Below, one piece after another: positions 1 through 64,000 of a stretch of DNA of 64,000 bases. Below the pieces are notes generated by a model, which worked only from the letters and a program-made list of their open reading frames with translations, had not been told where the DNA came from and ran no database searches. Both the position numbers and the translations under genes were made by a program. Within the stretch, counting starts at the first letter, position 1. Each line of letters begins with the position of its first letter. The DNA is taken from the sequence record OZ346228.1; one strand, written 5' to 3'. The DNA is from a phage.

Positions 1-1463
1 ACTGTGGATGTGCAAACGCAGTAGATACTTTTGCAAACAATGAGAAATTTATCCGTAGCTACGGAACAGTGGTCCTTGCAATGGACAACGATGCGGCTAA
101 CGAGGTAGAGAAGCAAAAACACGTTATCAAAGGTGTTGAAGCCACACATAATATTGCAGCATTTTTGATGGCTGACAACGTTTACCACGTGGAATATCCT
201 GGCGAGGTAAACGACCCTGATGGTGTAAAAGATATCCGTGACATGCTGAAGGCTAAAAAGCTGGAAGATATTGTAAACATGTTCCGGCATCCTGTTAAGT
301 ATGTGCCTGATGCTGTGTCGGATTTAGAAGACTTCTCTATCGAATCTTTGCGGAAAAAGACTTCCAACGGGGTAGATATCAGCGCAGAGTTTCCAAAACT
401 GCAAAAAATGCTAAAAGGCTTGCACAAAGGGACACTCGTAATGCTTACAGGTCCATCAGGAGGTGGTAAAACAACTGTAGCCAAAAAACTGGAACACTGT
501 ATTGCAAGATACCTAATGGACCCGACATGTCCAAAGGCCGATGACTACGAAGAGGATGATCGTCTATGCATGATTCATCTTGAGGAGGACCCAGAGGAAG
601 CAATTAACTCCTTGTATGCAAACCAGTTAGGGTTTGATGTTAAAGAGTTTGTTGAAGATCCTAGCCAGTTTTTAACTGATCAAGAACATGCAGAGATTCA
701 CCAATCATGGGCAAAAGCTGGAAAAATCAAAGTGTTCAAACATTTCGGGTCTATTCCAGTGGACGAGTTGATTACCAAGCTTAAGCAAATGGTCTGCCTG
801 TACCATTGTCGCTATATTGTGCTGGATCACCTGTCTATGGTAATTTCAGGGCTTAATGTTAAAGATGAGCGAAAAGAACTGGACATGGCTATGACTCAGC
901 TGGCTGCGTTTTGTAAGCAGTTTAACGTGTTTATCTTGGTGATCGCTCACCTCAAACGTACAGAGATTGTGCCTCCTAAGGACAAGGATGGTAACCCATT
1001 ACCTTTCTGGTATCCTGTGCGAAAAGAGAATTTGCGAGGATCGGCTGGGCTTGAACAGTTGAGTTGGGTAGTCATAGGTGTCGAGGCCGAAGAAATGGTG
1101 GATCGTTCTCGTGGGCGTGTCCGTCTGGTAGGTCTTAAAAACCGTCCAGCAAAAACTTTAGGTATTGCTGACACTTTAGTTATGGACCCACATACAGGTA
1201 AGTTCCATGATGCCAGTAATTGGTACTGGGACAAAGAAATGCAGATGTTTACAGACGGAGAAGGTGGGGAGGTTGTTTGGAGACCTCAGGCCATGTTTGA
1301 GGACCAAGAGCATGCAGTTGTAGAAACACCTATGGGCAAGGTTGTAGCCGATAAGGTTGTAACTCCTACTATTAAGCCTGTTGACACGCAGGAAGACCTT
1401 CAGTACGATGATCCATCCTCTGATCCGGTCCCCGGTTTTGAGGATGATGAAACACCTTTTTAA
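1..1463 (+). CDS. DNA primase/helicase, T7 gp4-like (5' end upstream of window)
   Basis: Frame open from nt 3 with no start; TOPRIM-like VVLAMDNDAAN, Walker A LTGPSGGGKTT, helicase-like body; acidic C-terminus ending DDETPF. Confidence 0.85.
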   Translation, partial: CGCANAVDTFANNEKFIRSYGTVVLAMDNDAANEVEKQKHVIKGVEATHNIAAFLMADNVYHVEYPGEVNDPDGVKDIRDMLKAKKLEDIVNMFRHPVKYVPDAVSDLEDFSIESLRKKTSNGVDISAEFPKLQKMLKGLHKGTLVMLTGPSGGGKTTVAKKLEHCIARYLMDPTCPKADDYEEDDRLCMIHLEEDPEEAINSLYANQLGFDVKEFVEDPSQFLTDQEHAEIHQSWAKAGKIKVFKHFGSIPVDELITKLKQMVCLYHCRYIVLDHLSMVISGLNVKDERKELDMAMTQLAAFCKQFNVFILVIAHLKRTEIVPPKDKDGNPLPFWYPVRKENLRGSAGLEQLSWVVIGVEAEEMVDRSRGRVRLVGLKNRPAKTLGIADTLVMDPHTGKFHDASNWYWDKEMQMFTDGEGGEVVWRPQAMFEDQEHAVVETPMGKVVADKVVTPTIKPVDTQEDLQYDDPSSDPVPGFEDDETPF

Positions 1464-1521
1464 TGTTTAACAAAGAGTGGGAGGGGTAGTACAACCGCCT
1501 CCCCTTTAAGGAGAACTGTAT

Positions 1522-3945
1522 ATGAGCATGTGGTCGTTCGACTTTGAGTCATCCGGTTTGCTGGAAGACCCAGATCTTTATTATCACTGCGGCCTGTTTA
1601 AAGAGCTGAATAAGAACCGTTTTATGCTGTTCCTTCCTCTAAATGACCGCACACACTACTCCGAGGAGGATATAGAAAAGGCTAAGAACTTCATTCTGGC
1701 AAAGAAAACTCTTTATAAAGATTTTGAAGTTCGCATAGCAGATTTTTCAGAGTTGGAAGGTTGGCTTACAGGAAATTCTGACTGGTCACCAACAGCTTTG
1801 AACTGCCATAACTGCTACAGTTATGACTTTATGCTGATGGAAAGATTATCTGGTATTCATTTTGATATGTTCCGTGATCCTAAGTGTATGGGGACTATCA
1901 ACGATCACCAGGTTAACCTGTTTGATACGTTGGCGATGAGCCGAATCTTGTGGCCTGATCGCCCTTTACCAAAAGGTTGTCCGGACTCTGTATTCAACCC
2001 GGTTACTAAGAAAATGCAGCCTGTTGGTCCTCACGGCCTTATGGCATGGGGCTACGCCCTTGGTAACCAGAAAGTTCAAATTGATGACTGGCGCGATCTT
2101 CCGTTATGGAAGTATGTGGATCGTGTATTTGAGGACGTTATCATCCAGGAGCTGCTCTGGAAAGAGCTGGTAGCGGAATCAAAAGGTGTATTCTACGGCA
2201 AATCTGACATGCAGAACTTTATGTACGATCCTGCCAAAGAGAAGCCGAAAGGGTTCAAGAAGATCACCTGGAAGAACGCATTACGTCGAGGCATGTTGCA
2301 GCACTTCCTGATGGAGCTGCAGGCCCGTCAGGGTGTATACTTCGACATAGATGGGGCTATTGCTTTACGTGACCGCTGCGATGCGTGGATGAAAGAGATC
2401 GCTGATCGTGTTGAACCACAACTGCCTTTAAAAGAGCTGTCAATGTCTCAGCGGCCCAAGTTCCCTGAAAAGCCGTTTAACCAAGATGGGACAATCTCTA
2501 ATAATGGTTGGAAATGGTTAAAAGATAAGCTTGGCTATCCTGTGGACATGAGTGCTTTAGAGTTCAAAGCCCCACCTAAGCGAGCATTTACCTCTACAGG
2601 AGATGTCAGTAAGATGGGGATAAAATGGTGTGAAGAGATGGGCTGCAAAGACCACGATAAGATGGCTGATTTCTTGAGAGGTTATATTAAGGGCACCTCC
2701 ACACCACAACCTTTACCTAAAGAGCTGATGGATCAGGCAATAAGCGATCTGCAACAGAAGCGAATGCCTGACTGCAAGATACCTATGAAAATCAGCAATC
2801 AGGACGACATTAAGCGATACCTGATCAGTGCTGGTTGGCTTCCGACAATGTGGAGAACTAAGGATGTAACTAAGGACAGCAAGAAGAAAGCTCTACCTGA
2901 TGCAGATGTTGATGCACGAGTATATGCATACATGGACGAGCTTTTAGAGTCAGAGTATTGTGACCTAATTATCAACTTCTGGAACAAAACTGATGCTAAG
3001 TTTCAGACAACAGTGCACAAGTTCCGAAGCTTTCCTAACTCCGAAAGGATTAAAAAGGAAGTGTTCGGGAAAATACGCAGAAAAGCCAGGGCACTTATTA
3101 CTTCTCCGCAACTGAAAGATACGTTTGGACACCTATGTCCGAATCTTGAAAAATTGAACGGAGAGATGGCTAAAGATATCGTCTTGTGGTTATCATTGCG
3201 AAACCGCAGATCGGTCCTTGATCCAATCAAGGAGGATAAGGTTGATACTGGTCTTCTTAATCACCCACGTTTGAAGATTGACCATAAGCTTCCTGCTAAA
3301 AGCTCTGGATTAACAAACACTTCCCGACAGAAACACAGTATTTGTGCAAACATGCCTAAACCATCTCCTAAAGTGGTTATGGGTAAAGAGATGCGTAGCT
3401 TGTGGGGTGTTCCTCCTGGATACTTTGAGATCGGTATTGACGGGTCCAACTTAGAGCAGCTTATCGGGGCTTGGGGTGCCTTTGAGTTCGACAACGGCTT
3501 GTACTATGATGTTGTAAGTAACGGGGACGCACACCAAAACAATGCTGAGGCATATACAAAAGTAGCAGGCAGAGAGGTGTCTCGTAACGACGGTAAACCT
3601 ATCACGTATGGGGTTATGTACGGGGCACAAAAAGATAAAGTTGCAGATATGCTGGATATCTCCCCAGAGTTGGGGCAAAGGGTGATCGATGCACTTTGGG
3701 ATGCCAACCCAGGTCTTAAGGGGCGCAAAGAGGATCTGGAGAAATTCTGGGAAGCAACAGGTAAGAAGTTTATCTACTCTTTTGATGGTCATGCTATCTG
3801 GACCCGATCTAAACACTCTTTACTTAATGCATACCAACAAAATGGCGGCGCATCGTTGTGTGACTTAGTTGGGATACTCATGCACCATCAAATGGTGAAG
3901 CGTGGGTGGTACGATGAAGGTGTTCGTCGTATTATCTATTACCAT
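1522..3945 (+). CDS. DNA polymerase family A (T7 gp5-like), exon 1
   Basis: RBS AAGGAGA; N-terminal exo motif FDFESSG, HGLMAWGYALG region, motif A IDGSNLEQL, motif B KPITYGVMYGAQ; frame stops 2 codons after ..IIYYH, before any HDE motif C. Confidence 0.85.
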
Positions 3946-4787
3946 AAATAACATTGTGGCTTCGTGCAGTGATGCACGTCGAAAACCTCTTTAATTGACG
4001 GGAAGGCTAAGTTGACTTTTACACCTAAACATGGTAAAAGCTCAATATGCTAATCCGCAGCGAAGACTAAAGGGGTGTAGTTAAAATGGCTAGATCAGTT
4101 GAGTATCACGGATATACCGTGTTTGATGATGGAACAATACCTTTATCGAAACGTGATCATACAACAATGTTTTGTTTTGATAATGGTCGAGGTTACCTTT
4201 GCGTAACCATGTTCATCGAGGGGAAGCAGTGCACAAAAGGTGTCCACCACTTGGTTGCTGAATGCTTTGTATCAAACCCTGATCCTGAAAGGCTCACATG
4301 GGTGAACCATAAGGACGGAAACAAATACAACAATGCATACTGGAACCTTGAATGGACCACCCCTGGTGGAAATATCAAACACGCTTATGATAATGACCTC
4401 AGAGTAAGGCCAGTCGGTGAGTATAATGCCAACGCTGTACTGACCGAGGATGAGGTAACGGAGATTTGCGAACTGTTACAAAGTGGTTTACGACAATGCG
4501 AGATTAGGGATCTTGGGTATCCTTATGAGACGGTCAGAGCCATAAAGCAAAGAAGACAGTGGAAACATATCTCTAAAAACTACACCTGGTAGTAACGTTC
4601 AGAGACTATCGAAAGCATAGCGCCAACATAAATTGGTGCGAAGAAGCGAGTAGAGTAGACCAGCAAGTGCGGTCGAAATGGGAGGTGCCTTGGTAACAAG
4701 GTAGTGAGATAGTCCGATCCATACAGGAAACTGTATGGCTGTGCACGTAATGGTGCGGGGTAGCTTAACGACCTACCTGAACTATTG
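3946..4787 (+). mobile_element. Group I intron interrupting DNA polymerase before motif C
   Basis: Exon 1 ends on U at 3945; AGACTA (P7 5' strand) at 4064-4069; GAGATAGTCCG (P7 3' strand) at 4706-4716; P9-like hairpin CCATACAG-GAAA-CTGTATGG at 4719-4738; terminal G at 4787; joining gives ..YYH-DEYQLQV. Confidence 0.75.
4086..4592 (+). CDS. HNH homing endonuclease, intron-encoded
   Basis: HNH motif WVNHKDGNKYNNAYWNLEW; lies inside the proposed intron between P7 5' and P7 3' elements. Confidence 0.8.
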   Translation: MARSVEYHGYTVFDDGTIPLSKRDHTTMFCFDNGRGYLCVTMFIEGKQCTKGVHHLVAECFVSNPDPERLTWVNHKDGNKYNNAYWNLEWTTPGGNIKHAYDNDLRVRPVGEYNANAVLTEDEVTEICELLQSGLRQCEIRDLGYPYETVRAIKQRRQWKHISKNYTW

Positions 4788-5141
4788 GATGAGTACCAAC
4801 TTCAAGTCCCTGACACACCGAAGTATAAGACTGTGTACACCTTCGACACAATCGAAGAACTGGAAGCATTTAAGGCAGAGCAGGAGGCCAAACTTCATGT
4901 GTTCGACGGTCATAAGTACAAAAAGGCACGCAAGGATGAGGACGGAAACGAAGTGGTTGACAGAGACGGAAACACGGTGTACGATCCTATCCTGAACGAT
5001 GACGGAAAGCTTGAACTTATCTGGAGCCCTGTGGGTGAAATGGTGGTGCATTGCTTCTGGCAAGCTTCTAAAATGATGGGCGTCCCGTTCCAGATCACGG
5101 GTGAATACCTGTGTGGTCGTAATTGGGGTGATTGTCACTAA
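4788..5141 (+). CDS. DNA polymerase family A, exon 2
   Basis: Begins GAT GAG (DE of motif C) in frame after omega-G; C-terminus ..GRNWGDCH resembles T7 gp5 end ..GPNWAICH (from memory). Confidence 0.75.
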   Translation, partial: DEYQLQVPDTPKYKTVYTFDTIEELEAFKAEQEAKLHVFDGHKYKKARKDEDGNEVVDRDGNTVYDPILNDDGKLELIWSPVGEMVVHCFWQASKMMGVPFQITGEYLCGRNWGDCH

Positions 5142-5190
5142 TGTAAACTATCAACACATGGAAGTGTTGTTGAGCAAAGAGGAGACTTTT

Positions 5191-5475
5191 ATGGTAGTAG
5201 AACCAACAAAAACATTTACATCCATGACTATCCCTGTTATTATGCAGGTGGAGTGTGTTCAGGTATCTCAAGTGTGGCCTGGCACCAAAATCCCGACAGG
5301 GCCTGATTTCTTTCAGGTTGGCAAAGTGTACAATGTCTGGAAGGCACCAGATTGTTACCCTTTCATCAAAGATGACCGTGGGATGCTGTGGTATCTTGGA
5401 AATGATTTGACACTGCACCTTGGGAATGCTATTATTGCAGTATTCAGACTTAACAAGAAGGAGACTGATCAATGA
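5191..5475 (+). CDS. hypothetical protein
   Basis: RBS AAAGAGGAG then ATG; 4-nt overlap with next ORF. Confidence 0.5.
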   Translation: MVVEPTKTFTSMTIPVIMQVECVQVSQVWPGTKIPTGPDFFQVGKVYNVWKAPDCYPFIKDDRGMLWYLGNDLTLHLGNAIIAVFRLNKKETDQ

Positions 5476-5699
5476 CGACTTTGGTTAAAGCTACCTTTGT
5501 AGAAGAAAAGATGACAGACCTGTCATTCTTTAAAGAAGGAAAGACCTACGAGGTTTATTACGATAAAGCTCGTGCAAATAAAATGATTAAAGACGAGGAA
5601 GGGGTTGCCTGGTTTATCTCCCATCTGGCAAACGGTGAGTATCATATCTACGGAACCACCCTGCTTGCCAAGTTTGTAGCTGTTGAAGAGGACCTATGA
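5472..5699 (+). CDS. hypothetical protein
   Basis: RBS AAGGAG; ATGA-type overlap with flanking ORFs. Confidence 0.55.
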   Translation: MTTLVKATFVEEKMTDLSFFKEGKTYEVYYDKARANKMIKDEEGVAWFISHLANGEYHIYGTTLLAKFVAVEEDL

Positions 5700-5890
5700 A
5701 AGTAAAGTATCTGGCTGAGGGTATGAGTAGGTATTTCACCCTTGGTGAAGAATATTGGCCATTTACAAGCAACGGCGATGTCTACGTGAAAGATAATTTC
5801 GGCACGCCATGGTTTTTGCACCCTAACGGGTTAGGGTATTCTATTTATCGCAGTGCAATGAGCGACACAACCCTTGCAGAGTTTGTATAG
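5696..5890 (+). CDS. hypothetical protein
   Basis: Co-oriented ORF coupled to upstream gene. Confidence 0.5.
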   Translation: MKVKYLAEGMSRYFTLGEEYWPFTSNGDVYVKDNFGTPWFLHPNGLGYSIYRSAMSDTTLAEFV

Positions 5891-5900
5891 AGGAGGTAGA

Positions 5901-6272
5901 ATGTTAGTAAAAGGTACTCACACAGTCAAACAACGTATCGAAGTTGAGATCGATGACTGCGAGCTGAAGCATATTTTACGGTCATGTTCCAACGTTTTGC
6001 TCCTTAGTATTCTCCAGGAGCGAGCGGAGAACGAGTTCTTAAATGCACTGGCAGGCCGCCCTGGTGATTTCTGTGTGCGTAAGCGTGGTGACAACAAGTC
6101 ATGGCTGTGGGAGATAGACGCAGAATGGGATTACCATAAAAATGAGGGTATAGATGAACCTATTCGTGAATTGACGGACAACGAGGTTCAGATGTACAAT
6201 GAAGTTTGTCAGTGGGCAAAAAGTCAACAAACTTATCTTGATCCTTGGTGGATGATCGAAAATAGTCGTTGA
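5901..6272 (+). CDS. hypothetical protein
   Basis: RBS AGGAGG 5 nt before ATG. Confidence 0.55.
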   Translation: MLVKGTHTVKQRIEVEIDDCELKHILRSCSNVLLLSILQERAENEFLNALAGRPGDFCVRKRGDNKSWLWEIDAEWDYHKNEGIDEPIRELTDNEVQMYNEVCQWAKSQQTYLDPWWMIENSR

Positions 6273-6348
6273 CAGGAAGTAAGATTAGATATAAGATGCT
6301 TCACACAAACAGAGCGTTGATTGTTTAACACTTAAGGAGACCGCTAAG

Positions 6349-6603
6349 ATGAAAATTACTCTGAAGCCAGAATGCGTTGAAAATGACCGAGCTTTTAAAG
6401 ATTGCACAATCGGTGCAATTTATGAAGCAGAGTTTTGTGAGAACCCTTTGGTAAAAGCCCTTCTGGAAGAAGGAGCTCCTCTATCACAGGAAGAGCTTGA
6501 TGAGTTGGAAAACTCAGCACAGTGCCTTACCTTTAAAGATGATGAAGGAGACTCTGTCTGGTGCACTGTTAATGAAGTAGTTTTTGTAAAACCTGAACAT
6601 TAA
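6349..6603 (+). CDS. hypothetical Cys-containing protein (tandem paralog 1)
   Basis: RBS AAGGAG; KPECVENDRAFKDCT..TFKDDEGDSVWCT shared with next ORF. Confidence 0.6.
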   Translation: MKITLKPECVENDRAFKDCTIGAIYEAEFCENPLVKALLEEGAPLSQEELDELENSAQCLTFKDDEGDSVWCTVNEVVFVKPEH

Positions 6604-6666
6604 TGCTTGACAACAGTCATAGGGCCTACTATAATGGCCCTATCAAAACGAAAGGGGACCACAGCA

Positions 6667-6939
6667 ATGACCAAACAATATCAACGAATTAAAGCCAAGG
6701 TTAAGCCAGACTATCTGGAGAAGGACTCTGCTTTTCGGGACTGCACAGCTGACAAAGTTTACACAGGGGCCGTCCTGTTGAACGATGAACTTGAAGTAGA
6801 TATTCTGGGTAAAGAGGCCACTATTAAGGACGACCAAGGCGATTATGTTTGCTGCACCACACGTGAGCTAGAAATCTTAGAATACTTCGGTGAAATCTTC
6901 ACCTCTCTTGATGATTACTTAGATGATGAGGAAGCGTGA
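6667..6939 (+). CDS. hypothetical Cys-containing protein (tandem paralog 2)
   Basis: RBS AAGGGG; KPDYLEKDSAFRDCT..TIKDDQGDYVCCT parallels previous ORF. Confidence 0.6.
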   Translation: MTKQYQRIKAKVKPDYLEKDSAFRDCTADKVYTGAVLLNDELEVDILGKEATIKDDQGDYVCCTTRELEILEYFGEIFTSLDDYLDDEEA

Positions 6940-7328
6940 TGAAAAATATTTGGGATATCGATATCTTTGAAGCCTCTAAGCTTGATGGTGCTGATGGAGT
7001 GATTATGGTGTCTGATGGCAAAGCAACACTAACTTCCGGAGATATCATCTATGCCTTGGACGAGCTGGCGCTTCTGAAATCTACCGGTAACACTTTAGAG
7101 GAGCGTCTTCAAGGCTTCGCCTTCAAAGAAGGCACAAATACCGCCATGATGTGCACCACACGGACAGTTCAAGTTGGTAACGGTGTCTATATGATCATTG
7201 CTGTGTGTCCTAAATTCAGCAACGTCAACAAAGATGATGCTGACGCTGTCAACGATGTGGTTGTTCTCTTCGTGGGTGACGCTATGGCAGATCTGATGAA
7301 TGCAGGAGAAGCAGCAAATGAAGACTGA
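6936..7328 (+). CDS. hypothetical protein
   Basis: Start overlaps upstream stop; RBS GAGGAAG. Confidence 0.55.
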   Translation: MMKNIWDIDIFEASKLDGADGVIMVSDGKATLTSGDIIYALDELALLKSTGNTLEERLQGFAFKEGTNTAMMCTTRTVQVGNGVYMIIAVCPKFSNVNKDDADAVNDVVVLFVGDAMADLMNAGEAANED

Positions 7329-7620
7329 AAACATCACCCCCGCAGGGTTCTTAAAAGTATACCGTGAACTGCTATATACTACAGAGGACAGTGTTCTAGA
7401 GTATCCAGAATATCTTTTGCTGTATAAGTATCTGCAGGAGGCTGGTGAAAATCTGCCAGTTAGTGCAGAAGGTGGTCCGAACTGGATATACAGCGCATGG
7501 AGAAAGGTTGACATTCTCCCAGATCCGGGTAAAGATATGGTAGTTTGGCAGCTTATCAACAACATCGGGATTCCAATCTTTGATGAAGCTGTTAAAATCT
7601 ATTTTGAACTTGACGATTAA
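7318..7620 (+). CDS. hypothetical protein
   Basis: RBS AGGAGAAG before ATG at 7318 (track ORF begins 7300). Confidence 0.5.
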   Translation: MKTENITPAGFLKVYRELLYTTEDSVLEYPEYLLLYKYLQEAGENLPVSAEGGPNWIYSAWRKVDILPDPGKDMVVWQLINNIGIPIFDEAVKIYFELDD

Positions 7621-7637
7621 TATCAGGAGACCTTAAG

Positions 7638-7883
7638 ATGGCTGAAGTAGTTGCTCGCGCAGGACAGAAAGTACGTTGTGTGGAAGTAGGTTTTGGTGGC
7701 AAAGGGTGTCAAAACTTGACTCAAGGTAAGGAATACGCTGTTATTTCTGGTGGTGGCGACGAGAGTATTGTGTTCGAGGGCCACATCCTGGATGCTGAAA
7801 ACTTTGAAATCTTTGACGACGATGGAGATCCGATCACCTGCCTGCTGGACGGGAATTGGGGAACTTTCGAAGTGATTGGCTAA
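7638..7883 (+). CDS. hypothetical protein
   Basis: RBS CAGGAG. Confidence 0.55.
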   Translation: MAEVVARAGQKVRCVEVGFGGKGCQNLTQGKEYAVISGGGDESIVFEGHILDAENFEIFDDDGDPITCLLDGNWGTFEVIG

Positions 7884-7966
7884 CAAATACCTATTGTAAT
7901 TTACAGAAGGGGATGCTAAAATAGTGTCTCCTTCTATGTTGTTCAAATAAAATCGGAGATTCCATA

Positions 7967-8332
7967 ATGGAACAAATGAACGATCAAGCGTCGGTTGCGA
8001 TGAACGAGCAAGAACAACCTCAAGAATTTTTCTTAGGGTTAAGTAAAGATCAAGTGTCTCTTCTGCTAGTGCTTTCTTCTTTCATGGGAAGACTTCAGGA
8101 GCTCACACAACAGCCAGAGGCTGAACAATTATTCCAAGCTTTGCGTGAAGAAGAAAAATATCGTCGTTTGGACTATGCCTTAGGTTGGGTAGCTCAACAA
8201 CGAGATATGCTGATGGCCCTCTCTGGGACCACAAGTTTTGCAATGGGGCTGTTGGCTCAAGTTCAGGACAAATTAATTCAAGCAGGGTTTGCACACACGG
8301 CAAACACTAACGAAGAACAAGGAGACAAATAA
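7967..8332 (+). CDS. hypothetical protein
   Basis: RBS CGGAG; stop overlaps next start. Confidence 0.55.
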   Translation: MEQMNDQASVAMNEQEQPQEFFLGLSKDQVSLLLVLSSFMGRLQELTQQPEAEQLFQALREEEKYRRLDYALGWVAQQRDMLMALSGTTSFAMGLLAQVQDKLIQAGFAHTANTNEEQGDK

Positions 8333-9558
8333 TGAGCGTTATTCAACAATTCGCTAACCCGATGAATCCGCGTGAAACTGTTTTACTGGCTCACGGCATG
8401 ATTAAACGTGTCAGCATCAAGCCTATCAAAGGTGCTGATCCTACAACAGGTATTAAAACCACTGTGTGGCAAGGTAAGAAAATTGAATCCAGCCACACCA
8501 TCTCTTTACTGATTTCTGAACTGGATTCCTCTGATAACCTGCTTCAAGGTGGTGAAGAAGTTTGGATCAGCATGGGTGATAAGCTGCTTAAACCTGGTCA
8601 TCAAGACTCTGTCTCTGTTAAAATTGATGACAAGTGGGAAACCGTAACGCCGGGATGGATCGTAAATATTCCTTTGAAGGCAAACGAGCATAACGGTAAG
8701 ACCTATTACAAAGGCTCACTGGCTAAGATGGTCAAGCTGGGTGCAGGAGAGGCTCCAGCAGCGACTCAGCAGCAAAAACAGCAACAAGGTGCACAATCAC
8801 AAGGCCAGAAGCAGAAACCTCAGCAGAATGCCAATCAGGACGTTTTACGCATCTATGGTGATGTGACTCAGATTGTTGGCAACGTGGTTACTGTTAATGA
8901 CCACAAGATTGGCGAAGGTGCTATGGTTGTAACTGATGAGCAGCTTAAAGACCTGGTGGTAGGTGGTCGTGTTGCAGCCATTGTTGACAAAGACACCGGA
9001 AACATTATCAGTGGTTTCAAGGCCTATCCTCCTAAGGCAGAGAACGGCACTCAAGGCTCTGGTGGCAAGCGTAAATCCTCTTACGACCCTATCGGTGTGG
9101 AAACGGGGCATAGCATCAATGCGTTGCAGATCATCCTGGATCGCGGGTTTAAGGTAGACGACCCACTGGGCGTGGCTAAAACACTGCACGTAGTCACCAT
9201 TGAGCTTAAGAAAGAGTATGCTCAAGCCACCAACCGAGCTGAAGATGAAGTAGGTGCCAGTGTCGGTAATGCGGTGTTGAACGCTTGTCGCCGTATTGAC
9301 AAGAAAACGAAAGTTGATGATTTTGCAGTGGCAATTACTGCAGAAGCAAAAGATGTCTTGACTAATCTAGCTGAGCCGTTGTACGATTGGATCAAGAACG
9401 GTGCTGAGTCCACTGACCATCAAGAACCTCAGGCTGCCAAACAGGAAGCAGCTCCACAGCAAAACACTGTAGACGCTCCTCCTGTAAATGATGCGGAAGA
9501 TGACCCAATGGATCAGAATCCAGCACAGTACGTCTTTGATGATGACATCCCATTTTAA
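8332..9558 (+). CDS. SSB-like replication protein with E. coli SSB C-terminal tip
   Basis: RBS AAGGAG; 408 aa with Q-rich linker; last residues ..YVFDDDIPF match the E. coli SSB tail DFDDDIPF; core fold not recognisable by eye. Confidence 0.6.
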   Translation: MSVIQQFANPMNPRETVLLAHGMIKRVSIKPIKGADPTTGIKTTVWQGKKIESSHTISLLISELDSSDNLLQGGEEVWISMGDKLLKPGHQDSVSVKIDDKWETVTPGWIVNIPLKANEHNGKTYYKGSLAKMVKLGAGEAPAATQQQKQQQGAQSQGQKQKPQQNANQDVLRIYGDVTQIVGNVVTVNDHKIGEGAMVVTDEQLKDLVVGGRVAAIVDKDTGNIISGFKAYPPKAENGTQGSGGKRKSSYDPIGVETGHSINALQIILDRGFKVDDPLGVAKTLHVVTIELKKEYAQATNRAEDEVGASVGNAVLNACRRIDKKTKVDDFAVAITAEAKDVLTNLAEPLYDWIKNGAESTDHQEPQAAKQEAAPQQNTVDAPPVNDAEDDPMDQNPAQYVFDDDIPF

Positions 9559-9620
9559 CATTTAGTTAACATAGCCCTGCCAGAAAGGGTGGGGTATTTT
9601 TGTATAAGGAGATCTAAAAA

Positions 9621-10037
9621 ATGACATTAGAAGATATCATTGTTAAACCTGAGAACTATGACCAATACAACCTGTCAACTCAATCTGTAGACCTTGGATG
9701 CGCCACGGTCAGTGCGTGGCTGGTTAACGGAAAAGAGCTGGATAAATGCTTAGAAGCTCACATGTCTATTAACAAGTTTCTGGATGAAAATACTCACTGG
9801 CTTGAGGGTGCAGGAGTATATGCTTCATGGTTGGAAAGTATGGGATTCGACTACCAATCTGAAGAAGGGTGGTGGAGCTATTTAGCTATCTGCCCAGAGA
9901 CGCTGCAATGCTTCATGAAATATTCTGAAGATTTGGAGTACCGGGCGGTGGTTGATAGTGCTATTGCCCGTTATAGCCGTAAACCTTTTTCCCACGACAT
10001 TAAAACTGTGGAAGAGTTTGTTGAAGTTTTCTGTTGA
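9621..10037 (+). CDS. hypothetical protein
   Basis: RBS AAGGAG. Confidence 0.55.
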   Translation: MTLEDIIVKPENYDQYNLSTQSVDLGCATVSAWLVNGKELDKCLEAHMSINKFLDENTHWLEGAGVYASWLESMGFDYQSEEGWWSYLAICPETLQCFMKYSEDLEYRAVVDSAIARYSRKPFSHDIKTVEEFVEVFC

Positions 10038-10133
10038 CACAGGTGGAAAGGTGTGCAATTATAACTTCATAGAACGGGAGGACGTGATGAACGAAGAAAA
10101 CTGGGATGTATAACTAACAGGAGGCCACTGCCC

Positions 10134-10331
10134 ATGATTTATCGAATCCGTGTAAGAGAAGATGCACCAGGCTGTTACTTTGACTGGCGTGGGTGGTGGT
10201 TTCTCCACCCAATGGATGGACTCACAGATAGAATGCTGGATGCTGCCCTTTATACAGATACCGACATAGAATATAATCTCTATCTGAAGGACGGTATAGA
10301 TAACGGCCTGTTTGAAGCAATTCCTGTGTAA
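10134..10331 (+). CDS. hypothetical protein
   Basis: RBS CAGGAGG. Confidence 0.5.
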   Translation: MIYRIRVREDAPGCYFDWRGWWFLHPMDGLTDRMLDAALYTDTDIEYNLYLKDGIDNGLFEAIPV

Positions 10332-10399
10332 GAGACTGTAATAGCTATGTTTTATGATCTTCCTGTAGCACCACCACCTGTTGAACCCGGAGAACTAAG

Positions 10400-10825
10400 A
10401 TGATCTATGAAATGCCAAAACTGATTCGTGACGATGCCCAAAACGCCCACACCTTTATCATGGGCAAGCGCATGGATATTATTTGTCATAAAGATTTCTG
10501 GGAAGGTAGTTACTTCACAGAATATTTTGGTAAACTGGATAATGGTCTGCTGATCCAGTTCTACACCGATGCGGAAAACAATATCTGCTGGGAGTTCGAA
10601 ACTGAAGATATCCATAAACTTTTCACCTTCCTAGGTATTAAGGTTGAGGCCAAGTTTGAAGAAGGCGAGTGCGACGATTGTGGATTCTACGAGGTAACAG
10701 ATTTCTATCTCCCAAGTGGTGAGAACCTTTACTATGAAAGCCACTTCGGCAACTCAAATATGCCACAAGGTTGGGATGAGTTTTTTGAAATTGCGGAAGA
10801 GGAGCTGACATACCGTGATTATTGA
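10400..10825 (+). CDS. hypothetical protein, coupled to macro-domain gene
   Basis: RBS CCGGAG; stop overlaps GTG start of next ORF. Confidence 0.55.
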   Translation: MIYEMPKLIRDDAQNAHTFIMGKRMDIICHKDFWEGSYFTEYFGKLDNGLLIQFYTDAENNICWEFETEDIHKLFTFLGIKVEAKFEEGECDDCGFYEVTDFYLPSGENLYYESHFGNSNMPQGWDEFFEIAEEELTYRDY

Positions 10826-11273
10826 TACTGTAGCGGGAGATTTAATCTCCCTTTTTAAGAGCGGTGCTGGTCACCTGATCCACGGTTGTAACTGCTTTCA
10901 TACAATGGGTGCAGGCATAGCGAAAGATATTGCCCGTGAGTTCCCTCAAGCACTGGCAGCCGACAAAGAGACTGCCTATGGTAATCTGGACAAGCTGGGT
11001 ATGTTTTCTTGTTGGGAGCATTTTGCCAAGAACAGGGTCGTATATGGAATCAACCTGTATACCCAGTTCTACCCAGGGCCCAATGCTGAATACTTCTCAA
11101 TAATGAAAGGTTTTGAGCGAGTCAACGAGGTATTCAAAGGTGTGTCATTGCCGTTCTACATTCCTAAAATTGGATGCGGTATTGGCGGTCTAAAGTGGGA
11201 ACATGTAGAAGATGTAATTAATCTTGCAACCACAGATATTGATGTGGTTGTAGTAGAGTACAAAAAGTGTTGA
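10815..11273 (+). CDS. macro-domain protein (ADP-ribose binding/hydrolase family)
   Basis: GDLISLF..HLIHGCNCFHTMGAGIAKDI parallels macro motifs GDIT..NAAN..GGGVDGAI; later IPKIGCGIGGL. Confidence 0.6.
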   Translation: MIIDTVAGDLISLFKSGAGHLIHGCNCFHTMGAGIAKDIAREFPQALAADKETAYGNLDKLGMFSCWEHFAKNRVVYGINLYTQFYPGPNAEYFSIMKGFERVNEVFKGVSLPFYIPKIGCGIGGLKWEHVEDVINLATTDIDVVVVEYKKC

Positions 11274-11524
11274 CGACCATCTTCTGAGGTGATATAGTTT
11301 CCACAACAACTAAGAGAGGAGAGCACTGTGGAGACTAAAATCTTAATTCTTGCTGTGGTAGATACAACCGAAGGAGCTATATTCGAATCTGCAGGGGGGT
11401 ATTTCTACCTACCATACGGAAAAAGAACTTCCGAGCCAAGTAAAGATTCAATCCTCAAGGTGTTCCCGTGTGCTTTCTGGCTGGAGATTTTGGTATAAGA
11501 TTGCAGAGGATTTGGGAGAGAATT

Positions 11525-11719
11525 ATGAGAAACAAGAAAGAGCTTTACTCTGGTGAGTGGATCAACGATCAACAGGTGGGAGAGGTAACCTGCTTCCGAT
11601 GTTTTACCAGGTACAATCTTAAAACTGCACCAAAAAGTGTTCCAAAGACTGACGGTTATTACATAAAAGAACCTCATTGCCCAAAATGTAAATGCCGATT
11701 ATACTGGAGTAACCTGTAA
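11525..11719 (+). CDS. small zinc-ribbon protein
   Basis: RBS GGAGAG; CFRC..(x24)..CPKCKC. Confidence 0.5.
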   Translation: MRNKKELYSGEWINDQQVGEVTCFRCFTRYNLKTAPKSVPKTDGYYIKEPHCPKCKCRLYWSNL

Positions 11720-11782
11720 AAGATTGACATCTGAAAACTGCAGTGTATAATATATGCATAAACTAACAGAGAGTGATGTATT

Positions 11783-11974
11783 ATGGTAATTTTTAACCGG
11801 GATGGTATCATAGTTAGACAGCACCCGTTCCTTGAATACTATCAAATTGAGCAATGGTGCTACGGGGATTGCAGTCACTCCTATGGGCAAAGTTGGGGAT
11901 ATCGTACAGTTTTTGAATCCACAGACCTTGACAAAGTAAAACAGAAAGTTTTAGAACTTCTTAACAACAAGTGA
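11783..11974 (+). CDS. hypothetical protein
   Basis: ORF with weak RBS. Confidence 0.4.
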   Translation: MVIFNRDGIIVRQHPFLEYYQIEQWCYGDCSHSYGQSWGYRTVFESTDLDKVKQKVLELLNNK

Positions 11975-11984
11975 GTATCGTGCC

Positions 11985-12317
11985 ATGGTAACATTGGAAA
12001 GACGTAAAGCTATTGCCGCCACACTGGCAGACATCTTTTGGGATTGTAATTTAAAATCTACCCGAAATTGTGGTGCATCTGTAGATGTATTATTCCCACG
12101 GCCTACTATTGTTGCAATGGGCAACCTGCTCGATGTGGTATATGGAGCATGGGACAAGGAAGGTGGATTCTATATCTGGCAACCTGACTACGGGACTTGG
12201 AAAGAGGTTAGTGGTTCTTCGGACTTCACTCCTGCAGTGGCTAAAATGGATGGCTGGAAAATCTATGTCGGTAACGACATGGAACTGAAAGGCGAAATTG
12301 TTTACTGGTTACCTTAA
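11985..12317 (+). CDS. hypothetical protein
   Basis: Co-oriented ORF, weak RBS. Confidence 0.45.
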   Translation: MVTLERRKAIAATLADIFWDCNLKSTRNCGASVDVLFPRPTIVAMGNLLDVVYGAWDKEGGFYIWQPDYGTWKEVSGSSDFTPAVAKMDGWKIYVGNDMELKGEIVYWLP

Positions 12318-12338
12318 GAAAGTCCAGGAGATAAAGTT

Positions 12339-12584
12339 ATGAACAAAGGGTGGACATTTGTAGACGGCGTTAAAAACATGCCTCTAGGAAAGTATATTGT
12401 AGCCATGGCAGATGAGAATGGCAAGGTTGATTTCGGAGTTTGCGAGGTTGTTCTTGCAGGATCTGGTGACTATGCTCACAAAACTGGGATAATTAACGGT
12501 CATTTCTACTTTGATTACAACCCTGTTGTGGCGTATATGGCTATGCCAGAGTTCGAGCTCCCAAAGGAAGGTGCAGATGTTTAA
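12339..12584 (+). CDS. hypothetical protein
   Basis: RBS CAGGAG. Confidence 0.5.
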   Translation: MNKGWTFVDGVKNMPLGKYIVAMADENGKVDFGVCEVVLAGSGDYAHKTGIINGHFYFDYNPVVAYMAMPEFELPKEGADV

Positions 12585-12774
12585 GCTTAAATCTGCATGG
12601 AACATCGCTGTGGGGGACGAGATCCGTATCCCAGGTGGAAAGACCATTATGAAAATATCTCGTATCGAGTACGAAGGTGATCGTGTATTTCATATCTTTG
12701 CAGAAGATGGTCGAGAGATTTATATACAGGCAGGATCTCACATCTATATTCGTAAGAAAGGGGAGGACAAATGA
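12577..12774 (+). CDS. hypothetical protein
   Basis: RBS AAGGAAG before internal ATG of track ORF 12511. Confidence 0.45.
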   Translation: MFKLKSAWNIAVGDEIRIPGGKTIMKISRIEYEGDRVFHIFAEDGREIYIQAGSHIYIRKKGEDK

Positions 12775-13100
12775 CAGAGATCATCATTTCAACTGCAGGG
12801 TATGTATTCCTGACAATCATTGCACTGGCTATTTTGGTGACAGTGTATGGGTTTGTTATCCTTCCTATCCTTGAGACATTTAGTTTGTGTCGGTGTTGGA
12901 GAAAAGCTTACGGTCCACAACCATGGAAGGACTGGCCCCACCTGGTGCGCTTAGCGTTCTCTTATGCTTACGATCACTCCAGTAGTGCATGCATAACCGG
13001 ATACCACGCCCACAACTGGAGCTGGGAAGGGTTGAGGAAATGGAATGTTACAAAGACCATACCTCTGCGCATGTACAAACCTAAAAACAAAGACAACTGA
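12771..13100 (+). CDS. hypothetical membrane protein
   Basis: RBS GGGGAGG; N-terminal hydrophobic helix, Cys/Trp-rich tail. Confidence 0.5.
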   Translation: MTEIIISTAGYVFLTIIALAILVTVYGFVILPILETFSLCRCWRKAYGPQPWKDWPHLVRLAFSYAYDHSSSACITGYHAHNWSWEGLRKWNVTKTIPLRMYKPKNKDN

Positions 13101-13104
13101 TACT

Positions 13105-13620
13105 TGAAAATTCCTGGCATATCAAGTATAAGGGGGATTTCTAAAATGGATTTCCTCCTTTTGATATTTCACCGGGCTGGATATTTTAAAATTCTTAGAA
13201 AATCAGAAAATGGATCGAAAACTAAAATGGATTTTTCAGAGTAGGCGCGACAAGCTGAATAACTCATCCTATCGTTTGCACCATATTCCAGGCCACCATT
13301 ATAGATTTCCCACACATGCTAACCTCTCCCTACTAGAACTTCCTCCACTTACCCTTGACCTTCTATGGTAACAATCTAACCGCTATCTTGAAGTTGCGGT
13401 GCAGCTTTCCAGGTACTCGATCTACTTTTCATTTCAGGGCTTGGATTTTCTGAAAATTTTTCTCGATAAATTTCTCAGTACTCGATCTGTTTTTCGTTTT
13501 CTGAATCGGATTTTCTGGAAATCGTTCCGGCTCTCAACCTGAAATTTTTGGGGACGAAATCGATTTTTCGTTTTCAGAAATGGATTTTTAAAATTTCTAT
13601 ATGGGAATATTTTAGTGGAT
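13105..13620. repeat. Non-coding repeat region (iteron-like direct repeats)
   Basis: No credible ORF; AAAATGGATTT x3, GTACTCGATCT x2 inside two ~55-nt direct repeats, GGATTTTCTGRAAA x2. Confidence 0.5.
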
Positions 13621-13704
13621 ACTGTTTTATAGGAAATTGTTACGGAGGGTAATTAGCATGCTAATTAAATTTATTAAATGCGAGGAGTTCTCATTTAGAA
13701 TTTT

Positions 13705-13870
13705 GAATGATAATCATTCTCGTTTGCAGAATAACGGGCAGGCCCGGTGATTGTCTCCCGGCCCCTGTTGCCCCGGCTTGTTATTATAGTATCACACAGG
13801 ACAAAGAAAGCAAGGACTTTTTGCATAAATTTTTAAATGATAATGATAACCGTTCTCATTTTATGCAGCG
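13705..13870. promoter_or_regulatory. Two Fur-box-like palindromes, each followed by a GC-rich tract
   Basis: GAATGATAATCATTCTC (13705-13721) matches about 15/19 of the E. coli Fur box GATAATGATAATCATTATC; second copy AATGATAATGATAACCGTTCTCATT at 13845-13870. Confidence 0.35.
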
Positions 13871-14283
13871 CCCATCCCCGGTGGTTGTCTCCCCCGTCAC
13901 CGGTGCCTGCCGTCCTTTCGATATGTATATTGTGCCACCTGGCGGGGCCGCTGTCAACACTTTTCAAAAAATTTTTCTAACCTGGTGCGCTAACCGTTGC
14001 AACCTGGCGGGGCCAGCCTGGCAGGACCTAACTGACCAGGTAGGGGAGAATGAAGGCTTGTAAACCTGGTGGGCCTATGCTACAGGATAGGTAACAATTG
14101 AAGAGGAGGTACAAAAATGATATGATCCCCCTGGAAAATGTAGCTATTAATGACTCTGAGGCTATCGCCCTGGTTGAAAAGGCTATGGCGGGAGCGTTGG
14201 AACATAAAGAAGAGTACGAAAATGGTGGTTAACCTGGCGGGGGCGGCAGGTGGATTCTATCATAAAAATAATTTAAAATAGTA

Positions 14284-14313
14284 GTTGACAACAAGGTTAA
14301 TCATGGTATTATT
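14284..14313 (+). promoter_or_regulatory. sigma70-like promoter
   Basis: TTGACA -35, about 17-nt spacer, ATTATT -10. Confidence 0.45.
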
Positions 14314-14362
14314 ACCCTACAAGGTGAACAACACCGCACTAACCAGTAAAGAGGATAAATTT

Positions 14363-14560
14363 ATGAACGCATACGGGATCAAAGTACGTCGCAACACTCG
14401 CCAGGTGGTCACCAATCAAGTGATTTGCCGGGTGGATGTAACCATCAACAACGGGCAAGGCCTTTATAAATTTCGTCGCGGTCATAGCTATACCCTGCAA
14501 CAGCTTAATCGTTGCGCCCTGACAAAAGGTCAGATCAACCACTGGTTTAATAAAAAATAA
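14363..14560 (+). CDS. hypothetical protein
   Basis: RBS AAGAGG; downstream of promoter. Confidence 0.55.
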   Translation: MNAYGIKVRRNTRQVVTNQVICRVDVTINNGQGLYKFRRGHSYTLQQLNRCALTKGQINHWFNKK

Positions 14561-14564
14561 GTAT

Positions 14565-14593
14565 TGACATACAGTCAGACACCAAATACACTA
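14565..14593 (+). promoter_or_regulatory. sigma70-like promoter (weaker -10)
   Basis: TTGACA followed at 17 nt by TACACT. Confidence 0.4.
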
Positions 14594-14624
14594 AAAGCAC
14601 AAAAGACACTAAGAGGATAAAATC

Positions 14625-14810
14625 ATGAAAACCACTACCTTTAATTTTGATAATGCAGACTTTTCTTTTTCTGATGTCAAGAACTGCCGCCGTGATCGTG
14701 GATTTTACAAGGCTTATAATCTGGTGGGCCTGGACGATGACAATAATTTGCACGAAGTAGCTGAGATCCAGCTTGACAGATTGGACGGGAAAGTACTAAA
14801 AACTTATTGA
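14625..14810 (+). CDS. hypothetical protein
   Basis: RBS AAGAGG. Confidence 0.55.
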   Translation: MKTTTFNFDNADFSFSDVKNCRRDRGFYKAYNLVGLDDDNNLHEVAEIQLDRLDGKVLKTY

Positions 14811-14811
14811 G

Positions 14812-14858
14812 TTTATTTTTAGATGGCCTTGACACCAGGGCCATCAATAAAGTAAACT
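14812..14858 (+). repeat. Conserved post-stop intergenic element, copy 1
   Basis: TTATTTTTAGATGGCCTTGACACCAGGGCCATCAATAAAGTAAAC; 7-bp stem GATGGCC/GGCCATC around TTGACA. Confidence 0.6.
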
Positions 14859-14890
14859 AACCACAGTTGAGCGGAAAAGGAGGCTTAAAG

Positions 14891-15010
14891 ATGAGCACTA
14901 CACGCCAGCACACAAAGGTAACCATCATCGTTTGCATCATTGGGTACATCCTGGCGCAAATGTTGATGGGTAGCGCCAACGGTGTCGCAAAATTTTTCTT
15001 AAACTTTTAA
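14891..15010 (+). CDS. small hydrophobic peptide (39 aa)
   Basis: RBS AAAGGAGG; predicted TM helix VTIIVCIIGYILAQMLMG; below the ORF-track cutoff. Confidence 0.4.
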   Translation: MSTTRQHTKVTIIVCIIGYILAQMLMGSANGVAKFFLNF

Positions 15011-15038
15011 TTGACAAGCTAACTTAAATCGATATAAT
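15011..15038 (+). promoter_or_regulatory. sigma70 consensus promoter
   Basis: TTGACA, 16-nt spacer, TATAAT. Confidence 0.65.
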
Positions 15039-15089
15039 AAGCACATAAACGGGAAAACTTCCCAGAACACACAAAAGGAGAAAAACACC

Positions 15090-15431
15090 ATGACTACTAT
15101 GACCGCCTCAGAAAAAGCTATGCAGATCGCTGAACTGAAAAAACAGATCGCAGACCTTGAGAATAAGATCGATAACTTTGAAATCGACGAGGACAAGTAC
15201 GACGAAAACTATGATGAATGGTTAGACGAGATCTACGGCGAAATTATGATCGGAAACATTTCTTTTCTTCCGTCGCGTATCCTCAAGGAGCTAGATCCTA
15301 TCGCTTACCGCTGCGGATTTAGCGACTACATCGACAGCCTGGATATTGAGGACGATGAAGAATACCAGGAATTACAGACAGAGTTAGAAGAAGCAAAAGA
15401 AGAGCTTGCGGAGCTGGAAGAAAACGAGTAA
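15090..15431 (+). CDS. highly acidic protein (candidate DNA mimic)
   Basis: RBS AAAGGAG; about 36 of 113 residues D/E; first gene behind the consensus promoter. Confidence 0.65.
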   Translation: MTTMTASEKAMQIAELKKQIADLENKIDNFEIDEDKYDENYDEWLDEIYGEIMIGNISFLPSRILKELDPIAYRCGFSDYIDSLDIEDDEEYQELQTELEEAKEELAELEENE

Positions 15432-15432
15432 G

Positions 15433-15479
15433 CTTATTTTTAGATGGCCTTGACACCAGGGCCATCAATAAAGTAAACT
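15433..15479 (+). repeat. Conserved post-stop intergenic element, copy 2
   Basis: Near-identical to 14812-14858. Confidence 0.6.
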
Positions 15480-15520
15480 TTATACTGTTAACACTGAACT
15501 AATGCATAGGAGTTAAAACC

Positions 15521-15766
15521 ATGGCAGCACTAATCACCAAATATTATGCCCCTACCAACACCAAAAGCGCCCGTATCATGGTAAAAGGCTTCGGACGTAA
15601 AAAGGTGTACACCTGGGATTATGCCTTAGACACGGAAGACAACTACACCAACGCAATGACCGATTTTATTAATGAACTAAATAAGCAGATCTTGACAAGT
15701 TATAAAGTGACCGATATTGCTTATATAGGTGAAGGCGGGATCTGTTTTGTAGGCATTGTGAAATAG
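15521..15766 (+). CDS. hypothetical protein
   Basis: RBS/start ATAGGAGTTAAAACCATGGC, identical 20-mer to that of ORF 19764. Confidence 0.55.
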   Translation: MAALITKYYAPTNTKSARIMVKGFGRKKVYTWDYALDTEDNYTNAMTDFINELNKQILTSYKVTDIAYIGEGGICFVGIVK

Positions 15767-15767
15767 T

Positions 15768-15812
15768 TATTTTTTCGGTGGTCCTGGTTGCAGGGCCATC
15801 TATAAAGATAAT
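15768..15812 (+). repeat. Diverged copy of the post-stop intergenic element
   Basis: TTATTTTTTCGGTGGTCCTGGTTGCAGGGCCATCTATAAAGATAA. Confidence 0.3.
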
Positions 15813-15840
15813 TTATTAACACCATGAAAGGAGAAAGTAC

Positions 15841-16194
15841 ATGATCAGCGGGGCAAGTTTTATTATTGGCGCTATTGCTACGGCTTTAATTGTAAATAAG
15901 ATCCAGGATAAAAAGGAAAGAGGAAGTACCGCCCTTGCAGAATATCCATTTTGGGCATTCAACGATAACGAAGATTATATTATAAAGTATAAAAATAAAG
16001 AAGGTGACCAAGTAACACCGCGACCGATCCCGGCTTACAAAATGCAGGAAACACTATACCGCCTGGAGGCGGGTGGCGCAAAAATTGTAGACTTTTGGGG
16101 ATACGACCACACAGATCAGGAAGTTATAAAGCGCCGTATCCGGGCTATTCAGGCCAATATTGAAGTTAGCAAGGGGGGAATATATGAAAATTAA
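15841..16194 (+). CDS. hypothetical protein with N-terminal TM helix
   Basis: RBS AAAGGAG; hydrophobic N-terminus. Confidence 0.55.
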   Translation: MISGASFIIGAIATALIVNKIQDKKERGSTALAEYPFWAFNDNEDYIIKYKNKEGDQVTPRPIPAYKMQETLYRLEAGGAKIVDFWGYDHTDQEVIKRRIRAIQANIEVSKGGIYEN

Positions 16195-16381
16195 TTTCGA
16201 GAAAATTGTAAAGCGCCCTCATGATTCCGAAGAGCTGCCAGAACGCCGCCAGCGTAACAATAAACTGAATAAGCCAAAAAGGTTTGGGAAGATCTGGCGT
16301 AATCATTATGATCGTAAATTGCCCGGCCTACTTTTGGAACGTGAACGACAGGCAGAACGATACCGCCATAAAGACAAATAA
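16184..16381 (+). CDS. small basic protein
   Basis: RBS AAGGGGGG; R/K-rich; overlaps upstream ORF by 11 nt. Confidence 0.45.
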   Translation: MKINFEKIVKRPHDSEELPERRQRNNKLNKPKRFGKIWRNHYDRKLPGLLLERERQAERYRHKDK

Positions 16382-16390
16382 CAACCAACG

Positions 16391-16418
16391 CCCCGCCATT
16401 GTGCGGGGCTTTTTATTT
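16391..16418 (+). terminator. rho-independent terminator
   Basis: CCCCGC-CATTGT-GCGGGG then TTTTTATTT. Confidence 0.55.
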
Positions 16419-16538
16419 CTATCCTACGAATAGCGCCCCTGGTTGGCCCTGTAAGCGCCAAAAAGGCCCCCACCTATGCAATCGCCCCTTTAACCTGAAA
16501 ACATCGCCCAGGGCCGTTTCATGGCGTTAAAAATATCA

Positions 16539-16566
16539 TTGACATCGTCAACAGGTTAGCTATACT
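16539..16566 (+). promoter_or_regulatory. sigma70-like promoter
   Basis: TTGACA, 16-nt spacer, TATACT. Confidence 0.6.
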
Positions 16567-16598
16567 AACCACATCAAAGAGAGAAAGGAGTAAACGCC

Positions 16599-16859
16599 AT
16601 GCGTAAATTAAAAAATTTTGATAAAGTTGATGTTATCCTGAATAATTTTTACTACTGCAACAACAAGGCTATTTGGTGGCGTGATAGTTCCACCGATAAA
16701 GTCAGGGCGCGCTTTCTTCAGGGGCACTGGCAAGGCCGCCCAGTGATTAAAATCATGGGGCAATCGGTAGCGTTTAAAAATTGCCGCCGTGTTGATGACG
16801 TTGAGGAGATTTTAAACATTTTGCGCCACAATAATTTAAAAAATAGTGTTGACAAGTAA
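16599..16859 (+). CDS. hypothetical protein
   Basis: RBS AAAGGAG. Confidence 0.55.
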   Translation: MRKLKNFDKVDVILNNFYYCNNKAIWWRDSSTDKVRARFLQGHWQGRPVIKIMGQSVAFKNCRRVDDVEEILNILRHNNLKNSVDK

Positions 16860-16876
16860 GCCTCAATAAGTATACT
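16849..16876 (+). promoter_or_regulatory. sigma70-like promoter
   Basis: TTGACA, 16-nt spacer, TATACT; overlaps 3' end of upstream ORF. Confidence 0.6.
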
Positions 16877-16933
16877 TAAACACACAGGCGGGAAAACTTC
16901 CCGCCACTAACAAAGAAAATAGGAGAAAATATC

Positions 16934-17557
16934 ATGACCACCGTTAACATTACCGCAGGTTACAATTTATCTTTCGACGTGCTGACCGACGAACAAAAAG
17001 AAAAAGCCGTTGAAATGGTCCGCGAAAGAGAAGAACACAGCGGGGATAACTTTTTTGCAGAAAGTGTAATTGAATACTATAAAGAATATGTTTTTCCAGA
17101 GTATGGCCTTGAAGATACCGAAGTACATTGGTCAGGCTTTTGGTGCCAGGGTGACGGCGCGTCAATCAGTGCTGAAAACGTGGATTTAGAAAAATTTTTA
17201 CGTAAAGTAAAGGCCCTGACCAAGTTCCGATCAATTCGTCACTTGTTCGGCACAATGCACGATGGCGAGTTATCAGCCAGTGTTGAACGCGACAAGTACA
17301 GCCATTACAGCCATGAAAACACTGTAAGCGGGTACATTGATACCACTTGGCTAGATCTGACCGCCAAACAAGAAAACAAAGTGGAAGACCTGGAAGAACT
17401 GATCACCGAGACGGTACGGGAGCTATCCCGCAAGGTTTACGTAGACCTGGAGGAGGCCTATCTAGAACAGTTCACCGCAGAAAACCTGATCGGCCTTATC
17501 GAGGCCAATGATTGGCGGTTTGATGTCGATGAATATGGTGAGATGACTTTTTCATAA
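16934..17557 (+). CDS. hypothetical protein
   Basis: RBS ATAGGAG; 207 aa. Confidence 0.6.
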   Translation: MTTVNITAGYNLSFDVLTDEQKEKAVEMVREREEHSGDNFFAESVIEYYKEYVFPEYGLEDTEVHWSGFWCQGDGASISAENVDLEKFLRKVKALTKFRSIRHLFGTMHDGELSASVERDKYSHYSHENTVSGYIDTTWLDLTAKQENKVEDLEELITETVRELSRKVYVDLEEAYLEQFTAENLIGLIEANDWRFDVDEYGEMTFS

Positions 17558-17565
17558 ATAAAGTG

Positions 17566-17593
17566 TTGCAATAACCTAAAAACCTGCTATATT
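17566..17593 (+). promoter_or_regulatory. sigma70-like promoter
   Basis: TTGCAA, 16-nt spacer, TATATT. Confidence 0.45.
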
Positions 17594-17647
17594 AAAACTC
17601 AAGGGGGCAAGACGTTTGCCCCAACACAAAACAAAGAGGATAACATC

Positions 17648-18028
17648 ATGAAAAACACTACCAAGGCTATTGACACCGTTATGTTTAACCTGGTTACATT
17701 CCGTGAAGATATGAAAGATCTTCCTCGTGAAACAGTGTGCGACCATATCGAAAACTATCGCAAACTAATCAAAGAGTTGCCTTTAAAACGTGATCAATAT
17801 GCGGCTAACGCCATGCTTAATGCCATGATCAAAAAGATGATCCAGTGTGATTTAACCCTGGCCTATGATTATGCAGGCGGTCGTTTTGCAGTATACAATC
17901 AGCCCGTGCCCGGTATGAGCACCACCGAAGAATTGCACGCGCTCAATCTAAAACAAGACGTGTGGGATAGTATGCCTCGCGTGGTGGTATGGGTAGAAAG
18001 CGGAAAGATTTACGGCGATAATTTTTAA
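17648..18028 (+). CDS. hypothetical protein
   Basis: RBS AAAGAGG. Confidence 0.55.
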   Translation: MKNTTKAIDTVMFNLVTFREDMKDLPRETVCDHIENYRKLIKELPLKRDQYAANAMLNAMIKKMIQCDLTLAYDYAGGRFAVYNQPVPGMSTTEELHALNLKQDVWDSMPRVVVWVESGKIYGDNF

Positions 18029-18036
18029 TCAGGTAG

Positions 18037-18064
18037 CAGGCGGCATATTTGCCGCCTTATTGTT
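18037..18064 (+). terminator. putative terminator hairpin
   Basis: GGCGGC-ATATTT-GCCGCC then TTATTGTT. Confidence 0.5.
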
Positions 18065-18092
18065 AATCAGAACTGTAAAAGAGGTACATAGA

Positions 18093-18464
18093 ATGGAATT
18101 TATTATTTTGGCTGTATTGGTTGCCTTGTTTAACGCCTGGATCGCTGGCAAGATGGGAAGATCCGCCTTTTTATGGTTTATTATATCTATTTTCCTGGGG
18201 GTGGTTGCAACTATTGTATTGGTTATCCTTGCAATTGTTGACAAGGGGAATAATAGAAAGGGTAAAGTATTTTCAGACCTGTACGACGCTCAAACGTTTG
18301 TCAACGCCTATTATAGTGATCTTCCAGTCTCCCTACGTTGCAGCCTTGCACAACAGGTTTTCGATGAAGCTAAAACCAGAGATCACGCCCATGAGATTTG
18401 TTTAACTGAGGCGGATCGCCTATTTGAGAGGAATAGAAAATATGTGGACCAGCCGTTTAAATAA
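18093..18464 (+). CDS. hypothetical membrane protein
   Basis: RBS AAGAGG; two predicted TM helices. Confidence 0.55.
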   Translation: MEFIILAVLVALFNAWIAGKMGRSAFLWFIISIFLGVVATIVLVILAIVDKGNNRKGKVFSDLYDAQTFVNAYYSDLPVSLRCSLAQQVFDEAKTRDHAHEICLTEADRLFERNRKYVDQPFK

Positions 18465-18648
18465 TGCCACGTTAATTAACCCCTTTAGTAAAGATTTGAA
18501 GCCAGCCGCCTGGCGGGATGGATTCAATAACGAACGCTTTATTTTCAGGCCTGATCTTGAGGAATTTTATAACAATGGATCGAACAACAGCGGAGATAAT
18601 TTTTCTTGTGGTGTGTGTCGTGATAGGACTCCTGGGGGGCCATTGTAG
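18442..18648 (+). CDS. hypothetical protein (uncertain)
   Basis: RBS GAGAGG; overlaps neighbours; alternative small TM ORF 18575-18700 in another frame. Confidence 0.3.
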   Translation: MWTSRLNNATLINPFSKDLKPAAWRDGFNNERFIFRPDLEEFYNNGSNNSGDNFSCGVCRDRTPGGPL

Positions 18649-18807
18649 ATCGCGTCACTACTACCAGAAGGAAAGGGGAGACGATGACAACCAAGGATAA
18701 GCCCCGCACCGATAAGGTGCGCCGTGTTATGGTATGGCTTGAGATCATCGCCCTTGAAATATTGTTAGGCGTAGGGATGTATTTTATCTCTGTAAGTAAC
18801 TGATAAC

Positions 18808-18840
18808 GGCCCCCGATCCCTGGGGGGCCTAACTTTTTTC
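18808..18840 (+). terminator. rho-independent terminator
   Basis: GGCCCCCGATCCCTGGGGGGCC then TAACTTTTTT. Confidence 0.5.
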
Positions 18841-18946
18841 AAAAAATTTTTCTTCCGGGGTGTTGCAATCCGGTCCTGAATATGGATAATAACAATCAAC
18901 GGGGAAACATCCCCACCAACACAAAAACCAGAAAGGAGAAACAAAA

Positions 18947-19147
18947 ATGAGCAACAATATCCGCGTTATTAACTTCAAAAAAGAAGAAAAAATTGCCGTG
19001 CTGATTGACGGTCAAGAAATCTTCAAGGGCGACTATGAAGATCATCAAACGGCGATTAGTATCACTCGCGTGATTGGTTACCATAATTTTTACCCCCAAG
19101 GCGCTGAGGCGGCGGTTAAACGAATCAAAGAGATTGTAGGCCTGTAA
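18947..19147 (+). CDS. hypothetical protein
   Basis: RBS AAAGGAG. Confidence 0.55.
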   Translation: MSNNIRVINFKKEEKIAVLIDGQEIFKGDYEDHQTAISITRVIGYHNFYPQGAEAAVKRIKEIVGL

Positions 19148-19149
19148 AA

Positions 19150-19196
19150 TTTATTTTTAGATGGCCTTGACTCTAGGGCCATCAATAAAGTAAATT
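19150..19196 (+). repeat. Conserved post-stop intergenic element, copy 3
   Basis: TTATTTTTAGATGGCCTTGACTCTAGGGCCATCAATAAAGTAAAT. Confidence 0.6.
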
Positions 19197-19240
19197 TAAA
19201 CCCTGTTAAAATACCACGCAGTTAACAAGGAGTAATGATC

Positions 19241-19540
19241 ATGTTTATCCAGGCTAATAATCTTTATTTCTTTGATGGTCAGATCGTAGATGGTGTGGAA
19301 GTGGAGATCACTGGGTGCCCTGGTGGTCAGGCTATGACTTTTCGGAATAATGCCTTTGATGATTCTCATATCGTTATGAGAATGGAAGTTACAAAGCTGG
19401 ACGACAAGAAAACGCTCATTGACTATTCCGTGAAAGATCATCCAGACTACCACATGATCTATGGTGATTTGTGCATTGTTGACCGTGACAAGGTGGGCGG
19501 CATTGTGATCGCTATTGTGAACGATGTTTTCTCTGTATAG
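19241..19540 (+). CDS. hypothetical protein
   Basis: RBS AAGGAG. Confidence 0.55.
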   Translation: MFIQANNLYFFDGQIVDGVEVEITGCPGGQAMTFRNNAFDDSHIVMRMEVTKLDDKKTLIDYSVKDHPDYHMIYGDLCIVDRDKVGGIVIAIVNDVFSV

Positions 19541-19598
19541 TTCCGCAAATGATGCAAAAGAAGGCCCCTAGCAGGGCCTACAGCGATATAATCACATA

Positions 19599-19630
19599 AA
19601 GGCCATGCAACCGCATGGCCTTTATTATTT
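19599..19630 (+). terminator. rho-independent terminator
   Basis: GGCCATGC-AACC-GCATGGCC then TTTATTATTTT. Confidence 0.55.
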
Positions 19631-19763
19631 TGGCGTTACAGCGGCCCCAAGGCGCTTAAAAATTTTTTAAAGAAGTACTTGCATCAAGCCCTACAATATG
19701 GATAATAGGACGTGTCAGGGGGGGAGGCCCCAATCATTAACCGGATAGATAGGAGTTAAAACC

Positions 19764-20048
19764 ATGGCTATTGTTACCGCTGGCGATGTAGTAGAAATGG
19801 AAGCAAAATACTTAAAAGCGGGTATGCATATCCTACGCAACGATCTTGAACTGGTCCTGACAATGGTTGACTATAACCCAGGGCAAGATTATCCAAGTGT
19901 TGACTACTTTTTTGAGTATGTTGATGAAGAGTTGAAAGAGGATGAGGCCTATTGCGGTGAGTTCTGCAACTTCTTTTGTCCTGATGAGGTTGTAAAGGTT
20001 ATCTATCAACCTGGCGTAGCTTTCCCGCTGCACGCTATCAATAAATAA
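19764..20048 (+). CDS. hypothetical protein
   Basis: RBS TAGGAG; followed by AACCTGGCGGGGCC hairpin. Confidence 0.55.
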   Translation: MAIVTAGDVVEMEAKYLKAGMHILRNDLELVLTMVDYNPGQDYPSVDYFFEYVDEELKEDEAYCGEFCNFFCPDEVVKVIYQPGVAFPLHAINK

Positions 20049-20110
20049 ACCTGGCGGGGCCGAAAAGGCCCCCGCCTGAAATTATGAAAAATAAAAAGAG
20101 GCAAACTATC

Positions 20111-20344
20111 ATGATGGAACAAATTAAACGCGCTGAGGCTATTAATGGCAATGTAATCTATTTTGTCAGCAAAAACGAAAAAGGCGTACCCTATGCGGCG
20201 GTAATAGTACAGCCTGACGGCGATTATTGGTGCACTGTGTACGGCGCTTATTCTTTTGGGCGTCCAGTGCATGATAAAATTTTGAAAGTAGCGAACCCTA
20301 CCGGGAAAAATATTACAGCAGAAAAATTTTTTGAAAAAAGTTGA
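20111..20344 (+). CDS. hypothetical protein
   Basis: RBS AAGAGG before ATG at 20111. Confidence 0.5.
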   Translation: MMEQIKRAEAINGNVIYFVSKNEKGVPYAAVIVQPDGDYWCTVYGAYSFGRPVHDKILKVANPTGKNITAEKFFEKS

Positions 20345-20368
20345 CATGACCATATAAAACTGTAGTAT
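20341..20368 (+). promoter_or_regulatory. sigma70-like promoter
   Basis: TTGACA, 16-nt spacer, TAGTAT. Confidence 0.55.
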
Positions 20369-20421
20369 ATAAATCAAAAGGGGGCAACAAGCCCCACCAA
20401 CCACAAAGAGGATAAAAAATC

Positions 20422-20601
20422 ATGGCTATTATTGCAAAGACCGAGATCGTAGGCTTAGATTCTATTCTCCTCGCATATGAGGAAGCTATAGAAATGTATG
20501 TGGTTTCCTATGGTGAGTATATCCGTGAATATGAATCTATTGATCTAGCTTTTGAATGTTATATTCGCCAGGTTAATAAAGCGTACGATGATTATCGTTA
20601 A
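20422..20601 (+). CDS. hypothetical protein (59 aa)
   Basis: RBS AAGAGG; below the ORF-track cutoff. Confidence 0.45.
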   Translation: MAIIAKTEIVGLDSILLAYEEAIEMYVVSYGEYIREYESIDLAFECYIRQVNKAYDDYR

Positions 20602-20692
20602 AATAGTTTGACAACAAACAACCATCTAACAAAGCATAATACATAAGGTGGTAGAATGATCCGCCACCCGGAACAAAGAAGAGGTAAACACC

Positions 20693-20938
20693 ATGAAAAG
20701 CAATAAAGGTTATAACGGTTACAAAAACAAAACTCATTGGAATGTAAGCCTTTGGATTAATAACGATGAGTCATTGTACCGGTTGGCCCAAGGATTTATT
20801 AACGCTAATGCTAATCGTAATGATGCGGCGCGGGATATGATGCTTTTTCTGGAGCTAACCGGACAAGATAAGACCCCGGACGGCTTCAAGTACAGCACTA
20901 CGGCGATCCGTGCCGCGATGGTTGGAATGAAACACTAA
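20693..20938 (+). CDS. hypothetical protein
   Basis: RBS AAGAGG; last gene of rightward block. Confidence 0.55.
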   Translation: MKSNKGYNGYKNKTHWNVSLWINNDESLYRLAQGFINANANRNDAARDMMLFLELTGQDKTPDGFKYSTTAIRAAMVGMKH

Positions 20939-21984
20939 AAGCACATAGCCGCCAGATCTCAGAATTTACGTACGCTCACCAGTCTATAGCCTGCTAAGTA
21001 TTTATTCCAACCATAGAATAACGGAATAGTCAATACCTGCATAAAATAATTATTCGTGTAAACTGCATAACATAAATCGGCTAGGATGTCAACATTTTTC
21101 GTAAACAGCTCGAAATTATAACGGTGAGTTATAATAAACAGAGAAATCTTTAGTCGTCTAATGTTTACTGTACATTACTATACTGACTGGAATCATTAGA
21201 TGACTAAGAGAAAGATAAGAAATCATTAACAATGCAATTGTTTTATTCGTAACAATAAGGCAACTATGCAAACGGATGGCATGGCGCGACGGAGTCGCGA
21301 CATAATATAAAAGCAGTAACCATCACCCCCGTGATAGTTTGTCTGCAAACTATTAATCAGATCATAGTTGCCTTGTATTTAGTTAATCATGACATAACAA
21401 GCAAGGCAACTATAGATCTGCTAATAGTTGCCCTGCTTTTATATTATGTCATAGATTATTAGCCTGTTAATTGTTAGTCAGTCAAATCAACAACGTTATC
21501 ATTTCAGTCTTTATTGTTGTTGATCGTTATTGTTATCATGCAAACGAATGGCATGGCTTATCATTTTTGAGTAAACAATCTATACGTGAACAGTGAGGCA
21601 TGCAATAGTAAGGGCGGGAATAATGAGAGTGTAAACTGTCAGGCATGTCAATTATATCAATCGTGTCAGTTATGTCACCATTATGTCAGACAAGTTTTTC
21701 TCCTCTTTGTCAAGTGCTGCATGAAAAATTTACAATCTTGTATGGTAGCATTTTTGCGGCCCTGTTTACATTCAGTATTGTATGTATAATCCTTGTTGTG
21801 TGGGCGTTTAGACGTCTAGACGGTCAGAAGTCTGCAGGTTAATATCTAATCTATCGGCTGCTAACTATATCCCACACAAATAGTAAGAAATATAATTGTT
21901 ATGTGCGTAAACAGTAACTCATGTTATCAATCCCTGTATGTATCGCCAGTGGTGCGCATAATGGGTATTATGTTAAATTGCCCG

Positions 21985-22128
21985 TAATGATAATGGTTCT
22001 CACAATGATAGGTATTCTCATTCCCCCACACAAAATAGATTGCAAATGTTGTGCCACTATGTGAACGGCCTCACCTATTAATTTGCCTCACTGCCTCGAT
22101 ATTTGAGAATTATCATAAGAATGAGAAG
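21985..22128. promoter_or_regulatory. Further copies of the Fur-box-like motif inside the 2.2-kb non-coding region
   Basis: AATGATAATGGTTCTCACAATGATAGGTATTCTCATT and inverted GAGAATTATCATAAGAATGAGAAG. Confidence 0.3.
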
Positions 22129-23125
22129 TATTCCCATTTCGTCCGCCTGGCAGCACTCCAGTCGCTACGGCTCAGAACAGGGCAGAATTGTGTCCATTCA
22201 GATATTTCTGTCTGGCTCTTCAGGTCTGTGTGGGAAAAGTCCACCTCTCTGGCGGGGCATGGGGTCATGACGGGAAAATTGCAGGTCAATTAAAAAATTT
22301 ACGTGGTGTATGAAGCGCTCTTCAGGTAAGGCATGTATTATGGGATGAAACCCTCTTCAGGCAATGATATTTGTGGGTGTGATATTTGCTGGAAAGCCAG
22401 ATATGACGGGACTCCCGGCGGGGCAGGGGTAGTACAGACAGGGGAAATATGGAGGATGTGGTTAGGTGAATTGATCAGACAGGTAGAGTATGGAATATGT
22501 TACAGGTATGTTAAATAGGGCGGCTGAATATCTGTAGGATTTGTGTGTAAAATCAAAGACTTAAGTGGTGTTGTGGTATTTTCTATAAATAATTCAAGTT
22601 TAATAGGTAATATTTGTCTCTATTCGCTTTGTGTGGTAAACAGATTCAGATGAGATTGGTTTACAAGCGTATACATAATATACAAATTAAAGATACAAGA
22701 AACCCCCCTCCCCCTTCGGCTACCATTCACCTTTTCCTCTGACTGGTACTTAAACACTTATTCAGACTCTTCAGGTTATCACCCATATATCATATGGCAG
22801 TGACTGGTGTCCTCCGGCCCCTCTTTCGTCACCCGTCCGCTTCGCCATGCTAATGCCATAGCCAATGGTTCGGTTGTTCACCCTGTTCACTCAGGTGTAT
22901 CTCCATACCCCTTCAAAACGAAGAGAACAGAAAACCCGAATTACTCGGTAAAAGAAAAGAGAAGAACTTAATTTTATCAGGATAGGCAAGAATGTCAAGG
23001 CATGACTGCTCACTAAACAAGCAAACAGTCATGTGTGGGAGGTAAGTGATTGTGGTGGTAGGAAATTTAGTTGAAAGATGTGTTATAGGTGCTTCCAGCA
23101 CTTTAGCCGGGCAGCTAATTGTGTG

Positions 23126-23341
23126 TCAGTCCAGCGGTTCATCCTCTACTTCACTGAAATCAATGTTCATGGTCTCTTCCCAACCATCGATCTCAGCACA
23201 AGAGTGGAGTTCTTTAGGGTTTACTCCTAAAGCCTCAGCAACAGAGTCTATATTTAACACCTCTGGCAGGTATGATTCATCAAATTCAAGGTAAATCAGG
23301 CCACGAGTGTTGTCAGCTCCACCAAATATTTCTATCTTCAT
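23126..23341 (-). CDS. hypothetical acidic protein
   Basis: RBS GAGGAG; last gene of leftward array. Confidence 0.5.
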   Translation of the reverse strand: MKIEIFGGADNTRGLIYLEFDESYLPEVLNIDSVAEALGVNPKELHSCAEIDGWEETMNIDFSEVEDEPLD

Positions 23342-23462
23342 AAAATCTCCTCTGGAAATGAGAGTGTGAACAGGGTTTTATACGTCCCAATGCACAGGAA
23401 TTATGCACGTTTTCCTCTTCAGGCCATGCTTTAGCATGAGGAACCTGTGTGGGCTCGGTGCT

Positions 23463-23675
23463 TCATAGTCTACCACCTCTGAACTCTTCGTGCTCAGGCA
23501 TAATAGAGAACCAGATATCTACGATGTCCTCCCACGTCAGGTCATCAGCCTCAGGATCTGTCTGGGACGAAGATGAAGAGTCCTCAGAATCTAAGTTTTC
23601 CTCTTTAACTGGCTCATCCAAGGGACATATGGTCACTCCTTCGGATGTCTCTTCAGATGCATGTGTGTTGATCAT
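23463..23675 (-). CDS. hypothetical acidic protein
   Basis: D/E/S-rich ORF. Confidence 0.5.
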   Translation of the reverse strand: MINTHASEETSEGVTICPLDEPVKEENLDSEDSSSSSQTDPEADDLTWEDIVDIWFSIMPEHEEFRGGRL

Positions 23676-24035
23676 GTTCCACCCGTGAGTATTCCGGCAA
23701 CAGCTGCTATGGACGTAATGATCATCAGGATCACCACTAAAACTTCGGACAATGTTCTCATTGTGTACTCCATATTCTACAAACTATGTGTGGATACTAT
23801 CACTGGATCGGTAATGTGTCAACAGAAACGCCGCGAGGGTTTGGTTAAAATCCGAGCGTATGGTGATTTGGGTCAAAACGGACGTGCGTTCTCGCTACGC
23901 TCGAAAGAGAGATTTGTTTGTAGGAAGCTCTTAAACGCTCTGTAATGAGATTATCTGTCCAAGGTATGCAATCGTGCACCAGATAAAGAAAAGGACGCCA
24001 CAGAGCGTCCTAGGTGTCTTAAATTTGATATTTTG

Positions 24036-24347
24036 CTATACCCATGAGGGCTTATCAAGGTTGGAGTAGCTGAAAGGTGTCAAAAGGTGACTGTCAAAAT
24101 CTCTCAAACTATCTAAATCTTTTTCCTCGTCCTGACACCATCTGTGCCTACATTTATTGTTGTAGTGCATAGAATGCATAGCGTTCTGCAACTTAACAGG
24201 TACAAGTGATTCAGGAGTAGATAGTATTGTTGGGTATGCCAGAATCACCTCAAACAGTGGAAACACATCGAAACTAAAGTCTACCTCTGCAGAGGTTGAT
24301 GGCATATAGGAGTATTTAGCCGCCTTTGTAGACATAATCCACCTCAC
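24036..24347 (-). CDS. hypothetical protein
   Basis: Co-oriented ORF; 4-nt overlap with upstream gene. Confidence 0.45.
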   Translation of the reverse strand: MRWIMSTKAAKYSYMPSTSAEVDFSFDVFPLFEVILAYPTILSTPESLVPVKLQNAMHSMHYNNKCRHRWCQDEEKDLDSLRDFDSHLLTPFSYSNLDKPSWV

Positions 24348-24670
24348 ACAGGTTTGATAATACCTTTACCGAATAATTCTTCGTATCTAATCTTATCCGG
24401 ATCCCACTCTTGGATAATTTCGAAGACAATATCCAACCCAGGGATAATCACTTCTCCAGTGTCAAGTTTGGCAAGAACAAAACCAGAAGGCTGAATGGTT
24501 TCCCAGTTGCGCCGATTGGAATAGAAGACCTCGAAAATATCGCCGACCTTTATCTGTTGATCAAGATGTTCAAGATTCTCTTTCATATAGACGCAGCGGA
24601 TTTTTCGTGCAGGCCATAGACCACCTGCATCACGTTCATTTAGCTCTTTTACAGTAATCGGTATACCCAT
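24344..24670 (-). CDS. hypothetical protein
   Basis: RBS GAAGGAG; follows terminator hairpin. Confidence 0.5.
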   Translation of the reverse strand: MGIPITVKELNERDAGGLWPARKIRCVYMKENLEHLDQQIKVGDIFEVFYSNRRNWETIQPSGFVLAKLDTGEVIIPGLDIVFEIIQEWDPDKIRYEELFGKGIIKPV

Positions 24671-24691
24671 CTCAAATCTCCTTCATAGATA

Positions 24692-24720
24692 GTAAAAAGA
24701 GGGGCCCAAGCCCCCTCTTT
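24692..24720 (-). terminator. rho-independent terminator (- strand)
   Basis: On - strand AAGAGGGGGC-TTGG-GCCCCCTCTT then TTTTTAC. Confidence 0.5.
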
Positions 24721-24724
24721 GTCA

Positions 24725-25030
24725 TCATTCTACAGAGCGTTTGAACAGAATGTCTGCCTCAGACATGTGCTCAACCTCTTCTTCGATTTTAGCGCGACGT
24801 TTTTCAGCCTCATAGCGAATATCGAACTCGGTAGCCACCAGAGATTTGATGAATTTAGGAGAATACAGGTGATCCTGCTTCTCAACGAGAATGATATCCT
24901 TAATGGCATCTTTCAGATCTTTAATCTGAAGTTGGAGTTCTACCAGTTCTTCGATTGTTTTGCGAAGGCGATCACGCTCTGCAGTGTCAGAAGGAAGAGA
25001 GGTGAACAGTTCAACTTTAGATTTAGCCAT
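24725..25030 (-). CDS. hypothetical protein (coiled-coil-like)
   Basis: Charged, heptad-like sequence. Confidence 0.5.
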   Translation of the reverse strand: MAKSKVELFTSLPSDTAERDRLRKTIEELVELQLQIKDLKDAIKDIILVEKQDHLYSPKFIKSLVATEFDIRYEAEKRRAKIEEEVEHMSEADILFKRSVE

Positions 25031-25058
25031 AGTAAGAGTCTCCTTATGTTGTTTTAAA

Positions 25059-25310
25059 TTAACGTTCTACAAAAATACCGTTCAGTTCAATAACCAGGAA
25101 TTTCTGGTCTTCACTATCGTCTCGTGCCAGCACCTCACAGACGTATCGGTCATCCCCATCATCATCGCAGTCAAATACAAGACTGAGGACTTTATCATGG
25201 TAAACCTTCGCCACTACCGCCTCGTAAGTATTGCCGATTGTGAATCCAAGATAATCTCCGATGCATTTGACAACAACATGGTCTCCAGCATTTAAGTCAA
25301 TCTTCGTCAT
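25059..25310 (-). CDS. hypothetical protein
   Basis: RBS AAGGAG before internal ATG of track ORF. Confidence 0.5.
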   Translation of the reverse strand: MTKIDLNAGDHVVVKCIGDYLGFTIGNTYEAVVAKVYHDKVLSLVFDCDDDGDDRYVCEVLARDDSEDQKFLVIELNGIFVER

Positions 25311-25465
25311 TACTGCGCTCCTTGGGTAATAATACTGTATGTAAAACTTTAACCAGAGATGTGAATAACGCCCCAAAACACACCGATAGCGCTAAAACAG
25401 ACAAGGCCATCATTAAAGCTTCAGTAAAATCAGTCATTCCTCACCTCTTGTTAGCCACTATACTA

Positions 25466-25729
25466 TCATTTATCCTTTTCGTCAAGAACTTTTTTAAATC
25501 TTTCAGGGATATCTCCCGTTCTTAGATAGTTCATGACCTCGCAAGGTTCCCACTTGAATTTCTTACAGAGCAGGGCGGCTGAGATTGTTTCATTGCGAAA
25601 AGAAAGGATATTAATATCCCACTCTGAGAACCCCAACTTCCGAAGGGTAGCTACAGAAATCCTCACCGCAACCCAGCAGCAAAAACATGCAACAAACGCC
25701 ACTGCTACAACCCACATCAGGATGTTCAT
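25466..25729 (-). CDS. hypothetical membrane protein
   Basis: N-terminal TM helix WVVAVAFVACFCCWVAV. Confidence 0.5.
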   Translation of the reverse strand: MNILMWVVAVAFVACFCCWVAVRISVATLRKLGFSEWDINILSFRNETISAALLCKKFKWEPCEVMNYLRTGDIPERFKKVLDEKDK

Positions 25730-25818
25730 ATAAGCACCTTACTGAAATACAAGACACAGTGTTAAGGTTACTGACCAGCAAATAATTAGCAGGACCATTG
25801 CAACCTTGGCAAGATTTA

Positions 25819-26106
25819 TCATAGTGCCTCTAAGATTTCATATCCTTCAGGTCGAAATACAAGCCACTCCGTGGCTCCGTTTGGTCGATACGCTTTATAC
25901 AGAACAACCTGATCTCGGCACATGCACATGGCTACATAGTTTTCATCCACACCTGCAGCCTGCATTGCATCTTCTTCTCCGGCAACTGCTTTGCTTACAA
26001 CTTCCTTGGTAGGTAGGTGTGCGATCAGCTCGTCACCATCATTAATTCCAAAATGACTGAGTTCTCCATTGGTATCTTTAATCTTAATCTTAACCAGATC
26101 TTTCAT
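25819..26106 (-). CDS. hypothetical protein
   Basis: 1-nt start/stop overlap with upstream gene. Confidence 0.5.
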   Translation of the reverse strand: MKDLVKIKIKDTNGELSHFGINDGDELIAHLPTKEVVSKAVAGEEDAMQAAGVDENYVAMCMCRDQVVLYKAYRPNGATEWLVFRPEGYEILEAL

Positions 26107-26435
26107 TAGTCTTTCTCCAGGTTCAAAGGTCCTAAGATTTCATATGCCAGATTAGAAGTTACCAGAGGGTCTTCTGCATCTTTAGTATTGTACCACCCGT
26201 GAATAACCAGAGTCCCACTTTGTTTCATATCCAACTGGAACTGTTCTGCAGTTTCCTCATCCAGCTCCAAGATTTCCATAAGGTATTTGATGTTAGGAAG
26301 GTATGCAGCTGTTACAGTTCCCTCCACCAAACCTTCGGGCCAACCTACATCCGGATGACAAGTAGGAACCAGGTTGGTCAACTTAATGGTGTACGCTTTT
26401 TCTGCACGAGCCTTCAGTAACGGGTCAATCTTCAT
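26106..26435 (-). CDS. hypothetical protein
   Basis: Translationally coupled array. Confidence 0.5.
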   Translation of the reverse strand: MKIDPLLKARAEKAYTIKLTNLVPTCHPDVGWPEGLVEGTVTAAYLPNIKYLMEILELDEETAEQFQLDMKQSGTLVIHGWYNTKDAEDPLVTSNLAYEILGPLNLEKD

Positions 26436-26785
26436 TATTCGTCCTCCTCTTCGGTGCCTGCTTCCAGTAATAAGTTAAGAATATCTTCTGCACAAGGCTC
26501 ATAGAACTCTTGGCCTTCATTATCGATGATTTTGTAGTCATCTCCACGAATAATCAGGGGATCACTCTCAAAATTATCGAGACCTTTAACAACGACAACA
26601 CGATCGATTGCCATCATTGTAAGAACTTTATCGACATCTTCCTCTGCTACACCATACTGCAGCAGAATGTCTTTGGTAGGAGGAACAGCATCCACCACAA
26701 CGCCGTTACCAAAACCTTCTGGAAGTTTAGCTAAAATATCTTCCGGAACCACATTCACATCAAAACCGGTAATTTCTACTTTCAT
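26435..26785 (-). CDS. hypothetical acidic protein
   Basis: Translationally coupled array. Confidence 0.5.
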   Translation of the reverse strand: MKVEITGFDVNVVPEDILAKLPEGFGNGVVVDAVPPTKDILLQYGVAEEDVDKVLTMMAIDRVVVVKGLDNFESDPLIIRGDDYKIIDNEGQEFYEPCAEDILNLLLEAGTEEEDE

Positions 26786-27046
26786 TTACAGCACCTCTTC
26801 GTCAACTACTTCATAAAAATGGCCTGGGATTGCAATAGCGTTCTCACCTTCACCTGCAAACACAGTTCCGTCAAGAATCAACATCATAAGAATTTCTGTA
26901 ATATCCTCTTCCGGAACGTTGCCAAAACCTTTAATCAGCTCGTAGGTTGGAATATTTACATCTAAGATGTCACCATCTTTAGAACGGAAATCAACACCGT
27001 CCTGAATCTCTGCCGTTTCAAGGTTTTTCAATTTAATCTTCATCAA
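26786..27046 (-). CDS. hypothetical protein
   Basis: Co-oriented ORF; C-terminus FYEVVDEEVL. Confidence 0.5.
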   Translation of the reverse strand: MMKIKLKNLETAEIQDGVDFRSKDGDILDVNIPTYELIKGFGNVPEEDITEILMMLILDGTVFAGEGENAIAIPGHFYEVVDEEVL

Positions 27047-27122
27047 TCGGTCTCCTGTCTTGTTAAGATGAAGGTATTATTTCACACAGGGTTGGCGTTG
27101 TCAACACCTGTGTGCAAGAAAA

Positions 27123-27518
27123 TTACTGAAACAGTGCGGATAAATTACCTTCTGGTGGGAACTTATCTGCCAAAAACGGTGTTAGCACAGTAGCCTTCTG
27201 AAGATCTGGGGTCCACTCGTTGTTCAGAACATCCCAGTAGTACGCAATGTTGCTGTGTGGGTGCCGCATTACGAACTTTTTCCCTTCGTAGTCGTCTGAA
27301 ACCTCTACAGAAGAAATAACAACAGAATCTTCAAGGGTTTCTTCATAGAAAGATCCCCCTTCAAATTTCCAACGAGATGCAAGAGCCCCTGCCTTGAACG
27401 CTGCAGATAACGGACTGTCGGCAAGAACATACATTTCTTGCACTCTGTCGCTGCGATCTTTGCTTCTTACGTTGTATACAGTATCTGAGCTATACTCAAC
27501 ACGGTATAGGCTTACCAT
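27123..27518 (-). CDS. hypothetical protein, paralog of 29330-29728
   Basis: KFVMRHPHSNIAYYWDVLNNEWTP versus KVFVIVHPDSRVKHYWNSRTKTWTP. Confidence 0.55.
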   Translation of the reverse strand: MVSLYRVEYSSDTVYNVRSKDRSDRVQEMYVLADSPLSAAFKAGALASRWKFEGGSFYEETLEDSVVISSVEVSDDYEGKKFVMRHPHSNIAYYWDVLNNEWTPDLQKATVLTPFLADKFPPEGNLSALFQ

Positions 27519-27877
27519 TACCGCACCTCCTCAATAACTTCCACATCTGAACCTACCACAAATGCAAAAGGACAGGTTTCATGAAAGACATCTGGATCGC
27601 CGCCAAGCTTGCTAACAATCTCTCCACCACTAATAAACACAAGCTCACCGATATTCATCAGATTGCTGAAATAGTACCCATAATGATTAAAGAATGCAGC
27701 AGGGTCAGGTAGACTGGTAGCCTCAAGCACTACATCGGTTGAGGTTACTTTCTTATCATAACCTCTCGCCTTTTGAGATGCAAGATCTGCAGAATCCTCA
27801 GGAGACCGGAGATGCACAGGAATTGTTTCACCAATAAAGCGTACTTTCATATTATCACCCAACAACCATAGCTTCAA
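27518..27877 (-). CDS. hypothetical protein (start uncertain)
   Basis: C-terminus ..DVEVIEEVR; overlaps upstream ORF. Confidence 0.5.
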   Translation of the reverse strand: MKLWLLGDNMKVRFIGETIPVHLRSPEDSADLASQKARGYDKKVTSTDVVLEATSLPDPAAFFNHYGYYFSNLMNIGELVFISGGEIVSKLGGDPDVFHETCPFAFVVGSDVEVIEEVR

Positions 27878-28118
27878 AAGGAGTCATGAACGAATAAACG
27901 GCATCATCATCTGCTTCAGGGAATGCTCCCAAAGACTTCATATCTGAACCCTTGACAAATACAAGGTTTTGATCAAAGGCTTCTTGGGGGTCAATCCGAT
28001 ACATATTTCGTAGAATATCGCTTACCTCCTCATCAAGAGGTGAGTATGCTGTGCACGTTTTTCCGATCAAGCTTTGAGAATCAGGGTATCCACCTGAAGT
28101 TTTAAAATAAACAATCAT
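27855..28118 (-). CDS. hypothetical protein
   Basis: Co-oriented ORF. Confidence 0.45.
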   Translation of the reverse strand: MIVYFKTSGGYPDSQSLIGKTCTAYSPLDEEVSDILRNMYRIDPQEAFDQNLVFVKGSDMKSLGAFPEADDDAVYSFMTPFEAMVVG

Positions 28119-28209
28119 ATAGTATCACCTCTGGTAAGAGATTGGGATTCCTTTCCCACAAATAATTACAAATCTTCCTTATCGAGGAAGTATGCTAATC
28201 CAAGCAGGA

Positions 28210-28479
28210 TTATTCCTCTACAATCTCATACACATCAGGAGTTACAATCAACTCTTCTCCGTTACCCGGTGCAACAAACACCACCAAACCTTCAGGTGTG
28301 TGCTTTTTAGCCATCTCGATAACATCTTCTCGCAGAGCTGGCTCCATCAGATCAAAACCTTCACCCAGGGCATCACGAACCACCTTCATATAGTCAACTG
28401 GTTGTGCTTCAACAATCATGCCTTCAACCAGTCCACAGTTTTTGTCTGCCAGCTCAGTTTTGAATAATTTAATTTTCAT
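28210..28479 (-). CDS. hypothetical protein
   Basis: RBS GAGGAG; C-terminus ..VYEIVEE. Confidence 0.5.
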   Translation of the reverse strand: MKIKLFKTELADKNCGLVEGMIVEAQPVDYMKVVRDALGEGFDLMEPALREDVIEMAKKHTPEGLVVFVAPGNGEELIVTPDVYEIVEE

Positions 28480-28505
28480 TTAGAGGTCTCCTCAATTATT
28501 TGATA

Positions 28506-28607
28506 TTAATAGCCGTAACCTAACACATTAACTACAACTGCGATTGCAAACATAATTTCAAAGCATGCAATCTCTACATTTGGGACTAATTTCTTAATCA
28601 CACCCAT
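28506..28607 (-). CDS. small hydrophobic peptide (33 aa, tentative)
   Basis: RBS GAGGTG; MGVIKKLVPNVEIACFEIMFAIAVVVNVLGYGY. Confidence 0.3.
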   Translation of the reverse strand: MGVIKKLVPNVEIACFEIMFAIAVVVNVLGYGY

Positions 28608-28616
28608 TGTAGCACC

Positions 28617-28937
28617 TCATTCTCCAAAGTCAATCTTTACTTTGCCTTTCCCCTTACCTTTCTTTCCACCGCATTTAGCCAGCTGACGTGCTGCAACATC
28701 TACCATACGGTCAGTTGCCTCGTAAGCATCACTGCCTTTAGCCTTGGCAATAACTTCTTTTCCAGAATTGTCAAAAATGAACGCCATAACTTCCTGGTGA
28801 TCATTTTCAACTTTTACACTTACACGTGCATAGTTAACAGAGGGATGTAAACGCTCCAGCTTGGACATTTTGCGGGAAATAAAAGATACCATACCTTCTG
28901 TGATTTCTACATTGTTGCCAGTGATTTCAATTTGCAT
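28617..28937 (-). CDS. hpf: ribosome hibernation promoting factor (HPF/YfiA family)
   Basis: MQIEITGNNVEITEG..KLE..VSVKVE..ARQLAK tracks E. coli HPF MQLNITGNNVEITEA..KLE..VVLKVE..ARQLTK (from memory). Confidence 0.8.
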   Translation of the reverse strand: MQIEITGNNVEITEGMVSFISRKMSKLERLHPSVNYARVSVKVENDHQEVMAFIFDNSGKEVIAKAKGSDAYEATDRMVDVAARQLAKCGGKKGKGKGKVKIDFGE

Positions 28938-29021
28938 AACGTGTTCCTTTTAAGGAAGAGGGAATAACTATCTCTCTTTGAAAACAATGATACTAAATCT
29001 GAAGCGTTGTGTCAACAGTTT

Positions 29022-29312
29022 TTACAGCTTGTTGTCGATAGTTTTTAAAATATCCACAGCAAGATCTGCCATTTTTCGAACATACTCTGCAAACTCAACA
29101 GGATCCTTGATCAAAGAATTCACAGGGTCGTACCCTAGAGCGTTTAAAATGGCTGCAGCATCTACAACCTTCTCATCATTTGCGAAGATCTCTCCGTCAA
29201 ACTTGTAGGTCCATTTTGAGTCAACCTTAGCAGAGCAGGGTTTGTCCATGCTTGTTACACCATCGTCTTTAAACTCTCCTGCGTTATCAATATTTAGAAT
29301 TAAATCCATCAT
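29022..29312 (-). CDS. hypothetical protein
   Basis: Co-oriented ORF. Confidence 0.5.
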   Translation of the reverse strand: MMDLILNIDNAGEFKDDGVTSMDKPCSAKVDSKWTYKFDGEIFANDEKVVDAAAILNALGYDPVNSLIKDPVEFAEYVRKMADLAVDILKTIDNKL

Positions 29313-29329
29313 GGTGACACCTCACTGTT

Positions 29330-29728
29330 TCAGTTTAGCTTTTCTTCAACAACCCCATAACTTGGGGCAGAGTCAAGAGCTTTCTGGTTTAAAAGTGGCG
29401 TAGCAGAATCTGCAAACGGTGTCCAAGTTTTTGTTCTGGAATTCCAGTAATGCTTCACTCTGGAATCTGGATGCACTATAACAAAAACTTTTTCACTTGT
29501 CAACACATTAATTTCTTCTACACCCTTGCTGATAATTTCTCCGTCATAGCCCCCAGTCTGGTATCCTTCGTACCAGGTTCTTGCATAGGCATAGCCAGCC
29601 TGCCAGCATGCAGCCTCCTCCGAGGTGGAGACTACGTAGAAGTCTTTCTCAAATTCCGGAATACGCCCTTGCTTTACGCTCCAAGCTCCGCGAATTTTCA
29701 TTGTTACTTTGAAAAGCTTGTTCTTCAT
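29330..29728 (-). CDS. hypothetical protein, paralog of 27123-27518
   Basis: Shared HP(D/H)S..YW..(W/T)TP motif. Confidence 0.55.
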   Translation of the reverse strand: MKNKLFKVTMKIRGAWSVKQGRIPEFEKDFYVVSTSEEAACWQAGYAYARTWYEGYQTGGYDGEIISKGVEEINVLTSEKVFVIVHPDSRVKHYWNSRTKTWTPFADSATPLLNQKALDSAPSYGVVEEKLN

Positions 29729-29729
29729 A

Positions 29730-29984
29730 CTACCGCTCTACAATCTCTACGTCTGTTCCTACACCGAAGGCATAGTAATGTTCTTCCCCAAAGTAATACT
29801 TGGGGACACCCGCTTTGATCAGATCTAACCCGCGAATAAATACCACACCGTGTGATACAGTGGAATGCTTCTGACGCACAGGATCGTTGTCAGGCAACCA
29901 TTCAAAGTACACCGCAGGTACAACCTTTCCCTTCAGGAAGGATTGTCCCAAGTAGACGTTAGAATCAAGAATTTTAACCTTCAT
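29730..29984 (-). CDS. small protein, MKVK..EIVE paralog family
   Basis: MKVKILDSNVYLGQ..GKV..RGLDLIKAG..DVEIVER. Confidence 0.55.
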   Translation of the reverse strand: MKVKILDSNVYLGQSFLKGKVVPAVYFEWLPDNDPVRQKHSTVSHGVVFIRGLDLIKAGVPKYYFGEEHYYAFGVGTDVEIVER

Positions 29985-30201
29985 TCTCGTCCTCCACTAT
30001 CTCTGCATCCTCACCAAGGGCAAAGTTGTAGGTCCACTGGCTGTCAAAGCAGTCTTGAGATGCACCAGCGGCAATAAGATCTGCACCTTTTATTTTTAAA
30101 AGGTCAGGATAATCTTCGTTAGGGATAGCGGTAAACACTTTCCCCACTAAGGGCTCCTGACCAATATAGAAGCTTGAATCTAAAACTTTAACTTTCATCA
30201 A
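29974..30201 (-). CDS. small protein, MKVK..EIVE paralog family
   Basis: MMKVKVLDSSFYIGQ..GKV..KGADLIAAG..AEIVED; tandem to previous. Confidence 0.55.
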   Translation of the reverse strand: MMKVKVLDSSFYIGQEPLVGKVFTAIPNEDYPDLLKIKGADLIAAGASQDCFDSQWTYNFALGEDAEIVEDENEG

Positions 30202-30485
30202 CGGTCTCCCTCAGGCGGTTGTGGGACGTAAACACTGTTACGAATATCGTCAGCAGTGTAGTAATAAGTGGTTCCAACCCTATCTCGGGCTGCAATGTAC
30301 TCTGCTATACCAACAAGTGCCATTGATTTGGTGGCGTATCTTCCCCACTCGTTAGCTCCCCAGTAGAATTTAGACCAGTAGGGAATAAGACCGAACAAAT
30401 ATACCTTTTGACGAACTTCCCAGTAAGTGCCTTTTCCGACAAGTTTAAACTCTACTTCACTACTGTTAATCTTTTTCATTATCAA
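30198..30485 (-). CDS. hypothetical protein
   Basis: 4-nt overlaps both sides. Confidence 0.5.
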   Translation of the reverse strand: MIMKKINSSEVEFKLVGKGTYWEVRQKVYLFGLIPYWSKFYWGANEWGRYATKSMALVGIAEYIAARDRVGTTYYYTADDIRNSVYVPQPPEGDR

Positions 30486-30778
30486 TCTCCCTCTACCGTG
30501 GTCGGATTGTCAGTAAGAAATTGAGCATTGGCTGGAGGCACGCCTGACATTTTCCACACAACCATAAGTTTATAACCAGGCACTCTATTAAGTGCAGATC
30601 GAGTAGAGTTTGTGCACGTATACTTTCGCTTTCCAAACCCGTTCTCCATCATAATCCAGTACCCAGTATCTTTGTCACCAGGTATCGGTAGACCACCTTC
30701 ATCAACCCACTGAATTGACCACGGCACGATGGCTACAGCTTTATATTTAAACTTTTTAAACCACTCAAAAAGTTTCAT
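30482..30778 (-). CDS. hypothetical protein
   Basis: Co-oriented ORF. Confidence 0.5.
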   Translation of the reverse strand: MKLFEWFKKFKYKAVAIVPWSIQWVDEGGLPIPGDKDTGYWIMMENGFGKRKYTCTNSTRSALNRVPGYKLMVVWKMSGVPPANAQFLTDNPTTVEGD

Positions 30779-31078
30779 AATTCAGCCCCGCATAGACATA
30801 ATCACTATAAATAGGCAAACAATGAATCCGAATGCCACGCCACCCATAAACGTTAATATTGATGCAATCATAGTCAATCAGCCTCGCCTGGCAACTCTTC
30901 TACCTTAACATGCCGAAAAGTGTTACCGTAATGGTTGATCCATGACATCAGCTCACTTTCTTGCTCTTCCTCTGGGATGAACTCTCGAATACTGACAAGT
31001 TTTAAGAAAACCTAATCACAATCTGCACCCATTCTACCAGACAGACAATAGTGCTTCATAAAAACCCTCCCGCCCGGT

Positions 31079-31273
31079 TTAGAATATTGCTTCTTCCATT
31101 GCGCCTGAGAGCAACAAAGAGGTGATCTGGCTAACATTCATCTCAGACTCTACTTCCTCCCCTTTGAAAGGTTCGCGGCAGAATAGGACTGTTTCAGGAC
31201 TTTTACTTCGAACAATATAATACAAATCATTCAATGTGTTGTAGTAATAAGTGTTAAAACGTAAGTTTTTCAT
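31079..31273 (-). CDS. hypothetical protein
   Basis: 4-nt overlap with upstream gene. Confidence 0.45.
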   Translation of the reverse strand: MKNLRFNTYYYNTLNDLYYIVRSKSPETVLFCREPFKGEEVESEMNVSQITSLLLSGAMEEAIF

Positions 31274-31557
31274 TTTCTAGTCCTCTTCTTAGATTTTTGG
31301 GGAGAAACGCTTTCTGCAATACGAGACAGACGTTCTTCTGAAGCCTTACCTACTCCAGGTTTTTTGAGTGGATTATCTTTATGACCACAATCCAACTGGA
31401 TATTGGATACCTCTCCAACTTTGTAAGTCAATTCTAGCAAAAGGTTGTCGTCCTTGTCAAATGTTTTTACGATAAATTTTTTATCGTTCTCCTGAACTTC
31501 ATATCTGGTACCTGCAGTATACAGCATGGTGCCATCAGCATAGGATATCCAGATCAT
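31270..31557 (-). CDS. hypothetical protein
   Basis: Translationally coupled. Confidence 0.5.
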   Translation of the reverse strand: MIWISYADGTMLYTAGTRYEVQENDKKFIVKTFDKDDNLLLELTYKVGEVSNIQLDCGHKDNPLKKPGVGKASEERLSRIAESVSPQKSKKRTRK

Positions 31558-31901
31558 TGAGCCTCCTTTTGCTGCAACAGCATTAACTCTTTGTTAGAGA
31601 TCTTTACTGCTGTTTTTATTGTTCCATCTTCACGAAACCACGACCAGAACTCTACAGTGTCACCACTATCAAGTAAAGCATGCCCATGGTAAAAATCTTT
31701 GTCCTTAGACAGTTTCTCATCTATATCTGCATCAACACATTCGTGATCCAGAGCATTTTGCCTGAACGCATCGGTTATGCCAATGCACGCCTTGCTCTCA
31801 AGACTGGTATATCCGATATCTTTTAATTCAGTTTCCCAAGTCCAGTACCCTATAAAAGCTAAAACAGCTACCCACAGTAATAACGTTTTAATCTTTGGCA
31901 T
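31554..31901 (-). CDS. hypothetical exported/membrane protein
   Basis: N-terminal hydrophobic segment LLLWVAVLAFIGYWTW. Confidence 0.5.
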   Translation of the reverse strand: MPKIKTLLLWVAVLAFIGYWTWETELKDIGYTSLESKACIGITDAFRQNALDHECVDADIDEKLSKDKDFYHGHALLDSGDTVEFWSWFREDGTIKTAVKISNKELMLLQQKEAQ

Positions 31902-31963
31902 TCTCTCTACCTCTTTCTTAGTTTATTTCACTATGGCACATCCTTTGTGCCATATCTCAACTA

Positions 31964-32434
31964 CTACTTAAATAGTAGTTCAAAATAGTGCAAAATTAAC
32001 AGAAGTTGAACTACACCTAGTGCAACGGCGAGTATGTTAATCTTAGAATCGAAAAACTTCTTAACTTTTACTCTAAAAGGTTCCTTAATGTCCTTTACGA
32101 TCCTATCTATAGATGACCTCATATCTCTGATTACCATCCTGAACATTAAAGACGGATGCTCCCCCATCTCCGTAACGGAATCGAAAACATACTCTCTTCG
32201 GTCATAAGGGCCGCCAGCTCTGCGTATTAACCTCTCCACAGAGACCTCGAACGTCACACCTGTAACGTAATCATCTATAACAAGTCGTGACGGGTCTTTA
32301 CCTTTACTATCAAGAGGTATCAAAGTTATCTTTCCAGATTTTGTTAAAATTTCCCCTTTTTCAAGCAAGGTGTACCAATGCTCTCTGCCAAGACTGTTGA
32401 GGCACGTTTTTACATATTTAACAAACATCGTCAC
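31964..32434 (-). CDS. hypothetical protein with C-terminal TM helix
   Basis: C-terminal ILAVALGVVQLLLILHYF. Confidence 0.5.
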   Translation of the reverse strand: MTMFVKYVKTCLNSLGREHWYTLLEKGEILTKSGKITLIPLDSKGKDPSRLVIDDYVTGVTFEVSVERLIRRAGGPYDRREYVFDSVTEMGEHPSLMFRMVIRDMRSSIDRIVKDIKEPFRVKVKKFFDSKINILAVALGVVQLLLILHYFELLFK

Positions 32435-32634
32435 CCCTCATCGCACGTCTGATATAACCACTCTATAAAATCTTGATACCATTCGCCCTCTGAGCGCTCC
32501 GTAGGCCAATAATCTTCACCCTCTCGTGCATTAAAATCTGAGTATTCAACTTTCCACTCCTTTACCAGCTCGTGGAGAAGGTTTTCAGCCTGCTCTAAAG
32601 ATTTATTTTTTACCATTGCTGTCTCCTTTTTCAA
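32431..32634 (-). CDS. hypothetical protein
   Basis: RBS AAAGGAG. Confidence 0.5.
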   Translation of the reverse strand: MKKETAMVKNKSLEQAENLLHELVKEWKVEYSDFNAREGEDYWPTERSEGEWYQDFIEWLYQTCDEG

Positions 32635-32710
32635 GATAGTTATACATCAGAACTGCACCACCTAAGATGGCTACCAGTAACAATATCCCAGATAGCATCT
32701 CAATAAACAT
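32603..32710 (-). CDS. small hydrophobic peptide (35 aa, tentative)
   Basis: MFIEMLSGILLLVAILGGAVLMYNYLEKGDSNGKK; carries RBS of next gene. Confidence 0.3.
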   Translation of the reverse strand: MFIEMLSGILLLVAILGGAVLMYNYLEKGDSNGKK

Positions 32711-32835
32711 GGCTTGAAACACTGGAAGGTCTCCCTAAATTAACGCACCATTTTAAATACATGCTCTTTTCCCATAAAGGTGCCTGGCTAAGATCTGCGT
32801 AGAACGCAATCTCTTTAAGAACAGTATAGATAGTT

Positions 32836-33063
32836 TTAGGTGCGGTCTCCATCCCTACTCTCCTTCCTGATATTCTTGTAGTAATCAACTAGGCACATTA
32901 TTACGATGAAGATAACAACAGGCCAAAAAGGTGCAGCAGTGATGATGGTGATAAAATCATCAAACTTCACCCTTCGTCTGGACACGATGCATACACCTGT
33001 CAAGAATACCGCTGTTATAACGGACATTACCAGGTAACCTATTAGCACAACATTTATACTCAT
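32836..33063 (-). CDS. hypothetical membrane protein
   Basis: Two predicted TM helices. Confidence 0.45.
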   Translation of the reverse strand: MSINVVLIGYLVMSVITAVFLTGVCIVSRRRVKFDDFITIITAAPFWPVVIFIVIMCLVDYYKNIRKESRDGDRT

Positions 33064-33093
33064 TGGTCCTCCCTTTGTAGGTTAAATTGTATA

Positions 33094-33627
33094 CTACAAA
33101 TGGTCGCTGAGGGTGTCAAGAAAATTATCCCGTTCTTTCTCAGAGTTTTCATGTGTGTAGCTGAAAAACATATCGAGAATAACCTTATTGATATATTCCA
33201 GCTCCTCTGTGTTCAGATGCTTAGCAGGATCTACAATGACATCCCAAATATCATACAGACCGCACTCATGATACCCATAACGCCACTCAATTGTCAAGCT
33301 GAGCGGCAAATCTTTACCTTCACAAACAACCTTCCATCTACATATGTTGGTATCTGGTCGTACCTGTGCACGGTACACCTGCACAAAATCCAATTTGAAT
33401 TTGAGGTACTCGTCATACAATTTAAGCACAAAGCTCTCGATTTGTGGAGACACTTTTGCAGCAAACTGTGCGTATTCGTACTTGCACTGGATGATCTTTC
33501 TGCGTTTTGCAGTTAAATTTTTTGCCGCCAGTTGTTCTTCAGTGTATCTCCACCTACGATCAACAAACGCAACAGGGTCTTTGTCCCCATAGAGGTCTTC
33601 CCAGTTAATCAGAAGCATACCTGTCAC
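33094..33627 (-). CDS. hypothetical protein
   Basis: 177-aa ORF, 4-nt overlap with upstream gene. Confidence 0.55.
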   Translation of the reverse strand: MTGMLLINWEDLYGDKDPVAFVDRRWRYTEEQLAAKNLTAKRRKIIQCKYEYAQFAAKVSPQIESFVLKLYDEYLKFKLDFVQVYRAQVRPDTNICRWKVVCEGKDLPLSLTIEWRYGYHECGLYDIWDVIVDPAKHLNTEELEYINKVILDMFFSYTHENSEKERDNFLDTLSDHL

Positions 33628-33857
33628 TCCTCCACAACTTCAAGGCCTTTACCGCCTCGCTCTGGCAGATTACTTAAAGATAGGTAATACATATAATCAG
33701 GAGAGATCCTGCCAGACTCTGCACCTGCAGCTAGTAAATCCTTCCCTTTAACCAGGACAACATTCTCGTTTGCAGATAGCCGTTTTGCTTCCACAATTTT
33801 ACCAACACAGTCAACCAAGGAAGGGTACCCTAAATCTGTAAGAAATTTAACTTTCAT
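33624..33857 (-). CDS. small protein, MKVK..EIVE paralog family
   Basis: MKVKFLTDLGY..GKIV..KGKDLLAAG..LEVVEE. Confidence 0.55.
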   Translation of the reverse strand: MKVKFLTDLGYPSLVDCVGKIVEAKRLSANENVVLVKGKDLLAAGAESGRISPDYMYYLSLSNLPERGGKGLEVVEE

Positions 33858-33894
33858 GCTACCTCCTACCTACCGTCCCTGGTAAGATAAATTA

Positions 33895-34293
33895 TTACTG
33901 AACAGAGCGCGGTGCTGGGAAGGATAACTCTTCTAAAGAGAAGATTTCATTTCCTACCACCCAAGTTGCTGGGTCATCTGGATCAACAGGTTGGATAATC
34001 ATTACCTCATCCGCCTCGCACACACGTTTCCCACCCATAGTAGCGTCAGCCACTAACATACGCGGCTCTTCAGAAATGCACAGGTAGCCACCTCGGCCCA
34101 CTGTTCCTTCCACGGGATCCTGCCCTTTGACCACAATGAATACCTTCTCTCCTGTGGCGATATTACTTTTCACACTAACAGTTTGACCAACTTTAGATGT
34201 ACCGATCTTGGTGGCTTCAAACATTAAATCCCGAATTACTGTTGCATAGTTGCCGGACACTTTCTTACCTTCTTTAGTAATCTCAATCTTCAT
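33895..34293 (-). CDS. hypothetical protein
   Basis: Co-oriented ORF. Confidence 0.5.
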   Translation of the reverse strand: MKIEITKEGKKVSGNYATVIRDLMFEATKIGTSKVGQTVSVKSNIATGEKVFIVVKGQDPVEGTVGRGGYLCISEEPRMLVADATMGGKRVCEADEVMIIQPVDPDDPATWVVGNEIFSLEELSFPAPRSVQ

Positions 34294-34529
34294 AACCTAG
34301 GCTCCTTAAATGAATCTATGTAATCAATTAAATCCCAAGCATCGCGATGGGCTGTCAGAGGGTATACTTCTCCGAGAGGGATCATAGCAATAAGTCTATC
34401 AAAAACCCAGTCTGGACGCAACATTTTATGGTGATATTCCCACTCACCTTCCACAGATTTTTTCTGAGTGATCAGGATCTCTGTGTAGTGTTTCGCCTGT
34501 CTTGAGTAGATTGAAAATGACTTGTACAT
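34290..34529 (-). CDS. hypothetical protein
   Basis: RBS AGAGGGGG before internal ATG. Confidence 0.5.
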   Translation of the reverse strand: MYKSFSIYSRQAKHYTEILITQKKSVEGEWEYHHKMLRPDWVFDRLIAMIPLGEVYPLTAHRDAWDLIDYIDSFKEPRL

Positions 34530-34564
34530 AAAGACCCCCTCTTGTTGAAAACAACAATACACAA

Positions 34565-34849
34565 CTACCAGGTTACTGTCAAGTAGGCAACCGTATTATT
34601 TTTCTCTGGGGAGATGCCAACAACATCTACCTGCAGACCTCCTGCCCTTAAATCTCCAACAATGTGCGGGAAGTAATCTGAGAGATGCGAGGGTAGATTT
34701 ATCGAAAATCCGCACCCCAGAAAGCCTGCTAACGCTTTATTTTGTATCTCCCCTACAATCGCATCATAAATGGAGTTAAGCTCGTCAGGGAGCGTTACAG
34801 GACGTTTTAGCGCTAACTGGTGTAATTTGTCCTTAGCACTCATTTTCAT
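34565..34849 (-). CDS. hypothetical protein
   Basis: ATGA overlap with methyltransferase stop. Confidence 0.5.
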   Translation of the reverse strand: MKMSAKDKLHQLALKRPVTLPDELNSIYDAIVGEIQNKALAGFLGCGFSINLPSHLSDYFPHIVGDLRAGGLQVDVVGISPEKNNTVAYLTVTW

Positions 34850-35379
34850 TTCAGGTCTACCTCTGGTGGTGCCAACCACATAAATGGCGGCAAGCCTAAA
34901 CGGTTTTTCTTATCCCACACAAAATATGCATATGCTTGCCCGTCAGTTCTGCCATTTGATTGAAAAGATGGACGCTTAGATATTGTGATCACAGTGGTAG
35001 GTGCATTATCAAGCCACCATTCAAATCTGGCTTTGCTTTCCAGAAAATTAAGACGCAAAAGCATAATAACTACGTCAGCATCTTTCAACGCCTTGTCTAC
35101 AAACTCACGAGCCAAACTGTATGGTGGGTTGGTGATAATACAGTCAACATGGTTGTATTCTGTATTCAGATAGTCAACACCTTCTTGGATTTCTCCCCAT
35201 GCAGATCCTAACGGCATACGGGAGTAGAACACACCTGAGGCACTATTCCTGCAAGGCTCTAAGTAGGTCCAGTCTTCTGGGAACGGAATAAGGTCATACA
35301 GCCCTTCTGCACACCACTCCGGTGTCACATACTCATCGTAGGCGTTACGTTGTTCATCAGGTTTTCGAGCACAAGTCAT
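34846..35379 (-). CDS. DNA N6-adenine methyltransferase (small Dam-like)
   Basis: Catalytic motif IITNPPY. Confidence 0.7.
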   Translation of the reverse strand: MTCARKPDEQRNAYDEYVTPEWCAEGLYDLIPFPEDWTYLEPCRNSASGVFYSRMPLGSAWGEIQEGVDYLNTEYNHVDCIITNPPYSLAREFVDKALKDADVVIMLLRLNFLESKARFEWWLDNAPTTVITISKRPSFQSNGRTDGQAYAYFVWDKKNRLGLPPFMWLAPPEVDLK

Positions 35380-35396
35380 GCAAATCTCCAGATCAT

Positions 35397-35425
35397 AAAA
35401 GCCCTCCGAAGAGGGCTTTAGAATT
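35397..35425 (-). terminator. stem-loop/putative terminator between protease and MTase
   Basis: AAAGCCCTC-TTCG-GAGGGCTTT then TTTAT on - strand. Confidence 0.4.
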
Positions 35426-35430
35426 AATGT

Positions 35431-36480
35431 TTAAGCTTCTTCGACAATTCCTGCACCCAGGATTTTTTCATTGAGCTCTTTTGCTGTTTTAATAATATTG
35501 TCCACCAGACGCTTGCGAGTCTTATCTTTTACCTTAACCTCTTCACCGCCGTTCAGGGTTGTCTTCAATTGGGACAGAATGTCTTGAAGTTCAACGACAG
35601 AGAATCGCTGCAGATCTTCTGAGGTAATCTCGCCTAAGGCAATCTTAACGGTCTCACCACTTTCCATCTGCAGGTTCAGGAACACAGTGTGAACATCACC
35701 TTTCGAACCACCCGCTTTTGCAGATTCAACAGCATGAACTAGCTCATCTAAAGAGGTGCACTGGTGAATCTCCGGAAGACCTGCTTCACCTAGCACACCT
35801 TCTTCATCACCTTTTGCCAAAAGCTTTTTAGGTTTTTGTCCGTTCTGGATGCGTTGTATGTTGCCTTCATCCAGAATGATAGCTCCAGTTCGAGCTGCCA
35901 GCTCCTCTCCGTCCAACCACACTTCGCCACCCGCTGTGATGGATGCGATCTCATCTTCTGTCAGCACCCAACCGTAGTATTTTTCGATCAGGCGTTCGAA
36001 ACGTTTTTTCCAGTAGCTGACCTGAGTATTCATGTTCACACCATTGCCATAAGTGCCGCCTTGATAGTAGTGGAACATAAACTCTGTGTCCGGAGCCACA
36101 GTGCGTTCTTTGCAACCCAGCCATAGGATTGTTCCAGCAGAGCAGCACATCCCTTCAGCATGTGCAACAACGCTTGCCTGAGACTCGCGGAATGCCTGTA
36201 GATAAGCCATTGCAATGTGCACGCAACCCCCAGGGCTATTGATGATCACACGAATGCTTTCTTCCGGCTGAGCCATACGGATCGTCTGCAGACGAGACAT
36301 ATGATCCTGCAGGTCCTCCAAATCGTCGATATAAAGAACGTGGTCAACAACAGGTGTTGGGTAGCTGTATGTTTCCATAATACCACCCGGCATACCAAAC
36401 ATTTTATTACTCATAGGTTCGAAACCGTTCTGTTTTTCTTTCATGCCGTGTACCATGGTTCTGCGAGGTGTTAAATTCAT
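35431..36480 (-). CDS. ClpP-family (S14) serine protease with C-terminal extension
   Basis: RVIINSPGGCV, MCCSAGT (Ser), FMFHYYQG (His) parallel ClpP INSPGG..SMGA..MIHQP; extra ~150 aa C-terminal. Confidence 0.7.
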   Translation of the reverse strand: MNLTPRRTMVHGMKEKQNGFEPMSNKMFGMPGGIMETYSYPTPVVDHVLYIDDLEDLQDHMSRLQTIRMAQPEESIRVIINSPGGCVHIAMAYLQAFRESQASVVAHAEGMCCSAGTILWLGCKERTVAPDTEFMFHYYQGGTYGNGVNMNTQVSYWKKRFERLIEKYYGWVLTEDEIASITAGGEVWLDGEELAARTGAIILDEGNIQRIQNGQKPKKLLAKGDEEGVLGEAGLPEIHQCTSLDELVHAVESAKAGGSKGDVHTVFLNLQMESGETVKIALGEITSEDLQRFSVVELQDILSQLKTTLNGGEEVKVKDKTRKRLVDNIIKTAKELNEKILGAGIVEEA

Positions 36481-36540
36481 GAGAAATCCTTAATATTGGA
36501 AGTTGAAAGCTATTTATTTAAACCTGATTCACATTTACCT

Positions 36541-36852
36541 TTATTTAGCAATCACTATGGAATACTTACGATTGTCAGAAGCATCACAACTCAATGATTG
36601 CCAGTCTACCACATACCACGTATCATTGTCAACAATTACTTTATCGCCTGTTCTGTAGCAAGTGCTGCTTTCAATAATTCGAGACTCGATAAAGAATCTG
36701 TGTCGGCGCTCACGTAGCAACGCTAAGTTAATTATATTACCACCGCTGTCCTTGGTCCACACATTCTTGGATCCCTTATTTGCCAAAATTGTCTCGCCGT
36801 TATAGACAAACAGGCAGTATATTTTATTCAGTTTCTCTTGTATTGTAGCCAT
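36541..36852 (-). CDS. hypothetical protein
   Basis: Co-oriented ORF. Confidence 0.5.
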   Translation of the reverse strand: MATIQEKLNKIYCLFVYNGETILANKGSKNVWTKDSGGNIINLALLRERRHRFFIESRIIESSTCYRTGDKVIVDNDTWYVVDWQSLSCDASDNRKYSIVIAK

Positions 36853-36953
36853 ACTGTCCTTCTCTCTGTTTTGTCCGATAATAATATCTAAAGCTTACCT
36901 ATTTGTCAACAACTGTTTTAGATATTTAAGGGTGGAATAACCACCCTTCTGTA

Positions 36954-37742
36954 TTACTCGGAAACAGGGGTCCAAATATGATTTGCACGATCCTCAATAA
37001 GATTGAGTGCGATCTGACGACCCAACCCAGAACGAACGACATCGTCTGGACTATCAAAGCTGATCATTCCAACCTCAGGATCTGGATGACGAGTAAAGAA
37101 ATCCGTCACCCATGCAAGGCCAGATTTACCAGGGATGTCACGTTGGCTATTATCACCCATAATTACAAGGGTGGCTTGATCAGAGATCCTTGTGATAATT
37201 GACAACATTTCTTCAGGGTTAGTTTGCTGTGCCTCGTCAATCAGGACAAAGCATCGCTCATCGAAACTACGACCACGAATGCTTTCAACTTCACAAATCT
37301 CGATACGGCTGTTCTGACCGTCTCCCAGCATTGCGGCAAAAGCACCTTTGCCAACACGACGACAAATCGTGTCCATCATGCTTCGAAGATAGGGCCACAG
37401 TTTCTGCATTGCATTTCCAGGTTTAAATCCTGAAGTCTTTCCTGTCTGAACGTAAGGACGTGCAACAATAATCTTATCAATCTCGTTCTTACGCAGAAGA
37501 TCACCTGCATATGCAGATGCCATGAATGTCTTACCGGATCCAAACACACCGTTTACAATAATAATCTTACGTGACCCTAGATAATCAAGATACTTTTGCT
37601 GCTTCTTATTCATTGGTCTGAGAGCTGGAGCGGTGTGCTCTCTTTCGTCAGCAAATTTCTCAGCAGCCTTACGCAGGCGATCAGATTTGCGAGCCTCTCT
37701 AGCTTCATCACGCATGCGTTTTGTTTCTTTAGCTCGACCCAT
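36954..37742 (-). CDS. phoH: PhoH-like ATPase
   Basis: Walker A VFGSGKTFMA; PYLRSMMD; LIDEAQQT; VIMGDNSQRD. Confidence 0.85.
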   Translation of the reverse strand: MGRAKETKRMRDEAREARKSDRLRKAAEKFADEREHTAPALRPMNKKQQKYLDYLGSRKIIIVNGVFGSGKTFMASAYAGDLLRKNEIDKIIVARPYVQTGKTSGFKPGNAMQKLWPYLRSMMDTICRRVGKGAFAAMLGDGQNSRIEICEVESIRGRSFDERCFVLIDEAQQTNPEEMLSIITRISDQATLVIMGDNSQRDIPGKSGLAWVTDFFTRHPDPEVGMISFDSPDDVVRSGLGRQIALNLIEDRANHIWTPVSE

Positions 37743-37780
37743 GTTGGGACTCCTTTCAGATTGAGATGTGCCAAGTACTT

Positions 37781-38131
37781 TTACTGCAACAGTTTTTCAA
37801 TAGCCGCTTCCATGCTGCTTGCAACAGCCTGAACTCGGATATTCATCTCTTCTTGGTGGATCAGCTCCTTAAGCTCTTTAATGGTAAATTCTTTAGAGAA
37901 ACCTTCCACCATAATCTTGTGCAAGGCTTCTTGCGTGTCTACTTGCAAGAACTTTTCCAGTTTGTTGGCAGAGGCTTCTAAATCAGCCCGAATACGAGGG
38001 TCATCTGTGCGATTCAGCATTAGGCGTAAGCCATCAAGATTAGTAGAAATAGCATCTGCATGTTGAGTAACTAACCGTGGCAAAATGAGATCTACAAACT
38101 TATTAGCCAAATCGATACGTTCTTGTGTCAC
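37781..38131 (-). CDS. hypothetical protein (GTG start)
   Basis: GTGA overlap with upstream small ORF. Confidence 0.5.
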   Translation of the reverse strand: MTQERIDLANKFVDLILPRLVTQHADAISTNLDGLRLMLNRTDDPRIRADLEASANKLEKFLQVDTQEALHKIMVEGFSKEFTIKELKELIHQEEMNIRVQAVASSMEAAIEKLLQ

Positions 38132-38241
38132 TGTTGCACCCCCTCTTCATCTTCATGATGTTTCTTTTCACGCTTGTGTTTTTTCTTAAGCTCAAGCGCA
38201 ATCTCTTTCTTGTACGCCTTCTTCAAGGCTTTTTTAGCCAT
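38128..38241 (-). CDS. small lysine-rich protein (37 aa)
   Basis: RBS GAGGAGG; MAKKALKKAYKKEIALELKKKHKREKKHHEDEEGVQQ. Confidence 0.4.
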   Translation of the reverse strand: MAKKALKKAYKKEIALELKKKHKREKKHHEDEEGVQQ

Positions 38242-38303
38242 TTGGCACCTCCTCTGCTTTCATTACGGCAATTATAACCAACTCAACAAAGCTTTGTCAA
38301 CAA

Positions 38304-38777
38304 CTAGTCTACCTGAACCCAACCGCCTGATACTTTTTTAAACATTCTTTGGTTATCACTGCCTCGGAACGGTTTCTTGGTTGGTAAATCTTTTACATAC
38401 TTACCGTCAATGATGATATCAGCCAGTTTAATAACATCACTAGAGATATGGTCAAATGTGAACCCAGTATATACAAGAATAGTTTTCTTGTCACCAAATT
38501 TTTCCTTAATTTTCTCCATCAGGCTAATAATATCTGGCTCATTATAGTATGCTAAGGGTTCTCCACCCAGTAGAGAGATACCGCACACAGACGGGTTATC
38601 TAAATCTGACAAGATTTTTTGCAAGTCTTCTTCAGTGAACTTCCTCCCCTTATCTTTTGACCAAAATGCCTGATTAAAGCAACCAGGGCAAGCGTGTGGG
38701 CACCCAGATACCCACAAGGCAGTTCTAATACCTGGTCCTTCGGTGTAAGATATTTCTGTGTATCCAGCAATGTTCAT
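38304..38777 (-). CDS. nrdG: anaerobic ribonucleotide reductase activating protein
   Basis: Radical-SAM-like CPHACPGC cluster; directly downstream of nrdD. Confidence 0.75.
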   Translation of the reverse strand: MNIAGYTEISYTEGPGIRTALWVSGCPHACPGCFNQAFWSKDKGRKFTEEDLQKILSDLDNPSVCGISLLGGEPLAYYNEPDIISLMEKIKEKFGDKKTILVYTGFTFDHISSDVIKLADIIIDGKYVKDLPTKKPFRGSDNQRMFKKVSGGWVQVD

Positions 38778-38890
38778 AGATACTCCGCATCACATTTAGG
38801 GCAATGCCAAATAAAATCGTCTAGTGCCTTGCACCAACGAAGATTACAACTACAGCCGCACTTGCAAATTTTATAAATACCTGATGACAT
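38774..38890 (-). CDS. small zinc-ribbon protein (38 aa) coupled to nrdG
   Basis: RBS AGGAGG; CKCGCSC..(x12)..CPKCD; stop overlaps nrdG ATG. Confidence 0.45.
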   Translation of the reverse strand: MSSGIYKICKCGCSCNLRWCKALDDFIWHCPKCDAEYL

Positions 38891-38953
38891 ACTGCACCTC
38901 CTAGCTCACTGTGTGTCAATAATATGCCACATCCTTGTGGCTTTTGTCAAGAA

Positions 38954-40216
38954 TCAGCAACCACAACTTCCGTAGTGCTTAACTCGCTCGATAACTTCCG
39001 CTTGCTTACCTTTATTGTAAGGACGGGAGTTAGGACTGGAAAGGTATCCAGACACACGTCGAATTACACTGATCGTTCCCTCTTCATGGTTTCCACACTC
39101 TGGGCATACAAAGCCTTTAGCTGTTGCACTGAACTCACCAGAGAAACCACACTTGAGACATTTATCCACAGGTTGGTTAATACCAAAATACATAATGTGT
39201 TTATACCCGAAGTCAACAAGAGCCTCTAAAGCATCCAGGTTGTTTTTCAGGTTAGGTGTTTCTACGTATCCGATGTTGCCACCAGAGGATATCATAGCAA
39301 AACCTTCTTCATACTCCCACTTATCAAAAGGAGAGCTATTGATCCATACTGGCTGATGGAAACTGTTGGTGAGATATTCATGCTCGTGCTTCAACACTTC
39401 AGGATATTCACGATCCAGACAGGTTGCAGCTTTATAGCATAGACTCTCAGAAGGGGTGCCGTACAAACTAAACGCTAGTCTACTTTTCTTCTTGTATCGC
39501 TCACAAGCATCTCTCATGTGCTGAAGTATTCCAAGAGCTAAAGCCTTGTCACCCTCTCTGCCCAAAATCTGACAGGTTTCATACACACCAATATACCCAA
39601 TACTGATGGAAGCGTACCCGTCATAGAAGAGTTTATCAATACTCTCTTCAGGATCCAGGCGAGCAAGAGCGCCTTCACACCACATGATAGGGTTCTGCCC
39701 TGCCTTAGTGCCTTTCAGACGGTTAACCCTTACAAGGTGAGCTTCATATGCCAAATCCAGATACTCGTCAAGAACGGAAAAGAAATCAACACCTTCCGTC
39801 TTAGCTTTTGCCGCAATCATTGGCAGGTTAAGACTAACAACACCCAAGTTGAATCTGCCGAGGTATTTCTCCTCACCTGTTTCCAAGTCATTGTATTTGC
39901 TAAGAAAACTCCGGCAACCCATGCTCGTTACTTTACCATCTGTCGAGCCTGTCACTTTACGATTTAGTGGAACAGAAACAAAGTCAGGATAAATCCGCTC
40001 TGCAGAGCATTCCAGAGCTAATCGTTTCAAATCATAGTTAGGATCTCCAGGGTTCATGTTGACACCCTCTTCTAGGAAGAACAACACTTTAGGGAACACA
40101 GGTGTGATACGTTCTTCACCAAGACCCATTTTGTGGACTTTCAAGTAGTTTTTGGTAATCATTCTACCAAAGACTGAGGTGTCCAGACCTAAACTTAATG
40201 TGATGAATGGAGTCTG
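38954..40216 (-). CDS. nrdD: anaerobic ribonucleotide reductase NrdD, exon 2
   Basis: QTPFITLSLG.. continues from exon 1; C-terminal CPECG zinc site and glycyl-radical motif RRVSGYL. Confidence 0.8.
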   Translation of the reverse strand, partial: QTPFITLSLGLDTSVFGRMITKNYLKVHKMGLGEERITPVFPKVLFFLEEGVNMNPGDPNYDLKRLALECSAERIYPDFVSVPLNRKVTGSTDGKVTSMGCRSFLSKYNDLETGEEKYLGRFNLGVVSLNLPMIAAKAKTEGVDFFSVLDEYLDLAYEAHLVRVNRLKGTKAGQNPIMWCEGALARLDPEESIDKLFYDGYASISIGYIGVYETCQILGREGDKALALGILQHMRDACERYKKKSRLAFSLYGTPSESLCYKAATCLDREYPEVLKHEHEYLTNSFHQPVWINSSPFDKWEYEEGFAMISSGGNIGYVETPNLKNNLDALEALVDFGYKHIMYFGINQPVDKCLKCGFSGEFSATAKGFVCPECGNHEEGTISVIRRVSGYLSSPNSRPYNKGKQAEVIERVKHYGSCGC

Positions 40217-41013
40217 CTGTCTCCTCCCTGTGTTTCCACAGGGCCAGACTATCTCTTACTCTACTTCAATAAGATAATAACCCTTTATTGTGAGATGCTT
40301 ACCTTCGGCATTTCCTTCGATAGCCCTATGAACGTTACCTACGTTCAAATTTAAGGCTTTTGCACAGGCATAGAGTGAAGGATATTCACCCACCAAGGTT
40401 TTACCTTTGTATGCCTGCACTTTCCTATAGCACTTACCTGGACAAAGTCCTGTTCGGAAAGCATGTCTCTTATTATCTTCCGGCAAAACCCACTCTAGGT
40501 TAGACGGATGATCATTCAATGTATTGCCATCTTTATGATTCACTTCCCAGTTTTCAGGGTCTTCTGGGACATCCGGCAAACAATACAAGGCAACAATCCT
40601 TGAGGTTTGGATTCGAATCTTTTTACCTTTGTGGTTGAAAGAGTACATATAACGGCGTTTAACATGCTTGTTACCTTTTCCATAACCTCCCCACAATATT
40701 GGGTGTAGCATTCCACGTTTTCCGTATACGTTTCCAACCTCATCAATCACATAGTTTGATTCTTCACCATTAAGAATGATCTTTTTCATAGAGCCTCTCC
40801 ATTTCGAAGTTAGTATTTCAACTAACCCCTACACTACTTGGTTCAGAAATGTTTGTCAAGCATTTCTGCCTTTCGTTAGTCGTTACAACCGTTCCAACTC
40901 CTGTAAGAACTAGTCACGGGATTGGCATAGCTTTCGCCTTAGCGTTCCCCGTTAGCCGGATTTACCGACCCCTCTTATGAGGTTAGGAGAGTTTTACAAC
41001 GGCCAGTTTGTTA
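40217..41013 (-). mobile_element. Group I intron in nrdD
   Basis: On - strand: exon 1 ends on U; AACGGGGAAC, CAATCCCGUG, CGACUAACG (P7 5'), GAGAUAGUCUGG (P7 3'), P9 hairpin CCCUGUG-GAAA-CACAGGG, terminal G. Confidence 0.75.
40256..40789 (-). CDS. HNH homing endonuclease, intron-encoded
   Basis: HNH motif EVNHKDGNTLNDHPSNLEW; inside nrdD intron. Confidence 0.8.
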   Translation of the reverse strand: MKKIILNGEESNYVIDEVGNVYGKRGMLHPILWGGYGKGNKHVKRRYMYSFNHKGKKIRIQTSRIVALYCLPDVPEDPENWEVNHKDGNTLNDHPSNLEWVLPEDNKRHAFRTGLCPGKCYRKVQAYKGKTLVGEYPSLYACAKALNLNVGNVHRAIEGNAEGKHLTIKGYYLIEVE

Positions 41014-41874
41014 ACCGTTGACAGAAGTTAACGTGTTGATTTGATAGAGCAAAGTCTGCATGCTGTCAAATACGTCTTTATCTGTCATTTGCATTGCAAC
41101 AGTTTCAGCATCCGGCAACCAATGTTCCTGGCAAAATTTAAGGTTCTTCTCATAGGTTGCTTCAGCATACTGTGCCAGATAATGATCAATATGGCTCATA
41201 GTCTGACCACCATATTGAGCACTAGCTACCGCACTAGAGATTTGGCTAAGGATTGTTGTTGCAACCCCTATTGACTTCGGCTTACTGACATGGGCGTTAC
41301 CAATGTTGAATCCGTTTTCCAACATATCTGGATAATTTACCAAACAACAGTTTGTTAACGGACTGATCAAGTAGTCAAGATCATGCACATGGATGAATCC
41401 TTTATTGTGCTCTTCGGAGACACGGTCTGGCAGGATCTGTGTTGATGCAAGGTGTTTGCTAAGAATACCTGCAAGCAGGTCGCGATGAGTGTGTACATGA
41501 TTAGTAGGCTTATTTGCGTTTTCTTTTGTAAATTCATCACAAGTTCGATCCAAGAAGCCACTAATATCTGCAAGCAGTTTTCCACCTGCCTCTCTGTTAT
41601 TATCTCTTGTCTGTCTATACTGGATGTATTCTCTGGCTGCACATTTTAAACCCATATCCATAAGAGCATCTTCAACAAGGATATGGATATTTTTTACAGA
41701 GATCGTGCACTGGTCGGTTGGTAGATTGTTAGCAACAACTTCATTAACCGCGCAGGCGATCCGGTAAGCTTCTTCTTCAGTATGTCCAGACTCAAGTAAG
41801 GCGGACTCTGCCGCCTTGATCACCTTAATTCCGTTATAGAACTCTTCTCTACCGTCCCGTTTTACAACTTTCAC
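41014..41874 (-). CDS. nrdD: anaerobic ribonucleotide reductase NrdD, exon 1
   Basis: ATP-cone-like start MKVVKRDGREEFYNGIKV; GFIHVHDLDY..TNCCLVNYPDMLENGF; ends ..NTLTSVNG at splice site. Confidence 0.8.
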
Positions 41875-42149
41875 TTTTTCTCTCCAAAACCATTCTTAAC
41901 AAAAGAGATGAAATCGTCGGCACCGCCTATATGGACACTGTCAAGATCGCTTTCTAAGAAGATCTGCGGCAACGTTCTGGGGACAATTGGACTGCACTTC
42001 TCAATAAGCTCTTCTTTTGTGTAGCCCTCGCCAAGTGTCTTATATACAAAAGGCAGACCTTTGCTGATTGCAAATTCTTTTGCTCTGACACAATGTGGGC
42101 AGTTATCATTACCGTAAATGATGATGAAAAAAGATTTTTCGCAGCTCAT
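41871..42149 (-). CDS. glutaredoxin/NrdH-like redoxin
   Basis: Active site CPHC near N-terminus; adjacent to RNR genes. Confidence 0.65.
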   Translation of the reverse strand: MSCEKSFFIIIYGNDNCPHCVRAKEFAISKGLPFVYKTLGEGYTKEELIEKCSPIVPRTLPQIFLESDLDSVHIGGADDFISFVKNGFGEKK

Positions 42150-42152
42150 ATA

Positions 42153-43241
42153 TTAAAACTCCCAAATTTCTTCTTCAGCGTCGTTAACAGTTGTGTTGAC
42201 GCGGTAGTCAGTGTTCGACATTTCTTGGTTCGCCGTCTGTTGTAATGAAGGTTTCATCCACACCTGCATAAACGGTAGCGGGTCCTTTGTTGGCGGCACA
42301 AAGTCTTTGTCGATGTCGTAGTAATCATAAATCGGTGAGCAGTTATAGTCAACCCACTCTTTAAGCAACGGTGAGTTAAGACCTATAATCGCTCTTCCTT
42401 CGCTGAAAATATAGTCACTCCAACCGTACTCTTTGGTTCGTACTTCATCAAGAATCTCTTTTAACTCCCCCTTTATCTCAAGGAAGCTTTTCTCCCATGC
42501 GGGATCATTAAGCAAGATATCAATGATGGCAAAATCACCTTTCGAATGTAGCATTTCGTCAAGCATGATTTTTTGAACAAGCTGCGCCACCTGAACAAAG
42601 ATACCCTGTTCAGCTACTGCGAAAGTGCATGCAAAACTTGCAATAAACTCAATACTTTCCAGAGCTAAAAGTGCAAAAAGCGCTCTAAGAATGCATTTCC
42701 GCACAACATCTTCTTCAACACTAGAAGGATCCAGTCGGTATTTTGCACCAATAACCTCAAGCTCTTGCATGTATTTGACAATAACGCCAGATCTGCTCAG
42801 AACGTTTTGGTTTTCCTGAATCTCTTCTATAATCTCACGGGCATTGGGGAGGCATTGTCTAACAATCTCTGAGTAAGTTAGTGCGTGAAGAACTTCAATC
42901 TCTGACTGTTTCATCAATAGAGTGAAAAGCTCACTATTAGTGATGAATGGTGAAAAGAGGCAGATGATCGATCTTGCCGCAACGCTATCAGCCTCCCATT
43001 GCCACATCAAGGTCTGCACCATCACGTCATAAGTTGACTTTGAGCATGTTACAAAATCTGAAATAGATTGCGACAAATCCACTTCATCCTCTGCCCAATC
43101 TTGCTCTTTTTGTTTTTTGTATAGTTCAAACAGTTGTGGATATTTTTTGTTGATAGAGTCGTACATACCCATTTGCTGTCCCAGAAACAGCGGATAGTCA
43201 CCAGTTTTATGAGCGGTGTTCTCAGCATTAAATACAGCCAT
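42153..43241 (-). CDS. nrdB: ribonucleotide reductase class I beta subunit
   Basis: RBS AGAGG; position after nrdA; ferritin-like helical protein with C-terminal acidic tail. Confidence 0.75.
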   Translation of the reverse strand: MAVFNAENTAHKTGDYPLFLGQQMGMYDSINKKYPQLFELYKKQKEQDWAEDEVDLSQSISDFVTCSKSTYDVMVQTLMWQWEADSVAARSIICLFSPFITNSELFTLLMKQSEIEVLHALTYSEIVRQCLPNAREIIEEIQENQNVLSRSGVIVKYMQELEVIGAKYRLDPSSVEEDVVRKCILRALFALLALESIEFIASFACTFAVAEQGIFVQVAQLVQKIMLDEMLHSKGDFAIIDILLNDPAWEKSFLEIKGELKEILDEVRTKEYGWSDYIFSEGRAIIGLNSPLLKEWVDYNCSPIYDYYDIDKDFVPPTKDPLPFMQVWMKPSLQQTANQEMSNTDYRVNTTVNDAEEEIWEF

Positions 43242-43279
43242 TATTCTACCTCTAAAATGGGGCCGAAGCCCCTTTAAAA

Positions 43280-45595
43280 TTATAGTGCACAGCTTTCGCA
43301 ATACGGATCTTCAACTGAACTATCTGCAATCAAAGGATAGTTCTTTCTGGTTTCATCTTCAGCCTGTTTCTTGGCATGGAGTTCCTCTGCCAAGGAGTCA
43401 CCAGCACCAACCCTAGAGTTTAAATAATACCATGTCTTCATCCCGAATTTAGTGGCACGGATAAGGTACCCTAGCTGCTCCTTCATTGAAATTTTACCAT
43501 CTTTCAACTTGGTGTAGTCTATGTATAAATCCGCGCTGATTGCCTGACCTGTGAATTTTTGAATCACAGCATACATATCGATCATGTCGTTAGTATCAAC
43601 GTCCCAAGCCGAAGTGTAATACTCTTTCAACTCATCGTATTCAGGAACGATAAACAGCACCTGCCCTTGTGGCGACTTTTTAAAGATAATGTGCTCACGG
43701 ACAGGATAAACCCCGTTAGTGGTGTTTGTTGCCAGCGAAGAGCTTTCATTAGGCATATATGCTTCAAGAACGCTATTACGTAGCCCACCATTTTCAATGA
43801 TTTCTTTACGTAACCCTTCCCAATCCTGTTTAAGAGAAGGATCTTTCACCACACTATCGACCTCTTTGTTATAAGTGTCGATTGGTAACCAACCTTCTGG
43901 ATATTTTGTTTTATACATCCACTCGCAGACACCACGCTCTTTTGCCAACCGTAAACTTGCCTTATGCAAGCTGTAGCTGTGAAGTTCTGCAAGATCGTGA
44001 ACAAGCTGTTTACTTTCAGGAGATCCGTAAGTAACCTTGTGGCTGGCAATAAAATGTGCAACATTGGTAAGGCCAACCCCGATGGATCTGCGTTTTTTAA
44101 CAGTACTCTCCATGTTTTCATACGGATATGCCATGATTTCCATAACATTGTCAATCATAAGCACCGTGTAGTATGCAACATCCTCATACTCCTCTGGGGT
44201 AACCCTTCCAGCTACAAGAGATGACAGGAAGCACAATGCAACCTCACCATCATCAACATCGTACTTGAAGATATTACGCATATCTGAATAGCCTTTTGTC
44301 GGGAGGGCTATTTCTGCACACAGGTTGCTTGAATAGATCACATCTTTAAAAGGTGTATGTCTATTCATCTCATCTGTCCAGTATACGTACAGCCTTCCCA
44401 CCTCAGTACGCTGCGTGATCAGCTCAACAGCAAGATCTCTAGCCCGGATCCATGTCTTAGGAATACTGTCATCTTTAGCAATACGCTCAACCTCTGCATC
44501 GAACTCCTCCATAGACATGGTGAAGATACCCTCATACAGTTGAGGAGCGTGCTTATAAGAAACAAGCATCCAATCTAAATTCTTAGCCACACGGTTGATA
44601 AACGACCTATTAATACCGATGGAGTAGTCCATGGTGTTGATTCTTTTTGAAGCAACAGTCATAGGGTTTCTCAAACGGATTAGCTCATCAATCTGCGGGT
44701 CCAGTGCAAGGAATGATACTGTTGCAGAACCGCCACGTGATTGTTGTCTGTTCTCCTTAACACCAGCATCAATACCTCGATAATATGGAATCTTACCCAT
44801 GTGTTTAATAGTGTTACCGCGAACACCATCACCTGCAGATCTTGATGATAAATAGTAGCCGATACCTGCTTGGTTAACCGTCATTGTGTACGCAACTTCA
44901 CGTGCCACACCAATAGATTTTGCTGTATCGTCAGCTTTTATTACACAACAAGATGCATACCCTGTCTTACCTGTGCGCAGCCCGTTTAAGTACGGTGTCG
45001 GGGCATTGATCTTTAAGTCGGACAGATAAGTGTATAATTTTACAACATCGTTGATACGACGTTCTTTCGGCATATTCTTCATGACAGCCATTGCTATCCC
45101 CATAAACATCATCTGGGGAGATTCAAACAAGGTGTCTTTAAGAGTATCCTTGATCCCGTATTTGTCGCGAAACTGTTTAAGGACTGCATAGCCATAGCCG
45201 AGATCTTTACTGTGGTCAATAACAGCGTCTAAAGTGTTTAGCTCGGTAAAGCTATATCCCATATCCTCCCAATACCCTTTCTCAACCATGTCGTTGTAAA
45301 ATGATGGTAAGGAAGGGATCTTTGTAAACCCTCCAAAAGCCTCTTTATAAATCTGACCAATAAGAACACGACCAGCCATACGGGAATGTGCTTCGTCTTT
45401 ACGGCTAACACAGGAGTCTATGATAGCTTGGTTAACTTCTTTGGTTGTACATCCATCATACAGTCGTTTGTATGCATCCAGTGCAATATGTGACCAATTG
45501 CCGTTACCGTCGTCACCGAAAATAGCTGCCTTATTTAAACGTTCTGGATCGAATGCCACTTCACATCCGTTGCTTTTAATTACCTTGGTGATCAA
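43280..45595 (-). CDS. nrdA: ribonucleotide reductase class I alpha subunit
   Basis: 771 aa; active-site signature NLCAEIALP; C-terminal Cys pair. Confidence 0.9.
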   Translation of the reverse strand: MITKVIKSNGCEVAFDPERLNKAAIFGDDGNGNWSHIALDAYKRLYDGCTTKEVNQAIIDSCVSRKDEAHSRMAGRVLIGQIYKEAFGGFTKIPSLPSFYNDMVEKGYWEDMGYSFTELNTLDAVIDHSKDLGYGYAVLKQFRDKYGIKDTLKDTLFESPQMMFMGIAMAVMKNMPKERRINDVVKLYTYLSDLKINAPTPYLNGLRTGKTGYASCCVIKADDTAKSIGVAREVAYTMTVNQAGIGYYLSSRSAGDGVRGNTIKHMGKIPYYRGIDAGVKENRQQSRGGSATVSFLALDPQIDELIRLRNPMTVASKRINTMDYSIGINRSFINRVAKNLDWMLVSYKHAPQLYEGIFTMSMEEFDAEVERIAKDDSIPKTWIRARDLAVELITQRTEVGRLYVYWTDEMNRHTPFKDVIYSSNLCAEIALPTKGYSDMRNIFKYDVDDGEVALCFLSSLVAGRVTPEEYEDVAYYTVLMIDNVMEIMAYPYENMESTVKKRRSIGVGLTNVAHFIASHKVTYGSPESKQLVHDLAELHSYSLHKASLRLAKERGVCEWMYKTKYPEGWLPIDTYNKEVDSVVKDPSLKQDWEGLRKEIIENGGLRNSVLEAYMPNESSSLATNTTNGVYPVREHIIFKKSPQGQVLFIVPEYDELKEYYTSAWDVDTNDMIDMYAVIQKFTGQAISADLYIDYTKLKDGKISMKEQLGYLIRATKFGMKTWYYLNSRVGAGDSLAEELHAKKQAEDETRKNYPLIADSSVEDPYCESCAL

Positions 45596-45822
45596 TTTGC
45601 TTCCTCCACTTCATCAACGTATTTATCAAGGCAGGTATCAGTATCTTGCTGGATAAAGGTATCCTCTTCTACAGAGATATTTATAATTTTGCCTGTATAC
45701 TCGTCATAATAAACATCATCATACATTTTAATATCGTTTGTCAGGCCGTTGAACCAAAGCCAACCAACATACTCTGACCGACTTGCAAAACCAAGATCCT
45801 TCCACTTGGAGTTATGACTCAT
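45592..45822 (-). CDS. hypothetical protein
   Basis: RBS AAGGTGG; 4-nt overlap with nrdA start. Confidence 0.45.
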   Translation of the reverse strand: MSHNSKWKDLGFASRSEYVGWLWFNGLTNDIKMYDDVYYDEYTGKIINISVEEDTFIQQDTDTCLDKYVDEVEEAN

Positions 45823-45832
45823 CTTCACCACC

Positions 45833-46294
45833 TTAGCTTTCAATACCGAATAATTTTTCCAGGCGATGCAGATCTTCAAAATTGAAAGGTTCATCAACAA
45901 TATGAATATCTTCAGCCTTTTCAGATTGTTTTGTATACTTTCTTACATTAACACGATCCTCTACAGGAATATCATACGGAAGATCTTGAACAAGCATTGC
46001 CTCACCAGGTGCTTTATCCACATCTAAAATATCTACACCGTTATACATTTGCGGGTATCTAAAGTCTGCACGCATGACACCAGCAAATACATCTGCCTTT
46101 CGATAATGTGTTGGCTTATTTTTGCATCGAACGTTTTTTCCACGAAGAACATCAATACTTTTTAAATCAAACCCTACGGCAAAGAGTGCAGCTCGGAGAC
46201 CGTTTCGTGTGCGAACGTTAAACCCGGGAACGGTAGATAGGAAATCCAAAGTAACTGAAATAAATGTCTTTTTAGGAATCATAACATTACTCAT
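45833..46294 (-). CDS. hypothetical protein (weak dUTPase-like motifs)
   Basis: RBS GGAGA; VGFDLKS, RTRNGL, GVMRADFRY loosely resemble dUTPase motifs but order is atypical. Confidence 0.5.
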   Translation of the reverse strand: MSNVMIPKKTFISVTLDFLSTVPGFNVRTRNGLRAALFAVGFDLKSIDVLRGKNVRCKNKPTHYRKADVFAGVMRADFRYPQMYNGVDILDVDKAPGEAMLVQDLPYDIPVEDRVNVRKYTKQSEKAEDIHIVDEPFNFEDLHRLEKLFGIES

Positions 46295-46392
46295 ATCTGT
46301 CTCCATTTCTGGCTCACCAACAAAGTGAGCCATTATTATAGATTATCTAATACTATTAGTCAACACAAAAGTTACCTATCGCTGTGATAGGA

Positions 46393-47376
46393 TTAACCTT
46401 TCACGAAGTGGTTATTAAGCAGTTGTCTGTGCTGAACCCACCCACAAAAGTTGGCAGACCAGAATTTACCATCACGGTCTTGATGGGTTACACCTTCCTG
46501 CCAAGTACTGATGTCTTGTGTGATTTCACATGAAGACAGGTAGTAGTTTAAACGTTCCATTGCGTTATCGTGATCCATAGGTGTTGCCTGGTGCTCGTAA
46601 GGGCTTGCATGAATACGATCCCCACCAATCAATTTTTTAGCCACACTGTCTGCCTTTTCAAACGTGCTGTCAATATTTCGATAAGATACTTGTGCACAGC
46701 AACTAGCACTGATAGACAGAGCTTCTTTAGTATCGAGAATGCAGAGCTTTCCTTCTGTGTCACGTACAGCGTAGTTAAACTCCCCGTCCAAATAAACGTG
46801 CTCTACATATGGAGTGTGCCATTGACCCGGTTTAAGGATTTCAGGAGTGCTATTCACAAGAGCCTCCCACATACAATTAGCTAACATCTGAATCGTAGGA
46901 TCCGCATCGTGCCAGCAACGGAGGTGGAAAAAATTATTCCACTCGGTGCTTGTTACAACTGTTTTCATGCGCTGAAAAGGCTCCACTAAGCGGTTACATA
47001 CTTGCTTATGGTAACCAGCAAGGGCAAACTTCTCTGCATGCCAAGCGGCGTTTTTTGCAGCTTCTTTCCAAAACTCTTCCGGAGTTAGCTCCATATCAGT
47101 GTACTCTACACGGATCTTTTGATCGTGTTCCCCACCATCTTCCATTCCTCGCTTATTTACACCGAAGCGAACTGGCATTGCCGGATTCTCCACAATCTGT
47201 TGCAGCATCTTTCCGACAGGCACTGCACGGGAAGACATGGCGTTTCGGCTGAACACTCGGTGCGTCATAAGCTCTGAGTGAATAATTCGAGGATACTCTA
47301 GCTCAAAAGTGGTGATGCGCTTACCTTTCTCGGAAATGCTGTCAGCAATGATCTTTGCAGTGCACAGTTTTAGCAT
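46393..47376 (-). CDS. thyX: flavin-dependent thymidylate synthase ThyX (long form)
   Basis: ThyX-type motif THRVFSRNAMSSR; 327 aa, longer than typical. Confidence 0.7.
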   Translation of the reverse strand: MLKLCTAKIIADSISEKGKRITTFELEYPRIIHSELMTHRVFSRNAMSSRAVPVGKMLQQIVENPAMPVRFGVNKRGMEDGGEHDQKIRVEYTDMELTPEEFWKEAAKNAAWHAEKFALAGYHKQVCNRLVEPFQRMKTVVTSTEWNNFFHLRCWHDADPTIQMLANCMWEALVNSTPEILKPGQWHTPYVEHVYLDGEFNYAVRDTEGKLCILDTKEALSISASCCAQVSYRNIDSTFEKADSVAKKLIGGDRIHASPYEHQATPMDHDNAMERLNYYLSSCEITQDISTWQEGVTHQDRDGKFWSANFCGWVQHRQLLNNHFVKG

Positions 47377-47576
47377 TATTTAGCTCTCCTTGTTTTAATT
47401 TTGGAAATTTCGTCTGGGTTTATGTTGGCCTTAAATGCAAGGTATCTGTTGAACATATCGGAGCACATGTCTTGGGTGATCCTGGAGGCATACACCAGCT
47501 TACCTCCCAGATCATACACCTCTAGCCAGTCACCGTATCTGACTACAGGATCGCCACCTTTAGAACATCTGCCCAT
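47376..47576 (-). CDS. hypothetical protein
   Basis: 1-nt overlap with thyX start. Confidence 0.45.
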   Translation of the reverse strand: MGRCSKGGDPVVRYGDWLEVYDLGGKLVYASRITQDMCSDMFNRYLAFKANINPDEISKIKTRRAK

Positions 47577-47577
47577 T

Positions 47578-48171
47578 TCAAATACCTTCTAAAAACTTTC
47601 CTATTTTATACCAGCTATTAGCGGTATAGTCAACACTGACCTTTAACTCCTCAAATTGCTCATAAGGCGTATCTTTTAGGATTTTAATAACTTCAGGGCG
47701 TGAAGCGAATTGGTTCAGGTATTCATGCCTGTCGTCAATTATAACATCTACAGCCACATTTCCCTTGAAATGCGTGGCGTAGAAGCCGTGACCCTGGGTG
47801 TGATCGTCCAGATCCATAAAATCACTAGTCCAACGCTTTAAGAACCTTGATTTAGATGCAAGGTGACCTTTCTTGCATACCGAGATAAATGCAAGCTTGT
47901 GACCACGAGCCACCAAATCTTTCATAACCTCAATAGCCCCCTCTTCAGGCTTAAGAAAGTCGTAGAGGAACGGGTCACTCCAGAAATCAAAAGGCCCTAT
48001 GATGTTTTCTTTGGGGCGATCAGGCCAATACTTTGACAGATCGTAATACATTAACCCATTAGAAGGTTTAGTGACTGTCTTACTGGCTGGACCATATAAA
48101 CGCTCCAACCACTCCCACCATGCTGTTCCTGAATCTACCAGTGTCAAATCTACATCAATACCGATTAACAT
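47578..48171 (-). CDS. HAD-family phosphatase (putative nucleotidase)
   Basis: N-terminal HAD motif I IGIDVDLTLVDSG. Confidence 0.55.
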   Translation of the reverse strand: MLIGIDVDLTLVDSGTAWWEWLERLYGPASKTVTKPSNGLMYYDLSKYWPDRPKENIIGPFDFWSDPFLYDFLKPEEGAIEVMKDLVARGHKLAFISVCKKGHLASKSRFLKRWTSDFMDLDDHTQGHGFYATHFKGNVAVDVIIDDRHEYLNQFASRPEVIKILKDTPYEQFEELKVSVDYTANSWYKIGKFLEGI

Positions 48172-48782
48172 TCTTCTTGGGCCTCTTTAGCATCAATATA
48201 CTTGCACACAATCTCCGATGCACATTCCCAAGGTGCACCTTCAGGGTTTACAACATCGAACTCAATTCCTTTTATTCCGTTCTTTTCCAGACTTAGATAG
48301 GTTCTGGAATCATTTCCCCAGTCATATCCGACACGGTGAATACGGAACAACAACAGATCTCCACCTGTGCTGTACGCGTACTCGCTAAGGCATGCCAGCT
48401 CCTCTTTGAATCCACCATCGGAGTAAACAACAACCCCTTTACCTTTAGGGAAATCTTTCTTCAAAGATGCGACTGCGGCTTTACCGAAAGCATCTTCACC
48501 AAAGATAGGTTTAATCAGATTTTCACTACAATGGATCATCCATTCTCGCGGAGAAACATGCTTGCCGTCTATCATTAAGAAAGGGCAAGGCTCTTCTTTG
48601 TAGTGGCGGTCATAAAGTGCATTCCAGAGTTGAGGAGTTACACCAGCTGCCTTAATTGCCACACTGAAGAGCATCTCCTTAACCTCACGGTGGTGTGAGT
48701 TAGGAATAGCTTCCAACAAGAGATCTGCAATGTGATCCTTACCACTGCTGGGTGGGGCGTTAAGAACAATAATATCCATCAA
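48165..48782 (-). CDS. P-loop nucleotide kinase (dNMP kinase-like)
   Basis: Walker A LNAPPSSGKDHIA; size and context like T4 gp1-type kinases. Confidence 0.55.
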   Translation of the reverse strand: MMDIIVLNAPPSSGKDHIADLLLEAIPNSHHREVKEMLFSVAIKAAGVTPQLWNALYDRHYKEEPCPFLMIDGKHVSPREWMIHCSENLIKPIFGEDAFGKAAVASLKKDFPKGKGVVVYSDGGFKEELACLSEYAYSTGGDLLLFRIHRVGYDWGNDSRTYLSLEKNGIKGIEFDVVNPEGAPWECASEIVCKYIDAKEAQEEC

Positions 48783-48982
48783 AAACCTCCGTGGTATTCT
48801 TCAACTGCATCAATAATACTTTTACACTTATCTACCAGCTCGTTAGCCACTACAGCATCGTCTTCCCAAACAGCTTCCTCGATCTGATCAAGCAATGATC
48901 GCATCTTACCCATCATTTCTGGGATAAAGTCTTCTGAAAAGCTGTCTGGAATTGTTAACTTTAGTGTCATTGCGTTCTCCAA
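48779..48982 (-). CDS. hypothetical protein
   Basis: 4-nt overlap with kinase start. Confidence 0.45.
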   Translation of the reverse strand: MENAMTLKLTIPDSFSEDFIPEMMGKMRSLLDQIEEAVWEDDAVVANELVDKCKSIIDAVEEYHGGF

Positions 48983-48997
48983 TCATACTATGCGTTA

Positions 48998-49456
48998 TTA
49001 GAAGTTTGTTTTTACACGTCCCTTTTCATCAACCTCGTTGTTGGCTAGAAGCGTTACAAAGTCTGTGAAACGGACATGAAGAACTCTTTTCTTATCAAGG
49101 TATCCTAAAGCCACCCCTGAGAAATTTAGCATCAAAGGGGCTAAAGAAGCTCTGGCACTGAAATGCTGTTGTTCTACCCTTCCAACACCCTTAGTGTAGG
49201 ATGGGTTAAGATTGTAAGTTCTGAATCCCAGTTTTGTTGGAGCTTTAGAATTAAAAACAACTTTATAGCGTTTCTTACTCAACTTATGCTCCAGGATAAG
49301 CATTCCCTTATCACCCTTGATAAGTTGAAAATCTGTAAAGTGCTCTTTTAATACGAAAGGTAGTGCCAGTCCCATCGCCTGCCCCCTTTGTACCGCTGTC
49401 TCACCAAAAGCTTTTGCATCAGTAAGTTCTTTGGTCAAGTCTATGCTTTTGATCAT
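48998..49456 (-). CDS. hypothetical protein
   Basis: Co-oriented ORF. Confidence 0.5.
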   Translation of the reverse strand: MIKSIDLTKELTDAKAFGETAVQRGQAMGLALPFVLKEHFTDFQLIKGDKGMLILEHKLSKKRYKVVFNSKAPTKLGFRTYNLNPSYTKGVGRVEQQHFSARASLAPLMLNFSGVALGYLDKKRVLHVRFTDFVTLLANNEVDEKGRVKTNF

Positions 49457-50267
49457 ACCTAGTCTCCAAAATGTATTGTAGTTCTTTCTTACCTATACTC
49501 TTCATTCCGGCAGTCTTACCTGCTTCTTCTTGAAAAGAAGAATAGCATTCAGCAAACACTCTGTCAACACCGTCAACTAAAGATTTTATGAAATATGTTG
49601 ATTCTTCAGATTTTGGGTCATCCTCCCCCAATACTTTTCCAGCATTATACCCAACACGTCTTACACAGAAGTCGTAGTCATCTGGAGTGCTAAAAGAAAA
49701 TAACTTATTCTCCCCAATCTCTACAGGATCCCTGTTGCACGCCTTTTTCTCCCAAATTTGGAAAACACACGGCACGTCATAAGGTTTGCCATTAAGTAGA
49801 AACGAGTTCTTAGGGCACCTTTCACTGTAGACAAGGTGCATCGACATGTCCAGTTTGTTTGCAAAAAATATTTTTTCAAATGTCCGTGGCAAGATGAAGG
49901 CTATAGCCCCTCCAAGCTCTAGCAATGATGCACAATGGTTAAAGAATTTGCAAGCTAAAGATGAATTCTTGCCAAATGGTGGGTTACCTATGAAGACATC
50001 TGCCTTGGGATGCACCTCCAAGAAGTTTGCCTGAATGCACGGTGTTGGTCCTTCAAATTCAGGATCTGGTACTAGATCGTAAGACAGTATCTCTGAAAAT
50101 AGTTTTGAAAAAGAACCCCTTCCAGCAGAAGGCTCAACGTATGCACAATTTCCATACTTATCTTTTACTTTACCAACAAGATATTCTGCATACTCAGGGT
50201 TTGTGTAATATTTGTCGTTGGACTCTTTCTTGCTCAAAGTGCCTCCAAAAGGAAAAGGGAGGCGCAA
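49419..50267 (-). CDS. DNA N6-adenine methyltransferase
   Basis: AdoMet motif VEPSAGRGSF and catalytic motif FIGNPPFG. Confidence 0.7.
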   Translation of the reverse strand: MRLPFPFGGTLSKKESNDKYYTNPEYAEYLVGKVKDKYGNCAYVEPSAGRGSFSKLFSEILSYDLVPDPEFEGPTPCIQANFLEVHPKADVFIGNPPFGKNSSLACKFFNHCASLLELGGAIAFILPRTFEKIFFANKLDMSMHLVYSERCPKNSFLLNGKPYDVPCVFQIWEKKACNRDPVEIGENKLFSFSTPDDYDFCVRRVGYNAGKVLGEDDPKSEESTYFIKSLVDGVDRVFAECYSSFQEEAGKTAGMKSIGKKELQYILETRYDQKHRLDQRTY

Positions 50268-50283
50268 GCCTCCCTATACTTGA

Positions 50284-51273
50284 TTAGATTATCTGAATCA
50301 GGGTGTTTTTCATTTCTTCTCTGGTACGGATGTTGTTACGGTCACGAACAACAGATCCACAACCTTCGCAGCGATATGTTTTAAATGCACTCAGTTGAGT
50401 ATACGCCAAAGCTTCTTCCTCGTGAAGGTGTTCTCCACCGCAGCGTGGGCAACGAACTTTTGGCTCCTCATCCTGGTAGTACAATGACATATTGGGGTGC
50501 TGCTTAGCAAACGGGCGTGCCAGCAAATACAGGCCTTCCAGAGATAGGATATCACCAACATTGTACTCCCGCATCTGTTTAAACGCCTCAAGATCACCAT
50601 GAACACACTTGATCCACATTTCAAATGTGTGGTCAATCAGTTTCTGTCGGGCAAGTTGGAAGTATTTGCATGCATACTCCAAAGTGTTTGCATTCAAACG
50701 GAATGCCTTCTTGATCATTTTAAGGGTGTCAACCTCTTTGTATGGGCTTGTTGGAGGCAACCCGTGAAATGCAAATCGTTGGTTTGCCCACCCACAGTCA
50801 AAACCTGAATTGTGGGCTACTGCGACATCACATTTATCCAGATAATACCACAAGTCCTGAATCAATTCGAGGTCATTGTGAATATCCTCATCCCACATTT
50901 TGTAATCGGGAAGAGCGCAGTCAACCACACTAGGACTGTCTAACCACTTACCTGCGAAAGTTAGCATATAGGGCATAATTTCAATACCGCAGGTTTGAAT
51001 GTTGGTCTTATAGTGCCCAAAGAACCAGCCGTTTGTTGGTGATGTTTCTGTATCATACACCCAAACTTTAGCTCCTTTGTGTTCTTCAAGGAAGCGCTCA
51101 GTTGCTTCTCCTACAATCTCTGACATATTCTCTTGTGCACGTTTAAGCTGTAGTCGGATCCAACTCTCACGTGACTCACGGCCTAAAAATTCACGAGCAA
51201 TTTGTCTATTAGTGTATCCCTGCTGCTTTAGTGTTAAAATTTGCTCAAGAGTTAACTTTGTCATCATCGTCAA
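50284..51273 (-). CDS. DnaQ-like 3'-5' exonuclease with N-terminal HTH and C-terminal zinc ribbon
   Basis: Exo I VYDTETS, Exo II VAHNSGFDCGW, Exo III HGDLEAF; N-terminal GYTNRQIAREF; C-terminal CPRCGG..CEGCG. Confidence 0.55.
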   Translation of the reverse strand: MTMMTKLTLEQILTLKQQGYTNRQIAREFLGRESRESWIRLQLKRAQENMSEIVGEATERFLEEHKGAKVWVYDTETSPTNGWFFGHYKTNIQTCGIEIMPYMLTFAGKWLDSPSVVDCALPDYKMWDEDIHNDLELIQDLWYYLDKCDVAVAHNSGFDCGWANQRFAFHGLPPTSPYKEVDTLKMIKKAFRLNANTLEYACKYFQLARQKLIDHTFEMWIKCVHGDLEAFKQMREYNVGDILSLEGLYLLARPFAKQHPNMSLYYQDEEPKVRCPRCGGEHLHEEEALAYTQLSAFKTYRCEGCGSVVRDRNNIRTREEMKNTLIQII

Positions 51274-51279
51274 AATTCC

Positions 51280-51501
51280 TTAGTAAAACTGAAGAATGTC
51301 TTTTAAAGCGAAGTCACGATATTCGCCCTTGTCTACATCAAAGGCATGCATCAACCACTGCTCTTCTTTATGATACTCTGTAGAGCCAAACCATAAATTA
51401 GGCTCAGTAACGCAGCGATCTGCAACAACACCTTTCCAGTTACGGTATTTCATCCTGATCAGGACTGAGTCGCAAGGATTGAATACCTTTTTCATCCCCA
51501 T
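51280..51501 (-). CDS. hypothetical protein (start uncertain)
   Basis: Short ORF overlapping endo VII 3' end. Confidence 0.35.
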   Translation of the reverse strand: MGMKKVFNPCDSVLIRMKYRNWKGVVADRCVTEPNLWFGSTEYHKEEQWLMHAFDVDKGEYRDFALKDILQFY

Positions 51502-52045
51502 AGAAATCTCTCTCCTCAGTTTTCTTTATAAACTCCTGCATGTAGGACTCAATAGCCTCATGCTTGGTGCACTCTGGATTAATGACAAGATTGAGATCTG
51601 ATTCTGCTCGTGCAATAATCGTAGCTTTAGAGCATCTCCTCAAGAACTTTGTCATATCATCTCTGTAGTTTTTGTGGAGCGGGAAGTCGCTGTAGTCTTT
51701 CTCCAGATAGTCAGCCATCCGGCGCAACGCCTCTGATAAACTGCAATCTGTATACTCGTTACAGTATTTCATCCAGTATTTAAGCACATACCCCTCAAAG
51801 GTATTAGTGCACTGAGACAAAACACCCCTGCAACGACCAGTCAGATGATCATGATCTAAACAAGGCTTACGAAGTGGCTCGCACAAGATCGGATCAAGAC
51901 CATCCTGCTCCTCTGACAATTCTTTTCGAAAGTTGGCTATGTCCTTAGAATCTTTTAGCCACCCGCTATGAACGGGGGCTTTGACAGCTTTCTTTCTTAT
52001 TTTACGCTTTGCGATAACCCCTCCAGATGCGCCCTGCCTATCCAA
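51440..52045 (-). CDS. endonuclease VII-like Holliday junction resolvase
   Basis: CLDHDHLTGRCRGVLSQCTNTFEG parallels T4 gp49 NHLDHDHELNG..GKVRGLLCNLCNAAEG (from memory); start uncertain. Confidence 0.65.
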   Translation of the reverse strand: MDRQGASGGVIAKRKIRKKAVKAPVHSGWLKDSKDIANFRKELSEEQDGLDPILCEPLRKPCLDHDHLTGRCRGVLSQCTNTFEGYVLKYWMKYCNEYTDCSLSEALRRMADYLEKDYSDFPLHKNYRDDMTKFLRRCSKATIIARAESDLNLVINPECTKHEAIESYMQEFIKKTEERDFYGDEKGIQSLRLSPDQDEIP

Positions 52046-52626
52046 TAAGCATCTGCGAGATCGGCCTTACCTTGTACCAAATTGATCCCATCTAGGAACC
52101 CAGGTTCAGATACTTCGCAGGCCTTAACCATCAACTTTTTATCCATCGTAACAGGTTTCTTCACAGTATGCTCTTTACCTGTCTTTTTGTCAAGCTTTTT
52201 CTTCTCCTCAAAAGCAAGTTCCTCAGGAAGATGACTACGAGCAAACTTTTTGGCAGTTGTTGGTGTCACAGTGTGGACCTTAAACAGGCCGTCATTTTCA
52301 CAATCAGCTAAAGCATCCCAAAGCATAACTTCAAGACCGTAAAACAACCCAGCCAGTTCGCGTGTGGCATCCCCGCGTGATCCAAAGGAAAGCCCTTCCA
52401 TAACCACGGTGTCAACGCCGTGCGTGTGGATGTAATATCTGACCTGTTTGCAGATCCAGTCAATACGCTCAGCAGCTGTTGCAAAAGAAACCGTCCCTGG
52501 TTTCTTCTCTTTTGCAGATGAGCTTTGAGTTCGTAACACAACCTTATGAACAGGCTTTCCATCGTCCCATACAACGCAAGCTGTGTGTGTCAACGACTGG
52601 TCTATGGATAATAGACGCTCTCTCAT
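51997..52626 (-). CDS. RuvC-like resolvase (putative)
   Basis: LSIDQSLTHTACVV, VVMEGLSF, ADLADAYWIGRAH loosely match RuvC GIDPG..IE..ADAADALAIA. Confidence 0.5.
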   Translation of the reverse strand: MRERLLSIDQSLTHTACVVWDDGKPVHKVVLRTQSSSAKEKKPGTVSFATAAERIDWICKQVRYYIHTHGVDTVVMEGLSFGSRGDATRELAGLFYGLEVMLWDALADCENDGLFKVHTVTPTTAKKFARSHLPEELAFEEKKKLDKKTGKEHTVKKPVTMDKKLMVKACEVSEPGFLDGINLVQGKADLADAYWIGRAHLEGLSQSVK

Positions 52627-52955
52627 GCTTCCTCGTCCTCCTCTCCTTCATCAGGAGCATAAGCCTTATCTTTGAACAAGACGAGAGAGCAAAGCTTAAC
52701 ATCTGTTTCCACACTGGTGAACATGCATAACCGCTCGCCCTCAATCAGCTCACAATCCTCTTTTAAAACAGCAGACCATACACGGTCATCTGCGTAATCA
52801 TCCGTGTACAGGATGTATGAAATGGTGTCATCTTCATACAACCGCCACATACCTGTGGCAACAACGAATGTATTTTTTGTTTTAAGTGTCCCTGTTGTGT
52901 GATCATCCTCAAAAACAGCTTCCATAATTGCGTTATCTACAGCATTTTTAGTCAT
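52623..52955 (-). CDS. hypothetical acidic protein
   Basis: 4-nt overlaps; acidic C-terminus EGEEDEEA. Confidence 0.5.
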   Translation of the reverse strand: MTKNAVDNAIMEAVFEDDHTTGTLKTKNTFVVATGMWRLYEDDTISYILYTDDYADDRVWSAVLKEDCELIEGERLCMFTSVETDVKLCSLVLFKDKAYAPDEGEEDEEA

Positions 52956-54094
52956 CAGATTGCTCCAACATTTCTAAGAACGTTAACAAGTTTTGTCTGG
53001 TCATTAAATGTCCGCTTCATATACAAACAGTCAAAAATTATACTCATCCATTGACCTACGGAAATTCTACGATCAATACCATTGAAGTCAGTATACTTAA
53101 CAACACCTTTCGGGAACCACTTCTTGTACTGATCAATAATAGCCACCCACATCTCCTTTGGAGTGCTGCACTGAGACAGTAGGTAGAATGCTGAGGCATC
53201 CCCGAACTTACCCTTACCGATAAGTCCTTGATACGGCTTGATGTTGTCAGCAGAGTCACCACACAGCATTTGGTATCCGAAGAACAGCATCCCGTAACCG
53301 CCAACCTCTCCATTGGGCTTCATGAAGATGTTCCCCATACCGTTATCGATCAGCATAGGGGTTTCCCTTACAAAATCTCCCTTATCGTTTCGCATGGGAT
53401 CGAACACAAGCCCCGGTAGTGTTCTTTGGTCCTTATCAATAGAGATAATAAACTTGTTGAACTTACCTGTTTTTTGGTAGTGGTTCCAACCTTCAAATTG
53501 CTGGATAGCTAACCAGTCGTCAGCCTCGATACCGTTGATCACTTGAGCATTATACTGCTTTTGGAGATACTGTCTTGCATCTCCAAGCAGCAGTGGTCGA
53601 AGAGTATTGTTACGGTTGGCTTTATATCTTTCCGGCATGGGAAGATCTAGTCTGAAATTACCTGTGCCTCCAAGTACCCCCACGCACCGATCTTCCGGAA
53701 TACCGAGATAATTAAGGACTGCATTAGCTTTACACTTAATTGTGTGCAAGCAGTTCTCTACAGGATCAGGGGTTTGGATATCCAAGACATCGAAATCTTC
53801 TCGTGTCCACGGAATAAACTCCTTGCCAGCCTTTTTACATGCAGCTTCACGGTTGGTATTCTCAGCTTTTAACCAACCACCAACGGTGTTCTTCTGCCGC
53901 CCCCAGAACTCTGTTCGTGTTTTAAACATCTTCTTACGTCCGGAGGCTTTGTGTGTTACCTCAATTGTCCTTTTTTCACAACTTGCTGCAGCTTGATATG
54001 CAACCTGATCGAAGTCATAATAAACTATAGCGTCAGGTTCAAGAAGATCAGCCAGACAATCTATGGACTCAATAAGTGGATATTCTCTACTCAA
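52955..54094 (-). CDS. 5'-3' exonuclease / flap endonuclease (FEN)
   Basis: GIEADDWLAIQQ matches the FEN G(Y/F)EADD motif. Confidence 0.75.
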   Translation of the reverse strand: MSREYPLIESIDCLADLLEPDAIVYYDFDQVAYQAAASCEKRTIEVTHKASGRKKMFKTRTEFWGRQKNTVGGWLKAENTNREAACKKAGKEFIPWTREDFDVLDIQTPDPVENCLHTIKCKANAVLNYLGIPEDRCVGVLGGTGNFRLDLPMPERYKANRNNTLRPLLLGDARQYLQKQYNAQVINGIEADDWLAIQQFEGWNHYQKTGKFNKFIISIDKDQRTLPGLVFDPMRNDKGDFVRETPMLIDNGMGNIFMKPNGEVGGYGMLFFGYQMLCGDSADNIKPYQGLIGKGKFGDASAFYLLSQCSTPKEMWVAIIDQYKKWFPKGVVKYTDFNGIDRRISVGQWMSIIFDCLYMKRTFNDQTKLVNVLRNVGAI

Positions 54095-54395
54095 AGACCC
54101 TCCTGTTAGTTATTCTGCAAGATGGTTGGATGCTGTAATGGAATGCATCATCACTCTCTGCAATAAGTGACTCAACATCCCAATACTTTTCAAAAAGGAA
54201 CGGATTAGACCCCCAGTGGTGGGTTATTTTCATCAAGGAGTCTGGTATCATATAACCACAGATCTTAATTACATCGCCAGGTTGAATTGTGTTTTCATGA
54301 AGGTTGCTTGCCTTCTTCAGAATCATACCTTTATGATTCTCGTTTGCATACAACTGGACAATATCTTTATCTTCAACAATAAAAATTTTAAGCAT
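54087..54395 (-). CDS. hypothetical protein
   Basis: Overlaps FEN start. Confidence 0.5.
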   Translation of the reverse strand: MLKIFIVEDKDIVQLYANENHKGMILKKASNLHENTIQPGDVIKICGYMIPDSLMKITHHWGSNPFLFEKYWDVESLIAESDDAFHYSIQPSCRITNRRVFE

Positions 54396-54454
54396 ATCTA
54401 GTTCTCCTAGTTTATAGATATCTGACCGATAATATCAGATTAATAACACTTTTG

Positions 54455-54748
54455 TCAAGACTTTTTAGTCTTTCTTGGAGAGCTTTTTGTTGATCTTTTC
54501 CTTTTGTGGTAGATTCCAAGTGCAGCGTTTTCTTGGGCGCACGTTTTAACAGTTCTCAGAGAAGAACTTTCAGCTTTAGGCAGGTTTAACTCCCACCAAC
54601 CGAGCCAGTAAAGTTCTGATTCCGACAGCTGCTCAGATTCAGCCTTCCGATACAATGATTGCATACCTCTAATGATGTCGTCCAGAGGTGTATCGAATAC
54701 AAAAGCTGTCTTATCGAATTTCTCTTTTACAGGTCTCTTAGCCATCAA
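54455..54748 (-). CDS. hypothetical basic protein
   Basis: K/R-rich C-terminus. Confidence 0.45.
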   Translation of the reverse strand: MMAKRPVKEKFDKTAFVFDTPLDDIIRGMQSLYRKAESEQLSESELYWLGWWELNLPKAESSSLRTVKTCAQENAALGIYHKRKRSTKSSPRKTKKS

Positions 54749-55184
54749 GGTAACCCTCTATCCACGAAAAGTCAGTCTTCCATTCTGGAACTTTACTAAG
54801 CTCACGCCACTCTGCAAAGCAGTCTCGGTAATACGCCTCTGCCATACTCTTGGTGATCTTATTCACCTTAGCCAACTGATTAACTGCCTGAGCATACTTT
54901 CCACGGATATTTGCTAACCCAGGATGCACCGATGTGTGACAATCCGGGCACAGTGCTATCAGTCCGACAAGCCGGATCACTCCCTCTTCGAAAGTGTAAA
55001 GTTCATGACACTCCACTGGGTGTTTGCTGCCTTTACCGCCGCACACCTCACAAGTGTAGTTGGCTTCTCTATAGCACTTCTTACGTATCTTATCCCACTC
55101 ACTCTTCTTCACAGCGTTTCGGAGGTTATTATACCAAGCTGTTTCTGGGATCAGTTGCACAATAAGCCTGCGTTCAGACTTCAT
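54738..55184 (-). CDS. zinc-binding protein (possible HNH-like)
   Basis: CEVCGG..HPVECHE..CPDCH; start chosen at internal ATG. Confidence 0.4.
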   Translation of the reverse strand: MKSERRLIVQLIPETAWYNNLRNAVKKSEWDKIRKKCYREANYTCEVCGGKGSKHPVECHELYTFEEGVIRLVGLIALCPDCHTSVHPGLANIRGKYAQAVNQLAKVNKITKSMAEAYYRDCFAEWRELSKVPEWKTDFSWIEGYLDG

Positions 55185-55212
55185 TAAACGTCCGTCTTCC
55201 ACGTGTTCTCCC

Positions 55213-55419
55213 TCATTCAAAGAAATGGGTGCGAGGGCAGGAACCTGCCTCACCTTGTTTCACAAGCTCGTAGAGCTCACCTTGACTTGTCTCATAAAGG
55301 CAAATACGTTTACCATTGTCCCGATATACATCGACAAGATACGCTGTTTCACCTGCAAACACGACACCACAGGCCAGACATGCTACCATGAACAAAATTG
55401 CCAATAGAAAATCTTTCAT
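55213..55419 (-). CDS. small signal-peptide/TM protein next to endolysin
   Basis: N-terminal FLLAILFMVACLACGVVFAG then hydrophilic tail. Confidence 0.45.
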   Translation of the reverse strand: MKDFLLAILFMVACLACGVVFAGETAYLVDVYRDNGKRICLYETSQGELYELVKQGEAGSCPRTHFFE

Positions 55420-55482
55420 GGTTAAGCCCTCCTAAACATTTTATGAGGTAACAATACCACGTCCGTGTGGTTATGTCAATGA

Positions 55483-55953
55483 TCAATCAAGGACAACACC
55501 GCCTGCCTTTTTAAACACCTCGATCAACTTCTCGATCTTCTGTTCATGCTGACCATATCCAGCACCAGGTAACGAAGCCCAGCGGGAACGGCATTTATGG
55601 ATAGCCTCGTGGATACGCCCTTCGTCAATGTCGGCGAGAGCCTTGCACTCACGGATCAGTTGCAACGCAATCTTGTCCTGACTGGCGGGGCCAAAATCTG
55701 GCAATCCTAACTGTTCCATGTAGTGTTTAGCAAACTTCTCCAAAACCTGGTAACGACCAGCAGCGGAGGAGGTAAGTTTAGCATTTAGCTTAACGTACAC
55801 ACCTGGATGCTTGCTGTAATCGCTAAACAGCTTGCCACCAACTATGACATCGTATCCCCGATCCTTAGTGGGTTGCCTACCATTATCTGTGCCTTCCGAA
55901 TATGCGATCATGTCCAAGAAAGCTTTTCGTTGAACATTTTTATCAAGTTTCAT
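55483..55953 (-). CDS. endolysin, lambda R-like lytic transglycosylase
   Basis: QRKAFLDMIAYSEGTDNGRQ, YDVIVGG, WASLPGAGYGQ near-colinear with lambda R (from memory). Confidence 0.9.
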   Translation of the reverse strand: MKLDKNVQRKAFLDMIAYSEGTDNGRQPTKDRGYDVIVGGKLFSDYSKHPGVYVKLNAKLTSSAAGRYQVLEKFAKHYMEQLGLPDFGPASQDKIALQLIRECKALADIDEGRIHEAIHKCRSRWASLPGAGYGQHEQKIEKLIEVFKKAGGVVLD

Positions 55954-56076
55954 TTTTCATACTCTCCAGTTTACTCATAACTAACACGATCAACAACACT
56001 ACACAGTGTGGTTATGTAGGTGCCGATTGAAAACCATCATTCAATTGGCTACCGTTACCTACTGAACCTTCCTACA

Positions 56077-57360
56077 TCATTCAAGCACCTCCCAAGTGTC
56101 TGGGTTAACATTTCGGACGCAGATACCGACAGGGAATTGGTAATTGTTGTCTTCTGTCCTTGCTTGGTATTTGAAGGTGACAAACTTGCCGATCATTTCC
56201 TGCATCCTGTCATAGCTACGCTCCTCGTGCGTGCCTTTCATCTTCATTTTAACAACAACACCTTCCTTGTCAACACAGATAAGAACACCTTCATCATTCT
56301 TATCTTTCTCAACGTCAATAACTTTCACCTCTGCGTCGTTGAACTTTTTCCATTTCAATGCTTCAGATGTTCGCTGACCATACTCATATTTACCGCAGAA
56401 ATTACGCATGATAGTACCTTCATATCCTTCGGACATGAATATACCAACAGATTCTTCGCAATGATCAACTGTGTACGCAAGCTCTGCGTCAACAACCTTG
56501 ATATGATCAAGCATCAGAGTGGTAACGGTATCCTCTGCATCCATAAGATCCTTGCAGCGTCCAGACTCTGTTTCTGGATCCCACCACACCTTGTCGCTAG
56601 GAATATCAAAAATGTGATACTCCAGATCGTAGCTACAGTATCCACCGTAACGCAAATCATCACGAACAGGCTCAACATCGACAGGAATATCTACCTTGTT
56701 GAAGTTTTTGTATGTTGATAAGCCTGCCTTAATTGCTGCATGACGGCGTTTTTTATCTGCCTCATAGTCTTTATCGATCTCGGCCTGAATCTCTTCCTGT
56801 GTGCGCCACCGTTTAGCAAGAGACACTATTTTCTGCAAAGGAAGACCATGAATGTATAGTTCCCCATCAAGTTGTTTAATCCCAGTGGTAGAATGGAAAG
56901 AACGAAGTTGCTCTAAAAGCTTTCCTTGAATAGGGTAGGACTTATTACCACGGGAAATAAATTTAGGCTCACCATTTTGGAAAACAACAAGCAGACGAAG
57001 GCCATCTAACTTACGCAAGATCCAGCAAGGTAATTTAAGTGCCTTGCCACGCTTCAGGTAGTCATGCACCAGCATAGGTAAAAGATCAACACCCTGCTCG
57101 CAATCTTCCATGTTTTCAACATACCCCAGACGGACTTGTTTTTCCCACTTGCTGATAGCCTCAAGCTCGGCCTGTTGCTCAGCTGTAGTCTCGTTGGCAC
57201 GACCTACGTTTTTAGGTGTACATACCGTCTCTTTGTACTGCAATTTACCGTCAAGCTTGCCAAACTCTACGATAACCTTTTCGCCATCAGTGAATACTTT
57301 CCACTGTTGGTAGCTGCCATCTTTGTTCAGTGCGTACAGTGTTGTTTTGATTTGATGCAT
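56077..57360 (-). CDS. ATP-dependent DNA ligase
   Basis: Adenylation motif I RKLDGLR (KxDGxR); 427 aa. Confidence 0.8.
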   Translation of the reverse strand: MHQIKTTLYALNKDGSYQQWKVFTDGEKVIVEFGKLDGKLQYKETVCTPKNVGRANETTAEQQAELEAISKWEKQVRLGYVENMEDCEQGVDLLPMLVHDYLKRGKALKLPCWILRKLDGLRLLVVFQNGEPKFISRGNKSYPIQGKLLEQLRSFHSTTGIKQLDGELYIHGLPLQKIVSLAKRWRTQEEIQAEIDKDYEADKKRRHAAIKAGLSTYKNFNKVDIPVDVEPVRDDLRYGGYCSYDLEYHIFDIPSDKVWWDPETESGRCKDLMDAEDTVTTLMLDHIKVVDAELAYTVDHCEESVGIFMSEGYEGTIMRNFCGKYEYGQRTSEALKWKKFNDAEVKVIDVEKDKNDEGVLICVDKEGVVVKMKMKGTHEERSYDRMQEMIGKFVTFKYQARTEDNNYQFPVGICVRNVNPDTWEVLE

Positions 57361-57629
57361 TACTCGGCCTCTTCCTTAAAAATTTTAAACATCTCTTCTT
57401 TACTCATTACCAACCAGTCTCCCATAAAGTCAACTAACCAATCTCCCTGGTACAAAACCAAGTTGCCAAACGGCTCAACAAGCTCACACATGCGACGAAT
57501 ATCTCTGGTCCGAACAGGTGACGATGTAAACACACCTGTATCAATCCACCGTTGCAGATCAGATACTGATGAAGAGCTTCCATCAAACTGGTGTGCTTCT
57601 ACAGGTTTAGCAAGATTAAATAACGGCAT
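57360..57629 (-). CDS. hypothetical protein
   Basis: 1-nt overlap with ligase start. Confidence 0.5.
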   Translation of the reverse strand: MPLFNLAKPVEAHQFDGSSSSVSDLQRWIDTGVFTSSPVRTRDIRRMCELVEPFGNLVLYQGDWLVDFMGDWLVMSKEEMFKIFKEEAE

Positions 57630-57924
57630 TGCAGTCCTCCTTCTGTAGTAGGTCTTTTATAGGATAAACAAGTAAGTGTGGATCGGAATAACGTATAGTC
57701 CTATTCTGCCACACTATGAACTTTATTACAACCAAATTTACAATATCTTTATCACCATGTAGCCCAACACACACATTTGTCCATATTTTGTGGTTGAAGA
57801 TCTTGCTATCGATGTAGATTTTAGTGTCAAACTTATCTTCCATTCTACCTATAAGTTTGATCAGCTCCTTCATCTGGTCGCCAAACACAGCATCTTTTTC
57901 AAGATCTCTGGAATGCTTGTACAT
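57616..57924 (-). CDS. hypothetical protein
   Basis: Co-oriented ORF. Confidence 0.45.
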   Translation of the reverse strand: MYKHSRDLEKDAVFGDQMKELIKLIGRMEDKFDTKIYIDSKIFNHKIWTNVCVGLHGDKDIVNLVVIKFIVWQNRTIRYSDPHLLVYPIKDLLQKEDCNAVI

Positions 57925-57986
57925 AACTAACTACCTCACTGCATACTTTCCATAATAAGTAAAGCCGGGTAATCCCGGCTATGTTG

Positions 57987-58700
57987 TTAAATATACTCTG
58001 TTACATCCTTGAAGCTCGAAGGCTTCATAATCTTACCTTTACTGTCAAGGAATATAATAACTTTATTACCGTTGTAGAACTCCTCTTTAGCAACGAAACC
58101 TTCGTAGCGACCACCAAAACGACGCTCAAGATCTTCAATCTCTAACTCTATGAGCAATTCAGTAGACATATCTGCACTGGCACCGTGAGAATATCGTAGA
58201 TGGTTGATCCGTGCAAACTTGCTGTCATTAGATTTGAGAACCTTCCGCATCATCCCACACACATCGCCGCGAAGCTGGAACAGCAAAGCTGTTGACAACT
58301 CCGCTAAGCGGTAAGCTGACGCTCTTTGCTTGGATGTGTTTTTCGCAGCGATCAGTGTATCATAGAACTCACCGATCTTGAACTTAAGACCTCGTGGATT
58401 ATCAAACAGGTTTGACCACTTTTCGTGATTATCATTAACAAGATAAGCGGCATAACTTGTGACAACGTGAAGATCGCAGGCCTCTTTTAGCAGGTGATCT
58501 CCACCATCACCTTTCTCCAGCTCTTCCAAAACCTCATTGAACTCTTCCTCAATGAAGCTAAGCTGTAATTCGAATGGTGTGTATGATTTTTTCACTTTAG
58601 CTGCCACACGGTTCCAGTTTTCCACCCAGTTGGCAGACCAAAGGTAGTTTTCAGGCTGAGACAGTTTTTCCAGGTTGTCGATCAGTTTAGTATTCAGCAT
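57987..58700 (-). CDS. hypothetical protein (possible MazG-like segment)
   Basis: IEEEFNEVLEELEKG..EACDLHVV weakly MazG-like. Confidence 0.5.
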   Translation of the reverse strand: MLNTKLIDNLEKLSQPENYLWSANWVENWNRVAAKVKKSYTPFELQLSFIEEEFNEVLEELEKGDGGDHLLKEACDLHVVTSYAAYLVNDNHEKWSNLFDNPRGLKFKIGEFYDTLIAAKNTSKQRASAYRLAELSTALLFQLRGDVCGMMRKVLKSNDSKFARINHLRYSHGASADMSTELLIELEIEDLERRFGGRYEGFVAKEEFYNGNKVIIFLDSKGKIMKPSSFKDVTEYI

Positions 58701-58713
58701 TAAAGGTCTCCTT

Positions 58714-59475
58714 TTAAAGTTCCATAAAGTTTTCTACAGTTTCAATAAATGCTTTATCAGAGAAAGCGTCAACAGCACCGTTAAACCATACAGGGATCCC
58801 GCGATCCTCATATTGATAAAGGTCGCTACGTGAAATGCCACTCCCATCTGCACTCTGCGAGTCATACTTGTTTACAATCAGCAGTTTTGTGCCTTTACAA
58901 GTAGCAGGAAACAATTCCCAGTTAAAATTAATAACTGTGTTAGAACAACCTACTAGGATCACCATATCATTGCTTGTGAGAGATGTCAACAGGTCATACA
59001 TGTCTGTATACTTAGGAGCAACCTCACCGAAGAACACTACATTGGGCTTAACCCAGGTATACTTGCCTGTATCTACCTCCGTGTATCCGATATTTTTAAT
59101 TACATCATTACCTTCAGCATCTTCGTAGGTGATTTCAGGCAAATACCCGTGGACATGTAAAATATCTTCATGTTTTACACCAGCACGCTCCAGCAAATCA
59201 TCTACATTGGTGGTAAGGTTGATCACACGACCAGACCAGCGGGAATACCACTCAGCGATCCGAAGATGTGCAAGGTTAGGATCAACACTGCCCAGAGCTA
59301 CACGACGTGCATTGTAAAAGTCATGCACCTTATAGTAGTTCTTGGCAAAGGTGTGGATGTTGCACACCTCATCGATGCTGAAATTCTCCCACATTGCAGT
59401 GCTACCAGATCGGAAAGTGGGAATACCAGATTCAGCGCTCAAACCAGCACCGGAGATAATAATCAGTCGTCGCAT
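58714..59475 (-). CDS. Sir2-family NAD-dependent protein (no zinc ribbon)
   Basis: ISGAGLSAESGIPTFRS, LTTNVDDLLERAG..HVHG, VVFFGE; no CxxC..CxxC pairs in small-domain region. Confidence 0.75.
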   Translation of the reverse strand: MRRLIIISGAGLSAESGIPTFRSGSTAMWENFSIDEVCNIHTFAKNYYKVHDFYNARRVALGSVDPNLAHLRIAEWYSRWSGRVINLTTNVDDLLERAGVKHEDILHVHGYLPEITYEDAEGNDVIKNIGYTEVDTGKYTWVKPNVVFFGEVAPKYTDMYDLLTSLTSNDMVILVGCSNTVINFNWELFPATCKGTKLLIVNKYDSQSADGSGISRSDLYQYEDRGIPVWFNGAVDAFSDKAFIETVENFMEL

Positions 59476-59483
59476 AAGTGTCC

Positions 59484-59834
59484 TCAGTAGATGTTTTGTT
59501 TAATCTCTATTCCAAACTTCTTGAATGAGTCAGCAGCAAGCATAAATTTACGAGCTGCCGATGGATTAGAAGTATGCACGAAAATAATCACGTTGTCAAT
59601 AAGTGGTGGCTTTCCGAATACAAGTTTCTCCTCTAGCGCAGAGAAGCAGTCGTACCCTTCAAGCACTTCACCTAGATCATTGTCAAAATACCACTCAGAT
59701 ACGCGTCTGTAGAGCTTTCTCTTATCATTAAGAAAATCCATAAACTCAGAAGAATTCTTTAGCCACAGAGCGTCTGGGAGTCCATAATCTGACGGATCTC
59801 TAAAATCATCAAGCCACACAATCCACTTCTTCAT
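59484..59834 (-). CDS. hypothetical protein
   Basis: 4-nt overlap with RNA ligase gene. Confidence 0.5.
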   Translation of the reverse strand: MKKWIVWLDDFRDPSDYGLPDALWLKNSSEFMDFLNDKRKLYRRVSEWYFDNDLGEVLEGYDCFSALEEKLVFGKPPLIDNVIIFVHTSNPSAARKFMLAADSFKKFGIEIKQNIY

Positions 59835-60766
59835 TGCATATAGTCCTCGTTGTGGAAATAGTAGTCCAGTATCTCACGACGCTCCTGCTCTAATAAGCAA
59901 TTCCACACATCTTCTGTATAGTTGCTACGAATAAATTTTACCATACCGTAAAACTCTTCGTCAACACGTTTAAAGATATCATCATCCCAAATCTTCCAAG
60001 CTTTACCCCTCATTACTGCCTTCCGTGCCAGATAGTATGGAGACTTGATCTTCAGCTGCAGATCATAAGGGTAGTAAGGCTTACGAATCATATACCCTTC
60101 ACCTCTTGTTTCTGCAGCTAATTCTTTTGCATAGCTGAACGGAATTTCACGCACAGTGTTAGGACGTTTTGCACCAAGGTATTTGGCAATCCCATCTAAA
60201 GCTGCTTCTGGTAGCATTATTCCAGAATCATTATATCTGCAACCTATCAAATATGCGCCATGGTCTTCTTGAACAATATGCGGATCTGAAGGGTGACAAA
60301 TTTCAAACATGAATGTCATGTTTTCATTGCCCATAACCTTCTTGATAAGATCTAAATTACCACATTGCTCTTGGATGGTTTCCTTTGCAAGGTTACAATA
60401 TGGAGAATCAAGAGACCCGGTTGTTGAGAACAATAGGTCACCTTTATGAGATGATACCACACCAAGGAATCCGTTCTTTTTCTCTACCGCAGTCACAAGC
60501 TTATTGTCAGGCAGGTTGGTGGAGTTTTCTCCCAAGTTAAACACTTTTGTGAAGGGCCATGCCACAACATTTCCTTCATTACCTACAACAATGCCTCGGC
60601 ACTCCAGTAAACGAGGGGACAAATGCCATAAATTGTTGTAAAATACTTTTCTAGCATATTTATAGATCTTTAACCCGAGATCTGGGTAATACCTACTGGT
60701 TACAAGACCTTTGTCAACTAGGTCGTCTGCATTAAAATACTTCATTATATGTTCCTCATTTGTCAT
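59831..60766 (-). CDS. RNA ligase, T4 Rnl1-like
   Basis: LECRGIVV, KVFNLGEN, motif I EKKNGFLGV, GDLLFSTTGSL parallel T4 RnlA LECRGIMF, KFFNLNEN, TKEDGSL, GDEILFKSKGSI (from memory); start may be ATG at 60745. Confidence 0.75.
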   Translation of the reverse strand: MTNEEHIMKYFNADDLVDKGLVTSRYYPDLGLKIYKYARKVFYNNLWHLSPRLLECRGIVVGNEGNVVAWPFTKVFNLGENSTNLPDNKLVTAVEKKNGFLGVVSSHKGDLLFSTTGSLDSPYCNLAKETIQEQCGNLDLIKKVMGNENMTFMFEICHPSDPHIVQEDHGAYLIGCRYNDSGIMLPEAALDGIAKYLGAKRPNTVREIPFSYAKELAAETRGEGYMIRKPYYPYDLQLKIKSPYYLARKAVMRGKAWKIWDDDIFKRVDEEFYGMVKFIRSNYTEDVWNCLLEQERREILDYYFHNEDYMQ

Positions 60767-60809
60767 TTTGTCAGTCTATCCTGCCACACAAATAACCTAG
60801 TGTCAACAC

Positions 60810-60838
60810 TTGAAATTAACAAAACAGTTAGGTATACT
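60810..60838 (+). promoter_or_regulatory. sigma70-like promoter in divergent region
   Basis: TTGAAA, 17-nt spacer, TATACT. Confidence 0.45.
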
Positions 60839-60866
60839 ACCGTTGAAATTAAAACGGAGGGTCGCT

Positions 60867-61277
60867 ATGTCTAAAATGCTATATATCGTGCGTGGTCTAC
60901 CAGGGTCTGGCAAATCAACACTGGCAAATGAGCTATCTTTAGAGGGTCTGTATCCACATTTTGAGAACGACATGTTCTGGTATGACGATGACGGCAATTA
61001 CAACTGGGATGCAAGTAAAGTAACACTCGCAGCAAAATGGTGCAAAGATAACGTAGAAGATATGATGCGTATGGGATACGACCGTATCGTGGTAAGTAAT
61101 ACGTTTACAAAAGAAAAACATGTGCAGGAATATGTTGACATGGCAATCACTCACGGGTATAGTTATACCGTGATCGTGGTTGAAAACCGCCACGGTAATA
61201 AAAGCATTCATGATGTTCCAGACAAGGTTGTGGATCGTATGGAACGCCAGCTTAAAAACTGCATTAAACTTAAATGA
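60867..61277 (+). CDS. P-loop polynucleotide kinase-like protein
   Basis: RBS ACGGAGG; Walker A VRGLPGSGKSTLA; divergent from RNA ligase. Confidence 0.6.
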   Translation: MSKMLYIVRGLPGSGKSTLANELSLEGLYPHFENDMFWYDDDGNYNWDASKVTLAAKWCKDNVEDMMRMGYDRIVVSNTFTKEKHVQEYVDMAITHGYSYTVIVVENRHGNKSIHDVPDKVVDRMERQLKNCIKLK

Positions 61278-61284
61278 GGAATGT

Positions 61285-61839
61285 ATGAAATACTTTGTAA
61301 CAAGCGACACACACTTTCTCCACCAGCGGGTCATGGAGTTTGATTCATGTCAAAAACACAGATCTCAGTATGATCACAATCTTGACAGTATGAATGCAGG
61401 AATCATCGCCGAGTGGAACTCTGTTGTGTCACCTGCAGACACTGTGTTCCACTTGGGAGATATTGCGTGCACTAATGATAAGAATATCAACAACTTACTT
61501 CCAGATATTCTAAATATGTTGAACGGACATATTATTCTTGTTCGTGGCAACCATGACACAAGGACGACTGTCAGAATTATGAAAGAGTTCGGTCATGAGG
61601 TTGTAGATTATTACGAGCTTCGCCACAACAAGAATTTGATCTGTATGAGCCATTACCAGTTTGCAAAGTGGAACAGAAAGCCTCACGGATCAGTCCAACT
61701 GTTCGGTCATGCTCACGGAACCACACAACAGTTGTTTGGCAGGCAGCTTGATGTCGGTTGGGATGTGTGGGGGAGACTCTTACCATTAGAAGAGGCATAC
61801 CGTATTGCAATGAGTTTTGATATTGACAGCAGGGAGTAA
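61285..61839 (+). CDS. calcineurin-like metallophosphoesterase
   Basis: RBS TGAGGA; motifs SDTHFLH, HLGDIA, VRGNHD. Confidence 0.7.
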   Translation: MKYFVTSDTHFLHQRVMEFDSCQKHRSQYDHNLDSMNAGIIAEWNSVVSPADTVFHLGDIACTNDKNINNLLPDILNMLNGHIILVRGNHDTRTTVRIMKEFGHEVVDYYELRHNKNLICMSHYQFAKWNRKPHGSVQLFGHAHGTTQQLFGRQLDVGWDVWGRLLPLEEAYRIAMSFDIDSRE

Positions 61840-61886
61840 TCCCTGCTATTTTAAAGAAAATTGCCACACAAGGAGAATCAGGAGAT

Positions 61887-62237
61887 ATGAAAGATGGGGA
61901 TAAGCTGCTATATCTTAAAGTCCCCCTTGAAATACTATCTATGTCAAAAGTTTTGAATGACACAACTGGGGAGGTTGTTGTTCTTGACTTGTATGACAAG
62001 ATCGTATACTGCTACCTGCACAACTGGTATAAGCTTGGAGGAAATTCACGCTTCACACCAAGCACAAGGAAAATTGCAGCAGATGTTGGGATAAAGAAAA
62101 CAAAAGCAGCAGCGTGCGTTAAAACTTTAGAATGTGCAGGAGTGGTTGAAACATCCACACAAGGGAGAGGTAAAAGATGCACATTTTCCAAAGTTTTGCC
62201 ACCAGAAGAAGTTATTCGGATGTCAACAACTGGTTAG
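61887..62237 (+). CDS. putative DNA-binding (HTH-like) protein
   Basis: RBS AAGGAG; STRKIAADVGIKKTKAAACVKTLECAGVV resembles an HTH; followed by palindrome array. Confidence 0.5.
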   Translation: MKDGDKLLYLKVPLEILSMSKVLNDTTGEVVVLDLYDKIVYCYLHNWYKLGGNSRFTPSTRKIAADVGIKKTKAAACVKTLECAGVVETSTQGRGKRCTFSKVLPPEEVIRMSTTG

Positions 62238-62311
62238 ACCAGTAAAAACTTAAATATCTGTACTATAAGGATTCGTATGTTTTATGTTCGCCATGGAACG
62301 GATACTATTAA

Positions 62312-62394
62312 CTGTCCGTGATACGGACACTACTGTCCGTCACGCGGACACATCTGCCCGTAATACGGACACTAACTGTCCGTGATACGGACAC
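62312..62394. repeat. Four tandem 19-bp palindromic sites, 21-22 bp period
   Basis: CTGTCCGTGATACGGACAC, CTGTCCGTCACGCGGACAC, CTGCCCGTAATACGGACAC, CTGTCCGTGATACGGACAC; followed by ~130 bp AT-rich DNA. Confidence 0.6.
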
Positions 62395-62528
62395 ATAAAG
62401 AATATAACTAAAATAACTAAATAATAAAAAATAAAAGATCTAGTACTTATGGTACTAAGTACATATACTTAACTTATGTAGAATATACTAGATCCTAAGT
62501 ACCATGTTTTAAATTTATTACTTACTAT

Positions 62529-62790
62529 GGGCAGTGTCGGCCCTTCATTGGCACTCGCCTACGAGGGGGCGAGATGCCGGGCCTCCTTGGCGCACACAAT
62601 AACAGAAGTTCATACATGCAGGTCTGTTAACATGTGTGGGAGCGAAGCGATAGCGCAGGCCAAAGGCCGAGCACTGATGTGGACCACCGACGAAAGCTTG
62701 CCAGCGCCGTAAGGAGTCGGTTGAGAGTCTCCCGCGCGAGCTTGGATGAAGTTTATGTGTGGAAACTGACAAGAAGGCCCCTAAATCGCT
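62529..62790. other. GC-rich structured non-coding element (candidate ncRNA)
   Basis: ~260 nt of sharply higher GC flanked by AT-rich DNA; hairpins GGCACTCGCC..GGCGAGATGCC and GGCC-AAA-GGCC; track ORFs here on both strands look spurious. Confidence 0.3.
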
Positions 62791-62898
62791 CCACAGCTAT
62801 ATAAACTATACCAGGTAATGCAATCGCACCAGTTTGATAGAAAAGCTCGTTACAAAGCGATACAGTGAGTTTTTCTATAACTTGAAGAGGAGGCAGCT

Positions 62899-63477
62899 AT
62901 GGGTTCACGCAAAGATGACCGTGAAAAGATTGCAAAACGTTATCAGAATGAAGAACAGATGGAGAAAACTTTCAAGTGGAAGCCAGGTTTCCAGCGTAAT
63001 CATTCTAACGCTCGTGATCGTAAGCATCCGGATAAGTGGCTAACACCGCCAAATGATGGCATGCAGGTTGGGGATGAGAAGGAGATGTCGCCTGGAAAAG
63101 ATGGCAACTACATTCGCACTAAGGACGCTGGTCCAAAGGATGACAGCTATCTTGTAGATAAGGTTCTTGATGGTATCAATGTAGATGTTGACACTGCACG
63201 AAACCTTTTTCTTGGGTGGTATCGCACAGGTTTTTTCGACATCAAGGCTATTCGTCGTGTTTGTGATATTAAAAAGTCTGCATATGATGACGACTCGTTA
63301 CATCGCACCCTGAGACAATATTCAGAAAGATATGGTCATCCGGTTATCACTCTTGACGATGTTAACGAAGTGATGTATCATGCAGAGGTTGTTGCAGGAA
63401 GATTCGGTGATGCATATCTTGATATCCTTTCTGCAAAGGATGAGGTAATGTTAAATAAGATTTACTATGAACGCTGA
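62899..63477 (+). CDS. hypothetical protein
   Basis: RBS GAGGAGG; 192 aa. Confidence 0.55.
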   Translation: MGSRKDDREKIAKRYQNEEQMEKTFKWKPGFQRNHSNARDRKHPDKWLTPPNDGMQVGDEKEMSPGKDGNYIRTKDAGPKDDSYLVDKVLDGINVDVDTARNLFLGWYRTGFFDIKAIRRVCDIKKSAYDDDSLHRTLRQYSERYGHPVITLDDVNEVMYHAEVVAGRFGDAYLDILSAKDEVMLNKIYYER

Positions 63478-63487
63478 GGAGCGCTTA

Positions 63488-63676
63488 ATGAACAACCCGG
63501 TAGCAAAGAACTGTAATAAGTTCAACAAGTCTGCAATTCACACTGACAGGAAAAAGAGCTGGTCTCCTGACATTGACGAGGAGCTTGAGAGTTACTTTGA
63601 AGACCTGGTCACTAATGCAGATGAGGTTGCGATTAAAGAATACGCAGACAGGAAGGATAAGGCCGGAATCTGTTGA
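63488..63676 (+). CDS. hypothetical protein
   Basis: RBS TGAGGAG before internal ATG. Confidence 0.45.
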   Translation: MNNPVAKNCNKFNKSAIHTDRKKSWSPDIDEELESYFEDLVTNADEVAIKEYADRKDKAGIC

Positions 63677-63752
63677 CAAAAATAGTGTTACCTGATAAGA
63701 TCTGCAATATGATGTGATGCAATTTTAACTTACGAGGTCTACAGGTAATGCT

Positions 63753-63995
63753 ATGTTTAAGGTTAAGCTCGTTTTTCGTTCCATGAATGAGGATTATTTA
63801 GAAGATGAAGGTGAATTTCGTGCACTGGATGATGCAATAGATTTTGCCAACGACTTAGCTTGTATGAATACGGGTTATGGGCTATGCTGTTGGGATGGTG
63901 GTGTTCAGATCGGTGATAGCAAGATCTTCTACTTCTACCCTGAACCTGATAACAAACAAATTAAGTATGTTTTATTTATTTGTGCTTTACAATGA
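63753..63995 (+). CDS. hypothetical protein
   Basis: 80-aa ORF, stop at 63993-63995. Confidence 0.5.
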   Translation: MFKVKLVFRSMNEDYLEDEGEFRALDDAIDFANDLACMNTGYGLCCWDGGVQIGDSKIFYFYPEPDNKQIKYVLFICALQ

Positions 63996-64000
63996 GGTTG

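Follow-up and report, generated by a model that had tools for sequence, protein, structure and literature searches.

Conserved candidate operators for host Fur in a gene-free region and the terminal repeat of an rV5-like phage

The gene-free region and its features

The DNA examined here, a stretch of 64,000 nucleotides (hereafter the window), belongs to a Vequintavirus, i.e. an rV5-like phage: positions 13000-15000 match 124 phage records, nearly all of them Vequintavirus, with Escherichia phage EdH4 as the best match (99%). Up to ~24 kb the genes lie on the plus strand, and from there on the minus strand; the plus-strand block opens with a DnaB-like helicase and a family A DNA polymerase, and the minus-strand block encodes NrdA, NrdB, a split NrdD, PhoH, ThyX and a ligase. 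The palindromes that form the first of two clusters (cluster 1) sit in a gene-free gap of ~750 bp (13372-14121), a region that the rV5 genome paper labels merely as a ‘non-coding’ box. The first real gene after the gap starts at 14122, with a GAGGAGG ribosome-binding site ahead of it; no iron-related gene was recognised in the downstream early block, all ten tested ORFs of which are of unknown function. A preliminary description of this DNA had regarded an ORF overlapping the palindromes (13707-14063) as spurious, and comparison with relatives agrees, because the frame is not conserved and its length differs even in EdH4: read from the ATG in box A, it stops after 40 aa in EdH4 (99% identical to the window) and after 92 in FFH2, and it is reduced to 6-7 aa in L137, the Klebsiella phage and phAPEC8.

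The left part of the gap holds three iteron-like repeats (Table 1) with the core CTCGATC...TTTTC...GGATTTTCTG; comparable repeats of the form GGTCTCGATCG...GATCGTATTCTC were spotted by eye in CR3 and in the Klebsiella phage. Next comes an AT-rich segment containing a perfect palindrome, AATTAGCATGCTAATT (13651-13666), and a degenerate Fur-like box (13677-13695; 10.8 bits), and to its right stand two tandem modules. Read on the minus strand, a module of cluster 1 consists of a predicted promoter (P_L), a GC-rich leader of ~45 nt with the invariant block GGTGNTTGTCTC, and a Fur box at about +50 to +85, i.e. downstream of the predicted start; beyond the two modules, transcription in this direction would reach the 117 bp of 27%-GC DNA and then the three iteron-like repeats. 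The motif TTCTC, which occurs in the boxes, is present in neighbouring repeats too.

Two further identities for this element were considered and rejected. The first was a tRNA, given that the record of the Klebsiella phage annotates tRNA-Met and tRNA-Ile over the homologous module; ARAGORN detected no tRNA in the window, nor under the tRNA-Met annotated in OY978796, and no Rfam family matched the element above chance. The second was a structured RNA on either strand. The GC tracts display no unusual folding energy (z-scores from -0.94 to +0.90), and RNAalifold of the minus-strand transcript (-4.65 kcal/mol) returned no more than the box hairpin and a stem of 3 bp, unsupported by covariation.

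Table 1. Features of the two clusters and their surroundings (window coordinates; promoters are predicted, box scores are from the E. coli Fur matrix)
Feature	Position	Strand	Details
Iteron-like direct repeats (three)	13403-13588		47-57 nt, 65 and 74 bp apart; repeat search
AT-rich segment	13589-13705		117 bp, 27% GC
Weak candidate sigma-70 promoter	13703-13732	+	TTGAAT (13703-13708), 18-nt spacer, CAGAAT (13727-13732); 8/12
Fur box A	13706-13724		AATGATAATCATTCTCGTT; 24.3 bits; 16-nt identity with the E. coli fhuA Fur box
Spurious ORF	13707-14063	+	118 aa; starts at ATG within box A
GC-rich tract A	13725-13782		64% GC; conserved blocks TGCAGAATAACGGGCA and GGTGATTGTCTC (13746-13757)
P_L(A)	13783-13813	-	TTGCTT (13813-13808), 19-nt spacer, TATAAT (13788-13783)
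Fur boxes B' and B	13836-13854, 13842-13860		20.4 and 22.7 bits; overlapping, 6 bp apart; matrix scan
GC-rich tract B	13861-13928		60% GC; carries GGTGGTTGTCTC (13880-13891)
P_L(B)	13929-13959	-	TGTTGACA, 17-nt spacer, CACAAT with TG; 10/12
GC-rich 13-mer repeats	13936-14244		AACCTGGCGGGGCC at 13936, 14001, 14063 (variant) and 14231; right of the modules
Direct terminal repeat of virion DNA	21689-22147		459 bp; physical end at ~22147
Fur boxes C and C'	21986-22004, 22004-22022		17.1 and 17.2 bits; abutting; in terminal repeat
Fur box D	22120-22138		16.4 bits; in hexamer array 22105-22138

Likeness to E. coli Fur boxes and conservation among relatives

The preliminary description had likened the first palindrome to the E. 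coli Fur box at about 15 of 19 positions, and this count is exact: GAATGATAATCATTCTC (13705-13721) with its flanks agrees with the classical 19-mer GATAATGATAATCATTATC at 15 of 19 positions, the inner 13 perfectly. A second copy does lie downstream, at a spacing of 136 bp rather than the 140 bp given earlier, and is the best match to GATAATGATAATCATTATC in the window (13839-13857, 16/19), followed by 13703-13721 and 30465 (15/19 each). The GC-rich tract said to follow each box was likewise recovered (Table 1), the boxes and the surrounding AT-rich DNA having a GC content of 26-28%. Where two more copies had been reported (21985-22128), there is indeed a second cluster (cluster 2), comprising three sites, however, and not two (21986, 22004 and 22120). 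With up to three mismatches allowed, the 17-mer GAATGATAATCATTCTC has 4 matches in the window versus 0.32 expected, and it recurs at 13841 and 21985.

Scoring with a Fur weight matrix, which the same description had proposed, placed these six phage sites at ranks 1 to 6 of the 64 kb. The matrix, a symmetrised 19-bp one, was built without any phage sequence from 11 Fur-regulated promoter regions of E. coli K-12 MG1655 (fhuA, fepA-fes, fepD-entS, fepB-entC, fecI, fecA, cirA, ryhB, tonB, fur and exbB), the 11 sites being picked by consensus-seeded iteration. Box A ranks first, followed by B, B', C', C and D (Table 1). Six sites reach 15 bits or more, versus 0.74 expected from first-order Markov simulations, and all six fall within the two clusters; their scores of 16.4-24.3 bits compare with 7.5-24.3 bits for the E. 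coli sites in leave-one-out scoring. By this measure, they are the sole strong Fur-matrix sites in the window and equal the best E. coli ones.

The mismatches that the palindromes show to the consensus are explained by the E. coli sites themselves, the ryhB box reading AATAATAATCATTCTCATT, the fhuA box ...ATAATCATTCTCGTTT and the exbB box ending in ...TCGTTCTCATT; the 16-mer ATAATCATTCTCGTTT is common to the fhuA box and box A. The right half of the phage sites is almost always ATTCTC or ATTCGC, whereas the E. coli majority has ATTATC. This preference might indicate a different reader; the ATTCTC half is, however, also present in 3 of the 11 E. coli sites, and boxes A and B keep 20-22 bits after these three sites are removed from the matrix. 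The architecture of Fur operators, as inverted repeats and hexamer arrays, is present as well: overlapping sites 6 bp apart, described as typical of Fur clusters (PMC2189734), are seen at 13836/13842, and positions 22105-22138 form the array GAGAAT TATCAT AAGAAT GAGAAG TATTCC. Among other host regulators, consensus matches for LexA, CRP, FNR, PhoB, ArgR, TrpR, PurR, Zur, TyrR and CpxR stayed at chance level, and MetJ was the only one above it. Capture of the region from a host was rejected, since a search of 13660-14000 against E. coli genomes (E up to 1) returned no similarity apart from the 16-nt fhuA identity.

How far are these sites kept by other phages? In a sensitive blastn search with the gap, the only matches outside the rV5 group cover the box A stretch, at 70-87% identity, in phAPEC8-like phages, Klebsiella and Proteus Mydovirus, Cronobacter Certrevirus, Salmonella phages of the PVP-SE1 type and Pectobacterium CB7. 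These loci were aligned together with nine from a viral contig collection, and identities were calculated from eight lineage representatives. Box A has a mean pairwise identity of 91.9% across the eight lineages, with 15 of 19 columns invariant and flanks at 25-50%, and is the most conserved non-coding block among the lineages compared; the block GGTGNTTGTCTC reaches 86.9%. Each lineage examined has between one and five sites of 18-26.7 bits at the box A locus, Certrevirus and phAPEC8 carrying arrays of four, 27-37 bp apart, and overlapping sites shifted by 6 bp are found in phAPEC8, the CR3 type, L132 and L138. In the complete genome of the relative D1 (137,167 bp; deposited as ‘Campylobacter phage D1’ and classified as Vequintavirus FFH2), all sites of at least 16 bits lie within the same two gene-free regions, and its box B variant, AATGATAATCGTTCTCATT, scores better than that of the window (24.7 bits). 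A Fur consensus has been reported for Xanthomonas as AATGAgAATcATTctCATT (PMC1790865), and the variant AATGAGAATCATTCTCATT, found in CR3 and in the Salmonella-phage box, is identical to it letter by letter. The genera with the conserved boxes infect hosts that all possess the same Fur. A Fur encoded by the phage itself was rejected because tblastn found no Fur homologue in the window or in any Vequintavirinae record.

Every sequence test applied thus returned Fur-type operators, with scores at the level of ryhB and fhuA, 6-bp shifts and conservation across genera, in keeping with what the preliminary description had suspected. It is extremely improbable that these are chance AT-rich palindromes devoid of function. 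Even though the region is rich in AT and in repeats, and weak matches to the matrix are expected every few kb, chance would have to account for the top six sites falling into two clusters where 0.74 are expected at the threshold, for a box with 15 of 19 invariant columns between poorly conserved flanks, for the recurrence of the sites in all relatives, and for the confinement of the D1 sites to two gene-free regions.

Promoters, the end of the DNA and boxes in other viral contigs

The palindromes had also been described as lying ahead of the early gene block and possibly controlling it. This part of the description finds no support: the block has near-consensus promoters of its own, at 14285 (TTGACA-16-TATTAT) and at 14564, and the better-supported promoter beside each box belongs to the minus strand and is directed at the box. 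The second cluster does not precede any genes, being located in the terminal repeat at the physical end of the DNA. On the plus strand, box A would fill the -35 element and the spacer of the weak candidate promoter TTGAAT-18-CAGAAT, the key -11 A of which is lost in 4 of 14 relatives. On the minus strand, P_L(A) is predicted to read across GC tract A and on into box A. P_L(B) is similar to the early-promoter consensus of Certrevirus, AAAA(N3-4)TGTTGAC(N17-19)TATAAT (PMC7344957), and would be of the family's early-promoter type. The pattern TGTTGAC-N16-20-TANNNT has 18 matches in the window versus 0.86 expected, and 17 of them read in the same direction as the surrounding genes; the orientation of P_L(B) is opposite to theirs.

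A minus-strand promoter with its -10 element at +82 to +87 from the start of the box is a top-two match on its strand in 10 of 11 relatives, and the distance from box A to P_L is nearly constant among lineages. These promoters have a TTG-type -35 element (10/10) and a TATATT-like -10 element, separated by 16-17 nt (19 nt in the rV5 group) of variable sequence. Hexamers that are conserved around a spacer free to change are what one expects of a genuine promoter, and of the candidates beside the boxes it is the putative minus-strand P_L that has the best comparative support. The literature yielded no transcriptome or promoter-mapping study for the rV5-like phage family.

This geometry bears on the idea that the boxes act as a sponge that titrates host Fur, in which case their position relative to promoters would be incidental. 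Hundreds of replicated genomes with six strong sites each would then de-repress host iron uptake and feed the phage reductases. An E. coli cell contains about 5,000-10,000 Fur monomers, so that ~1,000 strong sites would represent a relevant load. Between genera the box count ranges freely from one to five, which would suit dosage or titration no less than a role tied to position; every site lies in gene-free DNA, the phage encodes the iron-dependent NrdAB and NrdD, and an array resembling MetJ operators in the terminal repeat (see below) would suit a general repressor-decoy idea. A pure sponge, however, does not need the near-fixed distance and orientation that box A keeps, in all lineages, relative to P_L and to the invariant GGTGNTTGTCTC, and de-repression of the host would require its transcription and translation to continue late in infection. 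We consider a sponge unlikely to be what the boxes are kept for.

The location of cluster 2 follows from comparison with phage Gotham, for which terminal repeats of 459 bp and packaging from a fixed start have been published (PMC7471380). The Gotham repeat_region (1-459 and 136567-137025) aligns to 21689-22147 of the window at 95.9%, and two further records begin at the same base as Gotham. Transferred to the window, this places boxes C and C' 126-162 bp and box D 10-28 bp from the DNA end; cluster 2 is thus inside the repeat, and cluster 1 roughly 8.3-8.5 kb from the end. The cluster 2 sites are kept in Gotham, naswa, Alma and D1, with C' identical in all four and box C differing among relatives only at central positions of low information. 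The terminal repeat also carries a metbox-like array, i.e. one resembling MetJ operators.

The same palindrome is widespread. A scan of the viral contig collection for AATGAKAATCATTCTC returned at least 120 loci, of which at least 62 have two or more sites of at least 16 bits, and the loci form at least 94 groups unrelated at the DNA level. Among the matches listed, bases outside the AATGAKAATCATTCTC pattern are non-random as well, position 17 being A in 125 of 136 and position 6 being G in 109 of 136, the latter of which completes a perfect palindrome. Again among the matches listed, 21 loci have a T4-type large terminase, and the boxes always lie 0.5-2.5 kb upstream of it; in the 21 contigs listed, the palindrome always stands upstream of terS and terL. 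Box frequency near contig ends is about twice that expected among the matches listed. This terminase and contig-end pattern fits the terminal position of cluster 2; it does not constitute independent evidence, because the terminases of the 21 phages are related and assemblies can break at repeats. In the listed viral contigs, no common phage gene other than terminase was found beside the arrays, and promoter geometry around the boxes of the listed loci revealed only the general enrichment of promoters in intergenic DNA.

Could a protein of the phage, such as an early repressor, a replication initiator or the small terminase, read these palindromes, their likeness to Fur boxes being mimicry or coincidence? 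The strong preference for ATTCTC in the right half, with TTCTC recurring in the repeats nearby, would suit such a reader, as would the presence of cluster 2 where recognition sites for terminase are expected, the invariable position of the palindrome upstream of terS and terL in the 21 contigs among the matches listed, and tandem arrays at 27-37 bp that resemble phage operator or cosB layouts. A phage-specific operator, on the other hand, would be expected to drift, and instead all lineages examined, together with at least 94 unrelated contig groups, keep to the host Fur consensus, a constancy that supports Fur function. Furthermore, a coincidental match of 24 bits is very unlikely, overlap by 6 bp is a Fur trait, the arrays share no neighbouring protein family beyond terminase, and no Fur homologue was found in the window or in any Vequintavirinae record. 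A reader encoded by the phage is, in our view, improbable.

Host Fur as the likely reader and what it would mean

Taken together, we think it somewhat more probable than its opposite that the palindromes are genuine operator sites for host Fur that selection has maintained both here and in related phages. Binding of E. coli Fur to boxes A and B in vitro is very likely, since these boxes are as near to consensus as those of ryhB and fhuA. That binding would also be the selected function is supported by the conservation across genera, by a motif that stays constant, and by the fact that strong sites are confined to two regulatory regions. Such sites suggest that the phage reads or manipulates the iron status of its host, and the consequence of binding might be gated transcription, licensed replication or packaging, or titration of Fur.

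In the model that we favour, Fur-Fe2+ would occupy the boxes in an iron-replete cell and gate the passage of RNA polymerase that starts at the P_L promoters and heads for the AT-rich and iteron segment; bound Fur may, in addition, repress the weak rightward promoter overlapping box A. The activity of an origin-like early control region, and that of the DNA end, would in this way be tied to host iron status, the phage's need of iron for its own NrdAB and NrdD reductases providing a possible rationale. Several points speak against this reading. A box at +50 to +85 is unlike the classical position of Fur sites over the -35 and -10 elements, repression by Fur acting as a roadblock is unusual, and the one classical arrangement, TTGAAT-18-CAGAAT, is weak and not well conserved.

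The term origin-like refers to sequence features: repeats at 13403-13588, 27% GC at 13589-13705, and the predicted P_L(A) and P_L(B) reading leftward, i.e. tandem promoters that would run into AT-rich DNA beside iterons. GC skew in the window follows the direction of transcription only and marks no origin, and skew analysis in the rV5 paper was likewise uninformative, and an origin could not be defined there. Host Fur might conceivably serve here as an architectural accessory factor, for replication initiation at cluster 1 and for a terminase or end-processing complex at cluster 2, iron sensing being secondary. The origin-like layout of cluster 1 at its distance from the DNA end, the DnaB-like helicase and family A DNA polymerase of the phage, the closeness of cluster 2 to the physical end, and the boxes upstream of terminase genes in other phages are all consistent with such a role. 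Neither the skew nor the consensus sites in 13300-14200, where none for DnaA or IHF was found, lend it weight, and we know of no architectural role for Fur; it appears decidedly improbable. A tentative and not very probable variant would have host Fur license or shape both the origin-like region and the terminal repeat as an iron checkpoint, and palindrome arrays upstream of terminase in many unrelated contigs would then reflect the same licensing strategy. According to a related idea, phage genomes would act as sponges for metabolite-sensing repressors, Fur and perhaps MetJ, and thereby reprogram the supply of iron and methionine.

If host Fur is indeed the reader, how would these sites compare with known ones? 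They share with the E. coli operators of ryhB, fhuA and exbB the 19-bp palindrome of the 9-1-9 type and the ATTCTC half-site, and the phage box AATGATAATCATTCTCATT is the ryhB box but for one base. Unlike these operators, they reside on a virulent phage and not upstream of an iron gene, they lie ~50-85 nt downstream of the predicted P_L start, and they have a second cluster in a terminal repeat. Lytic phages are known to co-opt sites for host regulators, as exemplified by PhoB boxes and NtcA sites in cyanophages and by LexA boxes in several phages. These cases are similar in that a lytic phage reads a nutrient-sensing regulator of its host via conserved operators, and they differ in that the regulator here would be Fur, with iron as the signal, and the sites do not stand in front of identifiable metabolic genes. 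The primary origin of T7 consists of tandem promoters followed by AT-rich DNA, an arrangement also present in cluster 1, where the predicted promoters are of the host sigma-70 type, and lambda cosB contains an IHF site, to which cluster 2 would correspond as a host-factor site beside a cut end.

Among temperate phages, Fur boxes have been described on cargo, namely the sit operon of lambdoid phages (PMC6969025) and stx1 (PMC5552940). These too are sites for host Fur on phage DNA; however, they control bacterial-type cargo genes in the lysogen, whereas the rV5-like phage is strictly lytic, has no cargo gene and carries its sites in its own conserved control region and at its DNA end. In the literature searched, we found Fur boxes only on such prophage cargo; no paper there connects Fur with rV5-like, PVP-SE1-like or phAPEC8-like phages or reports Fur boxes from control regions of a lytic phage.

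Biocontrol of E. coli O157 and phage therapy make wide use of virulent rV5-like phages, and the gut, where these phages act, is poor in iron. Should Fur indeed be connected to their control region and DNA ends, the efficiency of infection would depend on the iron status of the host, with relevance for the conditions of therapy and for the media used in phage production. They would also be, so far as we have found, the first family of strictly lytic enterobacterial phages that reads a host metal sensor, and a function would be assigned to the gene-free region hitherto labelled ‘non-coding’. The occurrence of the same motif in many unrelated viral contigs suggests that the phenomenon may be general.

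Fur-box-type palindromes in viral contigs

The perfect palindrome TGAGAATCATTCTCA, a Fur-box-type site, was found in at least 120 contigs of the viral collection, which fall into 94 unrelated groups among the matches listed. In these matches the sites are often arrayed, with 2-10 per array, in non-coding DNA, and all 21 loci that encode a T4-type large terminase carry boxes 0.5-2.5 kb upstream.

MetJ-like array and the gene-free region around the terminal repeat

When 13 host regulator consensus sequences were tested, only those of Fur and MetJ gave above-chance matches. The MetJ match comprises three tandem 8-mers within the 459-bp terminal repeat and reaches 20/24 against the triple metbox, compared with 17 for the best of 30 simulations; its first metbox, which is perfect, is retained in the rV5-like relatives Gotham, naswa, Alma and D1. 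Alternatively, this array may be a simple 9-bp direct repeat, TAGACG(G)TC. The terminal repeat is itself surrounded by a second long gene-free region, in which repeats of the ATAGTTGCC type, a terminator-like hairpin and several promoter-like sites on the minus strand are present.

Coordinates of the features (in the window unless a locus of the viral contig collection is named)
Feature	Position	Strand	Remarks
Three iteron-like repeats	13403-13588		spacing 65 and 74 bp
Perfect 16-bp palindrome AATTAGCATGCTAATT	13651-13666		AT-rich segment
GC-rich 13-mer AACCTGGCGGGGCC	13936, 14001, 14063, 14231; also 22250		first four copies right of the Fur modules
Gene-free region	20940-22330		1.4 kb
Terminator-like hairpin	21339-21318	minus
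GTGACA-16-TATAAT	21678-21651	minus	promoter-like; immediately outside terminal repeat
AGACGTCT AGACGGTC AGAAGTCT	21810-21833		metbox-like array
NrdD, two ORFs	41011-41874 and 38954-40162	minus
GC-rich element, CTACCGGCGATCCACC...GCCCCGCCTTTTCGCCGTGGGGTGGCG	L009 2655-2745; L006 2675-2765; L007 220-305; L008 2705-2785		~95 nt; highly conserved

Promoter motif, split NrdD and public records

The window as a whole contains 18 matches to TGTTGAC-N16-20-TANNNT, where 0.86 would be expected, and these are oriented as the genes are, with 23794-23824 as the sole exception; the motif is similar to the described Certrevirus early-promoter consensus. The two ORFs of NrdD (anaerobic ribonucleotide reductase) are separated by a further ORF (40256-40789), and this arrangement suggests an intron or a homing-endonuclease insertion. 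As to the public records, some 17-19 entitled "Campylobacter phage" (MG065646 and others) are Vequintavirus genomes with >90% identity to this coliphage, so that their host label is doubtful. The tRNA-Met and tRNA-Ile annotated in the Klebsiella phage record OY978796 were rejected, the underlying sequence being non-tRNA.

Repeats and GC-rich elements around the Fur modules

In other genera, the ~95-nt GC-rich element, for which Rfam gave no match, has two CTTTACAA repeats ahead of it and a second predicted minus-strand promoter (TTGACG-17-CATAAT) behind it; the element is missing from the window, where its place is occupied by module B, one of the two Fur-box modules. Within the rV5 group, the AATTAGCATGCTAATT palindrome is conserved. 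Repeats of the form GGTCTCGATCG...GATCGTATTCTC, comparable to the iteron-like ones of the window, lie at the equivalent position in phage CR3 and a Klebsiella phage, and the AACCTGGCGGGGCC 13-mer has its CR3 counterpart in a repeated GCCCGCCGGGCCG. It is possible that the latter two repeats represent binding sites of a phage protein.

Follow-up and report, generated by a model that had tools for sequence, protein, structure and literature searches.

The array of small genes at 14363-20938 of phage record OZ346228.1 is probably the accessory (“hyperplastic”) gene block near the genome terminus in a Vequintavirus, organised in about 12-14 short transcription units. The array is likely to be transcribed early by the host polymerase. 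Its layout holds up, but had been reported for phage rV5 in 2013; the finding is an ordinary one, and its new details are modest. The window, meaning the whole 64-kb stretch of DNA that was analysed, comes from an rV5-like E. coli phage matched by AlexBoehm, Murica and rV5 at 93-95% identity. All 19 genes of the array lie on the + strand and encode 39-207 aa, their starts being set from ribosome-binding sites and the relatives' annotation. A segment at 21689-22147 (no strand assigned) corresponds to a direct terminal repeat of 459 bp that the Gotham annotation places at each end of that phage, and the records of EdH4 and HdK5 begin at the same position. The physical end of the genome therefore lies about 750 bp past g19, and the array is transcribed toward it.

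The array genes evolve as true proteins. Compared with six relatives, their substitution rates are 0.022, 0.015 and 0.099 at first, second and third codon positions, so that variable alignment columns fall mostly on third positions, and the reading frames are intact in the relatives. None of the 19 genes matches an enzyme or structural family, and all belong to PHROG families of unknown function. Only g7 and g19 pass the Pfam cut-off, and NCBIfam returns no match; the earlier note's statement that the products have no recognisable enzyme motifs thus holds. The first gene (g1, 14363-14560; 65 aa, pI 11; PHROG 7119, unknown function) has 3, 3 and 11 variable columns by codon position and is intact in all six relatives. 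It is followed by g2 (14625-14810; 61 aa), which a private deletion of about 690 bp created by fusing, in frame, the N-terminus of a Murica177-like gene (PHROG 7028) to the C-terminus of a Murica176-like gene (PHROG 13245). Next come the hydrophobic g3 (14891-15010; 39 aa), annotated in rV5 as a membrane protein, the acidic, coiled-coil-like g4 (15090-15431; 113 aa, pI 4.1), g5 (15521-15766; 81 aa; PHROG 3199), and g6 (15841-16194; 117 aa), whose N-terminus is hydrophobic. The basic g7 (16184-16381; 65 aa) scores 44.2 bits with Pfam Phage_1_1, the family of T7 gene 1.1, for which the cut-off is 21; its rV5 equivalent gp189 is a member too (Table S3, PMC3606486). After g8 (16599-16859; 86 aa, pI 9.9), the acidic g9 (16934-17557; 207 aa) carries the conserved motifs WSGFWxQGDGAS and YSHENTV; its confident structure model (pLDDT 87) has no neighbour among solved structures. 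DNA-level homologs of g10 (17648-18028; 126 aa) also occur in Justusliebigvirus and jumbo phages. The membrane protein g11 (18093-18464; 123 aa) is a “putative holin” in AlexBoehm, and g12 (18442-18648; 68 aa) carries one inserted nucleotide that none of the six relatives has and that truncates its C-terminus, its match to PHROG 12060 spanning 1-66 of 73. The remaining genes are the membrane peptide g13 (18684-18803; 39 aa), g14 (18947-19147; 66 aa), g15 (19241-19540; 99 aa), the acidic g16 (19764-20048; 94 aa), g17 (20111-20344; 77 aa), the acidic g18 (20422-20601; 59 aa) and g19 (20693-20938; 81 aa), which scores 49.8 bits with Pfam DUF7249 (cut-off 27) and is missing from rV5 and Gotham.

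The promoters of the array are real sequence features under selection. Sites were scored by their matches to the sigma70 hexamers, out of 12, and compared with 1000 dinucleotide shuffles. Nine sites of at least 10/12 are found on the + strand of the array, where 1.27 +/- 1.13 are expected (shuffle maximum 6), and four sites of 11/12, where 0.11 are expected; the same scan finds no site of at least 10/12 on the - strand of the array. The hexamer TTGACA occurs 13 times on the + strand and twice on the - strand. Eight sites of at least 10/12 are intergenic, and about 13 are plausible when scores of 8-9/12 are included. The strong sites lie between genes, 5' of a Shine-Dalgarno sequence and ATG, at a consistent distance from start codons. 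Among the six relatives there are 0.024 substitutions per site in the -35 boxes, 0.043 in the -10 boxes and 0.112 in the promoter spacers, and the spacers of P1 and P8 are wholly replaced in relatives while the hexamers are retained. The earlier note's proposal that unmodified host sigma70 RNA polymerase would recognise these promoters is well supported by the sequence statistics, the strand bias and this conservation.

All of the individual sites are on the + strand. P1 (14285-14312) reads TTGACA-16-TATTAT with a TG (11/12) and P2 (14564-14592; rV5 P195) TTGACA-17-TACACT. P4 (15011-15038; rV5 P192), TTGACA-16-TATAAT, scores 12/12 and is followed by a leader hairpin at 15051-15063. Both P8 (16539-16566; rV5 P186), whose spacer is replaced in rV5 and Gotham, and P9 (16849-16876; rV5 P185) read TTGACA-16-TATACT, and P9 precedes a leader hairpin at 16887-16905 (-14.6 kcal/mol, z -5.4). 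Hairpins also follow P10 (17566-17593; TTGCAA-16-(TG)TATATT, 9/12; hairpin 17604-17622, z -3.1), P14 (18863-18890; TTGCAA-16-GATAAT, 9/12; hairpin 18901-18914) and P18 (20341-20368; rV5 P174; TTGACA-16-TAGTAT, 10/12; hairpin 20381-20395). Promoters had been noted earlier at 15011, 16539, 16849 and 20341, and all four are present, but the last ends in TAGTAT rather than TATAAT or TATACT. P16 (19679-19706; TTGCAT-16-GATAAT, 8/12) is a weak candidate kept in relatives. In the P19 region (20608-20668), TTGACA and CATAAT are separated by 21 nt, against 17 nt in AlexBoehm and isim, and a hairpin follows at 20647-20668; it is doubtful that P19 is a promoter in this phage. The earlier note had described about 20 small ORFs, each behind a promoter. 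The 19 genes are there, but only about 11-13 have a promoter of their own; g7, g11, g12, g13 and g17 lack one, g6 lacks one of 10/12 or better, and these six genes must be co-transcribed. Promoter density as a hallmark of the array was also overstated: strong sigma70-like sites number 67 in the whole window, where about 20 are expected, and 57 of these have the orientation of the genes.

What distinguishes the array within the window is RNA structure. Most of the transcription units are self-contained expression cassettes. From 5' to 3', such a cassette consists of an A/T-rich tract in which the preceding gene stops, a near-consensus sigma70 promoter, in 5-7 cases a GC-rich stem-loop, an A/C-rich, unstructured leader, a strong Shine-Dalgarno sequence and ATG. 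At 5-7 promoters the hairpin begins 10-12 nt 3' of the -10 box, which would put its start near transcript position +3 to +5; folding z-scores range from -1.9 to -5.4. Five clean promoter-hairpin-leader-Shine-Dalgarno cassettes, each with a 16-nt spacer, all lie in 15011-20400, and none as clean is found elsewhere in the 64 kb. The second structure is D1, a 49-nt element whose + strand RNA forms a 20-bp interrupted hairpin (-20 to -25 kcal/mol), present in four copies at gene junctions. Copy 1 (14810-14858; -24.7 kcal/mol, z -8.4) lies directly 3' of the g2 stop, copy 2 (15431-15479) 3' of that of g4, and copy 3 (19148-19196) 3' of that of g14. These three of the four copies contain a -35/-10 pair, TTGACA-18-TAAACT in copies 1 and 2 and TTGACT-18-TAAATT in copy 3. 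The diverged copy 4 (15765-15813), 3' of the g5 stop, has lost the -35 box and keeps the hairpin through compensatory and G.U changes. The D1 hairpin is conserved with compensation: across the four loci 98.7% of cells are paired, against 35-56% when the partners are slid, with four pairs altered on both sides and four through G.U wobble, although these compensatory changes trace to a small number of independent events, in essence three variants of a single diverged locus. Within the window, D1 and the hairpin-bearing cassettes are concentrated in the array only, which suggests that its regulation differs from that of the rest.

Intrinsic terminators are fewer than the earlier claim that many genes have their own would imply. 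Four canonical ones are found on the + strand: after g7 (16390-16419; GCCCCGC...GCGGGGC followed by TTTTTATTTC), after g10 (18038-18067; rV5 t184), after g13 (18808-18839; rV5 t181) and after g15 (19596-19635; rV5 t177), the last with a 13-bp stem. The other hairpins of the array have no U-tract and are either 5' leader hairpins just past the -10 box or intercistronic, such as the GC hairpin at 20053-20076, upstream of g17. The terminator scan had listed the leader hairpins as “- strand terminators”.

The array is variable in gene content and dispensable. About 4 kb, with some 12 genes, have been privately lost by this phage, and these genes are therefore accessory rather than core takeover functions. 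The two private deletions show microhomologies of 7-9 bp, inside or after genes, and both junctions are absent from 50,697 phage records. Further array genes vary in presence among relatives. Single array genes are found at 70-80% DNA identity in Justusliebigvirus, Phapecoctavirus-like and jumbo phages; a homologous stretch of Justusliebigvirus ESCO9 has the same cassette design 5' of 9 of its 14 genes, and rV5 genes in the wider region have homologs in RB49 and phi1.

In the best explanation, host RNA polymerase with sigma70 would transcribe the cassettes without phage factors once the DNA is in the cell. By analogy, the 5' stem-loops and intercistronic hairpins may protect or process the short mRNAs, with the stem-loops perhaps also damping transcription that reads through from upstream. 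The gene products would act on the host or its defences while being individually dispensable, and the repeated regulatory sequences may double as short homologies for gene gain and loss. Early timing, mRNA stabilisation or processing and a host-directed function are what we infer here. The context fits an early accessory region, with no orthologs detected in virions, a T7 gene 1.1 family member and an adjoining terminal repeat; mass spectrometry of rV5 virions found no product of gp164-196 (PMC3606486). Because no gene matches a known family, a host-takeover, anti-defence or host-shutoff role can only be conjectured. Equally good promoters stand 5' of replication and nucleotide-metabolism genes elsewhere in the window, so timing is not readable from promoters. 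Since promoters are spread window-wide, as they are scattered over the genome in the predictions for rV5 (PMC3606486), they cannot by themselves separate “early takeover” from “early and middle”. No Vequintavirus transcriptome or expression data were found in the searchable literature.

Several other readings must be weighed. The array might be a generic sigma70-driven accessory region with no distinct “early takeover” identity, a niche-specific grab-bag transcribed from host-type promoters through much of the cycle, as the replication and nucleotide-metabolism genes would be. The window-wide excess of gene-oriented promoters agrees with this, as does the loss of about 12 genes without obvious penalty, and the rV5 authors inferred likewise from the distribution of promoters (PMC3606486). 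Moreover, no recognised anti-defence or takeover homolog is found among the 19 genes in PHROG, Pfam or NCBIfam, and the BASEL study found Vequintavirinae exceptionally sensitive to restriction-modification systems, which counts against a strong takeover or anti-defence reading. We nevertheless consider a generic region rather unlikely, given the concentration of hairpin cassettes and D1 in the array only and the terminus position and T7 gene 1.1 homolog, which fit an early class. That the promoter matches arose by chance in A/T-rich intergenic DNA has a negligible probability. The G+C content of the array (41-44%) and a lenient scan at 9/12 (38 sites against 23 expected) would allow it, but it was rejected on the promoter excess, the strand bias with nothing on the - strand, the conservation of hexamers relative to spacers and the consistent position relative to start codons.

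The repeats themselves can be read in two further ways. They might serve mainly as recombination linkers, short homologies by which ORFan cassettes are cut out, inserted and swapped among phages, with any effect on expression being secondary, as proposed for the promoter-early stem-loop cassettes (PeSLs) whose composition they share. Differences in gene content among close relatives, the single genes shared with other phages, the RB49 and phi1 homologs of rV5 genes, and the g19 indel, whose endpoint is a repeated stretch of about 22 nt spanning leader, Shine-Dalgarno sequence and start, all speak for such a role. However, the only true repeats are D1 (four copies) and the P4/P9 hairpin segment (two copies), most cassettes sharing hexamers alone; only one of the five examined indels ends in a regulatory repeat or cassette; and compensation that tolerates G.U pairs is a sign that the RNA, not DNA homology, is under selection. 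We retain this as a tentative possibility, and it is compatible with the best explanation. A DNA operator role for the D1 palindrome GATGGCC-N10-GGCCATC, with a dimeric repressor bound over the -35 box and silencing three promoters, is quite improbable. The inverted repeat does bracket the -35 box, three loci show no change in its arms across seven phages while spacers drift at other promoters, and the AlexBoehm annotation has a putative transcriptional regulator at another place. Yet the diverged copy 4 keeps its pairing, by G.U wobbles and by compensatory changes within the A-U lower stem, while the -35 box is lost, which fits an RNA helix rather than a site for protein binding, and that helix runs 10 bp past the palindrome.

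The accessory block resembles known systems to different degrees. The orthologous region of rV5 (92-95% DNA identity) covers genes 164-196, for which Kropinski et al. (2013; PMC3606486) predicted promoters P164-P195A and terminators t177, t181 and t184. Their Table S4 has counterparts of the promoters at 14564, 15011, 16539, 16849 and 20341 and of the terminators at 18038, 18808 and 19596, and all products are likewise hypothetical. The genomes differ by the private deletions, which removed about 4 kb and some 12 genes here, and by g19, which rV5 lacks. The rV5 paper does not mention promoter-proximal hairpins, the 49-nt element or the proximity of a terminal repeat, and terms the adjacent DNA simply “non-coding” (PMC3606486).

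PeSLs were described in the hyperplastic regions of the T4-type phages RB49/phi1, PST/T4 and nt-1/KVP40 (Arbiol et al., 2010; Comeau et al., 2014); those of RB49 and phi1 are demonstrated strong promoters, with stem-loops that overlap the -35 box or lie downstream of the -10 box. Their elements come in the order found here: a stop within an A/T-rich tract, a nearly perfect TTGACA-N-TATAAT, a stem-loop formed by a G-run and a C-run and containing G-T pairs, then a Shine-Dalgarno sequence and ATG. The five PeSL subclasses include both placements of the stem-loop found in this phage, over the -35 box and just past the -10 box, and both kinds of cassette cluster beside ORFans that differ between close relatives. 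The present carrier, however, is a Vequintavirus rather than a T4-type phage, few of its cassettes are true sequence repeats, a cassette bounds just one of the five indels, and the long D1 hairpin has an additional A-U lower stem and no U-tract.

The class I early region of T7 lies at the left end, with E. coli RNA polymerase promoters and RNase III sites between cistrons. The array shares with it small non-essential genes near a terminus, strong host-type promoters, interrupted hairpins of about 20 bp directly between cistrons and a gene 1.1 family member (g7). In T7, three clustered promoters produce a single long RNA, which RNase III cuts, whereas the promoters of the array are many and dispersed through the block; T7 transcription also runs away from the genome end, and that of the array toward it. 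In T5, the pre-early (first-step-transfer) region consists of small host-directed genes adjoining the terminal repeat. No homologs of T5 A1, A2 or dmp were detected among the array genes, and the repeat here, of 459 bp, is non-coding. The array is likewise a block of small genes beside a terminal repeat, with a putative host-directed role, and Vequintavirinae are sensitive to daunorubicin, as are T5-like phages (PMC13250531).

The 7.2 kb around the array, a run of 19 small plus-strand genes (g1 to g19) between 14363 and 20938, is matched by 282 phage records. The top matches are the Escherichia phages AlexBoehm (Bas56), isim, Murica, JES2013, and rV5, all of the genus Vequintavirus, with identities of 93-95%. 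The layout of the window can be deduced by comparison with the AlexBoehm annotation. Its left part carries primase/helicase and DNA polymerase, followed by about 45 small plus-strand genes, about 1.2 kb of non-coding DNA, and a long minus-strand block that terminates in nucleotide-metabolism and replication genes. The GC skew changes sign near 23 kb, in agreement with convergent transcription. A tRNA scan of the window found no tRNAs, and Rfam gave nothing credible, either over the whole window at the gathering threshold or between 13 and 23 kb at E <= 1. In the AlexBoehm annotation, a homing-endonuclease ORF lies within the DNA polymerase region (4086-4592). Upstream of the array, a 152-aa ORF (10815-11273) is the ortholog of rV5 gp209, a Tk.4-family protein with a Macro domain and T4-like homologs.

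The 19 genes encode products of 39-207 aa, their starts having been selected by ribosome-binding sites and by the Murica and AlexBoehm annotations. When the genes are aligned with six relatives, codon positions 1, 2, and 3 show 0.022, 0.015, and 0.099 substitutions per site, and nearly every gene individually shows a third-position excess and an intact ORF in the relatives. As judged from this pattern of conservation, the array genes are real. A further small ORF at 18575-18700 has no third-position bias and is probably not a gene. The earlier note had described the products as small and devoid of recognizable enzyme motifs, and this holds: all 19 belong to PHROG families of unknown function, the Pfam cut-off is passed only by g7 (Phage_1_1, the T7 gene 1.1 family) and g19 (DUF7249), and NCBIfam has no match for any of the 19 proteins. 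In Pfam, PHROGs, and NCBIfam, no array protein has a functional match among anti-defence or host-takeover families, and the rV5 orthologs (gp164-196) all went undetected in the virion proteome. A PDB sequence search with g19 returned no match. The structure-based homology search that had been suggested as a check was made with g9 (16934-17557, 207 aa), whose AlphaFold model is confident (pLDDT 87, pTM 0.78) and has no convincing neighbor among the solved structures of the PDB. This protein contains an invariant GFxxQGDGA...H motif, and its homologs occur in Vequintavirus and on contigs of about 356 kb. One record labels it a “YeeU-like antitoxin,” a name without Pfam support. At the DNA level, g9, g10, g18, and g19 have relatives in Justusliebigvirus, in Phapecoctavirus-like and jumbo phages, and also in a 42-kb record.

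Promoters were scored as the sigma70 hexamers TTGACA/TATAAT placed 16-18 nt apart, and they are numbered here by gene (P1 to P19). Eight intergenic sites have at least 10 of 12 matches, and four have at least 11. On the plus strand of 14284-20938, nine sites reach at least 10/12, vs. 1.27 ± 1.13 expected (maximum 6) from 1000 dinucleotide-preserving shuffles, and four 11/12 sites are seen where such shuffles predict 0.11. The minus strand of the same segment has no site of at least 10/12, and the bare TTGACA hexamer occurs 13 times on the plus strand vs. twice on the minus strand. Eight of the nine strong sites lie between genes or where a gene ends, with a Shine-Dalgarno (SD) sequence and an ATG downstream, and the strong sites have A/T-rich tracts on their 5' side. 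The four promoters named in the earlier note are all present, with 12/12 matches at 15011, 11/12 at 16539 and 16849, and 10/12 at 20341, although the last has TAGTAT instead of the announced TATAAT or TATACT. That each gene lies behind a promoter was an overstatement of a genuine excess over chance: when the weaker conserved candidates at 17566, 18863, 19167, 19679, and 20608 are included, there are about 13 promoters for 19 genes, and g6, g7, g11, g12, g13, and g17 have none of their own.

These hexamers are conserved in six relatives, with 0.024 substitutions per site in the -35 boxes and 0.043 in the -10 boxes, vs. 0.112 in the spacers, which diverge as fast as third codon positions. At P1 and at P8 (16539), both hexamers are kept in some relatives in which the spacer is wholly different. 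P19 (20608) is doubtful as a promoter in this phage, since its spacer is 21 nt long here vs. 17 nt in AlexBoehm and isim. The excess, the strand bias, and the preservation of hexamers over spacers agree with the claim that host RNA polymerase reads the array, and, on these sequence criteria, the identification of its promoters as sigma70 type read by that enzyme is well supported. The rV5 “late” motif TGGTAAAATA has no exact copy in the array and one match with a single mismatch, which is uninformative. The promoter density at the array is not unique within the window: by the same criterion, the whole window holds 67 sites vs. about 20 expected, and 57 of these are co-oriented with the local genes, including ones before the replication and nucleotide-metabolism genes.

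Individual terminators had been ascribed to many of the genes, but only four plus-strand hairpins are directly followed by a U-tract (16390, 18038, 18808, and 19596). The last three are t184, t181, and t177 of rV5, respectively, and the Murica annotation also matches. The hairpins that the scan had scored as “minus-strand terminators” are a separate feature, located 10-12 nt past the -10 box, which puts them roughly at positions +3 to +5 of the predicted RNA. They do not have the form of rho-independent terminators: the sequence on their 3' side is of the ACACAAA type with no U-tract, and they are succeeded by an A/C-rich unstructured leader, the SD, and the ATG. Five clean cassettes with this order of promoter, hairpin, leader, SD, and ATG are found at promoters 15011, 16849, 17566, 18863, and 20341, all with a 16-nt promoter spacer, and P16 (19679) and P19 have looser versions. 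A systematic search found no equally clean cassette elsewhere in the 64 kb. The folding z-scores of the leader hairpins are between -1.9 and -5.4. The same design precedes 9 of the 14 small genes in the homologous stretch (2500-6600) of phage ESCO9, from Justusliebigvirus, a distinct genus in another subfamily. There, TTGACA-16/17-TAnnnT is followed after about 10 nt by a GGCGG...CCGCC hairpin whose stem is often GGCGGGAA...TTCCCGCC, and then the SD and ATG. In E. coli, 5'-terminal stem-loops shield mRNAs against 5'-end-dependent decay, and from this analogy we infer that the leader hairpins may stabilize the phage mRNAs. They might also attenuate read-through, as proposed for PeSLs, the promoter-early stem-loop cassettes of the T4-type phages RB49 and phi1.

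A repeat search found four copies of a 49-nt element, D1, all within the array and each right after a stop codon. Three are at 14810-14858, 15431-15479, and 19148-19196, and a diverged one is at 15765-15813. Every D1 copy forms a G/C-rich upper stem of 10 bp and an A-U lower stem of 7-10 bp, with a small internal loop between them; the free energy is -20 to -25 kcal/mol (z of -5 to -8). In three of the four, the sequence TTGAC(A/T/G)-N18-TAAAYT is present, and its -35 box occupies the hairpin top.

Such an element might be a mobile repeat, a terminator, a DNA operator, or a structured RNA. A widespread mobile repeat is ruled out: a covariance model finds D1 only at four syntenic loci per Vequintavirus, with none in about 60 kb more of AlexBoehm and none in ESCO9, and an exact-pattern scan of IMG/VR yields just two contigs. 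A canonical terminator is ruled out by the lack of a U-tract on either strand; AAUAAAG lies 3' of D1, and the U-run sits 5' of the stem. The choice between operator and RNA depends on how the stem varies. Across 15 distinct sequences, 98.7% of cells are paired, vs. 35-56% with slid partners. Four pairs are altered on both sides (U-A to A-U, A-U to U-A, U-A to C-G, and G-C to A-U) and four others have changed via G.U wobble, these compensations deriving from few independent events. In the diverged copy, the helix is retained and the -35 box is lost. The tolerance of G.U pairs and the strand asymmetry indicate that D1 is probably selected as plus-strand RNA, not as a DNA operator. It has the shape of a T7-early-type RNase III site, an interrupted stem of about 20 bp between cistrons, here after four stops. 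D1 is best read as a putative hairpin for processing or stability between cistrons, either RNase III-like or REP-like, overlapping a moderate promoter. A bolder and rather unlikely possibility is dual use: the RNA form would act at the 3' end of the upstream cistron as a conserved 20-bp hairpin for processing or stability, akin to RNase III sites or REP elements, and the DNA form would lend its bases to the next gene's promoter as -35 and -10 boxes.

The array lies close to the genome terminus. In the Gotham record, a 459-bp repeat is annotated at both ends, and since both copies map to 21689-22147, some 750 bp separate the array from that terminal repeat. The records of phages EdH4 and HdK5 begin at the same position as this segment. 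The array is transcribed toward the genome end, as is the small-gene block across from it. The homologous region measures 11.3 kb in relatives vs. 7.2 kb here, where three segments are missing. The loss of about 690 bp at 14763-14769 has fused two genes in frame into g2, about 350 bp corresponding to the Murica163 gene (also absent from rV5 and Gotham) are missing at 19533-19552, and about 3 kb (Murica151-158) are missing at 20945-20953. Not one of 50,697 phage records spans either of the two larger junctions, so these two deletions are private to this phage, and the genes lost in them are dispensable. Both junctions are 7-9 bp microhomologies, which rules out cassette-mediated events. The gene g19 is absent from rV5 and Gotham, and the endpoint of this indel lies in a repeat, about 22 nt long, that spans the leader, SD, and start; the other four indels do not end in cassettes. 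Compared with all six relatives, g12 (18442-18648) has a 1-nt insertion, either a real frameshift or an assembly error, which truncates its C-terminus and leaves a product of 68 aa vs. 73-81 aa.

Other motifs occur on both flanks of the array. Directly upstream, about 1 kb without a convincing ORF includes a tandemly duplicated unit of about 135 bp (13700-13970). Within it are two Fur-box-like palindromes, TTGAATGATAATCATTCTC at 13703 (15/19 to the E. coli consensus) and GATAATGATAACCGTTCTC at 13839 (16/19), the two best matches to that consensus in the window. Conservation of the boxes extends to Murica, isim, and rV5; AlexBoehm has one unit only. A third related motif, TAATGATAATGGTTCTC, is at 21985 inside the terminal repeat. 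These boxes could be sites for host Fur or for a phage protein. The same non-coding stretch has three imperfect direct repeats of about 47 nt at a spacing of 65-74 nt (13403-13588; family D2). Past the array, the non-coding DNA leading up to the terminal repeat contains five iteron-like copies of ATAGTTGCC(T/C)TG in both orientations (21250-21441), as well as an 18-nt perfect inverted repeat (21299-21316 with 21433-21450). Motifs and inverted repeat are candidates for a packaging or replication signal.

The interpretation of the array as an early region is reasonable and partly supported, and its predicted early expression is likely. Takeover or anti-defence functions are unproven, and the reported restriction sensitivity of the subfamily, like the dispensability of the lost genes, fits them somewhat poorly. 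The BASEL study reported the Vequintavirinae as restriction-sensitive, and papers on retron Eco2 and on daunorubicin name them only as sensitive phages; our literature search found no reports on Vequintavirus transcriptomics or anti-defence. As originally stated, the finding adds little; large virulent phages normally have promoter-rich blocks of small genes. Its practical use is a shortlist of 19 conserved, dispensable ORFans, plus about 12 more in relatives, which are predicted to be strongly expressed and make reasonable candidates for screening, both for toxicity and for anti-defence activity, in a phage group that serves in O157 biocontrol. This analysis adds the fixed-geometry promoter-hairpin cassette, the D1 RNA hairpin, the location of the array at the terminus, and the parallel with PeSLs. 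Published work does not extend to the build of the cassettes, with a promoter, a fixed gap of 10-12 nt, a GC hairpin, and an A/C-rich leader, or to the putative D1 hairpin with its compensatory changes. Should both be confirmed, the PeSL concept would reach a second phage lineage, and the cassettes and D1 would be compact natural parts for strong, insulated expression.

The promoter-rich layout itself is already published for rV5, with 33 sigma70-type promoters and 20 terminators listed (Kropinski et al., 2013; PMC3606486). The rV5 promoters P174, P185, P186, P192, and P195 are those at 20341, 16849, 16539, 15011, and 14564, and the later Gotham and Murica records carry annotations of the same promoter and terminator features. 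In a comparison with the pre-early region of T5, the family searches detected no homologs of A1, A2, or dmp in the array, and unlike the T5 first-step-transfer region, the array is outside the terminal repeat (459 bp). In PeSLs, an upstream stop in an A/T-rich tract is followed by a near-perfect sigma70 promoter, a G-run/C-run stem-loop, the SD, and the ATG, with five possible positions for the stem-loop, including “overlapping the -35” and “downstream of the -10” (Arbiol et al., 2010). In RB49 and phi1 they cluster in hyperplastic regions next to ORFans, and they have been shown to work both as strong promoters and as attenuators and to form minicircles by recombination. Our literature search found no application of this concept to rV5-like phages. 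The array cassettes have the same composite order. Their repetition is partial, with four copies of D1 and two of the P4/P9 segment, the other cassettes sharing only hexamers and hairpin style. The association with indels is also partial: the region is variable, and the g19 indel ends in the repeated leader/SD, whereas the four others do not. That D1 is dual-use, RNA hairpin and next gene's promoter at once, and that mobile cassettes of the PeSL type exist outside the T4-like phages is a tentative proposal, which we consider rather unlikely. In the wider region, rV5 genes have homologs in RB49, phi1, and JSE, and such cassettes could carry ORFans among the Vequintavirinae, the Stephanstirmvirinae, jumbo coliphages, and RB49-like phages.

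Follow-up and report, generated by a model that had tools for sequence, protein, structure and literature searches.

A repeated element between early genes

The DNA analysed here (the window) is a stretch of 64,000 nt of the record OZ346228.1, from a phage identified as a Vequintavirus, that is, an rV5-like phage of E. coli. A repeat search through these 64 kb revealed one repeat family with four copies of 49 nt, all of them on the + strand and between early genes. The start of every copy either falls within the end of a stop codon or comes immediately 3' of one (Table 1). In this regard, the first-pass annotation, which had described a nearly unchanged repeat with one diverged copy placed right after the stop codons of early genes, was borne out on both points, with positions that were off by one base. 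Identity within the family is 98% for copy 2, 92% for copy 4 and 71% for the diverged copy 3, and a 45-mer of the element has two exact occurrences (14813-14857 and 15434-15478) and a third that differs by 3 mismatches (19151-19195), versus none in 100 dinucleotide shuffles. Moreover, a covariance model used to score every position of the window found only the four copies, at 69-77 bits on the + strand versus 28-40 bits on the - strand. The element is also present in the records of about 121 relatives among the rV5-like phages, and its search against Rfam 15 gave only sub-threshold chance matches, such as SurC, which reached 27.8 bits where the gathering score is 80. As a regulatory signal, the four-copy element is real but of a rather common type, not recognised before in the rV5-like group.

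The copies sit inside predicted transcription units with the order promoter, gene, element, gene and terminator, and upstream in every unit there is already a promoter close to consensus. The promoter at 15011 is predicted to drive the gene at 15090-15431, after which copies 2 and 3 follow. In these predicted units, the copies are not needed as promoters or terminators.

Table 1. The four copies of the element and neighbouring features, in positions of the window
Feature	Position	Strand	Details
Predicted sigma-70 promoter	14564-14592	+	TTGACA, 17 bp, TACACT; P195 of the rV5 paper; unit holding copy 1
Copy 1	14810-14858	+	77.2 bits; RNA fold -26.5 kcal/mol, z -6.6
Copy 1, flank	14808-14810		TGA stop of gene 14625-14810; element starts on last stop base
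Copy 1, lower stem	14810-14819 with 14849-14858	+	RNA fold
Copy 1, internal loop	14820-14821 and 14846-14848	+	RNA fold
Copy 1, upper stem	14822-14831 with 14836-14845	+	RNA fold
Copy 1, tetraloop	14832-14835	+	ACAC
Copy 1, putative promoter-like hexamers	14829-14858	+	TTGACA, 18-bp spacer, TAAACT; 10/12 matches
Copy 1, predicted RNase III cut	between 14848 and 14849	+	
Consensus sigma-70 promoter with 5' stem-loop	15011-15065	+	TTGACA, 16 bp, TATAAT; stem-loop CGGGAAAACUUCCCAG; P192 of rV5
Copy 2	15431-15479	+	Architecture of copy 1; 74.9 bits; -23.5 kcal/mol, z -5.4
Copy 2, flanks	15429-15431		TAA stop of gene 15090-15431; element starts on last stop base; next gene from 15521
Copy 2, putative promoter-like hexamers	15450-15479	+	TTGACA, 18-bp spacer, TAAACT; 10/12 matches
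Copy 2, predicted RNase III cut	between 15469 and 15470	+	
Copy 3 (diverged)	15765-15813	+	69.1 bits; tetraloop GUUG; no -35 hexamer
Copy 3, flanks	15764-15766		Overlaps TAG stop of gene 15521-15766; next gene from 15841
Copy 3, predicted RNase III cut	between 15803 and 15804	+	
Intrinsic terminator (canonical)	16390-16419	+	7 G-C pairs and TTTTTATTT; ends unit with copies 1-3
Predicted promoter with 5' stem-loop	18863-18920	+	TTGCAA, 16 bp, GATAAT; drives gene 18947-19147, followed by copy 4
Copy 4	19148-19196	+	74.8 bits; -22.2 kcal/mol, z -3.4
Copy 4, structure			Tetraloop ACUC, G.U closing pair; second lower-stem pair A-U for G-C
Copy 4, flanks	19145-19147		Directly 3' of TAA stop of gene 18947-19147; next gene from 19241
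Copy 4, putative promoter-like hexamers	19167-19196	+	TTGACT, 18 bp, TAAATT; 9/12 matches
Copy 4, predicted RNase III cut	between 19186 and 19187	+	
Intrinsic terminator	19596-19635	+	13-bp stem and TATTTTGG; ends unit with copy 4

The fold of the sense RNA and its conservation

The sense RNA of the element folds into a lower stem of 10 bp, a 2x3 internal loop, an upper stem of 10 bp and a tetraloop, and the paired length of about two helical turns (10 + 10 bp) is kept in 4/4 copies. The stem described before as 7 bp long is actually this 10-bp upper stem, which includes one U.G pair, and the T-run is not a terminator tail but the 5' strand of the second 10-bp stem, where the U-run that starts at the stop codon pairs with AAAGTAAACT. 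All four copies adopt this common RNA structure, with energies from -22 to -26.5 kcal/mol and z scores from -3.4 to -6.6. Despite its identity of 71%, copy 3 retains 20/20 pairs through G.U pairs and two flipped pairs, and its two strands differ sharply, the + strand folding at -24.6 kcal/mol versus -10.4 kcal/mol for the antisense, which folds far worse.

Conservation was followed in an alignment of 21 distinct copies from 14 genomes, where 20 pairs make 420 cells, all from one genus with more than 90% identity and thus with few independent substitutions. In this set, 98.6% of the 420 cells are paired versus 35-57% when the partners are slid, and none of 500 shuffles reached the observed pairing or covariation score. 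Double, compensatory changes occur at four pairs of the lower stem (G-C/A-U; U-A/C-G; U-A to A-U, G.U and G-C; A-U/U-A), while four pairs of the upper stem show one-sided changes only, always to or from G.U. Judged from these substitutions, the molecule under selection is the sense RNA, since a G.U pair becomes A.C on the other strand and the extended fold of copy 3 is lost under DNA folding parameters. The 2x3 internal loop is found between the stems of every copy, and one-base insertions in the orthologues map to it. In copies 1, 2 and 4, conservation exceeds what pairing alone would demand both at the loop bases A33 and C34, which lie within TTGAC, and along the TAAACT strand, an excess that points to an added constraint at the DNA level, possibly from a promoter.

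Processing, promoter, terminator or operator

The element is probably, though with much room for doubt, an intercistronic signal for RNase III processing and 3' stabilisation in polycistronic early mRNA. The observed fold is the basis for this reading, from which we infer RNase III as the reader, and the role of processing site offered in the first-pass annotation gains support from a conserved sense-strand hairpin with covariation, whose geometry and key pairs match the RNase III sites of phage T7. RNAs that E. coli RNase III cleaves span two helical turns with at least 11 bp from the tetraloop to the cut, internal loops confine the cut to a single strand and preserve a hairpin that protects the 3' end, a U-A/U.G distal box beside the tetraloop is a positive determinant in uR1.1, and G-C and C-G are excluded from position 2 of the proximal box and likewise from position 4 (PMC1540722). 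The pairs U31-A38 and U30.G39, placed as a distal box directly under the closing pair, are found in copies 1, 2 and 4 together with every orthologue of these copies. Position 2 of the proximal box is A24-U45 (G.U in copy 3), neither G-C nor C-G, and position 4 falls unpaired in the internal loop. Copy 3 deviates with C30-G39 in place of U.G. It may be a poor substrate, or the reader may be something other than RNase III, because of this C-G pair and the G.U at position 2 of the proximal box, every tested substitution in the distal box of the minimal substrate uR1.1 having lowered reactivity.

The early sites of T7 (R0.3, R0.5, R1, R1.1 and R1.3) are, as the element, intercistronic hairpins in the polycistronic early mRNA of a virulent coliphage, and they share with it an upper stem of 9-10 bp with a tetraloop, as seen when folded here, an asymmetric internal loop, a lower stem and an overall length of about two helical turns. 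The top of the hairpin (U.G, U-A, closing pair and tetraloop) is shared by R1.1 in particular, which also has an A-U at position 2 of the proximal box. The other natural T7 sites show deviations from the U-A/U.G box, so that this match is suggestive rather than diagnostic. The weak E. coli promoters B and C of T7 adjoin R0.5 and R1. On the other hand, the 2x3 internal loop of the element is smaller than the 4x5 loop of T7, described as asymmetric 4/5 for R1.1 (PMC6121014), and unlike in T7 its lower stem, which starts at the stop codon, consists nearly entirely of A-U pairs. Its phage is an unrelated myovirus, cleavage is predicted from the fold, there is no sequence homology to the T7 sites, and the covariance model finds nothing in T7.

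Once transcribed, the U-run at the stop codon pairs with AAAGUAAACU on the far side while the GC-rich core forms the second helix, giving a hairpin of about 20 bp (10 + 10) with the 2x3 internal loop and a tetraloop cap. Under the processing reading, host RNase III would bind this hairpin and most likely cut it once, on the internal loop's 3' side and 13 nt after the tetraloop. Such a cut would leave a protective 3' hairpin on the promoter-proximal cistron and free the downstream cistron, which would become an RNA of its own whose 5'-monophosphate end lies 35-55 nt upstream of the start codon, and the stability and yield of adjacent early genes would in this way be uncoupled. If so, processing into separate mRNAs of differing stabilities, as in T7, would apply to the early operons of some 120 rV5-like phages, of which several have been employed in biocontrol and belong to the BASEL collection, and would change how the expression of their many unknown early genes is read. 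The literature searched contained no transcript data for rV5-like phages (Vequintavirus), and public annotations of the element conflict, since it is entered as a terminator for Murica and as a promoter for Gotham and is left out for rV5.

A plain intrinsic (Rho-independent) terminator would fit a GC-rich hairpin after a stop codon, and the Murica record (KT001917) carries a 45-nt terminator annotation at the positions of copies 3 and 4. However, both strands read as a U-rich stretch, a hairpin and an A-rich stretch, without a U-tract 3' of the hairpin on either of them: the hairpin is followed by AAUAAAG, and the U-run lies 5' of it and is paired. A terminator scan flagged nearby canonical terminators (16390, 18038, 18808 and 19596) and 0/4 copies, and the downstream genes of the same unit, at 15521-15766 and 15841-16381, have no other promoter. 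We consequently regard termination of this kind, also advanced in the first-pass annotation, as extremely improbable. A passive 3' stabiliser, in the manner of the REP elements of E. coli operons and acting as an uncleaved barrier that blocks 3'-5' exonucleases after RNase E cuts downstream, so that the upstream cistron outlives the downstream one, would explain a stable and conserved sense-strand hairpin directly after stop codons within operons. We find it improbable, since a simple GC hairpin would be enough and the mid-helix internal loop, the two-turn length and the U-A/U.G box are left unexplained. Even less probable is an operator read by a phage or host RNA-binding protein, or by a DNA-binding dimer on GATGGCC-N10-GGCCATC, that would govern how the downstream gene is translated or transcribed. 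An unchanged 3' arm CAGGGCCAUC is seen in 21/21 distinct copies, with three wobble changes in the 5' arm of copy 3, and the 24-nt hairpin recurs in about 22 Pseudomonas prophage contigs versus 2 singletons for each of two shuffled patterns, which hints at sequence-specific reading. DNA binding is nevertheless hard to reconcile with copy 3, which keeps the pairing and not the half-site sequence, G.T pairs being meaningless in duplex DNA. For an RNA-binding protein, the flanks examined contain no candidate gene common to rV5-like phages and Pseudomonas prophages, and the ribosome-binding site stays free, with 33-45 nt between the end of the hairpin and the start codon.

The strongest of these rivals, though still an unlikely one, follows the cassettes known as PeSLs, promoter-early stem-loops of the T4-like phages RB49/phi1, T4/PST and KVP40/nt-1 (Arbiol 2010, PMC2839356; Comeau 2014, PMC4122927). 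Close to the view of the first-pass annotation, the DNA would serve as an early promoter of the sigma-70 type (UP-like T-run, TTGACA, 18 bp, TAAACT), from which transcription restarts for the next gene, and the overlapping stem-loop would attenuate or terminate transcripts that come from upstream. Copies 1, 2 and 4 match 10, 10 and 9 of 12 hexamer positions; across 14 genomes their TTGAC is invariant while the next two loop bases vary, and the -10-like strand stays constant where outer pairs of the lower stem break. Moreover, the element has the layout of the RB49/phi1 PeSLs, in which promoter and stem-loop were each active in lacZ fusions (PMC2839356), and PhagePromoter called two copies promoters in phage Gotham. 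Against this, copy 3 has no promoter hexamers, lacking a -35 (and in phage A12a any credible -10 as well), yet its fold is kept by compensatory changes. The spacer measures 18 bp, or 19 bp for copy 1 of Ph203 and copy 4 of SYGMH1. In the clear promoters nearby it is 16-17 bp, and a 5' stem-loop, absent from the element, follows three of these promoters (15011, 16849 and 18863). The rV5 paper includes it neither among its 33 promoters nor in its terminator table, and the missing U-tract and terminator calls weigh here too. Lower lacZ activity downstream of a PeSL stem-loop is also expected from RNase III cleavage, so this assay cannot separate the two mechanisms. A restart promoter is possible for copies 1, 2 and 4, which may hold a weak sigma-70 promoter not exclusive with processing. 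It is not the conserved feature, given the fold of copy 3 without a -35, the 19-bp spacers, the promoters already upstream and the absence from the rV5 list.

Related cassettes, prophage hairpins and recombination

As PeSLs, the element forms repeated intergenic cassettes within a block of small ORFan early genes, with sigma-70-like hexamers and an overlapping stem-loop with G-T pairs, and 4/4 copies fit the layout of a stop codon in an AT-rich stretch, a stem-loop, a Shine-Dalgarno sequence and the next start. In both systems, recombination between copies removes or inserts the flanked gene module. They differ in that PeSLs belong to the hyperplastic region of T4-like phages and the element to a Vequintavirus, of another subfamily, with a stem of GAUGGCC/GGCCAUC instead of GGGG/CCCC. 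Its promoter part is sub-consensus and missing from one copy, unlike the strong consensus promoter of PeSLs, and what is conserved is the RNA fold. BLAST found no sequence similarity of the element to RB49. The authors of the PeSL work read the stem-loop as a terminator, and our result suggests re-examining this half of the cassettes.

The prophage contigs mentioned above, which comprise the lambdoid prophages LESphi3, phiPSA1 and PS-1 of Pseudomonas together with IMG/VR contigs, carry an identical 10-bp upper stem (GAUGGCCUUG/CAGGGCCAUC). This early-leader hairpin, for which we found no earlier description in the literature searched, has the same top as the element, compensatory variants and a position just 5' of the (first) ribosome-binding site. 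A small mismatch separates its upper stem from a lower stem (UUUCC/GGGAAA) that is shorter than in the element. It differs in GNRA tetraloops and in hosts with 56-64% G+C, and each genome carries it only once, closing a leader of about 250 nt with a boxA-like CGCTCTTTAACA at its start. The identity of the stems may come from a common ancestor, from transfer or from convergent evolution towards a good RNase III substrate. As a more speculative and rather unlikely extension, PeSL-type stem-loops could generally be RNase III signals instead of terminators, and the 24-nt sequence GAUGGCCUUG-NNNN-CAGGGCCAUC a near-optimal RNase III hairpin and a portable module in unrelated phages with different hosts, namely rV5-like coliphages and Pseudomonas lambdoid prophages. 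The 49 bp would then combine a processing site, a weak promoter and a patch of homology that moves early ORFan genes.

A second and non-exclusive layer acts in the DNA, where the 49-bp direct repeats recombine and delete or insert the gene module between them. The block with the element is genus-specific accessory DNA, absent from PVP-SE1 at the corresponding place, and the module is found in 114 records versus 121 for the element. In 3/14 genomes sampled (ime, ECP32 and IMGVR_2051223002), the 621-bp module between copies 1 and 2 is missing and a single hybrid copy remains, its left side bordered as in copy 1 and its right side as in copy 2, which documents the repeats as break-points in the gain and loss of early gene modules.

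Sense-strand hairpin of the early gene block

The repeated element is 49 nt long on the + strand, and its four copies (see table) lie in a block of small + strand genes at 9.6-21 kb. The first-pass annotation had described a 45-bp repeat with a diverged fourth copy, set right after stop codons of early genes, and all of this was confirmed. The 45-mer is exact at 14813 and 15434 and has three mismatches at 19151, a recurrence not expected by chance, and the diverged copy at 15765 is 71% identical, the repeat search grouping four 49-nt copies. Each copy starts on or beside the stop codon of the upstream gene, and in all four the distance from the end of the element to the next start codon is 33-45 nt. 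Moreover, a covariance model of the family, evaluated position by position along the 64 kb, recovered these four copies only, with much higher scores for the + strand.

When folded as sense-strand RNA, every copy gives the same hairpin, in which a 2x3 internal loop separates two 10-bp stems and a tetraloop caps the upper one, with free energies of -22 to -26.5 kcal/mol and z-scores of -3.4 to -6.6. The T-run and the -10-like TAAACT noticed earlier are both present, but as the 5' and 3' strands of one lower stem, which does not suit the T-run as a terminator tail. Copies were gathered from 14 genomes (the window, 11 GenBank phages and two IMG/VR contigs), and the 21 distinct indel-free sequences among them were aligned for covariation. 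Standard pairs fill 98.6% of the cells on this structure, whereas shifting the partners by 1-3 columns leaves 35-57%. Four lower-stem pairs change on both sides, one of them through the series A-U (window), G.U (rV5) and G-C (A12a), and four upper-stem pairs show one-sided changes, always between Watson-Crick and G.U; independent substitutions are few because all sequences come from one genus. A G.U pair reads as A.C on the complementary strand, so the antisense fold is much weaker, and the extended fold of copy 3 is lost under DNA folding parameters. The pairing kept through G.U, together with the weak antisense fold and the loss of the copy 3 fold as DNA, thus indicates that selection acts on the sense-strand RNA, and a DNA palindrome, operator or cruciform is ruled out as the selected feature. 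Altogether, the element is real and conserved, and what has been conserved is a hairpin in the sense-strand RNA, of the T7 RNase III type, between early cistrons.

By BLAST, the element occurs in Vequintavirus only, and the covariance model found no match in 41 kb of the related Seunavirus PVP-SE1 or in the T7 early region. Its absence from 5,426 complete E. coli genomes rules out a host-derived repeat, and the lack of a matching Rfam family a known RNA family. Two damaged copies were also seen, copy 1 of Gotham (7006-7050), where 5 nt of the 3' arm (GGGCC) are gone, and copy 3 of Alma (2455-2506), with two one-base insertions; they may reflect real decay or sequencing errors.

Coordinates of the elements and of their transcriptional context in the window (P, predicted sigma-70 promoter; T, intrinsic terminator; the number gives the start position in the window)
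Feature	Coordinates	Composition, sequence or predicted cut
Element, copy 1	14810-14858	RNase III cut predicted after 14848
Element, copy 2	15431-15479	RNase III cut predicted after 15469
Element, copy 3 (diverged)	15765-15813	RNase III cut predicted after 15803
Element, copy 4	19148-19196	RNase III cut predicted after 19186
Unit with copies 1-3 (+)		P14564, gene, copy 1, gene, P15011 (P192 of rV5), gene, copy 2, gene, copy 3, two genes, T16390
Unit with copy 4 (+)		P18863, gene, copy 4, gene, T19596
Strong sigma-70 promoter, G/C stem-loop within ~10 nt of start	15011-15065	CGGGAAAACUUCCCG
Strong sigma-70 promoter, G/C stem-loop within ~10 nt of start	16849-16905	GGCGGGAAAACUUCCCGCC
Strong sigma-70 promoter, G/C stem-loop within ~10 nt of start	17566-17622	GGGGGCAAGACGUUUGCCCC
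Strong sigma-70 promoter, G/C stem-loop within ~10 nt of start	18863-18920	CGGGGAAACAUCCCC

Likeness to RNase III sites

The RNase III sites of the T7 early region (R0.3-R1.3) reportedly lie at 890, 1468, 3138, 5887 and 6450 (Dunn and Studier 1983), and the sole support for these positions here is the conserved hairpin found at each of them. Folding of the T7 early intergenic regions there gave stems of 9-13 bp (9-10 bp in four of the five) and loops of 3-5 nt.

E. coli RNase III substrates are usually two helical turns long, and internal loops restrict cleavage to one phosphodiester, leaving a protective 3' hairpin (PMC1540722). According to the same work, the distal box next to the tetraloop acts as a positive determinant when it reads U-A/U.G, binding is blocked by G-C or C-G at position 2 of the proximal box, the cut must lie at least 11 bp from the tetraloop, and the tetraloop sequence is of no importance. 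T7 R1.1 has an asymmetric 4/5 internal loop (PMC6121014), and the top of its stem (U.G, U-A, C-G, GCAA) resembles that of our element (U30.G39, U31-A38, G32-C37, tetraloop), which shows A24-U45 at position 2 of the proximal box and an unpaired position 4. If the element is cut in the register of R1.1, 13 nt 3' of the tetraloop, the cuts would fall at the border between internal loop and lower stem. The distal box of copy 3 deviates to C-G, and this copy may be a weaker site. The processing site put forward by the first-pass annotation is in this way upheld as a conserved hairpin, from which we infer cleavage by RNase III. A literature search on rV5 with RNase III, or on a Vequintavirus transcriptome, found nothing relevant.

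An initial IMG/VR scan with GGGCCATCNATAAAG was too unspecific, yielding mostly chance matches. A scan for the hairpin arms also returned ~22 Pseudomonas-type prophage contigs whose upper stem (10 bp) is identical to that of the rV5 element, each with one copy that has a GNRA loop, a short lower stem and a ribosome-binding site immediately downstream; as a control, two patterns with shuffled base-pair order gave two singletons each. This hairpin ends a conserved early leader of Pseudomonas and Halopseudomonas lambdoid prophages, made up of a promoter, a boxA-like CGCTCTTTAACA at the leader start, ~150 nt of conserved RNA and then the hairpin, immediately ahead of the first ribosome-binding site. 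The leader, seen in IMG/VR contigs, bacterial genomes, LESphi3, phiPSA1 and PS-1, is unannotated and matches no Rfam family. In related phages the stem varies by compensatory changes; the top U.G/U-A/G-C is kept in PS-1 and phiPSA1, LESphi3 differing there. From their sequences, both hairpins would fit a common reader such as RNase III, but shared ancestry or chance could also account for the identical stems.

Terminator, promoter and cassette readings

The block is split into units by canonical terminators and by near-consensus sigma-70 promoters, several of which precede a 5' stem-loop, and every element lies inside such a unit after a promoter-proximal gene. The terminator half of the earlier proposal did not hold: neither strand has a U-tract after the hairpin in any of the four copies, so that an intrinsic terminator was rejected, and the terminator scan, which called canonical terminators at 16390, 18038, 18808 and 19596, called none of the copies. 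The restart promoter fared better in part, since copies 1, 2 and 4 do contain promoter-like hexamers (TTGACA/TTGACT, 18 bp, TAAACT/TAAATT). In its favour, TTGAC is invariant in these copies while the two following loop bases vary, and the -10-like strand is unchanged where outer lower-stem pairs are broken. Copy 3, on the other hand, has no -35, a one-base insertion widens the spacer to 19 bp in two orthologous copies, and the element lacks both the 16-17-bp spacer typical of clear nearby promoters and the 5' stem-loop found after several of them. A precedent exists in T7, whose weak host promoters B and C adjoin the RNase III sites R0.5 and R1. True promoter activity of copies 1, 2 and 4, which would be compatible with a role as RNA, seems possible, if somewhat improbable. 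Public annotation is inconsistent: copies 3 and 4 are 45-nt terminators in Murica (KT001917), copies 2 and 4 are promoters in Gotham (MT682716), nothing is marked in Alma and rV5, and the element is missing from the 33 promoters (P195 and P192 among them) and 20 terminators given in the rV5 genome paper.

Copies 1 and 2 are replaced by a single copy in ime, ECP32 and one IMG/VR contig; its left flank is that of copy 1 and its right flank that of copy 2, and the 621-bp module between them is missing (a 39-codon gene, promoter P192 and a 113-codon gene); the module is found in 114 records versus 121 for the element. Similar recombination and indel behaviour was described for the PeSLs, promoter-early stem-loop cassettes of T4-like phages, whose layout (stop codon, AT-rich stretch, promoter, G-T-paired stem-loop, Shine-Dalgarno) is also like that of the element (PMC2839356, PMC4122927). 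Their authors took the stem-loop as a terminator on the basis of reduced lacZ expression, a read-out that RNase III cleavage would equally produce. The element belongs with two kinds already known, the RNase III signals of phages and cassettes like the PeSLs. The promoters at 15011, 16849, 17566 and 18863 resemble the PeSL subclass with a stem-loop downstream of the -10, and their stem-loops, judged by position, would be 5'-terminal protective hairpins; a comparison of the promoter cassette next to the element with RB49 PeSLs showed no sequence link.

A further difference beside copy 1, 693 bp present in rV5 and missing from the window at 14763-14769, was considered as a repeat-mediated deletion and discarded, with its junction (~7 bp overlap) outside the repeats, ~45 bp upstream of copy 1. 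Through it, the ORF195 homologue (5' part) and the ORF194 homologue (3' end) have become one gene of 61 codons, 14625-14810.

The surrounding gene block

The region is 94-98% identical to ~120 Vequintavirus genomes, including rV5, Murica, vB_Eco_Alma and BASEL isolates. The eight genes flanking the elements have no protein-family match except for gene 16184-16381, the last of the unit carrying copies 1-3, which matches PF08200 ('Bacteriophage 1.1 protein' of T7; E 2.6e-11, above cut-off); in T7, the 1.1 gene stands directly after R1.1. PVP-SE1 lacks the entire block at the corresponding place, where a homologue of gene 8332-9558 is immediately followed by terminators and tail genes, so the elements lie in genus-specific accessory early DNA. 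With a 207-aa neighbour gene, tblastn returned jumbo-phage homologues only and no further Vequintavirinae context.

Seventeen GenBank records (MG0656xx) labelled 'Campylobacter phage' share 94-99% identity with E. coli Vequintavirus genomes in this region, and the one examined, A12a, is flagged UNVERIFIED; on this identity, their host label appears doubtful. Genes run on the + strand up to ~21 kb and then on the - strand, and the point of change (21150-21207) carries an inverted repeat of 22 nt with 82% complementarity and a 14-nt spacer. A non-coding stretch (13403-13588 and 13544-13708) holds three direct repeats of ~47-57 nt, spaced by 65 and 74 nt, together with AT-rich inverted repeats; it may be a regulatory or iteron-like region, matching the 'non-coding' box of the rV5 map. 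Finally, four tandem 21-22-nt repeats at 62309-62394 (TAACTGTCCGTGATACGGACAC), each with the palindrome GTCCGT..ACGGAC, look like a row of protein-binding sites.
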